The notes beneath the pieces were generated by a model. That model worked only from the letters and a program-made list of their open reading frames with translations. It searched no databases and was not told the origin of the DNA. The position numbers were made by a program, and so were the translations under genes. Positions 1 through 64,000 of a DNA stretch of 64,000 nt are shown here, piece by piece. This DNA is from Spizellomyces punctatus DAOM BR117 (Eukaryota). Location: NCBI GenBank assembly GCA_000182565.2, contig KQ257459.1; one strand, written 5' to 3'. How positions within the stretch are numbered: the stretch's first letter is position 1; the number at the start of each line of letters is the position of its first letter.

Positions 1-1015
1 TTTGCCATTGGTAACAGAGTCCTTTGCACATAATGTAAACCTGCTCAAAGTGCATGAGGAGCTGAGCCATCATGTTAGAGTTGAATTGTAACTCCTTACA
101 CGAAAGAGGAATGCATAGGTTGCTCCATCGTAAACGGTCACACCAACAATGTGCAGGAAAGTATAAAGGAACCTGACGCCGCCATGATGAATGTACTTGT
201 AAATGTCAGAAGGGCTCCATATCCAGATCATTGGCCAAAGAGCTAAACGGGAATCTTAAATATGTAGCGGCAATGGGTTTCTCAATCAGCAAGGTTACAG
301 TACCTGCATTCTCGTCATCTAGCTGGATCCCCACCGGGACATACCATGATATCGTCGTCCCCAAAAACGCACCCAGGAATATTGCTAATTAAAACAACTG
401 ATCAGAATCATCCCACGGGTTCAAAAGCACATGTGTAGCATTTCCTCATACCAAACACCAATGTTTCCTCATGCCGCCGTACGGGTGCGAGAAGGCCGGA
501 TCTTGCTGCCAAGGTAGAAAGATCATTCGGCTTTTGCCCTCGGGTTAAAAAGTGCAGAACGAGGAGGAATATCGACGTCGTCAGGATATAACTACGCAAT
601 AAAAAAAAACACGAGTTGAAAATAGGTGACGTTTACTGTTTTCCACCTTTTCAAGAACTTACAGCACCAAGGCGAGCTGGCCTAATCCCATCATGCCTTG
701 AACCGTCATCAACATTCTAATGTAGGCACCCAACACGACGACCACTAAGCACAAGCAGACCACGTTGACCACTTTTGCGATTTTCCGCATCATAGGCCGA
801 CATTCTAAACATGGGTCCACCCCGAAAAGAAACGCAAGGAAGCGTGCCCCTTTGAACGTCGATAGCGAGACTGCTTGATAGTCTATTGATTCAAGATCCA
901 ACATGGACCATGTTTTTCTACCCTTGATGTGTGTTCTCCCCAGCGAAAGGGTTTCCGGTGATGCATAGCTCGTCTCTGGATCGCATTCAACGGTTTTAAC
1001 GATGAGGAGAGTCAT
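1..1015 (-). CDS. Multi-exon polytopic membrane protein, 3' end outside window (possibly 7TM ion-channel / gustatory-receptor-like)
   Basis: Exon 1 (663-1015) ends at a GTAAG donor. Intron 592-662 and three further GT-AG introns keep one frame: ...ARFLAFLFGVDP...VVNVVCLCLVVVVLGAYI...LYILTTSIFLLVLHF...AIFLGAFLGTTISWYV...FLYTFLHIVGVTVYDGATYAFLFRLLMHFEQVYIMCKGLCYQWQ. At least 4 hydrophobic segments. Confidence 0.7.
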
Positions 1016-2372
1016 GGTTGGGTGTCTAGCGCTGGTCCATAGGGCTATTAGTAGTTAACTGGGTTAATGTGCAAGGGTTTTTTCGTTATGGGTCGAGATG
1101 CACATCCGCGATCCGCGGTTTTAAATGTTATTTATTTCCTTGCAATAAGCTAGGTTGATTACCCAGCATTCTATTTTTAGGGATTGCCATAAAGTAACAT
1201 TCATGGATATAGAGAAGGGATTGTAATGGTTTGGCAGATCCCTCAAATGCCACAAGTGCGCCCTGCATGGTATTGACGATAATCGTACCAAGGGACCCTA
1301 AATGCTCGAAATGTTTAGGGGTAGCTTTGATTGTCATGCTTAATCCAGTTTCTTTTGAGAAAAACAAATCCCACAATCCTGGATGGTCACCCTGCAAGCG
1401 TTTACAATTCTAGATGTTTGACAATCAGTTCAAATGCAGACAAGTTAGAGGTCCTTTTTTGAATGGAATCAGAAAAGTGTGAAATGTGTAAGAGCTCACT
1501 ACCAATGCACTCCTACACAAAGAGAAAGACTGCGAGCGGGTGTGAACACTCTTGTTCTCTGCACCATGCTTGAGAGACGCGCTATAGTTACAAGAGTGCA
1601 TCACTTCAAAAAGTGCAATATGACAAAAAAAGGCGAGCCCATCGCAACGACGCAGCCGGACAGACCCCAATGTACGGTGGGTATGGGCGGTCTGCGCGGA
1701 TGAAGAAGCAAGCCCACTCTAATGTCCGCAGCGGGACACAACCAGTAATGGTCGGTGGACATGAGCCTTCTGTTCAAAAAGGCGATGGCAGATGGTTAGA
1801 GGAAGAAGCCCAAAGGAAGAACACACCTAGAATGTTGGTTGTCTTGGTTGCCATGACAACAAGAGCACAATTTAGCCATGAAAGGCAATTTGACTACGCA
1901 TTGTAGCACGTGATCTGTCAGTTGGGAAATGGCCCCCATGGAACCCACTTTGCTTGCTTTGCTGGAAGGCTTTCCATCATCGGTCTCACCCCATCTTGTG
2001 CTCATTTCGCCTTAACGGCCTGCCTGCATCGCCCTCTATACGACTCTACAGGACAGTCACTATTGCTCTGTCCTTTTATCTCCACGTCATTCCGGTTTCC
2101 TAGTGGGACGGATCTGGAATCATCGACGTTGTGGGGCGCGTTGCCACTTTGGAGGCAGCGATTGGACTAAACGTTTAAACGTAAGTACAGTGTGAAATGT
2201 AAAAAGAGTCTGTGGATGAATTGTGGAAAGGGATGTGATAAGGCGGATCGAGTGCATGCGTTGTGAAATGAAAGTTTTCAAGTTGGTCCATGGGCAATGG
2301 GAGATCTGATTCAGATTGGAAACTGAACTCCCTTCTTACTGACAAAAAGAATCCAGGCGATCCGACGTTGGA

Positions 2373-5300
2373 ATGTTTAGCGGCTACGGCTCGTCTGGCT
2401 TTGGCCAGCAGCAGCAGCGTCCTGCTAGCACCGGATTTGGCGGAAGTAGCTTTGGTCAACCTCAACAGCAATCAACTTTTGGCGGTACGTGATCGATGTG
2501 ACCTGGAAATTTAGTGCGAATCTCTCATTGCTATGGCTTCTTAGGTTTTGGGCAGCAGCAGCCACAGCAGCAGCAACCAACACAACAGCCAAGCACATTC
2601 GGCGGTGCGACTGGTGGATTTGGCCAGACCAGTACGTTTGGTGGAACTCCAGGTTTGTATGCATTGTGTGTATTGATATCATTATATCTAATGATTGTTG
2701 CTTCCAGGTGGTGCATTTGGCGGAGGTACCACTCCCGGGGGTGCATTTGGAAGCACTGGTTTCGGCAGTAGCGCTGGTACTTCTTCATCAGGTTTCGGCA
2801 GCACGTCAACGGCACCGACTGGTGGATTTGGCGGCTTTGGTACTGGTAAGTCCGAGTTGATGATTAGGCTGCAAGAGACTCGAAACATCAAACATGTCCC
2901 ACCCTTCATGTGATACAGCGAGTGCTGCTCCAGCTACTGGCGGATTCGGCGCAACCTCTGGAGCAGGTGCCTTTGGACAGAAACCTAGTACTGGGTTCGG
3001 CAGCTTTGGAGGGGCTACCCAACCAACGCCGAGTGGATTTGGCGCGAGCACCACAGGTTTTGGCGGAGCGGCCACAAGCGGTTTTGGAAGCACTGCTGCC
3101 CCCACTGGTGGTCTCTATGGAGCGACTGCTGGAGCCACGAATGAGCAAGCCAATAATGGGACGGGTAACCCGCCCTTCAGCGCCCCGGCTGAGAAGGAAG
3201 GAAACCTGGGGGCGGCCGTGAACCTTCATAACATTAGTGCCATGCCCGCCTACAAGCACTGGTCTACCGATGTAAGTGAGGTATCAGTTTGCACTTTACC
3301 GAATGCGGTTCTAAGATATCTTAATCCACAGGAACTCCGATTCCAAGATTATCAAATGGGGAAACGGTTTGCTGGAACTGGTGCGGCTGCTCCAACGGGC
3401 GGGTTCGGTAGTGGATTTGGTACGTCCACTAGTACGCTCGGGCAGACTACGCAAGGCGGAGCCTTTGGCACGACTACTTCTGCCCCTTCCGGTGGGCTTT
3501 GGTCTGGTGGTGGTGGATTTGGGACCCAACAACAGCCGGCTTCGACCGGGACCGGATTCTCAACATTCGGAGCGACAGGTGTGTGTTTGCAGAGACTTGG
3601 TCGTTACTGTCGAAAACGGCTGATTATGTCATCTTCCAGGTGGATTCGGACAAACCCCAGCGGCATCTGCTCCCGCCGGCTTTGGACAAACAACTACAGC
3701 AGCAACCGGATTTGGACAAACCCAGCCAGCCACAGGGGGTTTTGGGGGCTTCGGACAAACGCAGCAACAAAAGCCAGCAGGATTCGGGCTCGGTACGTAT
3801 TGCCTATCTCATGTTTACTATCACTTATATGGCGAGCGAGTGACGTATCAAATCTTTAGGTACCGCAACCTCCGGCTTCGGGACCGGTACATCCACATTT
3901 GGACAAACGGCCCCGTCAACCACGGGTGCCTTTGGAACTGCTGGCACTACCACCACTGGGTTCGGCCAAGGGTTAGGTACGAGCGCTGCTCCTGCTACAG
4001 GCTTTGGTCAAACGGCGACTGCCGGCGGGTTTAGTGGACTGGGAACAACCTCAACTGCAGCTAGCGCTTGGGGACAGAAACCTGGTAAGTCAAGAAGACT
4101 GCCTATGTTGAATACTAGTGTTTACCGCTCGCCATTTACAGCTACCACAGGATTTGGCGGTCTTGGCCAGCCAGCCGCTACCACAGCGGCTTCATTATGG
4201 AGTTCAACACCTGCTGCCTCAACAGGCGCTTCTCTGTGGGGAACATCAACTGCCGCAACGCCAAGCTTGTTCGGACAGCAGGCTCAGGCGCAACCGGCAA
4301 CAGGCGGCCTTTGGGGTAATACGGGAGCCACGGGCTTTGCGACTGGCTTAGGAGGCCAGCCAAGCGGAGGTCTTTTCGGGTCGGCTCAGCCATCTACAGG
4401 TAGGGAGAGGGAGATTTGTGGGCAGATGTCTGGGGTTGCAAATTTGACTTACTGTTCGCCCATAGGTCTTGGGCTAGGTGCCAGCCAACCTCAAGTCGCT
4501 CAGACTGGAGCCTCGTGGTTCGGCCAACCGGCCACTTCAGCTGGAACAACATCACTGTTCGGAAATTCACAGATTGGCGGGGGCCTGGGTCTTGCCGCTC
4601 CCGCAGGCGGATCGCTCTTTGGTGGAGCTGTTACAACCGCGCCGATGGGATTCAGTGGAACACTTTCCTCAATGCCGGGTCAACCTACTTTAAGTGCTAG
4701 CATTGATAAGAACCCTTATGGAGTGAGCCAAATCTTTGAACCCTCTACAAAGAAGCCAGAACCTACGCTGCTACCTCTCCCGGAAAAGAAGAAGCCGCCA
4801 ATGACACCATATGCGAAGGTGTCGGCTCGCGAAGCATCCAAGATTAAGCTTCGAGGTTTTGGACCATCGCCGCTTACAAAGTCGCCTATAATCAACGGTG
4901 CTACTCGATATGAATCGGCGATTGGAACGCCGAAGGACGACGCAACTCTGGGTTTGGATACCCGTTTCACACCCCGCAAGAGTGTACGGCGACTGATTAT
5001 TGAAGATGAACCTGCCGAGACAAATGGAACGGCCACAACACCGGTTAGCAAAGGAAGGAGCACAACCAAGAAGACGGTCACGTTTGATCCGCGCCTGGAA
5101 AGGACTGCTGCTCGTCAGCTGACTAAAGAGTTTGCCGAGGCCCAGGAGGAGTACGGCGGAGAGAGTCCTGTACCGGGAACGCCGCCTTCGGCGCGTACGT
5201 TAAGCAGCGCCTCGTCGAGCGTGCGAAGTGGCAGCCTCTTGAGTAGTCCCGGTTCACCAGGGACACCGACACCTACTGGCCGAACCTTGTCTGCTGTTTC

Positions 5301-8300
5301 GCCACCATCGGCGCCATCTACTCCGGGTAGTGAAGGTGTCAGAAGATCGGCATCTCCAGCTAGCACTCCTGGAAGTCCCGCACGGGGTTCTGACTACCAA
5401 TTGGAACCACCGATAAGTCAGCTGCTTCTAAAGAGCGATGAGGAGCTCAAAGCCTTGGAGAATTTCAAAATATCTCTACCCGGTATTGGCTACGTCAGGT
5501 GGCTGGAACCTGTTAATCTCCTTGAAGCCTCTCCGACCAAAAACCGTGAAGGTCTTGGCCAGATTGCTGGCACAATTGTCACATTTCAACCAAAGTTGAT
5601 TACCGTATATCCTGATGACGCAACTAAGCCGCCGGTGGGGCATGGATTGAATGTTCGCGCAGAAGTTGCGTTAGAAAAATGCTGGGCTGTTGATAAAACG
5701 ACTAGAGAGTTCATTTTGGATGTAACTGATCCCCGACACGATCGACTTCTTAAAAAGCTCGAAAACATGCCCGAAACTGTTTTCATTGGTTTCCATAATG
5801 AAACTGGGACGTGGAAGTTCCAGGTGGAACATTTCAGTCGGTACGGATTGTTGGATGATGACGAGGAAGCGCCGCCACAGCCACCATCGCAGCAAAAACG
5901 GCCACAAACTGATCAGCAAAGTCCGTTTTTTCAGGACGCCCAGGTTGGCACACAAGGAGCGGGTCAACCCAATCTGGGCGATACTAGTGCAGACTCGGCG
6001 TTAGAGGACTCGATGATTCATATTAAGCGTCGTCCTCTTGTCCGGAAGCGACAAATTGTTGACCTGGCTAAAGAGTGGGAAGAAAATGTAAGCGAAGATT
6101 CTGAACAGGAAGAGGAGATACTAGAAGAAGAGGCAGAGGAAGAGAGTGATGATGAACCAATGGGAGTCTCCATGATTTATAGTCCGTCAAAACATCAACT
6201 GCCAGTCTCAACGAGTCCGACGATCGAAGAACCTGCATCCCCTCCCCTCACTCCGCGCGAAAAGAGATCATTTCGAGAAATGGAAACGGCTCACAGTGTG
6301 CAGAGAATGAAGGCATCGCTGTTTGGACCGACAACCAGCTCGCCTAATCCGACGGCTAAAAAAGCGACACCTAGAAAAGCTGTTCAGTTCAAGGTACCGG
6401 ATGTATCAATAGGCGGTGATTCCAGCTTTAGCGAGTCACAAGTAGACTGGTCCCTTTCCGTATCTTATACTCCACGAACGGGAGACAAACGCTCTCATCT
6501 TGATATTCCGACGCAAAAGGGATCTGAGGAGGTTGCGCGTCCTCGCCGTGGGTTTGGACTGTTGGACGAACTGGAAAACGCAGGAGCTGTGCAAACATCG
6601 ATGCAAGTAGACGTGGATGCGCAAGTTTCGCCTCCTGTGTCGCCAAAGAAGTACTTTAAAACGGACGCAAAGACTCTTCCGCCGCTGGAAAAGAGCGTGA
6701 TGTTTGGGCAAGATAAGCAAATCGTTGACGCGGGACTGATGATGGGGAGGAGTTTCCGAGTTGGATGGGGTCCTGGAGGGACATTTCTTTCAGTGGGTGG
6801 AGCTGTCGGCGGCATCAAATCCTTTTCAAACATATCCATACAAGCTGTCAAAGTGTTTGGTAGCACGGATGAGAAGACAATATCGATTGAGCGCAAGCGG
6901 CACGAAAAGACTTTGGAAAAGGCTTTAAATTACTCCACTACTGTGCGAACGGCTGTTGGATTGGACACTAGATGGGAGTATCAGATCCTTGATGAAGAAG
7001 AGAAAGATGATACATCTACTGGAGTTTCATCAGTACCCAAAGCCGTTTGGAAGCCAGATTTTCACTTTGTTCCTTTTGTTGACGCCATGGTGGAGGGTAA
7101 TGACTGGCCACGCCTTCGTCACGGTGAAGATCAAGTCTTGTTTGAAGAACAAGAGGCCCAAGTGTGGAAGCTTGCCAACGCTTTGTGGGATCCACTAAAT
7201 CACTCGAATGCGCCACAGTCGCAGTCACAGCTTTTGGAAAACGGATTAAGGCGCGAGATGATCAGCCGGTGGCTAAAAGAAGCCGTTATGAAAGAGACTA
7301 GTCGTGGGGCACAGTCAACGCATGGTGCTCGCAAGATATTTATACTACTCGCTGGTCGTCAAATGGATAAAGCTATCATGGCTGCCATAGAGAACAAGGA
7401 TTTAAGACTCGCCAGTATCCTGAGCCAACTTGGTGGACCCGGGAATCGAGTCTTGGCGTTGCGTCGAAATGCTCACTCTCGGGACCAAGGCACCGGTGGA
7501 CATGGCATACCCGGTCGATATGGAACGGACGAGGTTGTGGCTGAGATGTTAGTTAAACAATTGGACATTTGGGAAGCAGCCGAAGGGAAAGGTGGCAGTG
7601 GAATTGATGGCGAATACATGAATGTTTGGAAATTGGCGGCGGGCAACCTCGCGACCTGGGGATTAGAAATATTTGAGCTTGTTCAAGATTGGAAACGGAC
7701 GTTTGGGCTATTCTTTTGGTACGGTGGGTCAGCTGCATCGAGTCTCAACGAGGCTCTTGAACAATATGAACAAGGCTTTGAAGCTTCGAATGATGTAAGG
7801 CCGCCACTGCCAGCGTACCTCGAGGCCACTCAGGATAAAGTCACTGGAGACCGGCCCAAGGATGTTTGCTTTCATCTCCTTAAACTCTTTACGGAGCGGG
7901 ATTATCTCCTTGAAACCGCCCTTGACCCCAAAAGTATTTCACCGAACCAGCTTGACTATCGGGTCAGTTGGTTAATCTGGAATATATTGGCAAAGGTGAA
8001 AAAGGTGCGGAGTTCCGCGGATTCGAAACTGGAGTCTGTTGTCATTCGCGAGGCTTTCCCTGATGGCACAACCATGGAAGATGTTACCCAAGTCGAGGCA
8101 CGCTCAGTATCCACCGAGGATCGTTTGACGAGGGACTTGATGTGGCAGTTAGAAACGTTGGGCTTGTGGAAGTGGAGTATTTATGTTGCCCTTTTCTTTA
8201 GTCGGATAGAGGAACGGGAAAGAGCGATTCGAGAGTGTTTGGCTAGGTGGTATCCTCTGGCGGATAATAGCGGGAGCTGGATGGGTAATTCGGCGGTACT

Positions 8301-9335
8301 AGATGCGACGGAGGTGGACATGATATGTGATACTGAGGAGAGTGAGGATTGGAAATTTCTGGTCGAGACGCTCAAGGTGCCCAAGGAGTGGATTCATGAG
8401 GCTAGGGTACATTTCAAATTCTTTGCAATTTCTGATAATTGTTTTTGAAACTAACCTTGATTGCTTGTTTCTATTGTGGATAGGCCATGCGTGCCAAGTA
8501 TGAGGGAAATGTGGTGCAAGAAGCGATTAGTCTGATTGATGCAAAAGAGTATATTGTTGCACATCGGCTGATTGTCAGTAAGATTGCCCCTGAGAGGATC
8601 GTCAATGGTAAATATCACACAATTGGCATGTTCGTCCCTCGTTACGGTGCTAACACTGTTGACGCGCCTTGTATAGAGGAATACGATGACCTCAAGACAC
8701 TGCTTGCGCACATTCCACCAGATGCAATCGAGACGAGAAGTTGGGAGCGCGGCGGCAAACTCTTTATGGACTACATTGAGCTGATGGAACAAGTACCAGA
8801 AGTCATCAGCAAAGCACGAGAGTATTCAGTTGGCTATTCCCTCTGCAGCAGTCTTTTCTCCCGATCCGTCCATGCAGCATCCAGTGCTATTGACACTTCT
8901 GAACGACATCGGCGTGCAGCACAGGATGATTTGTCCTCTATTTGGATGCCCAAGATAACTCAAACGCTAGAACAGATTGCCGATGTGCGAACATTTGCCA
9001 CTCCAATCGGGTTGGATCGATACGGGTCGTCGTCTTCTTCTCGAGAGGGTGTTGCAAGTCGGGTGTGTCGAACCGAGATGGCGACACGACTTGTCACGTT
9101 ATGGGCGGATATTGAAATAGTTGTTGGGGGTTTGGAGGGTGGCAAGATTGAGGTACGTATTTTTGAGGTGCTTTTCCTGGCGATGCTGTGCACAGGTAGC
9201 TGACTTGCACTCCTTTACTTGTAGCCTATCAGTGGAGAACTCTTGGCAACTCTACCTATCCCTACGGGAAGTCGCATGATCATGTTACATCGGGTTGCGG
9301 CGGGTTGGTTTGAACAAATTGGTGTGGATGCATGA
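2373..9335 (+). CDS. NUP98: Nucleoporin Nup98-Nup96 precursor (Nup189/Nup145-like), multi-exon
   Basis: N-terminal FG repeats (MFSGYGSSGFGQ...). GLEBS motif NISAMPAYKHWS(TD)ELRFQDY. Autoproteolytic domain ending WKFQVEHF|SRYGL (HFS at 5830-5838). Nup96 start DAGLMMGRSFRVGWGPGG and Nup96 helical region (DWKRTFGLFFWY, QLETLGLWKWSIYV). Last exon ends ...WFEQIGVDA*. Confidence 0.96.
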
Positions 9336-9815
9336 GGGATTTTTTTGGAGGCACAGTGTGAGATATTGGATGTAATGGAAATACACAGATACTGTTTTTT
9401 TTTTTTTTTCTTGATCCTATTTTCTATTTTTTATCTGCTTTATAAGTTGAGGAACGTTGGAGTTTTCAAGGAGCATGAGCTTTTTTGCTGTGCTGTATTG
9501 CTCCTTGAAAATCGAAGAAAAAAAGAATCCAAAGCTGATCGGTTGCTGGGTATTATTTAATGTGCCGCGATCGAGATGAACGCGAGAAACTCGGTGGTTA
9601 CGTCACAAGGACGTGGCGCATGCCCGACGTCGATATGATGCGCATTTCAACGAAGATGTTTTTACGACAAAGGTTTTTAAAAACGCTGTTGGAAAAGTCT
9701 CGGGACTGGAAGTGATTCCAGAATATCATTTTTTTGAAATTATAGTAAAGACATTTGCAGGGAGCTCTCGAGTTGCCATTTTCACGTATTGTTTAGAGCA
9801 TTGGATAGCGGAGAC

Positions 9816-12536
9816 ATGTCGACCACAGCAGAGTCGTCAAGTCAACCATTAACTACCGAATTCGAGTCCCTTCTACAGTCGCAACGAGCACGAACTGACG
9901 CATTACACCATCCGGCACCACCCATCAGGAATGAGTCGCTGGGAGTCATTAGTGAGGAAGGGGATGTGGAAAGTGAAAGAGTAGCGGGATTACGAGATAA
10001 AGGTCCAGAGAACCATGGACTATCAACGAATCAGGCATCGGCGAGCAAAGTGGGCAAGGACGCAGCTGCCAGACCTAGTGGAGACGATCCCATTCTTGAG
10101 CAAGAATTCCAAGGGTTAATGCACAAATTGACCCACCCACCGCAACAACCTTCTCACCTTAGTAGCACAACCGACTCGAAACACAATATCAATTCTCAGC
10201 AAGTCAACCACACGGATGTGCCTTCTTCGAATGATGGTGAACTTGGTGGAGAGTTTGAGGGGCTAATGTATCGGCTTACGCACCCGATGCAGCATGAAGC
10301 TCCTCGGAACGAGACAAGTGGCGAAAGCACTGACCACCCGACGGAAAGCAGAGTGAGCATCACAACGCAGGCCAAGCACAACCCAACTGCGGCCGAGGGG
10401 AGATTGGAACAAGAGTTTGAACATCTCAAGCATCAAGCGTCACGTCCGTCACAAGCTGTTCATAATCAGCCTGCGTCAGAATCTAGCGAGCAACCACGAG
10501 AGAAGACCGCGGTGCAACATCCACATGCTCCTACAGCAAGAGACAAGCGACTTGAGAAGCAGCTCGATGAGCTACTTCATCCGCCGCGAGATCACGAGGC
10601 GGGACCGAGAGCTACATCCCCACAAGATACGCGGTCGTTAGCACAATCTTCAGACCATGATCGGACAGTACATACACCTAGCAAGAGGGATCAGAAGCTG
10701 GAACAGAAATTTGAAGAACTTGTCAGGAGTCATTCGATCGTAGACAGCTCTAATGCGGAGACGGGCCCAAAAAAAGAACAACCGAAAGACACAAGTCACC
10801 ACAAAGACTCGCAAAGCCGACCGACGGGCCCACGAGACTTGAAGCTTGAACAAGAGTTTGAAAATGTAGTACAAAACCTTTCGCATCCTTCTTTACCGGC
10901 GGACAAATCCGCTGCTGACCACGTCCCGAGCAACGAGGAAAAGAAGCCGGTTGAACGATCGGGACAAGAGCACATTCACCACAATCCCAAACTTGAGCAG
11001 GAGTTTGAGCAATTGAAACACAACGTCGCTCATCCTCTACCAGTTCAGACACAATCTGATGAGAGGACCGTTCACTCTTCTCAAATACACGATACCACTG
11101 GTCACAACCAGTCTGCCGAAGGTGTAAAGCGAACCCATCACGATCCCAAACTTGAACACGAGTTTGAGCAGCTCAAGAACAAGGTGGCCAAACCCCAGCC
11201 TGTACAAAGTCAGCATCAACCGGAACACTATCAGACAGACAACAAGGAGCGCGCCATTCCCGATCACCTTCCGAGTTCACGGAACCCTAACCTTGAGAGT
11301 GAGTTTGCAGAACGAGTACTTAGTGCCGCTCAAGCATCTCATGAGGTTGGAGGTGCCAAGGTTACTGGAAAGAAGGAAGAACTGCGGACCTCGCCCGGTG
11401 ATACTGCACATCAATCGACCTCCGAGTCAAATACACTGGGAAAGGAGTTTGATGGTTTAGTTAATGAAAGTCAACAAGCCGCTGTGGCAGTGGACAGAGA
11501 TGCACAACACCGAGAAGAGCATGTTCCGGCTCCTCCTTCTGGAGGTCTAGTCCCTTTGGACAAACCGGACACAGCGGGTCGCTCGCAGACAAAGCAGAAA
11601 GCAGGGGCCCATACTTTGCCCAAGAAGCTCTCTACAAGGTTCACAAACCTTTTGGACCGGGTTAAAACATCGAACCCGCACTCACCCAACGAGCATCCAG
11701 AGCATGACACATCGACCATGACTCGTAGCCCCAATGTGACAGCTGGCTCCTCATCCAATGATCGGTATGGTCAACCGGCTTCCAATTCCAATGCAGTAGG
11801 GCAAGAGCTAGCCAAACCTTTGGAGCATACAGTTGACAAATTGGAGGGCAAGTCTCAACGTGAGCAAACTGCGATGGAAAGCACAGATGCAGGAAGCTCA
11901 AGTGGACTTCCCACTCATGTGGCGAGCGACGGCCGACTCGTGTACGCAGACGCAGATCGTCCGGCGGACACTCACCCAGCGGAAAGGAAAGCCCGATCCA
12001 AGCGATCGTTCATGGATCTGCTTCGTGGTGTATTCAAGTCGGGCAAGAAGAGGAAGGGTGAGCGTGGAAGGAGGAGTGCCTCGGCACCTGCTCCAGGAGA
12101 CCGCTCAGGTACTGTCAATAACAAGGCTATGACTCGTGGTGACCTGGGAGAGCATGGGGAGTGGCGGACACATCAAGACGGCGGTGAAACATCTAATCAA
12201 CCTCAACCTTCTGAAGATGTGATCAAAAGTCCAGAGGTGGAAAACAAACGTTCCGCGAGCATGGATGCATCCTTATCGACCATGAAAGACCTGGATAGTC
12301 CCGCACCATCATCCGAAACAACCAGTCAATCCGATCCTACCCCATCCCTCAAAGGACATCAAGTACCAATGGTACCCCATCCCAAAGTTCTCCTTGCCCC
12401 AGTTGAGTACGGTCTGAACACAAGTAACCTTATTGTCCATCGCCGCCAGGAAATGACAATTGTAAATGGGGATGATGAGGAAGTGAGGATTTCTTTGGAT
12501 GAGACTAGAGTTCCACTCATTGCACCGGGAATTTGA
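9816..12536 (+). CDS. Uncharacterised ~906-aa hydrophilic repeat protein (L-E-x-E-F-E-x-L helical motif ~12x)
   Basis: Single 2.7-kb ORF (first ATG 9816), H/S/Q/E/P-rich, with a recurring LEQEFEqL..xHP motif. Confidence 0.85.
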   Translation: MSTTAESSSQPLTTEFESLLQSQRARTDALHHPAPPIRNESLGVISEEGDVESERVAGLRDKGPENHGLSTNQASASKVGKDAAARPSGDDPILEQEFQGLMHKLTHPPQQPSHLSSTTDSKHNINSQQVNHTDVPSSNDGELGGEFEGLMYRLTHPMQHEAPRNETSGESTDHPTESRVSITTQAKHNPTAAEGRLEQEFEHLKHQASRPSQAVHNQPASESSEQPREKTAVQHPHAPTARDKRLEKQLDELLHPPRDHEAGPRATSPQDTRSLAQSSDHDRTVHTPSKRDQKLEQKFEELVRSHSIVDSSNAETGPKKEQPKDTSHHKDSQSRPTGPRDLKLEQEFENVVQNLSHPSLPADKSAADHVPSNEEKKPVERSGQEHIHHNPKLEQEFEQLKHNVAHPLPVQTQSDERTVHSSQIHDTTGHNQSAEGVKRTHHDPKLEHEFEQLKNKVAKPQPVQSQHQPEHYQTDNKERAIPDHLPSSRNPNLESEFAERVLSAAQASHEVGGAKVTGKKEELRTSPGDTAHQSTSESNTLGKEFDGLVNESQQAAVAVDRDAQHREEHVPAPPSGGLVPLDKPDTAGRSQTKQKAGAHTLPKKLSTRFTNLLDRVKTSNPHSPNEHPEHDTSTMTRSPNVTAGSSSNDRYGQPASNSNAVGQELAKPLEHTVDKLEGKSQREQTAMESTDAGSSSGLPTHVASDGRLVYADADRPADTHPAERKARSKRSFMDLLRGVFKSGKKRKGERGRRSASAPAPGDRSGTVNNKAMTRGDLGEHGEWRTHQDGGETSNQPQPSEDVIKSPEVENKRSASMDASLSTMKDLDSPAPSSETTSQSDPTPSLKGHQVPMVPHPKVLLAPVEYGLNTSNLIVHRRQEMTIVNGDDEEVRISLDETRVPLIAPGI

Positions 12537-12970
12537 ATTGCAAGGGGAATTTTAGTGACGTATGTAGAGCGAGTAAAACTGAAATGGCATTTATAAATGG
12601 CCCGAAATATAAAGTTTTCATTTCTTTATTCGCGAGGCGCTGTATATTCGTTGTATTATATATCATGGTAAACATGGTAAACTTTATAAAGTGGTAAATT
12701 GATCCGTCCTTTATCCAAGTTTCCATCGCCCTTGTATCGTCCTATCGACGACACCGAGATCGGAACTGCTTTGGTAAGCTGTCATTTAACCTAATTGAGC
12801 AAAATGGGATTACTGACCTCGAGCGGGTAATCCGCTCACCTGCACTGCCACTCCATGAACTTGCCAACGCCCCGCCGCCGCCAGTTCGCTGTTTTATTAT
12901 TCATGTCTTTTAGCGCTATCAAATTAACAGGACAGCGCAGCGTCGATAGTCTTGACCACCTGTCTGCGTA

Positions 12971-13696
12971 ATGTTATTATATGCAGGATGGGGGCTCCTA
13001 CTCGTTATCGTCATCACACCGTGTCAGTCTAGTCCTCTCTCGCAGCTTCAGGATATTCCTCCGCCATCTCCCTCTTCCTCCACACAGCCCCCCGCTCCAA
13101 AAGAAATGTCTGCAGCTGCATCTGAATCGGCAGGATCAAATCCGACTGGCTCAGGCGATGGTCTTCGAGTCGCCCTACCTCCCGCTCTTCTTCTCTTACT
13201 TGCCTTCCTTGTCCTCATGGTGACGATCCTAGTATGCGCATGCCGCTCTCGTCGAAACAACAGAAGAAGGGAGGGGCGAAGCAGTTGGAGAGAGTTGGTT
13301 GTTGCAAATCCGCCTCCAGTACAGCGGGATATGTACGTTGATCCCGAGTACCTTGACACTTTGCCTAGATATTCATCATACAAGACACCGCCGAGATATT
13401 GGTCTGTTTTGAGGATTGTGAGGAAAATGACGTCAAGGAGAACCATGGCTGATACGCATGTGGACAAGGAAGTGAACGAGGAACAGCCCGACGCGGGTAC
13501 GGCGACATTGACAATGCCAGACGTGGAGAGCAATGCGCCCATGGCGGTTGGAGAGGAGCATGGAATATCAATCTCTCGGGAAGCTGGTGCTGGGGGAGGA
13601 GAGATCTCTCGGGAGGAACATTTGCCTCCTACATATCGAGATTCGGTAGAGGCGAATGAACGGCTCTTTATCGCACCTGTTCCTCGTCCTGAATAA
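12971..13696 (+). CDS. Type I single-pass membrane protein with cytosolic PY motifs (candidate Rsp5/Nedd4 adaptor)
   Basis: Signal-peptide-like N-terminus, short P/S-rich ectodomain, TM ALLLLLAFLVLMVTILVCAC followed by RSRRNNRRR, then LPRY, PPRY and LPPTY motifs. Confidence 0.75.
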   Translation: MLLYAGWGLLLVIVITPCQSSPLSQLQDIPPPSPSSSTQPPAPKEMSAAASESAGSNPTGSGDGLRVALPPALLLLLAFLVLMVTILVCACRSRRNNRRREGRSSWRELVVANPPPVQRDMYVDPEYLDTLPRYSSYKTPPRYWSVLRIVRKMTSRRTMADTHVDKEVNEEQPDAGTATLTMPDVESNAPMAVGEEHGISISREAGAGGGEISREEHLPPTYRDSVEANERLFIAPVPRPE

Positions 13697-14718
13697 TCAT
13701 TTCATTATACATTGACTTATTTTTCCTATTATATCAATATATGGCATTGTAAATAGCAGTATGTATAGCATTGTTTTATACTGGGTTTGCAATAGATAGC
13801 CAGTGCATAACTCTGGTATTACCATAACAACAAGGACGGATTAGAATGTCTAATCACATTCCAATGAGCTCTTTCATTAGCATTTGATTCCAACCATCCA
13901 TTCCACGACAAAAAGTTCTTTGAGGTTTGTCTAGCAGCTTTTGCTGGACGTAGAGGCATCGTTTCTGGGCTCAGAGAAGAAACGAGCGCGAGAACGACGG
14001 GTGGGGATCGGCACGCTTTGACTTGGAAAATAAAGGCGAATAGGCAGCATATAGTTGACGGGATTGTTTTTATTGTCCTTCTGAAGGATTGCTTGACTGG
14101 TCATCTGCGGGCGTTACATTCATCTCGCAAGGATTTTTGACGATCGTTCCCACCAGCCGCCCAGACATTGTGTTCAATTCTGCTTTTTTGGACACACGGC
14201 TTGACATCATCTTTGGAAACTCTGCTGCATCCATCTTCTTGTCTTTTGCTGTCGGCATTTCCTTTGATTGTTTTTGTTGGCGTTTGTTCGGTAAGTTGTC
14301 AAGTTGTTTGATAAGAATGCGGTGGACGAGGGGCGGACAGTGTTATGTTTCAGTAGATTTGGACAAGTTATTGGCATGTTGGGATCATGGGAATTAGCAA
14401 ACGTATGGAAGTAGGAGGTGAAAGTCTGATGCTGCGCGCCGATCAGGACGTGTCCCTCAGACTCTCCTATTGACTTTAGTGCAAGCACACTATCATGGCA
14501 TAATAACAGGATGTGTCTGTCATTAGCGCTTTATGAGTTGAGATAGGAGGGGCTGACTGCGCTGATCCTGCAAGAGTGTGCCAAGCTAATTTTTCCCATT
14601 CCTGGGCACTTTCAGAATGATTAGCATTCACGACGTTGACGAATCTCCAATCAAGGAAAAGTGGCGGAATACACAGGGTATTCAGTTTCAGACAACCGAT
14701 CAGCTCGCCGATCCGCAT

Positions 14719-16019
14719 ATGGCACCCATGGTACGTGTCACTCTTCAGTTTAGGGATACGTGCAAGCTGAAATTCACCAGAGTAAACTAATAGAATGTAA
14801 TGATGCAGCCTGACTCTGGTGAACCAGATCGCTCGAAAATGATTTCACCCGCTCCAGTCAACAATGGCACGACCGTCGAAGGGCAATCTGGGTCAGCTGT
14901 GCAGCATCCGAGTTACCATGATATCATTTGCTCGCACCTCTACCACAATGGATATCTCCAGGGGCTCTACGCGGACTTGATCATTCGTTTGCAAAATGTA
15001 CATCCCGCGGTCAACGGTGTATCTGGTGGATCACCGCTGGATGGAATCTTGTTCAAGTTGCACCGCATCATTGCCATTCGAAGCCCGTATTTGTCGTCGT
15101 TGTTGCAGGATATGGAAGCGAATGGAGAGTAAGTATTTTGAATCATCTCAAATGTAGTTTGTGCAAGGTAGCTGATATCTTTTTTCTAGATACCAACCCA
15201 TTGTGTCGTTGACGCTCCCGACGCACGATCCTAACTTGACTGCCGACGGTCTGTCAATCGCCTTTGGACACCTCTACGCCTCCTACCCGCACTCCCTGCT
15301 GGCTTCCACTGACGGTGCTCCTGGCCAACGGTCTGCTCTCCTTCGTTCAGTTCTCTGCGCTGCCAACCTCCTCCAACTCGGTGATCTCGCAAACATCGCT
15401 GCGGATCAGATCAAAGCGGACATCACTCGTGGTACTGTGATGGACTACTGTCACTTTATTAGCCAGCCAGAGTACGGTGGCAGCTATGGTAACTTTGCCC
15501 AGGAGATTCGCGAAGCTGTGTTGAACTATCTGTATAAGGGGGTTGTCCGTGATGTCGCAGAGCAGTTCGGGCCAATCTGGGGAAACCGGGAAGGAGAGGC
15601 CTACCGTGAGCTTGTCAGAACCTTTGCGGAATTACCTTTTGAGTGGTTGAAAAAGGTGGTAGAAAGCAAGAGCTTTGAGGTTCCTGGTGACATGGAAAGG
15701 TTCGTGCAAGGGAATTCTTGAAGGCATGTTGCGGCTATGATCTAACCCGTGTGCGCACTGTAGATTCGCGTTTGCCAAAGAGATTATATCCCTCCGTCAG
15801 CGTAACAAGGCACCTTCTTCTACTCTCTTAGCCGGTGAAGAGAACGTATTGCTTGCATTCGGATCCAAAGAGCGGACAGGTGTGACGATCGTTCGAAAGG
15901 CTGTTCGTGGTGGTGTGAATGCGCCGCATCATGTCAACGGTGTTGCTGGTGGGGTGCAGGGTAGTAGAGGCGTTGCGTTTGGAGGAACAGAACGGAGAGT
16001 GTGGAAGGCAGGGCATTAA
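14719..16019 (+). CDS. BTB/POZ domain protein (Mug30/GCL-like), 4 exons
   Basis: Micro-exon MAPM, intron 14731-14793, then HLYHNGYLQGLYADL...FKLHRIIAIRSPYLSSLL (BTB start), GLSIAFGHLY, VLCAANLLQL, LPFEWLKKVVES...MERFAFAKEII. Stop TAA at 16017-16019. Confidence 0.85.
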
Positions 16020-17049
16020 TGCGGGAAGTTGATTATATATCTGTAGTTGTGTGTTGCGTAGTTGCTTTGGTTGAAATAAGAATGGTTGTGGCCTGTGAGT
16101 AAGTTTCGTTTGGCAGCAACTGATGGTGAAGCATGAAAGAGGATTAACTTGCTGTCGACACGGCAAAGAAATGAAATGGGTGCTGAGCGATGTCTTGATA
16201 GTCTCCAGAAATGTCCATTTTTTCGGGACCATGGATCAATTCGCCCCGCTGCTTATGCATTGATAGGGGTAATTATCGTCACCTATCACAAAATGAGTGC
16301 CTCAAAGACGATCACTGTTTTGGTCAAGAACCATCTCAGACTTTTTGATCAAATCCGGGGGGAGGGAGATTGAATTAGGACTGCATGTTCAATACTATTT
16401 TGTTGTGAAGGATGTTAATCCTTTGAACGTCAGTGCCTTTGCAACCTTGACGCTCGCCACTACCAGTAACCAGAAGGCCGAGGTTGTCACTTCTGCCAAC
16501 GAATCCATACACTTCTGAACGGCATCAACATTATTTGGCACATTACGTTGGCCCGCGGCTGTCAAAGCTGCAGATTGACTTACATGGATGTAATTATACA
16601 GTGTAGCCAAACAGGTCTCAACGTAACATCATGGTCGACAATTCTTGAATTATCATCGCTGCGTTCGAGCCAATTGTTAACCTTTTATTGGCTATGAATG
16701 CATGATAGCTGGTCTCTGCTCATTTTCCTACCATCAGTGGTAGCTTTGATGTTCCAGACAATTACCCTATACAAGTTGCTATAGTCGACTCGCATAGCAA
16801 GATGACAGATAAGTTCCAATTCTAGATTTATTTATCTTATTATTCGCATTCTGCTTCCAAAATCATAAACAAAGGAAAAAAGGTGTAGACGATTAGCGTC
16901 CTCGTTCGTTGATCAAACCTGCTCGTGGATTCTGACTGTATCGACGTGCTGGCATATCGGCCAGGAACTTTACCGAAAAAGACATGAGTAAAGAATCCGT
17001 TTACAGTCCGATTCATGCTTTACCATCTGAGGGATATGCTGCAATAGTC

Positions 17050-17800
17050 AAAACAAGTGCGCTTATGTGCAATACGACGTGGAAGGCGGGGGGGTCGATG
17101 CAGTAACAAATGCTACTTTAAACGACTTTCTGAGGTACATGTAAAACGAGCATCAGGTAAGAAGTGCATGGCGGAAGGGAGGGATATACGGGCTATAAGT
17201 TCACATTAGTACATTATACCGACATCAATTTGTTTTACGCCCACCACCAATGGCATTTGCACAACTGGGGCAAATCGCTCTTGAACGGCATATGGATGCA
17301 CTCAAACGACTGTGGCGGGCCATAGTCTTCGTAAACTAATTACTGATAACTTTCTCCAACTTTGCGCTTGGGACACTTGCAATGAGTTAAAGGTTTCCCC
17401 GTGTATGACTGCGAGCAATTGTGCAAATGTGAATTCTTGCGTGAATGGAGCCTGTGTTCCATCCGGTCGCAGAGCTCTTGGCAAGTACTTGCGGTATCAG
17501 CACCGTTTGTGCTTCAACAAAACGTGTCGGCGTAGGCGGCTCAACTGGATTATGCTTATCACCCGACCAGCGGTCTTCTACAGTAAATGTATACGAACAG
17601 TATTCAATGGGACCGGCAGCTTTACGTTGATGGCTTCAGTTTTCCATCCGAAAATCTTGAGCTCATTAGCTCATGCAATGATACCTCCAAATTGTGCAAC
17701 GGAATTGTGATGTCGGGCGGGAAGCATCAAACCACTGCTTGGCTCTCTATGCCGAGTGTGCAAGTGTGCATCAATAATTGCATACGTGAAAATGTGGCAA
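17050..17800 (+). pseudogene. Possible degenerate cysteine-rich (EB/EGF-like module) gene
   Basis: Cys-rich fragments in shifting frames with stops: ICFTPTTNGICTTG, SNDCGG, PCMTASNCANVNSCVNGACVP, STCGISTVC, CNDTSKLCNG. Confidence 0.3.
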
Positions 17801-19478
17801 GAAATGAGAGGCAAGAAAGGCCTTGGAGAAAATGCACAGTGATATGCTGAATGTCTGCCCGAGTCTTGCGACTCTGTGTGCTCTTTACCCTCATTGGTGA
17901 ACGGTAAGTACTTAAAAAGTACATCTATCTCGTTCCACGCATAAGTCTAACTACCATATGTTTATTTTAAGCATTGGAGTATATCGGTCTTCTTCGGCAA
18001 ACCTAGGATTTGGCGCCGACCAACCTTAGGAAGTCTTCTTCCCGAAGAATTTGGCTCCTCGTCTTGACCGATGTACCAGTCTTTATTACGGTTTGTCCCA
18101 CTCTCTCTATCACAAACTTTGAAAATGGCATAAGGACATACTACATTTTTAAGTTACCAAATGGGCCTAGGGTTGAGGCAGTTCCTCTTGCCTTCAGCGA
18201 GCCGCATGATCGCATGAGCGCCTCGTGCTGATTGACCGTACTTTCTGCAAGAGTACCATGATGAGAGACAATCGCTCAACTGGAATATTTTTCCGCTAAC
18301 TTGCAATGGGCAACAGAGTAGCGCCTACAACCAATCAATGGAGGGTGCATGAAGACAATGTGGAGAACAACAAACATACGGTTACCCATATTACCACAAG
18401 CTTTTGGGAAAGGGTAACGGTTCTCTGGTTTTTGGGGTTTCTCCAGTTTGTAGGGTAATCACTCGAAAAGCAATCGTAATTTGCAGACCATTAACGCAGC
18501 CGCCAAAGCATTATATCAATGATGAGTTCATTTTCTTCGTCATCATTCTGGCCGTACGTTTTGCTTTAATGTCTGCAGTGTGATAGCGGATTGTATGATA
18601 TTGAGATAGAGGGGTGAAGGACGATACAGTAATACCGATTTTAGAACTTGGACTCCATCGTTTCTGGTAATGAGAGCAATGGTCGCCTTTGCAAGGGCCA
18701 ACATCAGTATCAAGATTCGACCGAGCTCCATGATTCCTGCATACTGGGTTAGAAGGGCGTCTCCAATATGGATATTTTGGGCTTGTGTAAATTTCAAGCT
18801 GTCATATTCCTGCCAAATGCTCAGCAAGACAGCATCTGATCGCCAACGCTCTAGCAAATCTGAGCAATGATCTTCCACTATCCTCTGTATGCATTCTCCA
18901 TCTAGCCACCACAATTAGTGCCTCCAGGTTATTTTGATTAATGCTTTCCTAGTCTTCCGTTATAATCTTACTGTGACGTGGTTCTCATTTGTCTGGTCAG
19001 CAAGGGCAAGCTTGACTCGTATGAAAGCGTTTATGCCACTCTGTCACTGCTACTAAACTTCCCTGAACTGGCTTGGCCGATGCATTGGCAAGGAACTATT
19101 GTCCTTCCATGACAATGGTCATATCGCCGACGACTTTGTCTTGGCCTTTCCACCATATTAGCAACCTGGAAGATGAACCCGCGGACGGACTCATATAGTC
19201 ACGCACACATACACTTTGCGCAATTTCCTTCGCCTGTACAGAGAAAGCCAAAAAGCGCTTGCATTGTTCATGTCCCAGGTGCTCCACAGATGTCGGACTG
19301 CTTTTGGGCTTTGCGGAAGACAGGCGTTGCTGGTCGACCAGGCATGCTGCCATCGGATGACTGTGCGAATTTGGGAGCTCATCGCATGGCTGTGCCCCTT
19401 CACGTGCCTAGTTCAAGCAGCTTGCTTTGAGCGTTCTCGTTGTTCTTTGGGCACCTCTCAACTTGCGTCCAGTAGGAA

Positions 19479-21341
19479 ATGTCCTCCCCGCCTCGCCAGG
19501 GCCGGCCTCAACCCTTCCAAAGGCGCTACAATAACCCCACCGGACAAGGCTTCACACCAAACCCAACAGATAAACGCGATTTTGTGGACGGAAAGCGAGT
19601 GCGAAAGGCGATTCAACGACGGACTGTTGACTACAATGGAGTCGTCATTCGGCACTTGGAATTGAGATCCTGTGCACGAGGATGGAAGGATTATGTTGCG
19701 ATACAACCTGATCCGAACTTTATTGTTAACATTCAGCCACCCTTTTGCTACCCGAACAATCACTCCACATCCGTGACGACCAAGTTTGTGCACACATCCA
19801 CCAACAAGATCCGATGTCCTATCAACGCAGTTCGGTGGACGCCAGAGGGCCGCCGTCTTATAACCGGTGCATCAAGCGGGGAGTTTACACTATGGAATGG
19901 TCTCACCTTCAATTTTGAGACAATCTTACAGGCACACGACAAAGCGGTTCGAACAATGGTTTGGTCCCACAACGACACATGGCTTATCACAGGAGATGAC
20001 TCTGGGATTATCAAGTATTGGCAGTCCAATATGAACAACCTCAAAGTCGTTGTAGCACATAAGGAGACCGTGAGAGATCTGACGTTTTCTCCTACGGATG
20101 CAAAATATGCAAGTTGCTCGGACGATGGAACCATTAAGATCTGGTCGTTTGCAGACGCGATTGAGGAAAGGACTTTAACTGGGCATGGGTGGGATGTGAA
20201 ATGCATTGATTGGCATCCCAGCAAGGCACTGCTAGCCTCTGGATCCAAAGATAACCTCGTGAAGCTTTGGGATCCAAAGACCGGGAAAGCCCTTGCCACG
20301 CTCCATGGACACAAAAATACTATTCTAGGAATCGAGTGGAATAAGAACGGGAACTGGCTCGTAACGGCGTCAAGGGATCAATTGCTCAGGGTGTATGATA
20401 TTCGGACTATGAGAGAGCTCCAAGCCTTTAGAGGACATAAGAAGGATGTACAATCGGTTGCATGGCATCCAGTGCACGAATCCTTGTTTGTTAGTGGTGG
20501 AAGCGACGGGAGTATGATGTTTTGGGACGTTGGCACAGAGCATTCAGTTGGAGGTATGGAAGGCGCTCATGAATCGTCGGTCTTTGCCCTCGACTGGCAT
20601 CCTATGGGACATATTCTGGTATCTGGGTCCAATGATCACACAACACGATTTTGGACACGTAATCGTCCAGGGGATGCTATGCACGATCGGTTTGCGTTTA
20701 CTAGACAACAAGCGGACGCGATGGGACTCAAAGCAGAGGACGAGGAGGATGAGGCCAGCGAGGAGGGCAGTCAGGCAGGGGGGGACTGGGATGGTGGAGC
20801 GGGTGGTGCATTGCCTGGTCTTGGCGAGTTTGATGGTATTCCTGGGATTGGCTTTGGTGGATCTGGGATAAGCGTGGGAGGACGGTATGGGAGAGATGAG
20901 GAAGACTCGCGGGCTACCAAGCGACCAAGAGTTGACGGTGAATCCGGACATGGAAGATCTGGAGGGAACAGAGGCGGACGGCAGAATCAAAATCGCGGCG
21001 GGGACTGGGGTGGACGTGATCGAGGCGGAAGACAGGATCAATATGGCCGCGGAGGGTCTACCTACTCGGGACAAGGAGGGCGGAATGCACAGAATCGTGG
21101 TGGTGGTGGTGGATACGGACGATCACATCCTCAAGATGGGACTCCACCGACTGCTGGACCACCACCCTTTACACACACCTTTGACACACTATCCCAACAG
21201 CAGCCACCCCCGGTTGCTCCATCGCAACAGGGCCAGCAACTATTGACTCAGCTGGCTGCGCAAGGCTTCCCAATCAATGCGGGATTGGTAAATGCTTTGA
21301 CGGGGCTTGGGACGGGCCCCGCGGGTGGATCTGGAAGATAG
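19479..21341 (+). CDS. PFS2: Polyadenylation factor subunit 2 (WDR33), WD40 protein, intronless
   Basis: Signature [61 protein letters not shown], seven WD40 repeats, [11 protein letters not shown], and an RGG/Gly-rich tail. Confidence 0.97.
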
Positions 21342-21599
21342 TGGATGATTTGACTAGAATTTGGTGTAAATAGTTTCTGGAATTAATGTGGGATCTAGTG
21401 GCAAGCTACTGTGAATGTTTGCATGCCATAGTTTGCTGGTGATGCTTTGAGCGGATCATTGTTGCCCCTTTGTTCGAGCAAAATCAGCGTTTATTGCAAG
21501 ACCGCCTTTTATTCCTTGTCCACTAGACCGAAACTCACAGGGATATATCTCAAATGTAGAGCCACTTTTATTCTGTTGTAACACCCGCGCGGGCTAATC

Positions 21600-22700
21600 T
21601 GCATCACTAGGTCGTCTGGTCTCTGCGGTTTTGACCAAGCGGCAGGGTACATAGCGGCAGGCGTTCTTTTGATGTATCGATCCCGAAATGCATGGCGATG
21701 CTAGAGCTTGGTCTGGCCTTTCAGCTGCATCCTGCTGACAAGGGGGTCAGGTGTCTGGCCGGATATAGGGCATTCAGTTTGACGTCGAATGATATGCTCT
21801 TCACGATGGAGACAAGCCACTGTCCAGGTCGAATGAGTTCAGGAAAAGGGGTACATTGGCTTTGTTTGTCGCCATGAGCGGGTTCAGTTACGTTGGAAAA
21901 GTTTGACGACATTGTGCTCACCACAAAACAAGAGGCAAGTTGAATATCAGAAACCTTTCATTTGTACAGTGTTCGTACAGCTCGGCAGTTGTGTCGACCC
22001 GTATCTGTGAATGAAAAATATGTATGAAAGCACCTACGCCAGTCCATGGGGACGTTTCCCGCTGAGACGTCTTTGTGCGGCTGGGTAGCTAGCCCTCACA
22101 GCCCATATATCGACGCAGTATCCACTTGAATTATATGAGGTTGACTCAATACTAACCCCCTTCCTTCGCTCAGGAAATTCTTGCCGGGTCTGATGAAGGG
22201 ATCGGTGGTGAAGGATCTACTGGCTGGCCGAGAGAGTACCGTGCGCGTGGATTCTCTGGCATTTATGTCGATGACAATCTCGGCATTGAACAAAGGTCCT
22301 TGCTGCTAAACGTCAAAATTGATCATTGCTGCCCGATGAAGTGTGCGATGTCGAGCTTTCTGATGGATTCAGGCTGGCAGACAGTAAGTGTACTAATAAT
22401 GAACCCTATATTGATACGCATCGCAGGATCTATGGCATTTAATGCAGCATTCTGAGTATTGACGCCTTGGATTTCTGCAATTCGCATAGCATACATGTAG
22501 CATACAGCTATCTGAGCATCCCGTGTCTGCCTATTCTCTCCCCTAGCCTCGTGGCTGTATTTCTTTATTATCTTAAATCTAAAATCCTCAGTACTTAAAT
22601 AAAACATGCCTTTGCATCCAATATAAATTCTGAATAATAATGTGATGTCAGCAGCAAAACGATCGTGGTAGACTTGCTCAAATATCGCGAATGACACGTG
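21600..22700 (-). pseudogene. Possible degenerate multi-exon gene of unknown family
   Basis: Series of same-strand ORF fragments (22323-22697, 22096-22293, 21721-21924) with GT..AG intron-like stretches, interrupted by stops. No recognisable domain. Confidence 0.2.
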
Positions 22701-22793
22701 ACTCAGCTATCGTTCAGTTCCGACCTTTGACACTTTTTTGACATTCGTTTTTTTTGCCATCTTGTCCATCTTTGCCGCGTTTTATCGTTCAAC

Positions 22794-24211
22794 ATGTCGT
22801 CTTTTTGGAGGAATTTAACATCGTTACGACCAGCTTGGAGGGAATTGGCGTCGAATCATTGGAGATTTCTGCTGAGAAAGGTGGCCCCAACGAGGGCAGA
22901 GCAGCTTGATCAAAGTAAACAAATAGACTGTATCCGTTTCTTTTTCTTGATATTTTGATAATTATAAGTTTTTTTTTTTGTGTCGACTTCTTTCTATGAT
23001 TATTCTTACCGGTCTGCAACATAGTACTAATGTTCTACCTCCCGGTCCCGCCTTTATCTTGATACAAGTAAAATACAAGTCGGCTCACGCAGCATGGTAT
23101 CAAGAAGCCGTGCTAAGACCTCTGGTGCATCCACTCGAAGGACGACGTATCCACATGGTGGGTGTGCATCATATTTCAAAGGCGTCGGATGTACTCCTTG
23201 AAAAGGTGGTGCGGGTAAAGTCGTCATCGTGAGTACCCTTTAGCTTGCAATGAAACGTATTCCATTGTGGTAGTAATTGCGGTGTATGCAGCCTAACAGC
23301 TATCCTCATTGAAATGGATCAGAAGCGAACAGCGAATCAGATATGGTACCAGTTCAAAATGCAGGCACGACCCGGATCCGAGCGACTACGGGGAAACGAA
23401 ATGGCGGTGGCGAGAGCGTTGGCGGAAAGATATAAACTTCTTTGCGTGGATGTAGACATTTATGTTGAAAATATCAAAGAGAATTGGGAAAAAGTGGATT
23501 GGAACAAGGTGGAGAAGGTTTATGGTCTTCAGGTTTTGTCATGGATGAAAGGTTCCAGTATCTGGTCTGTTTAGCAATGGAGTGTGAAACAGTTTTTTCT
23601 CATATGCTTTTTGTCTTGTTTTCAGATATTCAATTTGAAGGCAACAATCCCAAACTCCGAAAACCTACGGCCATTTCCGTGAAGCCCCTCCTCAAAGCAC
23701 TCGTACTAAATAAATTACGGAACCCCATTTCAAGGAAGTTGATGGGCCCAGAGTTTGCTAAAGATCTTGCCAACGATCGAGTTTCACCTATCGACATTGA
23801 TAAATTCAACGAGTGGCAGAGAATGTTTACTCCACTTGACCATTTGTCGACAATAGTGTTGCGAGACATTTACATGGCTGAGAATGTTCACAAGTTGTGC
23901 TTGGTAATAATGTTCAGCCGTTGCCACGGGGCATTTTCATGATTCTGATTACAACTCTGCTTCCTCAGGATCTCCACGAAGCAAAGATACCTGGCGATAT
24001 TGTCCTTGTTATTGGGAAATCACATGTCTCGGGCATTAGGGCAATCTGGGATAAGGTCTGTCAAATGCAGATTGAACGGCCAGGGTTCCCGGATTACGAT
24101 AATACATCCAAGAAATGGTTGAGAGGTAAAAGTTCCGTTACGGCAGATAAAAGTTCTGTTACGGGAGATACTCGAAAGGTGGTTGGGCAGAAGAAGAAAA
24201 AGAAGCGATGA
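22794..24211 (+). CDS. TraB/PrgY (TRABD/Tiki superfamily) domain protein, multi-exon, probable mitochondrial presequence
   Basis: Motifs IHMVGVHHISKAS, AILIEMD, GNEMAVA, LRDIYMAENV and IVLVIGKSHVSGIRAIW match the TraB fold (H, E, RD and GxxH motifs). N-terminus MSSFWRNLTSLRPAW... is Arg/Ser/Leu-rich. The first exon and start are less certain. Confidence 0.8.
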
Positions 24212-24527
24212 GCTGAATTGGTGTACGTTTAGTTGGGCATTTATCTAGTGTTTACAGAATTTATGGATAGGCATAATTCAAATATTGATACTCGCGTTAG
24301 TCCGCTACCGTTACAGCATAGCATGGGTGTGCCGTGTACGATCGCATTTGTGCGTTTTTGATGAACATCACTAGAATACATTCCATCTTAGCATCCTGCC
24401 TAAACAGCTTTTATTCACACTTTTGTATTAATAGGCCCTTTGCGAGTATTCGTACATTGTAAGGTATCAGCTTCCTATCTGGGCAATTCTACATACATAC
24501 ACTACTACGTCGTACCTTCATCTCACT

Positions 24528-26158
24528 TCATCTAGGATCTCTCGCCAAACCTTCCCACAAAGCCCTCATCAAACTCCTCTCATTCGTGACCGGTACATCA
24601 CCGCTACTCTCCCAGACAATCACACCCTTGAGTCCTCTTTCCCATACATACCGACATTTAGCACGAATGGATTGGGGTGTGTCGTATGAGTTTAGGATGC
24701 GGCGATGGGGGTCGTATGAGTATGATGCTTGAGCCTTGAAAATTTATAATGATGGTCAGTGGTGATTTGTACAATGAACAGCGTTTACAAAACCCTCGAG
24801 GATTGGGTTCATTACTCTACACACCTGTTCATCCCAATACTCCACTGCACCAGGTCTAGGCAGCGTCTTGTAGTCACACACTCCATCCTCCCAGCTTCGG
24901 TCTTCCACGACACCCGATGAAGGCGCGCCCAAACCAGTCGTATTGGCAAATCCTCGTGAGTAGGCCGCGGCGCCTATGACCAGTTTGTGAGGGGGCACAC
25001 CGCGAGATAGATATGCTTCAACTGAACGGGACACGGAGAGCGGGGCATATGGTGTTGAGATGAGGTTGGTTTGATGCCCAGCGGGACATGGTCCCCATGC
25101 AGAAGACGCAAAATCTGGTCACATCACTGATTAGAAAGACGACGTGGAAGAAAATGGAACGAAAAAAAGAACTTACCATATGTCATCACATTGATTGTAT
25201 CCAAATATTGCACCATCTCGCGTAATGGTAAAACATCCATTTTCGCCGGATCACCCGTCACACAAGCCGAAATCTCAAAATGGGAGCGACCAGTTGCATT
25301 CAATCTGTGTCGCAAGAGACGAAGAAACGCGCCAAAGTTTTGTGGGTCCTCTGCTCGGACAATGTTGCCGGGGGCACCGTAGTTTTGATTCGGTGGAGAA
25401 ATGTATTCCCAGTCTCTGTGATAGCAACGGGTGTTAGAAAGCGAATGAAATATGTTTGGTAGACAATGAGAAACAAACAGCAACTCACATATCGACCCGG
25501 TTGAACACCCCTGGCCACCGCTCAAAACATTCCAAAATCCCTTCCACGAAAGCTTCGCGTTCCCTCTCGCCCTTTACGGCATCTGAGAATCCCTTACTCA
25601 ACGTCCACCCACCAACACTCAGCCCAACATTAAACTTTAACCCAAGCTTCTTCAACTTAAGCAACTGCCCAAAATTCCCCCACGGGCCTTTATTCTCGGG
25701 TGTCTCGTTCCATGAGTCTGGCGGTGGGACGCCTTCATCGGGGTTCGTGTACCGCTTGTCCGTGTCCGCCCATGCATCCGTAGAGGTGGGAACGAGGTGA
25801 TGCGGCGGATTTGGTGATGGACGAAGGTCAAAGAAGGCGTAGTTGATATCAGAGATGTATTGGATTGGAAGGTCCTTTATTTGAAAGTTTCGGCCGTAGG
25901 TTGCCCAGTTGGTATGGTAGACTATCAGTTTTTTACCGGTGGCTGTTTTTGAACATGGAGCAGAAGGAAATTGAAACAGCGCTTAGAGAACTGCCTTGTG
26001 TTCGTTTACTGGGATTGCAACCGCGCTATGCACTTACGCCATTCATAAACCTGGTCAGTCACACCATCTTGGGCCATGTCTTTGGACTTGTTACGGAAGA
26101 GTCGGTAAGCGAAAAGCAGCAACGATAAAACGAAAAGAGTCCTATATCGATATCGCAT
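24528..26158 (-). CDS. GH18 chitinase (catalytic domain only), multi-exon
   Basis: LIVYHTNWATYGRNFQ, INYAF, GNFGQLLKLK, LSVGGWT, spliced catalytic motif FNRVDIDWEY, INVMTYDF, KLVIG..YSRGF, SYDTPQSI..K, GLKGVIVWESSGD. Start is either 26158 (hydrophobic leader) or 26077. Confidence 0.95.
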
Positions 26159-26488
26159 ATACGATGCGTCCCAGCCGTGAAGATGGGGAGCTGAAATGAC
26201 GGCAAAAAGCTCGGCTGGTTTCTCGGCTGTGTACGTGATATGACTCATCAGCGGAGTTACCAGTGTATTTCCCCCATCAACCCAACCGAATGCGGCCCGT
26301 TATTTTACTCGATGCTCATGCATGCAGTTTTAAATGCTCAAGAATAGTCAATTGAGATAATGTCATCATAATACAAAGAAAGTAGTAATACAAGAATTAC
26401 GGTACATGCTAAAATCCAGCAATCTATCCCCGTCCAGCTTAATACACCAGATATATACAGTCTTACCTACACAGGCGACTGCTGTCTT

Positions 26489-28354
26489 CTACACCTGAAC
26501 CTCCGACGTCCTTCTTCTATATCTGCTAATAGACCTCTTGAAAATCGCATATTTACGCCCAGGGTATGCCTTTATTGTACGCCATGTACGCCAACTCCAT
26601 GCTCGCCACGCTGCAGGCGAGTTCGCCTTGGCACGCCTCCTAGTCCACGCCATGAAGCTCCCTACAGACCACTCTGCTTTCATAAGTCTCTCCAACCATC
26701 GACCGAAATCCATGCTCCATTGATCAAATGTTTTGTAAAACAGCCAAGACACGACAAGGATCATGGCGAAGGTGGAGCAATAAACCAGACCTACTTTCAG
26801 CCACCATGGTCGGCCAGGAAGACCTCGAAAGATGATTGAAACCATGATGGAGCCAAATGTGAGGAAAACGACGGGGTGTAGGAGATACATCCCGAAACTG
26901 ACTCTTCCCAAGAATTTGATCGGGCTAATTTCGAATACTCGTTGGAGCAAGGGTGTTACTTCGAGGAGTAACGCGAAGCAGGTTGATGAATAAAAATAGT
27001 TGATATGAAATTGATACCACGGCGGCTCAAAGTCCCGTCCGATAGCAGCTTTACCAGTGTCGAATGACCAGCCTAAACAAACATGTGAGTCTTATGACTC
27101 TAATATACGGTATGATATCATCATCGAACCGCATGCACTCACCTGCTGACCATTCTGACAGTTTATCGGACAGTTTTGGAAACTGCACCATAGTAATTAG
27201 CGTCAAGAACACCAACGCAAGTCGAAACGGCCATATCAACCGAGATGACTGTATTCGTCCGAAAACGCCGGATTGTGCGAGATCAGCAAGCCACAGTCCG
27301 ACCATAAAATCGGCAAACCACGTTTCTGTCCAAAAGAACCAAAAGACCAAGACAGCGTAGATGACCCATCGATGTCGAAAGTACGATTGGGTAATTAGCG
27401 CTACTATAAAGACGAGGAACGATCCTTGCAGCTCTATGCCAATTGTCCATTGGGGTGCGTGTGGGTAATTGACTGAGCGTCCTCCTGGAACAAACTACTC
27501 GATCAAACGCATCAGATGCATTCGGCAGCAATGGAAATGAGCAATAACACAGTTCCACGTACCAACGTCAAGGTGTTTAATATGGCATTACTCAATGTCG
27601 GCTCCTCAAAGCCTTTGACTGTGCCTTCTGCCGATCGCCACGAATCTAGTACGGAAGCCGCGTCATGAACTGGCGCATACCAATTCAGCCGATACACTGC
27701 CCAATGTATCAGAAGGGATCCAAAAACAGGGATAATCAAGCGAAATGGTCGTCGAAAGAATGCGCTCGCGAGACGATCTGAATCCGGTTTTTTGAGATAT
27801 GCGATGGCAAGGACGCGACCCGAGAGAATGAAAAAGAGGCTAACCGCAAGTTTCCCTGCAACAAACACCTAAACACCCATGTTGAGAGTTTACAAGAGGG
27901 ATTCCATGTATATAATCATGACGATCAGATATGTGTAGCATACCTTTCCGAATTGATACCCGATCTTTCCCCAGTTTTCCTTGGTGGTTTGATCGTAACT
28001 CAAATTGTACAGTGTAAAGTGCTCATTCAAGACGATGCAAGCCGCTAATCCTCGAAGACCTTCCAAATAATCCAACTTTCTGACGACCTTTTTCTGCTCT
28101 ATCGGGGAAACAGGCGAAGGATGGGAAGTCACTGAGTGGGGTAATGGTTTCGTCAGCGAACATCCTGTGCTGGTGCGCGCTAAAGGAAAGATCGGCATGT
28201 CAATCTTTCTAGCGCTATTCTGTTTCTCGTCGTCAGAAACATTAAGGGTGACTTCGTCGGTTGAAGCTTCACTATCCACGGATGAAATTGATGACGGCGC
28301 TGGAATATGCAATACCTCGTGCTCTATCCTTTGTCGGGAAGCCATGTCGTTCAT
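26489..28354 (-). CDS. Acyltransferase family 3 (OafA-like) membrane O-acyltransferase, multi-exon
   Basis: KLDYLEGLRGLAA...H, AVSLFFILSGRVL, FFRRPFRL, QWTIGIELQGS, FLGRVSFGMYLLH, SWLFYKTFD, with multiple TM segments. Confidence 0.92.
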
Positions 28355-28877
28355 TATCAAGCTTCCCGTTTGAAAAAAAAAACAGACCAAAAAACCACTC
28401 GATGAAAAAGACCTTTACAAGTACCCTTGATCGTTCAGCCCATACCACTGCCTGCACATTACGTAACCGACGCAACTCCGCCACTGGGCCATGATTTCAT
28501 TTGCTATATTTGGTTACATGATACCCAATTGAGTGTGGTTGTCTTTTGGTTAAATCAGCCAAATGACGTCACGGGTCCTTGGAGCATTGAGCACTGGTTT
28601 GCTGGGCGGCAGAGAGCTTACGTTTGAAACGGCAAAATTTGCAATCATAACTCGGGCAGGGCATCTGGTCAATATGACTGTGCCATTTCAATAGCTGACT
28701 GTGCCCCTTGTGAGTTGTGATCTCGATTGACAATCCGACCAATTTGTGGCGCTTGTGCAGGGGGCTTGTTGGGCTTTCATAAAGTGCACGGCCACACTTT
28801 ATCCCCATGGCAACAGTGCTGCTGCGCACATTGCTATTCTGCGTTTGGAGATTTTCATTTGCATTCCACTCGACACT

Positions 28878-30516
28878 ATGACGAACCCAGACCCGCCGCC
28901 ACCTCTCATTGGACAGACAAACGGGGTGGACAGTGTTGTCAAAGGTGAGATTCCGAGTAAGTACCGTTCAAAACCTTTGGCTGACCATTTCGTAGATCTG
29001 GTTGCGGGCACGGTCGGCGGGTGGGCACAAGTCGGTGAGTACAATGAACCAGATATGCGTCAAGACTGAACAAGTAACGCTGATATTTATTTTTGTAGTC
29101 GTCGGACATCCCTTTGATACGCTGGCAAGTTGTTGGGCTATGCATGCTTGGTCATGAGGCTGTCATTGTTGATGCGAAAGAAATGCAGAAAGTTCGTCTG
29201 CAAACCCAAGGACCTAATCCAAAGTATGCCAATGCAATTGACTGTCTCAAGATAACGGTTCGAGAAGAGGGCGTGGGTATTTTTCGGTCCTTTATTACGA
29301 TTTGTGCGCTTTTGAACTTGTTTTGCAATCTTGGACAGGCTCTTGCCCTTTACAAAGGCGTCACTTCGCCATTACTCGGTGTCGGCATTTGGTGAGTGCA
29401 GTTCTCTTACACGTGCATAGTACGCAATGGAAATATTTATGCGCGATTAGCAATGCTGTGTTGTTTGCTGCAAATGGAGGATTCCGACGGTGGATTGGAG
29501 GTGGGCGGGAGGATCTCACAGTGGGTGTGTATAGTAACGATGCGCTTGAGTTCAAAACGGTTGTCATGACAAGGTACTGGCTTAGGCGAATATGTATTTG
29601 CGGGAGCCTTGTCTGGTGGTGTAATTGCATGGTACGTCCTCTTAGTGCCGCCGTTGTGCAAACCAAAACCCAACTGATCAGTTGTAAAGGGTCAACTGTC
29701 CGGTAGAGCTGTTAAAAGTCAAGCTACAGACACAGTATACCACTGGTTCTGAGCAGCAGGTAATGAGAACGCATGCCAGATCTCTTCCTTCATCCCTCTT
29801 GACGTTTGTTTTCTCGGCAAAAGTTCAAGGGCGTCTTGGACTGTGGACTCAAGACTCTCCGTCAACAAGGAATTCAAGGTCTCTACCGAGGAATTGGAAT
29901 TACGATCGTGAGAGACGTGCCAAGTTTTGCAGCATATTTTGGTACGGCATCTGCTGGTGCTTATCACGGTGCGTCAGCTTCTGATGTGAATTATGAAAAT
30001 CTTAGGCGCATATGAAGGCACCAAGGCCTACCTAAAATCCCACAACAAGGAGCTCAATCCCCTTCAACTCATCCTTGCGGGCGGTATAGCAGGCATTGCG
30101 GCATGGCTGCCTTGTTATCCCCAGGATGTGATTAAATCTCGGTATATATGGCCTTGACTGGTACATTTTTCTTGGACTGACGACTAACGGTATGCAATAG
30201 AATTCAAAGCGATACGAGGAATATGTCGACAATGCAGTATGCTCGTGAGATTTGGCTTCAGGCTGGATGGAAAGGCTTTTTCAAAGGGTTTGGACCAACG
30301 ATGTTGAGGGCTTTTCCTGCGGTTAGTGGTTCTTGACAAGTGTTATTGTCCTGTTTCCTAAACTGATTGGCGCCGTGCATGTCACTTTAATGATGTTACA
30401 GAATGCAGCAACGTTTTTGGCTTACGGTACATTTGTCGCAACTGTCTCTTGCAACTGGGTAACTCTGCTAACGCTCGTCATCTCCGCTAGAATCGGCACG
30501 AAAGGCTTTATCGTGA
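28878..30516 (+). CDS. Mitochondrial carrier (SLC25; carnitine/acylcarnitine or basic amino-acid carrier-like), 12 exons
   Basis: Three Px[D/E]xxKxR/K signatures after splicing (GHPFDTLKVRLQ, NCPVELLKVKLQ, CYPQDVIKSRIQ), plus LYKGVTSPL, RDVPSFAAYF and LRAFPANAATF typical of the CRC1/YMC group. Confidence 0.93.
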
Positions 30517-30728
30517 CACCTTATGGAGTGAAAGACCAAGATTGGATATTTATTTCAACATTTTACATAACTTATTGATGTCAAATTCATACACATGGCC
30601 GGTGCACCATACATCACATGCTTGAGTCCGCGACAAACGTCTTTTTCCTCCACATACATCGCAAGATCAGTGGAATTAAAATATTCGTATTAATGTACAA
30701 AACAGGCCCTCTCTGATTAATCATATCT

Positions 30729-31712
30729 TCAATGAACGGGTGCCTTCCCCTTCCCCGCCCGAATTTCCCACCGTACATCATCCAGCAAAAAACTGTAGAA
30801 AAGATAAACAAGCGGTATTGTCGCAGCATGCCACAAGGCATGTGCGTCGATTGCCCACTTCCACGGTGGAAAGTCTAGCAATTCCAGCGACATGGCAGCG
30901 GATATCAAAACAACAGAAAGAAGAACTTTCCATGCGTACGGGCGTGATCGCCAGTTATTCAAGAACCACCATATCCACACCGTATTTGATGCAACCCCCA
31001 CTGTGACTCCCGCAATCATGTTATAACCGTAATCAAATGGCCAAAAGGACAAGTACGATACATGAGCAACGTAAAACAGTGTAGCAAATCCAGTGAGCAT
31101 CCAGCTCTCGACATTCCGTCGATGCTGAAACTGAAAGACTCGAATGACGGCCAGACATGCCGCAAAGAGGATAGACCCAATCGCCGAAAAGTAGTCTAGC
31201 TTTTCCGTCAATGGAAAATCCCTCGCGTGAAATACGGTTGACCATATCCACGCGTTCACGCCCAAGAGCGCGTTCAAGAGGTATATTCGGCGAAGCGGGT
31301 ACCAGCGCGGAATGTGCCGACGAAGCTTTCGATATCCTATCCAATGCATGTATCCGTTCAAAATGGAAAAGATGACCGACGCTGGTTCTTGTAATCCCAA
31401 AAACCGTATAAATGGCCATTTGCCGTAATACTGTTCAACGGGATGCCCAGAGGCCAAATATGTTGTTGTTACATCGTGCATGCATTCATATTGGCAGTTT
31501 TCGCGGCATGTCCATCGTGTTAGTTGGAGAATGAAAGGGAGTTGGGCGTCAGCGTCGGGAGATGAGCAGGATGATTTATAGCATTTATGTACGCAGTTGA
31601 TGTACAGTGAATCGCGATCCCCGCGCGAAGCGTAACTGACTGGCGCGGCCAAGAGGAGGAACGTGAGTATGGTGGCGACATGCCCTGCAGCATTGGCCCT
31701 GACAAGACGCAT
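30729..31712 (-). CDS. PER1: Per1/PGAP3 GPI-remodelling protein, intronless
   Basis: Signal peptide then ASRGD, WTCRENCQYECM, QYYGKWPFIRFLGLQEPASVIFSILN, WSTVFHARDFPLTEKLDYF, LELLDFPP, IDAHALWHAATIP. Confidence 0.97.
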   Translation of the reverse strand: MRLVRANAAGHVATILTFLLLAAPVSYASRGDRDSLYINCVHKCYKSSCSSPDADAQLPFILQLTRWTCRENCQYECMHDVTTTYLASGHPVEQYYGKWPFIRFLGLQEPASVIFSILNGYMHWIGYRKLRRHIPRWYPLRRIYLLNALLGVNAWIWSTVFHARDFPLTEKLDYFSAIGSILFAACLAVIRVFQFQHRRNVESWMLTGFATLFYVAHVSYLSFWPFDYGYNMIAGVTVGVASNTVWIWWFLNNWRSRPYAWKVLLSVVLISAAMSLELLDFPPWKWAIDAHALWHAATIPLVYLFYSFLLDDVRWEIRAGKGKAPVH

Positions 31713-32454
31713 ATCGGTTTATGTCTGTCGTGTGGTGTAAGTGTGCATCGGAGATGGCCCACACGATCTCTTGCACGGCTCTCAGCAAAGCCACGTGCGC
31801 AGAGGCAGGGAGACATGGCTTTTTCGTTCATTGACGGGCATGCTGCCGAGCATGGGCACAATGTGCATAGAAAATAGTACGCCGCCTTGTATGCCGTTTC
31901 AACACAGCTGTAGCTGCTTTTTCTTTCACATGTACTGCTTGTCTGCGCATATGCGCATTTCCTTTGGACTCGCCATGCACAAGACAGGATTGTTGCATGA
32001 ATTGCGCCGCCATGTTGATTTGTTTGCGCCTTCCGCTGAGCAAGCGGCCGTTGCGATTCCTGCAATGTACTGAACAAACGTGCGCTTCTAATGAACGGCA
32101 CCTTCTGGTCCGTTATGTTTACTCTTTTAGCTTTGTGTCAACATGGTAACATGAACCCTCAAGTGTGCCGTTTTGCCAAACAAGCTCATCAGGTGTGAAA
32201 TAAACACAAATTGATGATTATCCAATCATGCAGGTCACGCCCCTCTGCTGCTTTGTCACGCGAGGAAGGTTTCGCTTTTGTTGAGTTTAAAAAGGGCTGT
32301 TGACCTTGGCTTTTCTCAACGGGGAGTTTGCCCTTGCTGAAAAGCCCATAGCCTTGTCTTGTTATAAAATCGCATCTTGTCGTCGTTGTTGTTTCCCTTC
32401 GGTCGACAGCCCTTTTGCTGCAATAATCATCGAAATTATTCAACTCTGCTTACA

Positions 32455-32883
32455 ATGTTTGCCCCGACATTTGCGCCTCCTGCCTCCCTCTTCCAAATAA
32501 CCCATCAGTATGAACCTTGCCAAAATACCATCCGAGAACCCGCTTTCCGCTCACCATTTTGTGACGCCGCATCACTGGAGCGAGCGAAATTGTACCGATT
32601 ACAGCGGTTACAAGCGATTCTAGAGGAAGAGCGAAAGGAGTTGGAACAGCAAGCAAATTCGGCAGCTGGGAATTGTAAAGTCCGAGACAATCTGGGGAGT
32701 GATGGGACTTTGACAGAATCCTCATCGCCAAAAGAGAATGGAAAACAAGTTAAATTCCAGTCGCATGTGTTGGTCGTCCCGCCTCCCCCTCCGACCAAAC
32801 CGCTTTGGCGACGAGGAATCAAGTTATTTGGAGCGCAACGTAACCAAGGGATCGTAGTGGAAGTTGCAGACTTGGTGGGTTGA
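32455..32883 (+). CDS. Hypothetical protein (~142 aa, short coiled coil)
   Basis: ATG-initiated ORF with LERAKLYRLQRLQAILEEERKELEQ and KQVKF (RVxF-like PP1-docking motif). No family recognised. Confidence 0.5.
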   Translation: MFAPTFAPPASLFQITHQYEPCQNTIREPAFRSPFCDAASLERAKLYRLQRLQAILEEERKELEQQANSAAGNCKVRDNLGSDGTLTESSSPKENGKQVKFQSHVLVVPPPPPTKPLWRRGIKLFGAQRNQGIVVEVADLVG

Positions 32884-33199
32884 GGTGATCAAATACCAAG
32901 AAATGAATTTGGTTGTTTGAAATTGTATATTTGTGTGCTTTTTGGTCGTATGTGTTGGCAGCGGGTTCTGCTCACAGTTTGTAGATAAGTGCGGTTTGGG
33001 AGGCATGTCTTAAATTTCGTGTAAAAGATGAATTGGGTCATTTGGGGGATTTGTCGATATTTTCTATCCGAAATTCTTTTGTTTTAAAACATGATTGTCT
33101 TTGCAATGCTAAAGAACTGTTTCCCATTCCAGCGTTTATCAATTCTTCTTGGCTGCCTTGGCTGCCCAAAATACCAACAAAAGGTTCTAAACTCGTAGC

Positions 33200-33559
33200 T
33201 CACGAGTCATTGACAACCCCAATCCTATAAAACTCTAGCATTTCCAACGCCCTCGCCGTATGGATATGTACATTGGGACAAGCGAAAATATCCTAGCAAG
33301 CATGTTTTGGAATCAAGCAAATGCACACACACATACACATTTTATACAAAACAACACAACCCAAAAGAGTTTTTACCGTGATATCCTTCCCCAACCATTC
33401 TCGAATCAACACCGTTCCACCTGGATGCATACTCTCATCTTCAATAAAGTCGGTGATATCGTATACGATTCCTGACAAGGAGACCCAGGCGTCTTGGAGT
33501 GTGTTATGCAAGGCCACTTGGGCAGCTGTAAAACTATCGTCGCTCGTGCTTGTTGACAT
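33200..33559 (-). CDS. Small soluble cytochrome b5-like heme-binding protein, 2 exons
   Basis: FTAAQVALHN..DAWVSLSGIVYDITDF...HPGG..LI...LGKDIT | intron | DIFACPNVHIHTARALEMLEFYRIGVV. Both axial His are present. An upstream in-frame start at 33739 is possible. Confidence 0.88.
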
Positions 33560-34351
33560 GTCAACCAGTTGGAACAAAAACAACAGCGTGATCAGTCCTT
33601 TTGGAGGAGGCTTGGATGATTTGTCATCATGACGTAAACAATCGGTGTAGAATGATCGAGTGGGATCTGGAGAGATTTTCATTGAGCAGGTCTTGGTGGG
33701 GGTTTTCCTTGTTGATTTCTTTTTTGTTTTTCTTGGCATGTGTTTTGCTGTGTGTGCGTGTGTGGGGACGTGTGGAGGAAAAGGTCCGTTACCGCAGTTC
33801 TTTGTTGGGTTCAGGTGCCAAGGGATCTGCTTGCCCGCATCACGCCTTGTCATCACAGCCCGCAGTGGAAAAGCACCGCCCGAGGGTTGTGAAAGGTCTG
33901 AACAAAAAAGCCTCGCTTTGGGGTGATTCATAAAGAAAAAGCAACTGGGGTGTTGATGGAGACTCATGAAATTGGCAAGGTTCCGTCACTTTGGAATGCA
34001 TGGAATAGATCGGAGGGGGGTCTTTTACCCTACAGGTTTGTTGCTTACAGTAAAATGACATATGTCAAAAAGGGCTTTCGGGTTTGTTGTTTGAAGGAGC
34101 AGTTTCCTTCAAAGGTGTTCAATTTGTCATTTACCTTTGGGCTTTTAGTAAAACGTACCATGCACGTTGCGTCTTTTATATAAATCTCACCCAGCACACT
34201 TCTGTATCTCTTGATTTTTTTTTTTAAAAAAAGAATAATATTATTCGTTTTTCTACATGTGTCTATAACATTCAATTCTTGAGAATAAGACGAGGGTGCC
34301 TGAATCGTTTTGTTGCAATTTGGGCTACGCTCGAAACCTGAGAAAAGCTAG

Positions 34352-34375
34352 TACTACTACTACTACTACTACTAC
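34352..34375 (+). repeat. (TAC)8 microsatellite just upstream of the kinase ATG
   Basis: tactactactactactactactac, 18 nt before ATG 34394. Confidence 0.9.
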
Positions 34376-34393
34376 AAGCTCCCTCCCTCCAAC

Positions 34394-35611
34394 ATGGGAC
34401 CAGACGTTGCGACTACTGCTGCTCAAGGGGAAGAGATGGGAGAGGAAACGACAGGGATAAAAGAATCTGGCAAACAACCTGATCAGGATACGACTTGTCG
34501 TCGTCCTCGTGAACCAGCACAGCAGCATGAACAGCAGCATCATCACCATCACCATCTCCACCTTGATAACCTCTTGATACCCTTTAAAAAGCTTCTTCAC
34601 ACACGGTCAACGACAACCCCTCCTCCCGAGACTTGCAATCCAAAAAAGGACGCTCTCCTCCCAGTCAACCCAATCCGCACCATGTCAAACCCAACGACCC
34701 TCCGCGAAAAATACGGTACACCCCAAACCCTCATTGGCCGGGGAGCAAACGGCTCCTGTTACGCCGTCCGCAAATCCAACCAACCTAAACCCCAATACGC
34801 CTGTAAAGAATTCCGACCACGCCATAAGCACGAATCCGAAAAAGAGTACATGAAGAAACTCTCTGCGGAATTCTGTATCGGGTCCCAAGTCCATCATCCC
34901 AATCTTCTCCGAACTCACGATCTCGTACTCGATGGAAATCATATTTACACTGTAATGCCCTACTGCCCACACGGAGACTTGTACACATATATCCAAACCC
35001 ACCCAAAACTCTCCATGGACCAAATCACCCATTTGTTCTCGCAGTTGATCCATGGCGTTGCCTACCTTCATAAAACCGGTATCGCCCATCGAGACCTCAA
35101 ACCAGAAAACATTCTCTTTTCCAAACCGGAGCACATCAAAATCATTGATTTTGGGTCCGCTGATGTCTACAAGCCCCCAACGAGTACCTTTAATCGTTTA
35201 TCGCATGGAAAATGCGGAAGTGGGCCGTATATCCCCCCAGAAGAACTCGCTTCACCTGCATCCTATGATGCACGTAAAGTAGACGTATGGGCATGCGGAA
35301 TTATCCTCATGGCCATGTTAACTCATCGATTCCCGTGGGCGAATGCGACAATGAGTGATGTGGATTATGCGGCCTATGTAAAGTATGTGGAGGCAGTCAA
35401 GAAAGGAACAAATGCTCGCCCGCCAAAGATTTTTGAGAGTCTCCCTCAAGGTCCTCGAGACCTTGTTTTCAAAATGTTACAACCCGACCCGCAACTTCGG
35501 GTGCAGATTGATCAAGTACTTGAAGATGAGTGGTTTAAAAAAGTGGATGAAGGGGAATCGCCTGATGATGACGACGATGAACAAAAGTCTGATGCAGAAT
35601 GTGGTCGATAG
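34394..35611 (+). CDS. HAL/NPR-family Ser/Thr protein kinase (Sat4/Hal4-like), intronless
   Basis: IGRGANG, YACKEFR...ESEKEYMKKLSAEFCIGSQVHHPN (HAL signature), HRDLKPEN, DFG, GKCGSGPYIPPEE, YDARKVDVWACG. Confidence 0.93.
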   Translation: MGPDVATTAAQGEEMGEETTGIKESGKQPDQDTTCRRPREPAQQHEQQHHHHHHLHLDNLLIPFKKLLHTRSTTTPPPETCNPKKDALLPVNPIRTMSNPTTLREKYGTPQTLIGRGANGSCYAVRKSNQPKPQYACKEFRPRHKHESEKEYMKKLSAEFCIGSQVHHPNLLRTHDLVLDGNHIYTVMPYCPHGDLYTYIQTHPKLSMDQITHLFSQLIHGVAYLHKTGIAHRDLKPENILFSKPEHIKIIDFGSADVYKPPTSTFNRLSHGKCGSGPYIPPEELASPASYDARKVDVWACGIILMAMLTHRFPWANATMSDVDYAAYVKYVEAVKKGTNARPPKIFESLPQGPRDLVFKMLQPDPQLRVQIDQVLEDEWFKKVDEGESPDDDDDEQKSDAECGR

Positions 35612-36289
35612 AAAACAAAACAGAAAAAAACTGAATCTTGAAAAAGACTGAAACTGTTCTGTAACGGTGTGTATATGCACCTAAAAAAAAGGAATAGGAT
35701 AGTCGGTATGTAGCATTTTTTTGGCAGTAGATAGCATAGTATAGCATTTTTTTTTCCTTCCGATTTGGGTAGGATTGATATCCCATGCTTGAAAAAATCT
35801 CTACAAAAAATAACGGTTGTTTTTGTGTTATGCATTGGCCTGACACTGAGTAAATACAAAATGATTACAATGTGTGTTTCTGTTCAATTTGCATGTTCTA
35901 CTGGTTTTTGCTTTTCGACCCGTGCTCCATCCAAGTTACCCACCTCCAAGGTGTGCTGTAGTTCTTCAAGGCCAGCACGATAATGACGCACGATTCACAG
36001 ATTCAGACAGGGTTTTCCACACTCTCTCAGATCTATACGCCCAGCCCACCGTCCATCCAAAGCACCCCTTTTTCTTGGGGGGCAGGACGGCGTAAAGAGC
36101 CTGCAAGTAGCAAACACCTCTTACATTCTTGCTCATGCTTTCACTTGTGTCTATACCCTTTTACATGTGCAGCGTAGTCCATGGCCAGCCACGACAACCA
36201 CGCCAAATACGCCCCACAAGCAACAAGCATCATCATAAACATTTTCAAAAACCTCTTCTCCAATACCCAATACAAAACCTCGAGACCGC

Positions 36290-38086
36290 CTACCGTCCTC
36301 GACCCTTGACCCCAACCTTTTGCTCTGCATCCATATGCTGCCACGAGTCAATCCGTTTGGGAGGCCGTGGCGGGAGTGGTTTATCAATCGCCACAGGAAC
36401 AGGGACAACCGGCACAGGAACAGGAACCAAAACCGGTCCATATGCCTCATTGTCATCAGAAAAGGGGTCCATGTCCAGCAAGTTTTGGATAGGTTGCGTC
36501 GGTGGATGGGTTGAATTTGGAATCGCCACGGAAACATCCGGTTCTGAGCGTCCGTTTTGGGAGGGTATGGAACGCTGAGAGGATAGAAGCTGTGATCGGG
36601 GAGTACCGACAAAAGAAACGGGACGCTGTTCGCCTTGCGTACGTCCCAGCCCGCTACTAATCGACGCAACCGACACGGGTCGTTGTCGAGCGGGTTTAAC
36701 AGGTCCCTCCATGCCACTATCCAATGATACCGATGAAGTCGTCGAAGAGGTGGACGCAGGTCGACTGGGCGTCGTCCCAACAATAGAATTTGGCCGTCGT
36801 TTCCGATCGAGACTCACAGTTTCCCGTGCACTCTCACCATCATCAAATAAATCCTTCCATCTCAAACACAGTACGGCAAATAACGTGCTTGAAAGCCCTA
36901 GTGTGGGGCAGAAAATGACTTGGAGGTTGGGTATACCCATTTTATTTGTTGGTTCCCGGGCTTGGACGCGGAACAGATGGCCAAAGAGGAGGCAGAGGAG
37001 GGCTCGATTTTCTAGAGGGAGTTGAGTAGCGAGGGAGCGGGCTTGAGAGAATCGCTGGGGATCCGCTGCAATTTGAGCCGGGTCGGGCGGTCCGTTTGTT
37101 TCCGGTCCTTGGTATATGTGAGTAAACTTTGGCGTGAGGGCGCTGGTTAGGGTAGACTCGGGTACTTTCATATAAAAGAAGATATCATTAGCCCGTTTGC
37201 AGGTACATTTGAAATGCACGGATACACGGAAATACCAACATTCTCTCAGCCAAGCTTTAAACAATGATGCAACGGCATTCGGATCAATCTGTTGTCCAAG
37301 CAACTCAACATCAGCTCCACTATTGAACATGTTTTTCAGATGCCCGACTTGGGTCGTCGACCCCGATACACGGTATATTCCAATTTCTTCAAGCCCTATC
37401 ACAATAAAAAAAAAAGAGTTTAAACATGAAATGTCCATGTTGTCTCTATAGTCAGAACCGCAGGAAAAAGACAACCCACCAAACACATCCAAAAACTCTA
37501 CACACCGATACGCAACCGCCGGTACATTCCTCACAATCCAATCCGGGTATCCCATATTCCCCACATTCCCCACTCTAGATATTTGCACAACTTCACTCAA
37601 CGACACACCAAACACCAAATTCGGTACATCTCCAGCCGAACGAGAAGGGGTATGCCCACCTCGAGCAGAAGCACGTTCACGAGCCTTGTTTTCCCATTCT
37701 CCAACAACGACACGAGCCTTGTTTTGGAGTTCGCTGCCTTTTTCGGCGGCGCGGGCTCGCCATTCGGCTGTGACTTTGGCGGCCTCTGAGGCCTTGCTTT
37801 TGAATTTTTGTTTGAGTTGGGAGAGACTGGGTTTTTGGGATTGGTTTTGGGTTTGGTCGGTGGGAAAGGTGCTTGAAGTGGTAGAGGGATAAAACGCCAG
37901 GATTTCTTCCGTGTCGTGTAGAGCGTCGGAAGGAAAACCTGGCGATGGCAAAGTCGATACGTCGTCGGCGTCGTTTTCAAACGGACTAAATTGGTGCTGC
38001 TGCATGTCGGTGATGGGTGCAAAGCCTTGGGAAGACGCCTTTGTACCCGGTCGTGGTGGGATTATGGGTGGTGGAAATCGGGACAT
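36290..38086 (-). CDS. RhoGAP domain protein, 3 exons
   Basis: VFGVSL, VPAVAYRCVEFL..GLEEIGIYRVSG (Arg finger), DPNAVASLFKAWLRELPE (after removing introns 37396-37479 and 37165-37239), NKMGIPNLQVIFCPTL, Pro-rich tail. Confidence 0.93.
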   Translation of the reverse strand: MSRFPPPIIPPRPGTKASSQGFAPITDMQQHQFSPFENDADDVSTLPSPGFPSDALHDTEEILAFYPSTTSSTFPTDQTQNQSQKPSLSQLKQKFKSKASEAAKVTAEWRARAAEKGSELQNKARVVVGEWENKARERASARGGHTPSRSAGDVPNLVFGVSLSEVVQISRVGNVGNMGYPDWIVRNVPAVAYRCVEFLDVFGGLSFSCGSDYRDNMDISCLNSFFFIVIGLEEIGIYRVSGSTTQVGHLKNMFNSGADVELLGQQIDPNAVASLFKAWLRECWYFRVSVHFKCTCKRANDIFFYMKVPESTLTSALTPKFTHIYQGPETNGPPDPAQIAADPQRFSQARSLATQLPLENRALLCLLFGHLFRVQAREPTNKMGIPNLQVIFCPTLGLSSTLFAVLCLRWKDLFDDGESARETVSLDRKRRPNSIVGTTPSRPASTSSTTSSVSLDSGMEGPVKPARQRPVSVASISSGLGRTQGEQRPVSFVGTPRSQLLSSQRSIPSQNGRSEPDVSVAIPNSTHPPTQPIQNLLDMDPFSDDNEAYGPVLVPVPVPVVPVPVAIDKPLPPRPPKRIDSWQHMDAEQKVGVKGRGR

Positions 38087-38314
38087 TTGTCTTTAAAAGC
38101 GCGTGCGATGGGTGAAACCAGTATAAACAGGCGAGTATCCCCAAACAATAATCCTCAGGTACATCCCTCGGGCATCGTTCGTCACAAAACCCCTCGTCCC
38201 AAAAACCTTCTCAATAAAGAAAACCAACAGCGCAAAAGACCTTGCCAGTGAGTCCAAACCGCAAAATAAAAACCAACGCAGGCCTCGCGGGCCACGCCGT
38301 CGGTGACTTGCAAT

Positions 38315-38341
38315 CCCCCCCCCCCCCCCCCCCCCCCCCCC
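38315..38341. repeat. Poly-C/poly-G tract (27 nt)
   Basis: Uninterrupted C run about 230 nt upstream of the RhoGAP ATG, at the left edge of the repeat island. Confidence 0.95.
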
Positions 38342-38768
38342 TTGCCAATGCCTCCCCCCAGGTTGCACGCGTCCAAGTGTGAAGGCGAGACATGGAACAC
38401 ATTTCCGTTTGTCTCTCCTCCATGTCTCAACGGCATGACCTCTTTTTACACACACGACGACGACATGTTTCCATCTTCGCTACCATCCTCCTATCAAACT
38501 GTTCCTTGCACTCGTAGCAGCCCGCAGCCGGCGCTGCTACAAGCAAGTCACCACCACACGAAGCATTGCACCTTATGAAAATATAAGAGACAACACAACC
38601 AATTTCCCATTCATTGCAAGAGCGTATTCGTAAACTATTCGTGCTGGCTTTCATCAAGGCGAGCAAGCAGGAATAGGTACGAATAGGCAATCCAAGAATA
38701 GAAAATAATTGGTACAAAAGAAAACGATGATAGGCAGGACCAGATGAACGCAAGAATGATGTGACAGA

Positions 38769-38960
38769 GTGACAGATGAACGAATGAATGATGTGACAGA
38801 TGAACGAATGAATGATGTGACAGATGAACGAATGAATGATGTGGCAGATGAACGAATGAATGGTGTGACAGATGAACGAATGAATGATGTGGCAGATGAA
38901 CGAATGAATGATGTGACAGATGAACGAATGAATGATGTGACAGATGAACGAATGAATGAT
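38769..38960. repeat. 24-bp minisatellite x8 (GTGACAGATGAACGAATGAATGAT)
   Basis: Eight near-identical tandem units with 1-2 substitutions. Confidence 0.95.
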
Positions 38961-39540
38961 GCGAGCGAATAGGAAGACGAGCGAATGATAATAGGCATGC
39001 GAGCGAATAGGAAGACCAGCGAACGATAATAGGCACGATGCAGGGTGAGTTTATGGTCATCCCAGGACCAGACGAGCGAACGAATGATGTGAATAGGTAG
39101 AAGCGATCCAATGAATAGGTAGACGAGCGAACGAGCGAACGAGCGAACGAATAGGTAAGGACAACGTCGGCGAACGATGAATAGGAAGACGAGCGAACGA
39201 TAATAGGCACGATGCAGGGTGAGTTTATGGTCATCCCAGGACAAGGCGGGCGAATGAATAGGTAGCCGAACGGACAAGCACATGTGCAGAAGAAAGGAAC
39301 GATCCAGCGCGAACCAATAGGAGAATCTACAAATGCGAATGAACGAATAGGTAGACGAGCGAATGAATAAATAGGGAGTCGAAGGAACCAGTACGAATGA
39401 ACGAATAGGGGAACGAGTGAATGAATGAATAGAGAGTCGAAGGAACCAGTAGATGTCGAGCGAATGACGAATAGGGAGTCGAAGCACGTAATAGGCATGA
39501 CGCAGGGCGAGTTTAAGGTCATCCCAGGAGCAGGCGGGAG
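38961..39540. repeat. Degenerate GAATAGG/GACGAGCGAA-rich repeats including a ~43-bp block x3
   Basis: TAATAGGCACGATGCAGGGTGAGTTTATGGTCATCCCAGGAC at ~39027 and ~39201, with a variant at ~39489, embedded in repeated GAATAGGT/GACGAGCGAAC words. Confidence 0.85.
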
Positions 39541-39840
39541 GTTCATGGTCCAGGACGGTGGCCGGTTTTGAGCCGACAGACGTTACTGACAGAGAAAAAG
39601 CGAGCCGGTCCCACATTCGAGAAGAACAAGATGGTCGCTGGCGGTTGACAAGTACAGCATTGAGGCCGGCCGAGAAGATGATTGTCGTGGCAGCCGTCAA
39701 ATCGCAAGTCGGCGGAGTTCATTCATCTTTGTACAGGCAGCAATGATCAAAAAAGGAAACAAGCGTTAGAAAATGTCAAAAGGCGATGCAAGTAAACGTG
39801 AATACGTACCGTAGCGCTTCTCGCAATGCACCTCTATTGT

Positions 39841-40528
39841 CCGACACTTATGTAACGCCGGTCCTACTGTTCCACCCCCGTCGACCAGTTTCCCGAGATA
39901 ACGAGGATGACACTCCCCGAGAGCTATCGGCATGCAGCTTGCCACCGAGAGCTTCTCTTCGTCCGAAATTTGGTGGAGGATAATTGTCGTTGCAGCGTTG
40001 ATCGGTCAGGGCATGCAGAAGGCGTAATGAAGGGTAAGGATTAGAAGGTGTAAAGGCAAGGCGAAGCCAACAACTTGGATGCATACCGTAGAGCTTGTCG
40101 CGATGCGCCTCTTCGTCCGACACTTATTTAACGACGGTCCAACCTTTCCACCCCCGTCGGCCAGTTTCCCGAAGGTAACGAGGAATGACGTCCCCGAGAG
40201 CTAACGGCAGCTACTACTAGCCGAGAGCTTTTCACGGCTACCTGACGTGACCCACATTCTTTAGCGACGCTGCGGACTCTGCCCCACCCCGCGTCGGCCA
40301 GTTTCCCGAAGGTGACGAGGTTGACTCTCCCCGAGAGCTAACGGCAGCTACTACTAGCCGAGAGCTTTTCACGGCTACCTAGACGTGACCGACTTTTCTT
40401 TAACGACGCTGCGAACCCTACCCGTCCCCCGTCGGCCAGTTTCCCGAAGGTAACGAGGTTTGACGGTCCCCGAGAGCTAACGGCAGCTACTACCAGCCGA
40501 GAGCTTTTCACGGCTGCTAGACGTGACC
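39841..40528. repeat. ~138-bp tandem repeat (3 close copies plus 1 diverged)
   Basis: CGTCGGCCAGTTTCCCGAAGG...CCCGAGAGCTAACGGCAGCTACTACTAGCCGAGAGCTTTTCACGGCT at 40155, 40292 and 40430. A diverged copy sits at 39879, exactly 276 nt (2 units) upstream. Confidence 0.9.
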
Positions 40529-40906
40529 GAATGGGAGATATACACGTCAGATGAAGGGTATACAGCGACGGAACTCGACGGCAGATACTTTCCAAATAGG
40601 TTTGCCGCAGGGCAACAGTCCTTGAAACCGCACCGGTTGGCCGTTAAAGACATGGATGGAGGACGAAGGTCGATGTTTAAACCGTCGAGGTGGTGGAGGA
40701 TGAAGGAGGACTCTTGCGCTGAACCGGTTGGTCGTTGGTTGGTCGTTGGTGGAGGACGATGGTGTAGGAAGGCCGACATCTAAACCGTCGAGGACGAAAG
40801 GCGCACTGGAACCGCAATAAGGGAGGAGTGAGATAGGTTCAAGTGCGCAAGTCGAATTCACCAACTACCTTGGAGGACGACATGTCCTACCTGGGGAGTA
40901 CCGAGG

Positions 40907-42335
40907 TTGCCGTGGTCGCTTCGCACTTGTGGAGTGAGAGACCGTGATCGAGGACTGAAAGGCAAAAGGAGGGTGAAGCATGGGAAGAGTAGAAGCCAAA
41001 GTCGAATGCACCAACTCACCTCAGCCTGGAGCCACCCTGCACTTTACTTCTTTGACGACACGCATTACCAGGCCACCCGCGCCGAGCCGTAACGCGGCCA
41101 ACCGAGCCATTTCAGTTCTTCTTTGACGGCGCGGACCAACAAGCCGAGTCGTGTCGTGAACCATCCGGGCCGTTTCACTTCTTTGACGACGTGGACCAAC
41201 ATGCCGGTCGCGGTGGAGAATCGAGTTGCCGATGGTCGTTGATGATGATGAAGTTGAAGGCCGAGGTCGCCGTGGTCGCTTCGCACTTGTGGAGTGAGAG
41301 ATTGTGATCGAGGAGCGGTGTTTGGGAAGGGTAGATGCAAAAGTCGAACGCTGGCGATGGGCGATGTGCGGGGAGGACGAGAGGCAAAGGCGGGGAAGGA
41401 AGAGAAAGACAGAAATGTTAGACTCTTTTGCAAAACAAAGAAGATGATGCGTATACTTACTTCATCCGCCAATCTTCAGCACCTCCGCCTTGCGCGCTGG
41501 GCTCGGTACGAGCGACGTCCGACGCTGGCTCGTCAGCAGCCTCTCTAGTGAGCCGGGGGTTCGCTTCGCACTTGTGAAGGTCCAGGTCGCTTCGTACTTG
41601 TGGAGTGAGAGACCGTGATCGAGTGTTAGAATCGGTTGAAAACCCTAGAAGGTGATGCGGTTAGAATCGGTTGAAAGCCCAAGAAGGTGATGCGTATACT
41701 TACTTCATCCGCCAATCTTCAGCGCCTCCGCCTTGCGCGCTGGGCTCGGTACGAGCCGACGTCCGACGCCGACTCGTCAGCAGCCTCTCTAATGAGCCGG
41801 GAGTTCGCTTCGCACTTGTGAAGGTCCAGGTCGCTCCGTAGTTGTAAAAGTCGAGGTCACCGTAGTCGCTTCGCGCTTCTGGAGTGAGAGACCGTGATCG
41901 AGTATTAGGATCGGTTGAAAGCCCAAGAAGGTGATGCGCTACTTACTTCAGCCTCTCTAGTGAGCCGAGGGTTCGCTTTGCACTTGCAAGGTCGAAGTCG
42001 CGGAGATCGCCGTGCTTCGCACATGTGAACTGAGAGACCGTGATCGAGCCTGAAAGGCAAAGAGCGTGAAGCATGGGAAGAGTAGAAGCCAAAGTCGAAT
42101 GCACCAACTCACCTCAGCCTGGAGCCACCCTGCACTTTACTTCTTTGACGACACGCATTACCAGGCCACCCGCGCCGAGCCGTAACGCGGCCAACCGAGC
42201 CATTTCAGTTCTTCTTTGACGGCGCGGACCAACAAGCCGAGTCGTGTCGTGAACCATCCGGGCCGTTTCACTTCTTTGACGACGTGGACCAACATGCCGG
42301 TTGCGGTGGAGAGTCGAGGTCGAGTTGCCGATGGT
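40907..42335. repeat. Mosaic of direct segmental duplications
   Basis: ~260-bp near-identical blocks 40956-41218 and 42051-42311. Block ~41445-41625 is repeated at ~41688-41905. About 8 copies of a TCGCTTCGCACTTGTG-like word. Confidence 0.9.
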
Positions 42336-42556
42336 CGATGATGATGATGATGATGATGAAGTTGAAGGTCGAGGTGCCGATGGTCGATGATGATGATGAT
42401 GATGATGAAGTTGAAGGTCGAGGTGCCGATGGTCGATGATGATGATGATGATGAAGGTGAAGGTCGAGGTGCCGATGGTCGATGATGATGATGATGGAAG
42501 TGAAGGTCGAGGTGCCAATGGTCGATGATGATGATGATGATGAAGGTGAAGGTCGA
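42319..42556. repeat. 43-49-bp tandem repeat x5 carrying variable (GAT)n
   Basis: GTCGAGGTGCCGATGGTC(GAT)nGAAGKTGAAG units start at 42319, 42368, 42417, 42463 and 42506. A single copy occurs at ~41221. Confidence 0.92.
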
Positions 42557-43512
42557 ATACTTGAGAGGCGAGTTGTTGAGGGCGAGTTGTTGAGAGGCGA
42601 TGAGAGTGAGGAAAACAGATGAGGAATGAGTGGGGGGGGGGGAACGAGAAAAGGGTGCCTTTTTATAACTTTTGGGGGCCCCGGGGCCCTCGGGAAAAGA
42701 CGGAAGAAAACGAGAAAAAAAACCGGATAGCGTGACCGAAAGCTTCGCCAAAGAAGCACAAGAAGCACACGAATGCATCATGTGTGGAAGGGAGAAGGGG
42801 AGGAACGTGCCGGGCGTAAATTGGCGTAGATTCGAAAGAAAAAAAAGAAAGCGAGGGGGGGGGGAAAGACGCGCTGCGCTCGTTTGGATAAGCCAACTGT
42901 ATGAACGCGTTCTTTATTATATCGCACGTATTGAGCTCGGATGGTTTATGGCGATGGCGAGTAATGGAATGGACCTCGTATATGTGTGTGTGTGAGTGAA
43001 TGATGAGTTTTCCATCTGCTTGTTGGTCGTTGTTTTCGTCGTAAATCTCTTGTGCAGCAAGCAGCGAGCAGCAAGTAGCGAGCAGAAAGTCAAGTGGAGG
43101 AGGGGGAAATGATACGTAGAAGGGGGAGAACAGAGTGGCGCGCGTGTGCCAGGAGAAGGTGAAGAACGCCCAGAAAGAACGCGCGTGCGTGTGTGGATAA
43201 GTGAGGAATGACGCAAAGAAAGAGAAGAAGAAGAAGAAGGAGATGGAGAGATGCAATAAAGAAGATAATTTAAGCAATGTACGCAGTCCAATAACAAGAG
43301 AAAAAAGATGGGGAGGAGAAGGGCGATGAAATTCCCCCCCACAACGAGAAGAGAAATGCAGTAGGAAATATTTGGATTAGAATAGAATAGAAAATAGCGT
43401 TATTTTTGATATTCACAAGAGTGTAAGAGGAAGAGAGATTTCCCATGTGAAAAGAGAGAGAGAACAAGAGAATAAGAGAGAGAGAAAGTGTGGGAATATT
43501 TAGACGAGTATT

Positions 43513-43528
43513 TTCCCACGCGTGGGAA
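43513..43528. promoter_or_regulatory. Perfect 16-bp palindrome TTCCCACGCGTGGGAA (two abutting CSL-type CGTGGGAA sites around an ACGCGT MCB core)
   Basis: Palindrome read directly, with an extra TGTGGGAA at 43489-43496. It lies where a GA-rich tract switches to a CT-rich tract. Regulatory function is inferred. Confidence 0.5.
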
Positions 43529-43869
43529 CTTTTTCTCTTTCTTTCTTTTAGTCTCTCTCTTTTACTCTCTACGCTCTTACGCTCACTCTCACTCACTCCA
43601 TCGGGTATGTTTCTCTCGTTCTTTTGTAAGATTGTATTTGCGTATTCAGTAACCGTCTAGTTCCTTTCCCACAGCCCATCCTTTTACGTCCTTCCTTCTT
43701 GTTACGGTTCCTTTTATCGCAACTCTCGACTTTCCATCACGTCCCACAGTCGTCTGTCTATCCTACCGCCCGTTCGCTTGTTTGACTATGCTCAACAACT
43801 GCCTTCTTTGTAGAATCGTTTTTTGGTTCTTTTCGAGCGAGGTACCAAACGTATCGTAACAAGGCATTT

Positions 43870-45630
43870 ATCGGTCTGCTCGGTTGCAACAGTACAAGGA
43901 TCAGTGCCTTTCAGGTGCTCAACGTTCAAAGCAAGCGTCTGCAAAGCTAGTGTGCTCAAGTCATTTGCGGTTGCACGGGTGCAATATTACAAGATCTCTC
44001 TGCCTTTGAGCTTTCAAGGATTTTGCGATTGCACGGTTGCAAATACTCCAAGATCAGCACTGGAAAGTCTCACGGTCAAGGCCTTTTGCGGTTGCACGGT
44101 TGCAATACTCAAGATTAGCGCCTTTGAGGTGTTCAAGACCAGGCTTCTTAAAAAGTCCATTCAAGGCCTTATCGGTTTGCACGGTTGCAACAGTACAAGA
44201 TCAGCACTTCAAGTGCTCACGGTCAAGACGAGGATTCCCAAGACTTAAATCCAGCGTTCTTGCAAGGGTACCCAAGGCTTTCAGTTGCACGGATGCAACA
44301 GTACAAGATTAGCATCTTTGAGGTGCTCAAGACCCGCATGCTCATTAGCATATGGCAAGGCTTTCGGCTGCACGGTTGCAGCGTAACAAGATCAGTGCCT
44401 TTGAGGTGCTCAAGACCCGCATGCTCATTAGCATACGCCAAGGCTTTCAGTTGCACGGATGCAACAGTACAAGATCAGCACCTTTGAAGTGCTCAAGACC
44501 CGCATGCTCATTAGCATACGCCAAGGCTTTCAGTTGCACGGATGCAGCGTAACAAGATCAGTGCCTTTGAGGTGCGCAAGACCCACATGCTCATTAGCAT
44601 ATGGCAAGGGCTTCGGTTGCACGGTTGCAACAGTACAAGATCAAGCACCTTTGAGGTGCTCAAGACTCGCATGCTCATTGGCATATGCCAAGGCTGTCGG
44701 TTGTACGGTTGCAGCGTAACAAGATTAGCACTTTCAAGGTGTTTACTTTCATGACTCGCATTCCCAAGACTCTCAAAACTGGCTCTCCCCCATTGGCGTA
44801 CCCAGAGCTTTCTATCGGTTTGCACAATTTGTAATGCACCATTAGCGCATTTGAAGTGCTCACGTTTCATGTTTGCATTCTCAACTCTCAAGCCTAGCTT
44901 TTCAGCAACCATATTCAAGGCCTTTGCGGTTGCAGCAATGTGCACCGTAACAAGACTAGCACTTTCAGTGTTCACATTCAAGCTCGCATTCCCAAGACTT
45001 CCAAGGCCAGTGCCGTTCTTACAATCATGCCCAAGACTCGCGGTTGTACGGCTGCATCATACCAAGATTAGCGCCTTTGAGGTGTTTACGCACAAGATTG
45101 CAGTTCCAAGACTCCCAGGTCAAGCGTTCTTGCAAGCGTACCCAAGACTTTCGGTTGCACGGTTGCAACATGACAAGGTCAGCGCCTTTGAGGTGCTCAC
45201 GTTCAAGACTAGCATTCCCAAGACTCCCAAGTCCAGCCTTCTTACAAGGGTACCCAAGACTTTCGGTTGCACGGATGCAATGTTCAAGATGAGCGCCTTT
45301 GACGTGCTCACTTTCAACATTGCATTTCAAAACTTTGCACGAGATTGCATTTCCAAGACTCCCAAGACTGGCATTCCCATTAGCGTAGCCAAGGGCTTTG
45401 CGGTTGCGCCAATATGCAGCATTCCAGGTCAGCACCTTTGAGGTGCTCACGTTACCGACTAGCGCTGCACTGTTGCAGTGCTCCAAGACTGGCACCTTTG
45501 AGATGTTTCCGCTCCAGACTCGCATACCCATTAACGTGTACCCAAGACTCGCATTCTCATTAGCGTTTACCCAAGACTTTTGGGTGCCCGGTTGCAACAT
45601 TACAACATCAGCACCATTGAGCTGCCCATT
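43870..45630. repeat. Hairpin-rich satellite, ~17-18 units (homogeneous 83-bp core at 44281-44720; diverged ~60-135-bp units outside)
   Basis: Recurrent CGGTTGCACGGTTGCAACAGTACAAGATCAGCACCTTTGAGGTGCTCA consensus. Core CAAGAT starts at 44304, 44387, 44470, 44553, 44636 and 44720. Confidence 0.93.
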
Positions 45631-46195
45631 TCTAGACTTTTAATCGTGCACTTGACCAACCTCGTCGCCGCTTGTCGGAAAGCTAAAAGATTCGCCTCCC
45701 CAAGGTCAAGACTAGCTTTCCCACGAGCGTAGCCAAGTGTTTTGCCAACTGCAAGGTTACCAAATGATGAACCTTTTTAGGCCAGCGCAAAAGCAGGTTC
45801 CCAGCAAGTGTTTGCAAGTTTTTTTGCTATGAGGCAGACCCAAAAACCAACCGCCATGGGGCATGCGGCATTTCTTTTCTGTTTGGCCGACCTACGCAAG
45901 TTAAAGTAAATGACCTAACCCTCATGCATGTTTTTGAACATTTTTTAATCCTAACGACGTTTACTTGATCATTTCTCTGTCGGTTATCAGTGCAGGCTTG
46001 TTGCACAATGGTCCGGAACATGCGCTAATGCACACGGTTTTATAAGCAACTTCTTGATGACGTTTCTCTGTTGACCCCACTAGTGTCATGGATAAGAGTA
46101 GAGAAAACCAATATATTATAAGAAGGCAATTTATTTGTCTTGAACGGCTGCAAAAAATCAACGTGTGGGAGCTAGCGTTGCCATTTATTTGTCAG

Positions 46196-46818
46196 TTAGA
46201 TGCCAGTAACACTTTGGCCACTTTCTTCTTGGACAGTTGAACGACCATCCGACGCACCATGTCTATTACAAAACCCTCTTACAAGATATATCCAAAAATG
46301 ATAGACTTGCGAACCCATACTCTTGTTTATGTCAATCATGATACCTCATCCAATGCCTGACCTCCCTCCCAACATCATCCCATGCAACCAGCCCACAATC
46401 TAATTCCCTCCGTACCTTATCCACACCAGCAGGTTTCAAACTCGCACAATGACAAGAAACCGTAACAAGTTGATTTCGAAGAGCCGAAAACGACGGACTA
46501 GGCCTTTCACAATCTTGTACTGACGGAGCCACATACTATTTTTTCAAAAACATACTTAGATCCACTCAAATATATCCATTTAAACAATTATGGATGCCCT
46601 ACCTTGATAGGCCCATAAACCTTTCGCTCAGAAACTTTACAAGCCACACTCTTCAACAACCCTTCCACACGACATAGCCTGCATAATGTTGGATTGGATC
46701 CTGTTACGGGTGTTTTGTGTTTGCAGGGTTGGGTTGGGAGGATTGTGTGTGCGGAGGGGAGGTGCCGGGTTTGGAGGGGGTTTGTTGGGAAGAGCGGGTG
46801 CAAGGGTGGTTGTGGCAT
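46196..46818 (-). CDS. Hypothetical protein, 2-3 exons
   Basis: ORF 46603-46818 joins ORF 46332-46535 in frame via GT-AG intron 46536-46602. A possible third exon ends at 46196. Contains CxH, CxxC and CxC (possible Zn ligands). Confidence 0.55.
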
Positions 46819-47401
46819 GGTGTTTGGATGTGTGTACTTGGGTAGGGTTGTTGTGTGTAAATGTGTTAAAGAAGGTTGTGATATCTGTTTTTTAAAACTC
46901 AGTTTTTTTGCAAGGTTTATGTTCGGACATTTTTTTCTAAATCATCTTGTTTTCATTCGTTTTCCAATTTCTCGAGACATTCCATAAAAGTTATCTGTTA
47001 ATTCTGTAAAACATTATCCATATCGCAATTACCTCAAAAATAAATCCGGAAAGTGTTTGGACAAGTGTAAAGTAAAATGCTGTCAAAACTGTCAAGTGTT
47101 TTTCTAGAATTTGACTCTATATTTCTTGATCAATGTCAATGTACACCATAGCGATATCACACACACAACAGCCAATAACGAAAAACCAAGTCATACAACC
47201 ATTCCAGATATCCAGTAACCATCCCATTCCAACAATCAACGCACTCGCCTCACTCTTCTCCACAATAAAAACAAAAACGTATAGACAAAAAACCAACTAA
47301 AGTTCTACCCATCGGAGCCTATTACGTAAGACAAAAGCCACGACTCCAACACACTACAACAACCTTCAAGCCCCGTTTCCACCACACGTCTTGATCATCA
47401 A

Positions 47402-48212
47402 TATGCCAACGAACCTCGACATTCCACCCGCCCGCTACGGCCACGAACTCTACACCCTCACTCCACACACCCCCGACACAATCCAATCCCAATGCAAAAA
47501 AATAACCACCCACATTCAATCCACGGCCATTCCAACGGGTATACTCGTCGGACGAGGTGTTAATGAGCATTTACGTTGGTACACGCCTCATACACCATCA
47601 ACGGTAGTGGAGTTTGGGGTTTTGTATATCCCGTGTGATGTCTTTGGTGGTGCATTCTCCTCCCCTCCATCACAACAATCAACATTACACAATGATATTC
47701 CACTGCACATTTGGGGATCCATAACCCATCCAACACTCTTAACACACCTCCCCACCACATCCTTCCATTCCCTCCTATTCGACTACTCCACATGGCGATA
47801 CATGACACTCTCACCAACCGTGCTAAAACACTGGCACACCATTCTGGTTGAAGAAGGGTGGATTGGGTTTGATGCCTATGTCGCCAGTGTGCGTGCGGGG
47901 AATGAGGTTGGATACGAGTGGGAGAATCCGACGCATTTGGTTTTACCTTGTGAGGATGTCAAGGTGTTTATCAAAAAGAGGGGCTTGTTGGTGAATCAGA
48001 GGCAGATTGTGTCGGCGCCACTAAAAGGACATGAACAGATGGATCGTCATCCATACTTGGACACGTTAAAGGAATTGTATGAACGGGTGTTTGTTGGGAG
48101 TGGGTTATTTGACAAGGTTGTGTTGAGACGGGATGCCTACCCTGTTCAGACGAGAGGTCATATTGGGGTGTGGTTCCAGGTTTTCAAGAAGAAAAGTGGG
48201 TTGCAAACATGA
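47402..48212 (+). CDS. Hypothetical intronless protein with class I SAM-methyltransferase-like motifs
   Basis: Long ORF with ILVGRG (motif I-like), HIWGSI...LPTTSFHSLLFDYS and VLKHWHTILVEEGWIGF (resembling 'lp..sFD.i' and 'rlLkpgG.l' motifs). The start (ATG near 47403) is approximate. Confidence 0.65.
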
Positions 48213-48601
48213 AAGAGCATCTCCCGTCCCTCACAAACAGCAGAATTACAGAATTTATACATTAAAAAAAACAGACACACAGAGAAGAGAGAAAATTACA
48301 TAAAACAAAAAGCCCATAGTGAAAACCCCCAAAAAGCCGGACAAAACATTGGGAACCTTGATAATCCGTAAATCCCCTTCCAAAACAACAACAACAAGAA
48401 ACCAAGCCAAAAAAAAAAAAAAAAACAAAACCCCATTTTGCATTCACATCAAAACGAAAAGGAAAAAAAAGAATATAGAAAAAAAATTTCACCATCACAA
48501 AATACCATCACATACATCTATGACTGATCCCCAGAACTTGATTCCAATACGGCGCTCACAACAGATAGATTCCCGTCATGCTTTACCTCTCCATCCGTCG
48601 T

Positions 48602-48706
48602 CCCATCCACAGCCGTCCCATTCGCAGTCGTCCCATCCGCAGTCGCCCCATCAACAATCGTCCCACCCGCAGTCGTGCCATCCGCTGCCGGCCCATCCAC
48701 AGGCGT
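48602..48706. repeat. 15-bp tandem repeat x7 (encodes T-x-A/V-D-G on the minus strand)
   Basis: cccatccacagccgt-like units. Confidence 0.85.
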
Positions 48707-48755
48707 TTCGGTGGCTTCCTGACCTGCAGCAACATCTTGTACCTCACTACTCCCC

Positions 48756-50458
48756 TCATTGACTTCGGTGGTGGCCTTGCACTGCAAGTGGAGCAGACCC
48801 GACTTGCTCGGATTCCTGTGCAGCGGGCACACCACTCGCGGACGGATCAGGAGTCGCAGGAGACGGAACAGGTGTCTGCGGCGTATTCTCACTATTCTCA
48901 TCCTCATTGTTGGTCTCGGCTTCTTGTAAAGACCGTCGTATAGCTTCCATAATCATCAACTCTTCCAAATCAGCGCCCATGTTCCGCATCGCTACACCAC
49001 GTTAATACACTTTTACGAGCAATAAAAAAAAAAGAATGTACATACCTTCCAGATAATTCATGCCCAAATCCCCACCGGCTAATCTATCTCTTGGTGGCCT
49101 TCGTCGCTGACTTGCAGTATCATGACCAGACCTTCGAGACCGAGACGAACCGGATTGAGGTGATACACCCGTCATACTCTCTACCAACGCTGCAGCGGCC
49201 GCAGCTGCCCCAGAAAGGTCGCGGTCAGGATCAAGCCTTTAAAAGAAACGGAAAGAAAAGAATTTTAGTCAAAAGTCTTTTGCAAGAGAAAGAACAAGAA
49301 ATGTACATTCGCCGTCGTGATGAGCTGCCACCGTGCTGTCCCAGAGGAAAGGTCATACGTCGTTGGTTCGCCGCACGCACTAACGCGAGTTGCTGTTGTT
49401 TTCGCAACCAGTCCGGTCGAAGATCATCTATATCGTTACATTTTTGTCTGTCATTACCTTTTCACATTCCCCCAATAAACGAATCACTAGTCCCACTTAC
49501 CGGATGTAACGACCAGCGCACTCTTATGACTGACACTCTGTCTTCGTTTTGATGTGACTGGCGGGAGGGGAGGTGCCAACATTTCCTTTTGCTCAGGCCC
49601 ACCAGCCCCATGCGCAGGCCCACCATTCTTTTCTTCCTTGAATGCCTCGGGATAGGCTTCCATCAATTTAATCTTATATTCCGGGGACCCCGGCGGATGA
49701 TACAGAATCCCAAAGTTGGCTTCAACACAAAATGGACATGAGGCGGGTTCTAACGTTGCTTCGGGGCGTTTAATTTGCACAAAGCACTCTGTACAAATGG
49801 GTTGATCACAACAGCGGGAATAGTTGACGTTTGCAGGGTAGTACTATTCAGAAAATGATTGTCAGCAACTGTGTTTTTACAAAATCATTTTTTCATGACT
49901 TTTCATTACCAAAAAGCAAATGGGGCATTCAATGGGATACTTGTAAAGGTCTTCTGCACGAATCAGTGACAGAGACTCTTGCGCCACCAACTGGCTAGGC
50001 ATCGACACCGACCGCTTTCCTTTCAATGAAAATGTACTGGATGAGGAAGACGAAGGTTGACGGTCGTGGCTGGTCCGCCGTGCCGGAGTCCAGGCCAACC
50101 CATCACGTGCAGAGATGGAGAAGCCTTCGGGTACCACACTGGCTCTACGACTTGTTGAGCCAGAGGACACTGGTGGCGTAGGTGTCGGAGCGATTTCGGG
50201 TTTGTCGGTCATCTCGGCCAGTCCTTTGTAGAAAGGTGACATTCGGCGTTCTACGATAAGGCGCTTGACGACCTGTATATCCCAGTCTTGTGGCGAGTTT
50301 GGATATACTCCATCCTTGAATGGGATCACTTGCTACATGATGGTCAACAAATGTCAATGGTCGTCCATACTCTTTTCAAGCGTTGGATCACATACCCCCT
50401 CGTCCACTCTGATATCGGCGATATCGTCCTCCTTTGCCTTTGCAAATGAGTTGCCCAT
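48756..50458 (-). CDS. SIP5: Sip5-like RING-type zinc-finger protein (Snf1-Reg1/Glc7 regulator), multi-exon
   Basis: MGNS start, [79 protein letters not shown]-like [15 protein letters not shown]. The true 3' end may extend to 48518. Confidence 0.92.
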
Positions 50459-51355
50459 GTTTTCACAAAAGGATGGATAGGGATATCTAGCACAAGGTAT
50501 ACCTGCACGATCAAACATAATAGAAAGTAACGATTTAGAACGAGTATCTCGTCGCAAACGATTGCCAGGTAATGTGTTTTGGACATGGATGAAAGATCAC
50601 TGCAAAGTCCAGGTTCTTGTGATGCAATGGTCATTGCCCTCAATCTCCCCACACTCTGGCATTCGACAGACAGTCCACCCCTTGCTTCACATTACCTCAC
50701 ACGTCAGAGACAGCAGAACCCAACTTTAAAGAACGGGGTACGAAAACAAATGCCGGCCGGTCCCAAGACGACGGAAAAAGTCAGATTTGTTTTCGTTTTT
50801 CGGCTGTCAATGCGCCTCCTGACTTCGCTACACCGATCCGATAACCGTTTTTTTTGTCCAAAGTAGACTCGTTGAGGTCGAAACAGCTTTCTAAAATTGT
50901 TGCCCAACAAAAAAAAAGGGAGAGACACACACAGTTACAATGGGCCGTGATCCCTTTTGTCAAACCCTGCATCCTTGCTCATCCGCTTACCAGAAAGCCT
51001 TTTGAATACGTCTTGGCGCTTTTCGTTTCTCGCTTCCGCAAATACCCAAACTAGACGAACGCAGCACTTGCAAACCTCCAGTAACAAAAAGAAAAGCCGT
51101 AAAAGCGGTAATGACCCCCAAATGCCTTCCTTCCCAAATTGCACCTTCCTCGTTGCAGTCCCAGCAAAGCTTACAGTTTGGCTACCACGCGTTGAGGCCA
51201 AGGCAGAGATACGGTTACTAAGCATGTGATGTGGTAGTTTTGACTCATCTCATGTGATTTGCGTGATAAACAAAGCGCATTTTGCGATATTCCATTTGGG
51301 GTATTGGAAAAAAATAATCATTTAAAGGTTCATTTTTTAATAGATGACATGGTAT

Positions 51356-52924
51356 TTACAATAGATGCGAAATGCCTCGTGTAAAATCAAATACTTTCAC
51401 CGCTCCATTGGCAAGTCCCCATGCAATATGTCCATCGCCTACCTCCACCACACCTCGTACAATCTTTCCATTGAACGTGAGTTTTCTAGAGGCTCCTCCG
51501 ACCCATGGTTCGTATATATACACGTCTGCGCCTGCCCTTCTTTTCAGCCATATGAAGCTGGATGTTGCTCCCAAGTCCCGCGTCCACAACGACGAAGTTG
51601 GCACATGAATGGGGATGCACACGGACTTTTGCCTCTCGGGAGAGACACGTTCAAACCATACACCATCGTCATTACTACTTATAATATACCCGTGAGTAAA
51701 TCCGTAGTCGAACATTTGCTTTTGGGAGTCCTTTGATCGGTGGATCTGGTCCAATTGTTTGCCGGTGCGATCATAAATAACTACCAAATCACCTTGTAAT
51801 GATACCAAATATTCCCCGTAAAGCCCAAAAAAGGAGCGCTGAGCATAAAAGTGCTATTAGCTTACAAGTGAGGAATCCATTGGGTTTTTATGGATGCCTT
51901 ACATGGTCAAAGTGATCTGGTTTTATAATCCCCACAGTTTCTCCAGTTCGCAACTCCCATATCCAAATACTTCCATCTTGTGCGGAAGAGTATACACGAT
52001 TACAATGCAGTCGCACCTCAATGATCGAGCATGTGTGTCCGTCCAATGTGCGAATAAGGTTCTTGGTTCGTAGATCCCAAATGTATATTCTCCTAAAATC
52101 ACGCGGCCGTAAACATACGACAAGTACGTCTAAAACCTCTGCGCGTTCTTTGCAGCACGTACCTATCAAAACTTGCAATAACAATCACACCATCTTCACC
52201 TGAAATCTCAAAGTCCACCGAAATGACAGTTCCACCCTCAAGTTCAGCGATGCAACTTTGTTTGTCAAGATCCCACACTTTGACAGTCCGATCGTAGGAT
52301 CCACTGACCATAATGTTCTTTTTGATTCGTACGGCGTGCACTTTGTCGCTATGCAGGTCAAGGACATACTCCACAGGTGAATTGTGAAAGAAATTGTAAT
52401 GTTTGGCGCAGGTGTGTTTTGCATGTGGGTCCAGTTGTCTTGGTATGCGCCAAGGACACCGTCGGTGCATCTCGTCGAGGCGCTGCTGCCATAATGCTGC
52501 GGTATTTTTGAACGTATGCCATGTACGAGATACCTTTAAAAGCGAAACATTGAATGAATGCCTACGAATGCGTGCATCGCAAACATAACAGGCGTTGTCT
52601 TCCTACTCGACCCATGGCGCCCAAATCCGGGATATCAAGATATCGGGCAACTTTCAGTGAAATCTCCAAAGGAAGTTGTCCAACAAAGTCTACTGTCTCC
52701 GTACGCTTTGCTTTGAGGAGCGGTAAGAGCGTCTCGACATCGCCATACTTGCATTTCTTGACGAGCTCGGCGAGACTAAACTAAACGGGGTCAGCGCAAT
52801 TGACGTGCAGTCTCGACACGAATGTAACATACAATGCTCGACGTGTCGCTGCGGATGAGGAGGAAAAGGCCTCAATAGCCTTGTTCAGTTCGTCTGGCAA
52901 CTTTACTGTGCCCATCTCACCCAT
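51356..52924 (-). CDS. F-box/WD40-repeat protein (Cdc4/Met30/beta-TrCP-like architecture), multi-exon
   Basis: F-box DFVGQLPLEISLKVARYLDIPDLGAMGRVSRTW (spliced). WD40 repeats HSDKVHAV...MVSGSYDRTVKVWDL and GHTCSI...YSSAQDGSIWIWEL. Ends VKVFDF. Confidence 0.92.
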
Positions 52925-53148
52925 GACCCATCACATTCTTCAAAAGCACAGCCCAACATTTGAACTATGAACTGGCGATGCTTGCAATTTAGCCAAAATA
53001 GGCAAGTCCTGCATACGTCATCCATTTTGAAAGATTATAAACAAAACCCCATCGCAAAGTTCCTCGGTGGAAACTCAGATCTTACCCATCATCGCGCACT
53101 AATTCAGAAACAATAACAATAATACAGTAAATAAACTATGTCCAAAGT

Positions 53149-56100
53149 CTAACCATGCCATACGCTTGCATTCGATGCTACGGAATCTCTTCCTCTAAAA
53201 GAGAACCCATCTACGTCATTCAACCCACGGTCCAAAGATCCAGACGGAGTGAGAGACGGTGGCTCTTCTGTGAATTGCTCATCAAAGAAGCTGACGTCGT
53301 AGTCGTCTCTCTGTCATCCATGCCACCAGTTTTAGTCATACGGCCTTAACAATAATATGACACATCCAAAACTCACCAGTTCTGGTCTGAAAGGTACTTC
53401 TACCTCCTTATTAAACAGCTTGATCCAGTCTACACCCTTGAAGAATGCATGCTGCTGTACCATCTTTCGCACCAATCTTTTCGCAGGGTTTCGGTCTAGG
53501 ATTCTGTGAATGAAATCTTGTGCCAGAGGTGATACGTGCGACGGGAATTCGATGGGCGCGTCGAGGATGTTTAACCGGATCTCTTCGCGGTCTTCAGAGT
53601 AAAAGGGATGGAAACCGCAAAGCATTTCAAATACCACCACACCGTAAGCCCAATAGTCGGCTGCTGCGGTGTGCGGATGTCCTTGCAACACTTCTGGAGC
53701 CTAATCATGAATGTCAACAATAGTCAGCACATGAAAACAGCATCTTATATCATGGAGTTGAAGCATACCAGATATTCCAACGTTCCAACCACAGAGATTG
53801 TATCAGAGTCTTCATCTTCTGGGATGTCATTCTCGTTTTCATGCTTACTGAGTCCGAAATCCGTGATTTTGACATGCCCGTCCCTCGTTAATAGGATATT
53901 TTCTAGTTTCAGATCTCTAGAAATTCCAAACAACAGGTGAGTTACTTTTCTTGGGGGGAGGGTATGAGCGTACCATGACAGTAACTTACCGATAAATAAT
54001 ACCTTTCCCATGAAGACATTCCAAACCCAATAACAACTCTGCAGCATAAAACCGAACTCTCTCCTCCGAAAATCGGCCAAAGTGACTAACGTGAAAGTAC
54101 AACTCCCCACCGTTCACATACTCCATTACCAGATAAAGACGCTCGGGTGATTGGAATGCGTAGTGAAGACCAACGATGAAGGGGTGGTGAATTGAGCGCA
54201 AGATACGGCTTTCTGTTCGTGGATCGGTGGACGTTGGAGAAGAAGGAACATCTGTGTCTATAGACGCTTGCGGTTTTGTGAGGACTTTGATGGCGTAGAC
54301 CTTTTGGGTTGATTTTCGACTGCAGAGCAGGACCTAAAGGTGTCAATGGATCAGCACTTGCACTCTAGTACGAAAGCGTGTGTCGGAGACTGTTTCTACC
54401 TTTGCAAACTTTCCTCTTCCAATAACTTTATGTATCTCAAAGTCCGCCATCGTCATTTTAACTTCCTTCTCCTTTCCTCCCACTTCCGGAATCTCACTGT
54501 TATCTTTCACCAAAGCCGGTTCCGCTCTTGCAAGCTCGGACGCTACCGGACTTGGCGAAGGTGCCTCACTTGGACTCTTCGTTTCGACTTCTTTCCCACC
54601 ACCCACGTGTGCACCCACTTTTAAGCAATTAACCCAGTCCGCATATTCACCCTCAGACCCGGCAGCCATGACAACCTTCTCCCCATTCTTTTGTAAAACC
54701 ACAAATACAAATGGGCGCTTGTACATTCCGGATTCTACTCTCTCCACAGCACATCCGTCCAATTGAATGATAATTGTGCCCCGCTCAGTAGCAAACGATG
54801 AGATGACTGCCTCGTTTTTTGTGCTTGGGCGAAGAATCAAGGTACGGTTATCGAGATTGACCCAATGTGACGTCCATGCTTTTTTGGTTGCGTTGTGAAT
54901 ATGTAACCAACCCTCTTTGTATAGTGTGGTCGGAATCTGAATCGGACGGTTCATGGCTCTACTGAACGAAGAGGAAGAAGAGGAAAAAGATGTAGTCCGG
55001 GGAATCGTCGAGACGGGTGCTGTAGTTGACGAGGAGAGCGCCTTGAAAACTTTGAAGAGCTCGCCGTATTCTGGTGAACTTTCTTCCTCGGCATTGACGC
55101 CAAAAAATCCTGCGAGTTTTGCAACACGTTTCGCGGAGGGTGCTTGTTGCTCTTCCAAAGTGTATGTACTCTCGAAGCTACGGAGTTCGTTATGGGATAT
55201 CTACATTGACGAGTACTTATTACTTGACATATTCTGCGTCGAGCTGGTGCAAGTGATACTTACCGGCTTATGCCTCAACAAGTTTTTAGTTGCCTTTCTC
55301 TTGAACAAGAAGAATTCATTATCTGTCCACTTTAGCATTATATCGTACATCTTCTCATCACCGTGCAGCTCCCGTTCATCTAGACAGCATCATTAGTATC
55401 ATCAGCTGAAAATCGAATGACGGTCCGGGGAAATAACTCACTTCCAGAATGCGGCGCACATAGAAACAGGCCATACTGTTCTCCTGTATCTTTAATCATC
55501 AACTTATTCATTAAGGCTAACTTTGCCTCTGCTACAGAGGCAGGCATTGGAAGACGGAGGTTACTGTAGGTAAGATTGCCAAAGTGAACACGAACAATGA
55601 ACTGAGATGCGGCGTTGGGGAGGGGTGGTGGTGGACCAATCGATAGCGGCTGATACGTTTGAGAGCGTTGGTTAGCCATTGAAAAAACATGTTCAAAGAT
55701 GGTCATCGTATAAAACATACTCTATCCCCTTTTGACGAACGTTTGGCGATCATACTTTGAATCTCATCCATCTCTTTCTGTTTTGCGATACCAAAAAAGT
55801 CTGCAAGCTTTTCTGTTCGTTTGGCTGGTTCCTATCGCATTCAAATTCTGTTAAGAACCGTGCGGAAACTGACAAACAAGCCACTTTCGTACACGAACCT
55901 GCGACGCAACTGTCCCTCCTGATGCAGCATTCATCAACTCGCCGGCTACTGAATGTCTCGATCGCAGATTGAACAAGGCAGCGCTGCTCTTTTTGCTCAC
56001 CGTTGCTGACATTGGGCGTGATGGCTTTTGATGGACAACTACCGGTGGATCAAAGAGAGAGCTGACCGATGCGGAAGCTGAGCGGCGACGGCTTTGGACA

Positions 56101-58350
56101 ACGTTAGCGGGTCCTGCATCACCTGTTGACACATTAGGATCCTGTCAGAGGTGAAATTGGTAGTCAACAAAAATGTGAGATGAAGAATGAGCAGTTTTCG
56201 GCGCAAGCTATCACAAACATACCTCTGGCTGGTTGAGGTTGATCAAACTCTTGCTACTGCTTCCCTTCAGAAGCCCCTCTTCGCTATAACTATCTCCACT
56301 CTTCCTCAAGGCCTTTGACGGCCGCCTCTGAGGTGAATTCACACTCTTCCGGTTCTCAATGCCGAGAACATATGCCAGCTTTTGTGATCTCAACGCGTCA
56401 TTACGTCGCTTGAGGTCTTCGGCTTCCCTCGCTTCTTTGACTACGAGAGCATCTAGGTCAGTACTGGATGGTAGACCGAGGATACCCGCCAGCTTGGCTG
56501 TGCGCTTGTGAACCTGCCAATGGGGGTAAGCAAACAATGGTATCAAAACCGTTTGACGTCCTTAGAGCTTTTCTTACCACTTTGCGGAACGAGTACTTGG
56601 AAGTTCGATTCCACGGTTCAAAAGGCTTCTCTGCTGGCTCCAGGAATCTCGATTCTGTTTCATCTGGGAACGTAATTTCAGCATTCAGGACTTCAACATG
56701 AAAAAATCCAGAGGATAACCGGGGCCATTCCTACCATTGACCCACAAACCCCACCCAATCTCCTCTTCCAACCCCTCAACAGCCACCAAGATCTTGACAA
56801 CATCCTCAACTTTGGTTTCCGATCCTACTACAATCCACCGAGTCTTTGACTTTTTTTCCTCTATTTGCACAGGTATTGACCACTTGATTTCTGATTTTCG
56901 GCGCAGACGGAGTTTAATTGTGGAGGGCGGTGGGGCATGTATGTGATCTATGGGTGTATTTGGATCTATGCGAGTTTCGATGGGGGTGCCTTAAAACAAA
57001 GAACAGCAGGCTTTTATTTAGCGTGCTGGACGGTAGTAGCTGACAGCATGCCCACAACACCTCACCATTCATTCCAACGTCCATTAGAAATACCCTAAAA
57101 CTCTCTAAAACCTCCACAACTCCCATCTTGTTCAAAGCCTCCATTCGTACTTCGTTGACGGTAGTGTTTGGAGATACGGTGAACATGTTGCAGGTATCGT
57201 CCTCCAAGTACATAAAAACAGGTACAGAGCCATCTGTCCGTAATGGTGCAGCCATCTTTGCGTCGTATAAAGGTTGTGCCTGTGGGGGAGCGGCATTCGG
57301 ATCCTCCAAGGTGGGAAATTGTAGAGCGAGAGGAGAGAAATTAAAAGTTGGAAGTTCGGTAGTGAGGGCGGTTGTGACATTATCATTAGGACTATCAGCG
57401 TCAACTCCTTTTGTATCGATTCGAAGCGGCCCGAGAGATGGACCTTGGCGTAGCGAATCGCTGGCATGAGATGCTTGTCGAGTATGTGCACCGGACGACG
57501 AACGAGGGCTATATGATTGTTGGGATGACAATCGGGCACCGCTTCCCGGAGGACCAAAATTGAGCGTACTTCGAGCACTCTCTGGGTACGAGCTGAATGC
57601 AAAGTTGCCCAACGAAAGGGTACTTCCAATCTCTGGTCCAAATCGCTCTTTTATCCGCTGTGAAAGCTCCTGCAGGTTGGAGAATGTGGGCAATTCATCG
57701 CTCTTGGTAACCGTAGATGCCGACGACATGGATTTACTGCGATCCAAGGAAGCCAAGGGCGAGTTTATATGGCTTAGAGAAAGTGCTGGCCCCATCCCAA
57801 TGACTGTCACTGGTCTTGACGGCTTCGTTGCGCTGCCTGGAACAGGCGGTGGTGGGGTGGCACTCCTCCTCGAGTTCAAGGAAGTACTTGGGGCATCTTC
57901 GAGAATCGGATCGTCTTTGATGAGCGTATGCTGCGTTGAAACTTTTGACAAATGTCTCTCGATTTTGAAGCTGGGCTCGAAAATGGGAAGACCAATATCC
58001 AAATCCTCCGTCTTCGTCAAAACTGAACTCTTGACAAATGTCCCACCGTCCATCCCCATAACATCGCCGCCATTTTCATCATCACAAGCACCTCGCAAAG
58101 CAGATGCGGTAACCAACGTCGGCGGATCTTCTGTGGGCCATAGTCTTTCCTCTAGTTTTCCATGATATCGAAATTCGTTGTCATTGTTCTCGCGTCTGCC
58201 CCATGCTCCACCTCTTGTCTTTGCATCTAACGTAGAGGAAACCGCTCCCGTCGGCTTCTTTTCCGGTAGTCCTGGAAGGTCAGCTAAGGCGGCAGGGTAT
58301 TTGTCTGATTGCGTGGCATCGATGGACTTTGACCGGCTATGCAAGGACAT
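53149..58350 (-). CDS. Akt/PKB-like AGC kinase with PH domain and three RA/ubiquitin-like domains, multi-exon
   Basis: Kinase: FEIHKVIGRGKFAKV, YAIK, HPFIVGLHYAFQ..RLYLVMEYVNGGELYFH, YRDLKLENILL, TDFGLSK, GTLEYLAPE. AGC tail PFRP...DVSFFDEQFTEEPPSLTP...VDGFSF. PH: KEGWL...W...EYADWVNCL. Three upstream beta-grasp-like segments ending in LRRK, SFRK and FKRK. Confidence 0.92.
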
Positions 58351-58824
58351 TATCGGGTTTTGGCCTTGAAGATAGTCATATAACAACCTCGTGAGAGTAG
58401 CTACTTTGTTTTAAATATATTCTTCACACTGCCCAAAAGAAAATAAAAAACTCCCCGAGCTGGCTTGTGCTTGACCAAAAACTCAGCTGACAGCACGTTT
58501 TAGCTTCGTAAGTTAACTTGTATTAGTTATGAGGTTCCCAGCTACCGGGGGAATGCACAGTATTCCTTGACGGTAGCGTATGGATGGCTCCAATAATACT
58601 TTGTAAATTAAAAGAGCACCAGACAATGGATGCTATTTATAGGTGGATTCCATATTCATTCGATAGGACAATAAACCGAGGGTGATCGGCAGAGCATGTA
58701 AATTGCGCAAGAAATTACGATAACATGTTTGAAAACAAAAGTTACAGGAAATGGACATTCTAAAGACAGCATTTTGAAAAGAAAAAAAAAAAAAAGTTTC
58801 TACTACATCACATCTAGGATATGC

Positions 58825-61772
58825 TCAGAGTTGCGATTTGTTTGGTAGAGCAGGGACAGCCTCCCTCACATATCCTTCTCTAGATTCAACTTTTCTCCAT
58901 TCTCTTTCGTCGACATTATCCTCTTCATCACTGTTTCCTTCTGTCTGAACACCACTTACACTTGTATGATTGTTTTTACCCTTTTTGCGGTGCTTGGTGA
59001 TAACCGTTTCATTATGGTCATTAGCGGGTTTGTGCCCGAGACTCGTCTGAGATAGACGAAGGCTGGCGCGAGAACCGAGTTCGTTTAGTTTCGTCAATTT
59101 ACTGGATGTTTCTTCGTCGTCATCGTTGTCTAGTTCGTTTGATTCTGCAGGCTGCTTCTTTTTAGTGATCTTGTTGGTTTTTTGGTGTTCTGATGGTGGT
59201 TCGCTTTCAGAGGAGGACTTGTGCGTTTTGTGGGTAGAGCTGGTTGTCGACTCGTCCTCGGTAGTGTGATCTGGCCGCGACTTTTGTAGTGTACGGGTGG
59301 ATCTGGTTGTAGACTCGTCATCTGAAGTAACATCCGGCCGTGACTTTTGCACCAGTTTACGGGTGGATTTGGTAGTAATTGCCTCGTCCTCTGAAACATC
59401 CGGTCGTGACTTTTGCAGCAGTTTACGGGTGGATTTTGTTGTCCCCTCGCTGTCATTGTTCCTAATGTCTGATCGCGACTTGTGGGAATTGGACTGCATA
59501 ACACGAACTTCGCCAGATTCACCGTACACCTCGTGCGCATCTGATGACGGCTCCGGAGTGACGATTTCTTCAATTTGGTGGTCAGTTACTTCGGTAGGAG
59601 GTCTGGCAATATGCTTGCGGCGTGTAGTGATTTCCTCGTCGTTTTCACTTTCCGCCTCTGCCGCCGCTTTCTTGGGCTTGGATTTGCCGGTTAGAATCTC
59701 TTCCTCGTCATCGGTAACATGCTTTTGTTTTCTGCTGCGAACGGTGGTGGTTTCCTCGTCGTCCTCATGTACCTCTGCATTGGTTGCTTTCTTCCCCGGG
59801 TGAGACTTTACGGTCTTTTCCACTTCGTCCTTTTGTTCTTGTCCTTGCTTTTTCCCTCCTTTGTTGGTAACGGGTGCGACTTTCTCTTCCTCCCGGGCGC
59901 GGACGGCAGCAGGTTCCGCGATCTCCTCCTTGCTTTTGTATATTTTGCGGTACTTGTGGGGACTACCAATGCGTTCTTGTGAGGTCTCAACTGGTGTTCT
60001 GCTTGTTTGAGATACGTCGCGTCCTTCGTCGTGTTTTCGAGCGACCTGTTCTGATGCTTTCTTGGGCTTTGCTTGTTCAACTTTCTCTACGCGTTTCGCC
60101 TCTGCAGGGGCCTGTTTGGAATTGGGCTGTTTGCTTACCACTTTCTTGTGTGCGGCTGGTTCAACAAGCTCGTTTTCTGGTACATGTGGAGGCTGGCTAC
60201 TCGACCTCTTGGCCTTCACCTTCTTCCGTATGCGAGCGGCCATCTCCCCCAATCTCCGACCTCGTCCACTGTCGCTTTCCTCATCCTCAGTAGCTTCCTC
60301 GGTCACCGCTGGGTGTCCTTTCTTTGGCAATTTGCGGATGCCTGCCATAAACTCATTTCTCTGTGTCTGCCCCGCTAGCCCCTTGACAGGATGTTCAGAG
60401 ACAATGGGTGCATTGACATTATATTTACCGCGGATGAAGGGATCATTGTTCGAGACGACCACGTAGGCCCCGTTATGTGTCAGCTCATCGACGGATTGAA
60501 TGCGGTGGCCGTCGAGGGCATAGAGCTTCTGAATCATACCCGTCACGAGGTGAATCTGGGTATTGAGATTCTCCAAGAGCTGTAACGGGCGACCTTTCAG
60601 CTTACATTGACATCCATCTCTTCAAAGGCAAACTGGTCACCTACCCTCTGTAGATTTGGGAACCGCTTTTTGGTAACCGTGACAGTTTGTCCAATATGAT
60701 ACAAATCTCCATTTGGAAAAAACGTTACAACACGGGGAAACTGCAAGCATTCAAAAAAAGCATAAGAAAAGTCTCCCCAACATTTGTGCCAGAACGTTCG
60801 ACTTACGTCGTCTTCATGTTTGTTAGCCTGTGCAGGATGCTCTATATGGTATGTTGTTTGCTTGAAACCGTCCGCAACGGCTGCAACCAGGTTCTGCCCA
60901 TCATGAATCTGACGGAGATTGCTAATTTTGTGACCATTTTCTGCGTCGTAAAGTCTTCGGACGCTGATGCGGAGGAGTTCTGTAAGGTTTTTGAGGAGCT
61001 GAGGGAAATGGCGTTAATAAATCAACAGAAATGCATTGAGCATTAAGAAAAGGTGTAAATAGTAACGTACCTGATCAAATGTTCGACAGTTTCGGTAGTT
61101 CAAAATCATCTTGATTCCAGCAGATGCACCATCCCCATTTGTGAAGACGGTGACTTTGTAGGCTTTGCTCTGCACCAAACCAATTGCCGTTAGAAAATGC
61201 TTTTACAACGCAGTAGCGTGATACTCACTGTAGGTCCAAAGATGGGTCGCTCTGGCTCTTTCTTACGCCGCTCTTGCACCTCCTTTGGCGCCTTCGAAGT
61301 TCCAAACCGCTCCTTGATAATATTCACTCCCCACCCACTCGGACGCTTTGTTCGGATGAGGGCAGACTTTTCTCTGGATTCACTATCGCCATTTGTCATG
61401 CCGGACACGGCTGATGGGGGTATATCGGCGGTAATGAGGTAGGGCACCTTTTTGAAACTTTCGCCACCTGTTGCCACGTAGACGGCGCCATCTTTCAGGT
61501 CGTCTAGTGTTCGGATGATGTGACCGTCGAGGGTGAATACTTTGCGGACAGCGCCATTGACGAGGTTGATCTCGTCAGAGAGTCTGGAAAGAAACTGGAT
61601 AACAAACTAAGCGTTCAGTTGCATCAAACAATCGTATTCGGCCAGTACAAATGTATACCTGTTCAAAGTTGCGGTAGACTCGGGTGTTGATCACCAACTT
61701 CTTCCCTGGCTCATACAAGTCTCCGTTGCGGAATACTCGAATCCGTTTACTTCGGAACTCGTCGAGAGACAT
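58825..61772 (-). CDS. Doublecortin-domain protein (DCDC2-like) with three DCX domains and a long charged tail, multi-exon
   Basis: DCX1 KRIRVFRNGD...AVRKVFTLDGH..LDDLKDGAVYVATGGESF. DCX2 KVTVFTNGD...VRRLYDAENGH..IHDGQNLVA. DCX3 VVTFFPNGD...IQKLYALDGH..VDELTHNGAYVV. Confidence 0.92.
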
Positions 61773-62961
61773 GGTACTATGACGTTAAGGCACGGGTAGT
61801 TGGGAGATGGATATGATCCCGCAGTAATCCACACCGTATTATCTGATGAGCACCTTTGAGAAATGCAATATGACTGTGCGCAACGTTAATCCAGAACAAA
61901 AATAATAAAGAAAAACCAAAAGGCCCACACTGGGCGGACGGTTTTGCCTCTCTTGAGCCGAATTCCCAAATGCAAGCGGCGCAATCCAGTAGTAATTCGC
62001 AAACAATACTGGGATGCCAATGTGTCTATTTTTATCGCTTTGAACTGATCCTCGTCGGTTCAAGGATGAGGGCAGCTAAGTATGCGCGGGAGCAAACATG
62101 TGGCTTTGGTTCAGTCGGTCATGACAGAGGACGATCCCAATTGCTGACCTCTGGGAAGACATGACCAGCGGAGTTGATTACGTAACGCCTGAGCCAGGGT
62201 TGGGAGTAAGGGGTTGGGTTAAAACTCCGAGCGATCAAACCTACGGCTGTGCTGCATGTGCCATGATCTGACTGTGTTTAAATAAGCACGAATGTGTGAG
62301 CTAATAACTGCCCACCTATGTGTTCGTTTGTTCCGTAACCATAGAGTTAGGTATGAAGACGCATGGACAAATGCTCTTCGTTTTGCGTGTGTCAAGAACC
62401 CAGTGTTCTAACGCTATCAACCATGGCAGCATTGAGAACGCTATTTCTTTGAAAAAGTTTCCCAAATGGACGTTGCCCTCTTAAGATCTGATAGATCATG
62501 AACACTAACGAGGAACAGAAAGCAAACAGACATGTGGACTTACGAGATACTCGTCAACGAACCTATTGGCTCGAATATGAACAAGGATGAGATTAGTACC
62601 TTATAAGACGACGAAACAAAAGCAGAACATGCTCTTCAATTGGGATGAACGTTCAAAGTTTAAAACTCTACGTTACGACCCAGTGTCATCTCAAACCCCC
62701 AACCATTCTTTGTTCCAACAGCAGGTTAAACTAATCAGAATTTCTTCCTTTATTGGATACACCCACATCCCAATTCAAAAGCACATATAAAAAAAAATCC
62801 AAACTTGATCTACGTAGATCCGTTATTTCATTCAAACAATTCCAAACCTATCACCAAGCTCATCCCCATTCATACAATTGTACACCGACCCACAAAGATT
62901 TGAAAAAAAAAAAAAAAAGAATAAACATAGGCTTGCTTGGACTTAGCCATCACACGACTGA

Positions 62962-64000
62962 TCACGCTAGTTCCACTCTCTCCAACAATTCTGTAACCTC
63001 TCCGGCCTCTTCTTCTTCTTCCTCCATGAGGGGAAGGTAACCCCTCTTTGGTGATCCATGCAAGAGTTCCCGAACACCGTCAACAAACGCTCCGCTTGTT
63101 CTTGGCTCCGCGATACTGGCTTCCAAATCAACATCGTTCGATACAATATCCGTTGATGAGAATATTTTAGGCGGTTTGTAGAACTTTAGGAGGAGAGATG
63201 AAACTACGACAGACACGGAAGAGAGGGACATGGCCATGCCCGCAATCATTGCTGGTAGAGTGATTCCCCAAGGGGAAAAGATACCCATTGCAAGGGGAAT
63301 CATGAGTATGTTACTACGAAGAGTCATAACGCGTTAGAATCTGAGATGAATGATATGAGAGATGTGAGCAAAAGACTTACTAAATAGTAGCCCACAAAAA
63401 GTTCATTCGAATCCTTCTAAATATCACTCTGCTCAAATCAATGGCCGTAACAACGTCTCCCAACTCGTCTCTCATCAACACGACACTTGCGGCTTCCACA
63501 GCAACGTCCGTGCCTCCATAGACAGCAATCCCCATATCCGCTTGAGCCAGACTTGCCGAATCGTTCACACCATCGCCTACCATCGCAACCACATGGCCAT
63601 CAGCTTGAAATTGCGAGACCAGAGACTTTTTACCCGACGGTGTTACGCCGGCATGGATGGAGGAGGTGGGTATGCCGCACTGGCGAGCGATGGAGAGTGC
63701 GGTGAGATATTGGTCGCCTGTTACCATACAAACTTGGATGCCCATTTTCTTCAAGGCTGCAATCGTAGGTGGGGCGGCCGGTTTAAGTGTGTCTGCCAGT
63801 GCAATCAGGCCGACTGGCATTTGGTTGAATGCAACAAAAATTACGGTATGCCCATGGGATTCATGAGTCCGCTGCGAGTCGAGAATACCTGGCGGTATTG
63901 CACTGCATTTGTTGGACGTGAGGAAGGATTGGTTTCCGATCAAGACGTGGACAGGTTTGCCGCTGGGTGGTGTGACGGTGCATTGGACGCCTGATCCCAT
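62962..64000 (-). CDS. CCC2: Copper-transporting P1B-type ATPase (Ccc2/ATP7), 3' part only
   Basis: MVTGD, MVGDGVND, ADMGIA, GTDVAVEAA, IDLSR...RIRMNFLWATIYN (spliced) and MAMSLSSVSVV (TM Cu(I)-binding YN and MxxSS motifs). Confidence 0.95.

Follow-up and report, generated by a model that had tools for sequence, protein, structure and literature searches.

The window analysed here, a stretch of 64,000 nucleotides of Spizellomyces punctatus DAOM BR117 (contig KQ257459.1), carries a gene for an AGC protein kinase in which two β-grasp domains, a Ras-association (RA) domain and a PH domain precede an Akt-related catalytic domain. This arrangement of RA and RA-like β-grasp domains, PH domain and Akt-related AGC kinase is conserved in a small protein family. 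The presence of three ubiquitin-like domains and of an atypical PH domain ahead of such a kinase suggests a direct control by a Ras-type GTPase.

Gene organization

The gene product (P0001) is the annotated 1457-residue "AGC protein kinase" of S. punctatus, with 100% identity across the query exon. It maps exactly to positions 58350..53149 of the window on the minus strand, as 13 exons separated by 12 GT-AG introns of 62-81 nt each, and the complete coding region (53149..58350) comprises 1457 codons and the stop. The intron phases are consistent across all 13 exons. At the 3′ end, seven spliced RNA reads support the removal of intron 53311-53376, located just before the C-terminal tail, and RNA run X7 exhibits a gene-strand depth of 19-46 over positions 52900-53287, as well as four reads with loose poly-T at 52988, the likely poly(A) site that ends a 3′ untranslated region covering 52988..53148 on the minus strand.

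RNA coverage is good at the 3′ end only, and no RNA read or contig of the spliced form was seen across the middle of the gene, a distribution that would also be expected if the long protein were an annotation fusion of a neighbouring RA-domain adaptor gene with a PH-kinase gene. However, all gaps between coding blocks are GT-AG introns of consistent phase, and at 62-81 nt they would therefore not accommodate a terminator and a promoter. Moreover, a single open frame in exon 9 runs from the linker motif through the entire PH domain to the first subdomain of the kinase, and RA and kinase domains occur together in 11/11 and 17/25 scanned proteins from other species or samples. We consider a fusion artefact highly improbable: the locus is one real gene, not two. 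An initial sequence-only reading of this DNA had proposed three β-grasp domains followed by a PH domain and an AGC kinase within a single gene, which exon mapping, Pfam and structural models bear out, and every sequence feature that it named is found in its place.

The first ~375 residues (57226..58350, minus strand) form a low-complexity, poorly conserved region, made up mostly of gaps and unconserved columns in an alignment of nine orthologues, to which a Pfam scan does not assign any family.

The tandem of upstream β-grasp domains

Downstream of this region, β-grasp domain 1 (residues ~376-464; 56883..57225, minus strand, interrupted by intron 1 at 56990-57065) is immediately followed by the RA-like β-grasp domain 2 (residues ~464-546; 56502..56882, minus strand, interrupted by introns 2 and 3). 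In P0001, Pfam assigns no family to either segment, and neither reaches the RA threshold. Both domains were delineated on an AlphaFold2 model built with seven orthologues (mean pLDDT 75), which displays two successive β-β-α-β-β-β units. In the model numbering, domain 1 comprises strands 10-15, 21-26, 52-59, 65-69 and 87-93 and helix 32-43, while domain 2 comprises strands 98-105, 111-118, 142-147, 152-155 and 170-175 and helix 123-134. Structure comparison of the predicted units reports matches with ubiquitin-like and RA folds at Z-scores of 9-11; as for the third segment described below, these fold matches are those of predicted models with pLDDT values of 66-75.

Domain 1, which is strongly conserved in the nine-orthologue alignment, best matches the FERM F1 lobes of IDOL (Z 10.8) and protein 4.1R (Z 10.7), followed by SUMO and ubiquitin (Z ~10), the SIN1 RBD (Z 9.4) and the PLC-epsilon RA domain (Z 9.2). 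With RA, RBD, FERM F1 and SUMO folds scoring about equally, its predicted structure is that of a generic ubiquitin-like fold. Of note, in the orthologue P0012 the best Pfam RA stretch falls inside this domain (22.7 bits for a cut-off of 21). For domain 2, the top match is afadin RA1 in complex with HRAS (Z 11.0, rmsd 2.1, 76 residues), together with the Rasip1 RA domain in complex with Rap1B (Z 11.0), RADIL (Z 10.1) and the RA domains of Epac2 and RalGDS (Z 9.7); the nearest structures to its model are therefore RA domains bound to Ras or Rap. The tandem as a whole resembles talin F0-F1, kindlin, and the ubiquitin-like pairs of ISG15 and USP7. A protein-language-model comparison of residues 372-545 returns look-alikes in RA and afadin clusters, a result that, given its score of 0.89, is taken as a lead only. 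Both domains also recur in deep family members outside the profile-building set.

The RA domain and its linkage to the PH domain

The third segment (residues 773-854; 55297..55604, minus strand, interrupted by intron 7) is assigned an RA domain by Pfam (PF00788, 43.2 bits for a cut-off of 21, E 6.1e-11; RA_2, 52.8 bits, above the gathering score, E 4.4e-14). Its model superimposes onto the Grb10 RA domain (Z 13.5, rmsd 1.5 Å, 77 residues) and onto the PLC-epsilon RA domain in complex with HRas (Z 12.4). Only part of the earlier proposal of three RA domains therefore stands: models and Pfam make all three segments β-grasp domains, but the third alone is RA by sequence, and the first is generic ubiquitin-like. 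Among the positions of the Ras-contact set of the third domain, a single basic residue, Arg777 in strand β1, is conserved in the nine-orthologue and family alignments; the β2 position, a lysine in many RA domains, is a serine or a threonine.

Foldseek analysis of the RA-PH model reports RA-PH tandems for all 14 best-ranked matches listed (E 5.5e-10 to 1.2e-7), including lamellipodin, RIAM, Grb14-HRas and Grb10. Superposition onto the RA-PH crystal structures yields rmsd values of ~19-21 Å over ~300 columns (TM 0.23-0.35), although the two domains might still pack together in the protein itself. The ~104-residue linker between them has pLDDT values below 50. Hence, the model does not join the two domains into one rigid unit, and the linker is predicted to be flexible. 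No small-GTPase domain was found in the 76 open reading frames covered, out of the window's 129 of at least 110 residues. Fold and family membership suggest that the β-grasp and RA domains may bind Ras or Rap.

A PH domain without the canonical phosphoinositide signature

The PH domain (residues 959-1059; 54619..54921, minus strand) is identified by Pfam (E 5.9e-8) and is modelled with seven strands and a C-terminal helix (pLDDT 80-93). HMMER alignment to Akt2 (8q61) places KEGWLHIHNATKKAWTSHW opposite KEGWLHKRGEYIKTWRPRY, the equivalents of Akt K14, R23 and R25 being I, T and H, exactly as the sequence-only reading had it. The K-Xn-[KR]-X-R phosphoinositide signature is missing. When the family alignment is read by eye, the R25 equivalent is a lysine or an arginine in none of the 28 readable members, and the R23 equivalent is basic in seven of them. 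The PH domain is therefore devoid of the canonical 3-phosphoinositide pocket residues. A Lys-Lys pair preceding strand 2 is conserved in the family, which leaves room for a non-canonical lipid binding.

Compared alone with PDB sequences, the PH domain did not return any significant match (the best one being Tiam1, E 0.067), and Akt is not listed. Its model matches the Akt PH domain with a Z-score of 14.1, level with many other PH domains. Since a sequence match of the PH domain alone is absent, the structural comparison ends in a tie and the basic residue at the R25 position is missing family-wide, there is no sign of descent from a PIP3-binding Akt PH domain. The earlier idea of a kinase rewired from PIP3 is thereby not demonstrated, the basic residue being absent from the whole family and not from P0001 only.

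The kinase domain and the C-terminal tail

The protein kinase domain (residues 1119-1383; 53440..54441, minus strand, interrupted by introns 9-11) covers positions 1-263 of the Pkinase profile (E 7e-68). The catalytic residues of the VAIK (K1148), YRD (D1248), DFG (D1266) and APE motifs are all present, and S1288 is located at the place of Akt T308/T309 within an activation loop that contains an acidic insert. The ensuing C-terminal tail, encoded with the stop codon by 53149..53310 (minus strand), harbors a Pkinase_C match (residues 1405-1444, 27 bits for a cut-off of 20.9, E 7.4e-6), a turn motif (T1425-P) and the hydrophobic motif VDGFS(1441)F, in which a valine replaces the first phenylalanine of the usual F-x-x-F. 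The motifs YRDLKLEN, EYVNGGELYFH, the acidic insert ending in TISVVGT, and VDGFSF, all listed by the sequence-only reading, can be read directly from the sequence. The domain is predicted to be a catalytically intact member of the AGC kinases.

When solved structures are compared with the family profile, Akt kinase-only chains score 411-414 bits, followed by PKC-beta (369), PKC-iota (368), RSK2 (362), SGK1 (359) and S6K1 (350). Akt is therefore the nearest solved kinase, with a lead of at least 43 bits, in agreement with the Akt-like label given earlier. Furthermore, PH and kinase domains are colinear with full-length Akt2 in one HMMER stretch (residues 958-1438 with 8-467). In a free phylogenetic tree, built without named sequences of Akt, SGK, PKC, Ypk or Sch9, the family lies on one side of a branch with 100% SH-aLRT support and the rows of PH-kinases, PX-kinases, RSK and MSK lie on the other. 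Forcing the family into a clade with the PH-kinases, a grouping chosen after the tree was seen, is not rejected (AU p 0.157). The family probably represents a branch of its own, though Akt is its nearest solved relative.

A basic-hydrophobic motif repeated four times

Conserved columns and a motif scan reveal a short basic-hydrophobic motif present in four copies. Copies 1 and 2 (HKRTAKLAGILGL, residues 544-556, and KLAYVLGI, residues 587-594; 56358..56510, minus strand) flank a long predicted helix (model helices 181-188 and 196-225). Copy 3 (KLADFFGI, residues 728-735; 55787..55810, minus strand), identified by alignment and motif scan, lies just upstream of the RA domain, and its residues L729, A730, F732, F733 and G734 are invariant in nine orthologues. 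Copy 4 (KLAGFFGV, residues 893-900; 55096..55119, minus strand) is located in the RA-PH linker, and the same nine-orthologue alignment reveals R890, V891, A892, K893, L894, A895, F897, F898 and G899 as invariant. Such a strongly conserved short motif, repeated four times, is a concrete lead.

Family distribution and annotation

Searching 1.84 billion representative sequences with the RA-PH segment retrieves only 35 of them at E ≤ 1e-3. A Pkinase domain is found in 19 of the 25 RA-PH relatives scanned, and among the six without it, four are fragments no longer than 501 residues; nearly all sufficiently long RA-PH relatives carry a kinase. In a Pfam scan of 11 family proteins, RA and kinase domains match all of them and the PH domain 10, and the domain order is shared with independently predicted proteins from other species. 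All named members belong to zoosporic fungi. The hosts of the family are chytrids and blastoclads.

The database record of P0001 already lists the RA, RA_2, PH and kinase Pfam domains. Consequently, the description of the protein as undescribed stands only insofar as no paper on the family was found in the literature searched, which likewise did not yield any described AGC kinase with RA domains.

Comparison with known systems

The chytrid protein resembles Akt/PKB in having a PH domain directly N-terminal of an AGC kinase whose activation-loop site is accompanied by turn and hydrophobic motifs, and the strand-1 motif KEGWLH of the PH domain is identical in both. It differs from Akt by ~950 additional N-terminal residues containing three β-grasp domains, by a PH domain devoid of K14/R23/R25, by a longer and acidic activation loop (S-V-V-G-T instead of T-F-C-G-T), by a hydrophobic motif starting with a valine, and by the separate branch that the family occupies in the tree.

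The succession of RA and PH domains is also encountered in the MRL proteins (RIAM, lamellipodin, MIG-10) and in Grb7/10/14, which provide the top Foldseek matches and use their RA-PH cassette to engage Ras or Rap at the membrane. HRas and Rap1 are named in the titles of matched RA-PH structures. In contrast with these adaptor proteins, the chytrid cassette is fused to a kinase, and its ~104-residue linker is predicted to be flexible and holds a conserved motif; the Pfam scan of P0001 did not reveal any SH2 or other adaptor domain (the partners in Grb7/10/14 being SH2 and BPS). With afadin, Rasip1 and RADIL and with the F0-F1 modules of talin and kindlin, the protein shares a tandem of β-grasp domains, the second being closest to afadin RA1 and Rasip1 RA. 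However, sequence identity is 9-20%, Pfam does not call the tandem in P0001, and the PDZ, FERM and other partner domains are absent.

Several kinases are direct effectors of small GTPases, among which Raf and fission-yeast Byr2 (both through an RBD) and Dictyostelium Phg2 (through an RA domain), as well as the AGC kinases ROCK, PKN and MRCK for Rho-family GTPases. In these proteins, a binding module is fused to the kinase, which is recruited or opened upon GTPase loading. Raf, Byr2 and Phg2 fall outside the AGC group, whereas ROCK, PKN and MRCK contact Rho, Rac or Cdc42 through coiled-coil, HR1 or CRIB modules instead of RA domains. To our knowledge, no AGC kinase with RA domains has been characterised.

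Proposed mechanism and alternatives

We tentatively propose, with a confidence that falls a little short of even, that the kinase is a Ras/Rap effector acting through its β-grasp and RA domains, in which an RA-then-PH cassette of the RIAM/Grb type would replace the PIP3-binding PH domain of Akt. The β-grasp domains would bind a GTP-loaded Ras-family GTPase (of the Ras or Rap/Rsr1 type) at the membrane, while the PH domain and the four KLAxFFG-type motifs might contribute weak, non-PIP3 membrane or intramolecular contacts. Once recruited, the kinase would be phosphorylated at S1288, T1425 and S1441 by PDK1-type and TORC2-type kinases and become active. A bolder version, which we hold to be doubtful, is that of an AGC kinase specific to the zoosporic-fungal lineage and switched on directly by a Ras/Rap-type GTPase through up to three RA-type domains, in replacement of the PI3K-PIP3 input; the four KRxAKLAxFFG-type elements would then be a new regulatory motif (membrane anchor, pseudosubstrate or docking site) coupling GTPase binding to kinase opening.

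The β-grasp domains might instead be FERM F0/F1-like or other ubiquitin-like modules, serving as scaffold, in protein or acidic-lipid binding or in an autoinhibitory fold-back, with a kinase regulated by PDK1- and TORC2-type phosphorylation only. The FERM F1 and SUMO/ubiquitin matches of domain 1, the resemblance of the tandem to talin, kindlin, ISG15 and USP7 pairs, the missing Pfam RA call for both domains in P0001 and the few basic residues of Ras-contact type kept by the third domain are all in line with such a role. However, the third domain is clearly RA by Pfam, the top two matches of domain 2 are RA domains complexed with HRAS and Rap1B, and the F0 domains of talin and kindlin type are themselves linked to Rap1, so that we judge modules without a GTPase-sensing role to be possible, though on the unlikely side.

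Alternatively, the protein could be the Akt orthologue of this lineage, still controlled by lipids, with a PH domain binding a phosphoinositide at a non-canonical site and RA domains providing a second, coincident input only. The profile lead of Akt, the single HMMER stretch shared with Akt2, the non-rejected clade with the PH-kinases and the conserved Lys-Lys pair would fit such a protein, as would the "proximity detector" precedent of RIAM, whose RA and PH domains are reported to detect Rap1 and PI(4,5)P2 jointly (PMC3471229). Yet the free tree sets the family apart, the PH domain does not significantly match that of Akt in sequence when searched by itself, and no readable member has a basic residue at the R25 position. 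An Akt orthologue under lipid control seems to us decidedly unlikely.

Biological significance

If its domains do not bind GTPases, the protein would be an unusually decorated, lineage-restricted AGC kinase. If, on the other hand, the RA-type domains do bind Ras or Rap, an AGC kinase would be wired directly to a Ras-family GTPase, a connection for which the literature searched offers no described precedent. The Ras-effector kinases known so far lie outside the AGC group, and the known AGC effectors of small GTPases rely on Rho-family binding modules. Chytrids and blastoclads produce motile, crawling zoospores, and Spizellomyces is genetically transformable. In these fungi, a Ras/Rap effector of this kind would represent another, PIP3-independent way of bringing an Akt-related kinase to the membrane.

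Gene structure and neighbouring genes

The window belongs to Spizellomyces punctatus DAOM BR117. A query with the 267-residue exon translated from window positions 54400-55200 returns P0001 at 100% identity, a 1457-residue protein that NCBI names 'AGC protein kinase'. P0001 maps exactly onto 13 exons of the minus strand, from 58350 to 53149, and the gene ends proposed in the sequence-only reading coincide exactly with its ATG and stop codon. Its 12 introns are all of the GT-AG type and measure 62-81 nt. A 44-nt version of intron 2 (56691-56734), which keeps the frame and adds nine residues (VLNAEITFP) inside the second N-terminal β-grasp unit, was dropped for the annotated 71-nt intron (56664-56734) because all other introns fall within that range; the RNA run X7 favours neither. 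Exon 9 (55200-54400) is one open frame that runs from the linker behind the RA domain through the complete PH domain to the kinase glycine loop, so that PH and kinase are joined at the DNA level. The remaining exons are joined across short introns of consistent phase. X7 exhibits a strong 3' bias: among its 387 aligned reads, seven span the last intron (53311-53376) and four contain the poly(A) junction at ~52988, its confirmation being limited to this intron and the 3' end of the gene. Runs X1-X3 consist of contigs that follow the genome colinearly without splicing and are uninformative on transcripts. Judging by gene structure and conservation, with X7 RNA covering the 3' end only, the kinase locus appears to be one gene.

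Directly upstream on the minus strand (58828-61606) are three ORFs that each possess a doublecortin (DCX) domain (E 6.6e-11, 5.1e-10 and 9.3e-15), the largest also containing an extended low-complexity stretch of acidic/basic character in which near-repeats of the TTKSTRKL.QKSRPDV type occur; the three probably form a single multi-DCX gene of this flagellated fungus. Immediately downstream of the kinase gene is a WD40-repeat gene (51888-52784, minus), whose coding start lies ~370 nt past the kinase stop codon and ~200 nt past the likely poly(A) site, and whose ORF 52562-52780 displays, by eye, a putative F-box-like stretch. Some 15 kb separate the kinase gene from a 600-residue ORF with a RhoGAP domain (36293-38092, minus; E 5.2e-23). 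Another ORF encoding a protein kinase (34352-35608, plus; Pkinase E 5.2e-58) is only 27% identical to the P0001 kinase and is therefore considered an unrelated neighbour. The window also comprises a 1534-residue single open frame encoding a Nup98-Nup96 precursor (3844-8445, plus; autopeptidase S59 E 3.3e-42, Nup96 E 2.1e-64), a GH18 chitinase-type gene covering three ORFs, presumably exons (24759-25982, minus), and, adjoining it, two ORFs with acyltransferase-3 matches (26492-27868).

Domain organization and the N-terminal β-grasp pair

Pfam analysis of P0001 reports an RA domain (residues 773-854, E 6.1e-11, 43.2 bits for a cut-off of 21; RA_2, residues 774-848, E 4.4e-14, 52.8 bits for 27), a PH domain (residues 959-1059, E 5.9e-8, 33.6 bits for 25.1), a Pkinase domain (residues 1119-1383, E 7e-68, 229.3 bits for 31.7) and a Pkinase_C domain (residues 1405-1444, E 7.4e-6, 27 bits for 20.9). 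With RA and RA_2 both above their cut-offs, the last of the three RA-like segments that had been proposed ahead of the PH domain is a genuine RA domain. The first two do not return any Pfam match in P0001, either exon by exon or with the whole protein. In an alignment of nine orthologues, the first ~375 residues are unconserved, and these two segments are among the best-conserved stretches outside the kinase.

A structure model of residues 369-600, built from an alignment with seven orthologues (mean pLDDT 75), folds into two successive β−β−α−β−β−β units followed by a short helix and a long one, and was compared with ~48,000 PDB representatives. The second unit (residues ~464-546) is nearest to the afadin RA1 domain in complex with HRAS (Z 11.0, rmsd 2.1 Å, 76 residues) and, jointly, to the Rasip1 RA domain with Rap1B (Z 11.0), followed by the RA domains of RADIL (Z 10.1), Epac2 (9.7) and RalGDS (9.7). 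The first unit (residues ~376-464) resembles the F1 lobe of FERM domains (Z 10.7-10.8), SUMO, ubiquitin and Hub1 (each at Z ~10), as well as PI3K-C2α (Z 9.9), the Ras-binding domain of SIN1 (9.4) and the RA domain of PLC-epsilon (9.2). Submitted as a tandem to Foldseek, the two units match ISG15, the UBL pairs of USP7 and talin F0-F1. RA and afadin clusters rank first among language-model look-alikes of residues 372-545, with a score of 0.89 that serves as a lead only. In P0012, the Nowakowskiella orthologue, the best Pfam RA stretch (residues 230-290) lies inside the first unit, and the whole protein scores 22.7 bits for a cut-off of 21, no individual stretch exceeding it. According to the model, both segments are thus β-grasp domains as proposed, the second RA-like, the first of a generic ubiquitin-like type. 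The second unit has an invariant Arg in its TRW strand, and the RA domain a conserved one, R777, in strand β1. A search with the N-terminal module by a word-index tool, limited by its index, retrieved the four closest orthologues only, and profiles of the two units match family members outside the profile build (P0008, P0133, P0134, P0139, P0142, P0144 and P0147).

The RA-PH segment and the PH pocket

A second model, of residues 713-1069 from ten orthologues (mean pLDDT 66), comprises the RA domain (pLDDT 70-89), the PH domain with seven strands and a helix (80-93), and a linker of ~104 residues (below 50). The RA domain superimposes on that of Grb10 (Z 13.5, rmsd 1.5 Å, 77 residues), and the PH domain is a generic one, TAPP1 (Z 14.9), IPCEF1 (14.8) and Akt (14.1) being effectively level. 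Each of the 14 best-ranked Foldseek matches listed for the whole segment combines RA and PH in tandem (lamellipodin, RIAM, Grb14 with HRas, Grb10; E 5.5e-10 to 1.2e-7), SIN1 RBD-PH occurring at rank 47. The tandem matches have rmsd values of 19-21 Å and TM scores of 0.23-0.35, which suggests that P0001 has the domain order in common with these structures, not a rigid unit.

HMMER aligns the PH and kinase domains colinearly with full-length Akt2 (8q61; residues 958-1438 with 8-467), so that Akt K14, R23 and R25 pair with I, T and H, the very residues listed in the sequence-only reading. The R25 equivalent is Lys or Arg in none of the 28 readable family sequences (a 29th row is out of register), the R23 equivalent is basic in seven of these 28, and the K14 equivalent is Lys in four of nine aligned orthologues. 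Since the R25 equivalent is never basic across readable members, the missing signature is a trait of the whole family. The PH domain alone does not return any significant hit against PDB sequences (best E 0.067, Tiam1; Akt is absent from the eight listed). With the signature missing family-wide and the isolated PH domain unmatched, nothing indicates descent from a PIP3-binding Akt PH domain. A conserved Lys-Lys ahead of strand 2 may still permit weak or non-canonical lipid binding. Complex prediction between the kinase (residues 1105-1457) and the linker plus PH domain (residues 868-1068), run without controls, scored 0.00 for a mark of 0.34.

An Akt-related kinase, probably of a distinct clade

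The P0001 kinase has intact catalytic residues. Its activation loop contains an acidic insert, HENENDIPEDEDSD, followed by TISVVGT, and S1288 lies opposite the Akt2 activation-loop threonine, a position occupied by Ser in seven, Thr in one and Glu in one of nine aligned orthologues. The turn motif (S/T-P) is found in eight of the nine, and a V/M-x-x-F-S-[FYL] hydrophobic motif in six. As a single query, P0001 hardly discriminates between the Akt2/Akt1 kinase chains (268-270 bits) and PKC-theta (264); unlike this query, a profile of the nine orthologues scored against solved kinases yields a clear margin for Akt (411-414 bits, kinase-only chains) over PKC-beta (369), PKC-iota (368), RSK2 (362), SGK1 (359) and S6K1 (350).

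A kinase-domain tree was computed with 50 rows: 22 RA-PH-kinase proteins, seven kinase-only fungal fragments, eight unnamed PH-kinases, one PX-kinase, three other short kinases, five RSK and four MSK. Named sequences of Akt, SGK, PKC, Ypk and Sch9 are not among these rows, nor are 90-odd further RSK/MSK rows and family fragments with partial kinases (e.g. P0008, P0023, P0140, P0144, P0146, P0150). A branch with 100% SH-aLRT support separates all RA-PH-kinase rows and the fungal fragments from all other rows. A constrained tree that unites the family with the PH-kinases, a group picked after the first tree was seen, is 13 log-likelihood units worse, and the AU test does not reject it (p 0.157). 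Among shorter proteins matching the kinase region, RSK/MSK with two kinase domains predominate, which does not help in naming the subfamily. The solved-structure scores and a tree devoid of named Akt sequences go as far as suggesting an Akt-related kinase of a distinct clade. Shertz et al. 2010 (PMC2997006) report a reciprocal-best-hit Sch9 and no Ypk2 homologue in S. punctatus.

Family distribution and a repeated motif

The RA-linker-PH segment, used as query against 1.84 billion representatives, retrieves 35 proteins at E <= 1e-3, 20 of them at E <= 1e-10. Pfam analysis of 25 (six others had been scanned earlier and four are pieces of 48-95 residues) identifies a kinase domain in 19, with an RA match in 17 of these; of the six kinase-less relatives, four are at most 501 residues long and probably fragments, and two are weak PH-only matches. 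The named members, on which the taxonomic range rests, belong to the chytrids Spizellomyces, Phlyctochytrium, Geranomyces (two species), Powellomyces, Borealophlyctis, Rhizophlyctis, Fimicolochytrium, Quaeritorhiza and Nowakowskiella. The kinase-region search adds kinase-only fragments from Blyttiomyces and Caulochytrium and from the blastoclads Catenaria and Paraphysoderma, the Catenaria fragment being sister to a complete RA-PH-kinase protein (96% support). The RA domain of the relative P0146 (residues 149-209) also matches Pfam RA_3, 'PHLPP protein RA domain' (E 1.8e-5). PHLPP likewise has the RA-then-PH order, and this match is a possible lead on the origin of the RA-PH cassette.

P0001 contains four copies of a short motif, K-[LI]-[AST]-x-[FLM]-[FL]-G-[VIL], usually with K-R-x-A just before it: two after the second β-grasp unit, one before the RA domain and one in the linker that separates RA from PH. 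Across nine orthologues, the third copy (KLADFFGI) and the fourth (KLAGFFGV) vary little or not at all. Of 27 family proteins, 22 contain the pattern, as do four more proteins of the comparison set, each of them a family member or a fragment; it occurs in none of the remaining 129 kinases of that set. The copies are modelled as short low-confidence helices, and their hydrophobic moments, at the 21st to 84th percentile of windows of the same protein, do not support a classic amphipathic helix. A look-alike search with residues 540-610 gave a best score of 0.77, below chance level, and the searchable literature, which does not extend to subscription-only papers, does not mention the motif. Certain orthologues have Ser/Thr as the small residue of copies 1-2 and Ala as that of copies 3-4, a pattern that, speculatively, would fit a pair of phospho-site and pseudosubstrate.

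Comparison with known systems and proposed mechanism

By its sequence, P0001 is an AGC kinase. It aligns with Akt along PH and kinase, but it is not a canonical Akt, because its PH domain, examined for the phosphoinositide signature, lacks it. Its RA-PH cassette would functionally resemble that of RIAM, lamellipodin and the Grb proteins, joined here to an Akt-related kinase; the Pfam scan found no SH2 domain, which places P0001 outside the MRL and Grb proteins. Public databases already list P0001 together with its Pfam domains. The searchable literature, subscription-only papers lying outside its coverage, holds no account of any AGC kinase with RA domains, nor of this family or its motif, and nothing specific on chytrid Akt/PI3K or on the RA-PH-kinase architecture.

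The best-supported reading is that of an AGC kinase that would be recruited to the membrane by a targeting module of the RA type, not of the PIP3 type. We infer Ras or Rap binding solely from domain family and fold, and the conserved phosphorylation sites suggest that the kinase may be activated by kinases of the PDK1 and TORC2 types.
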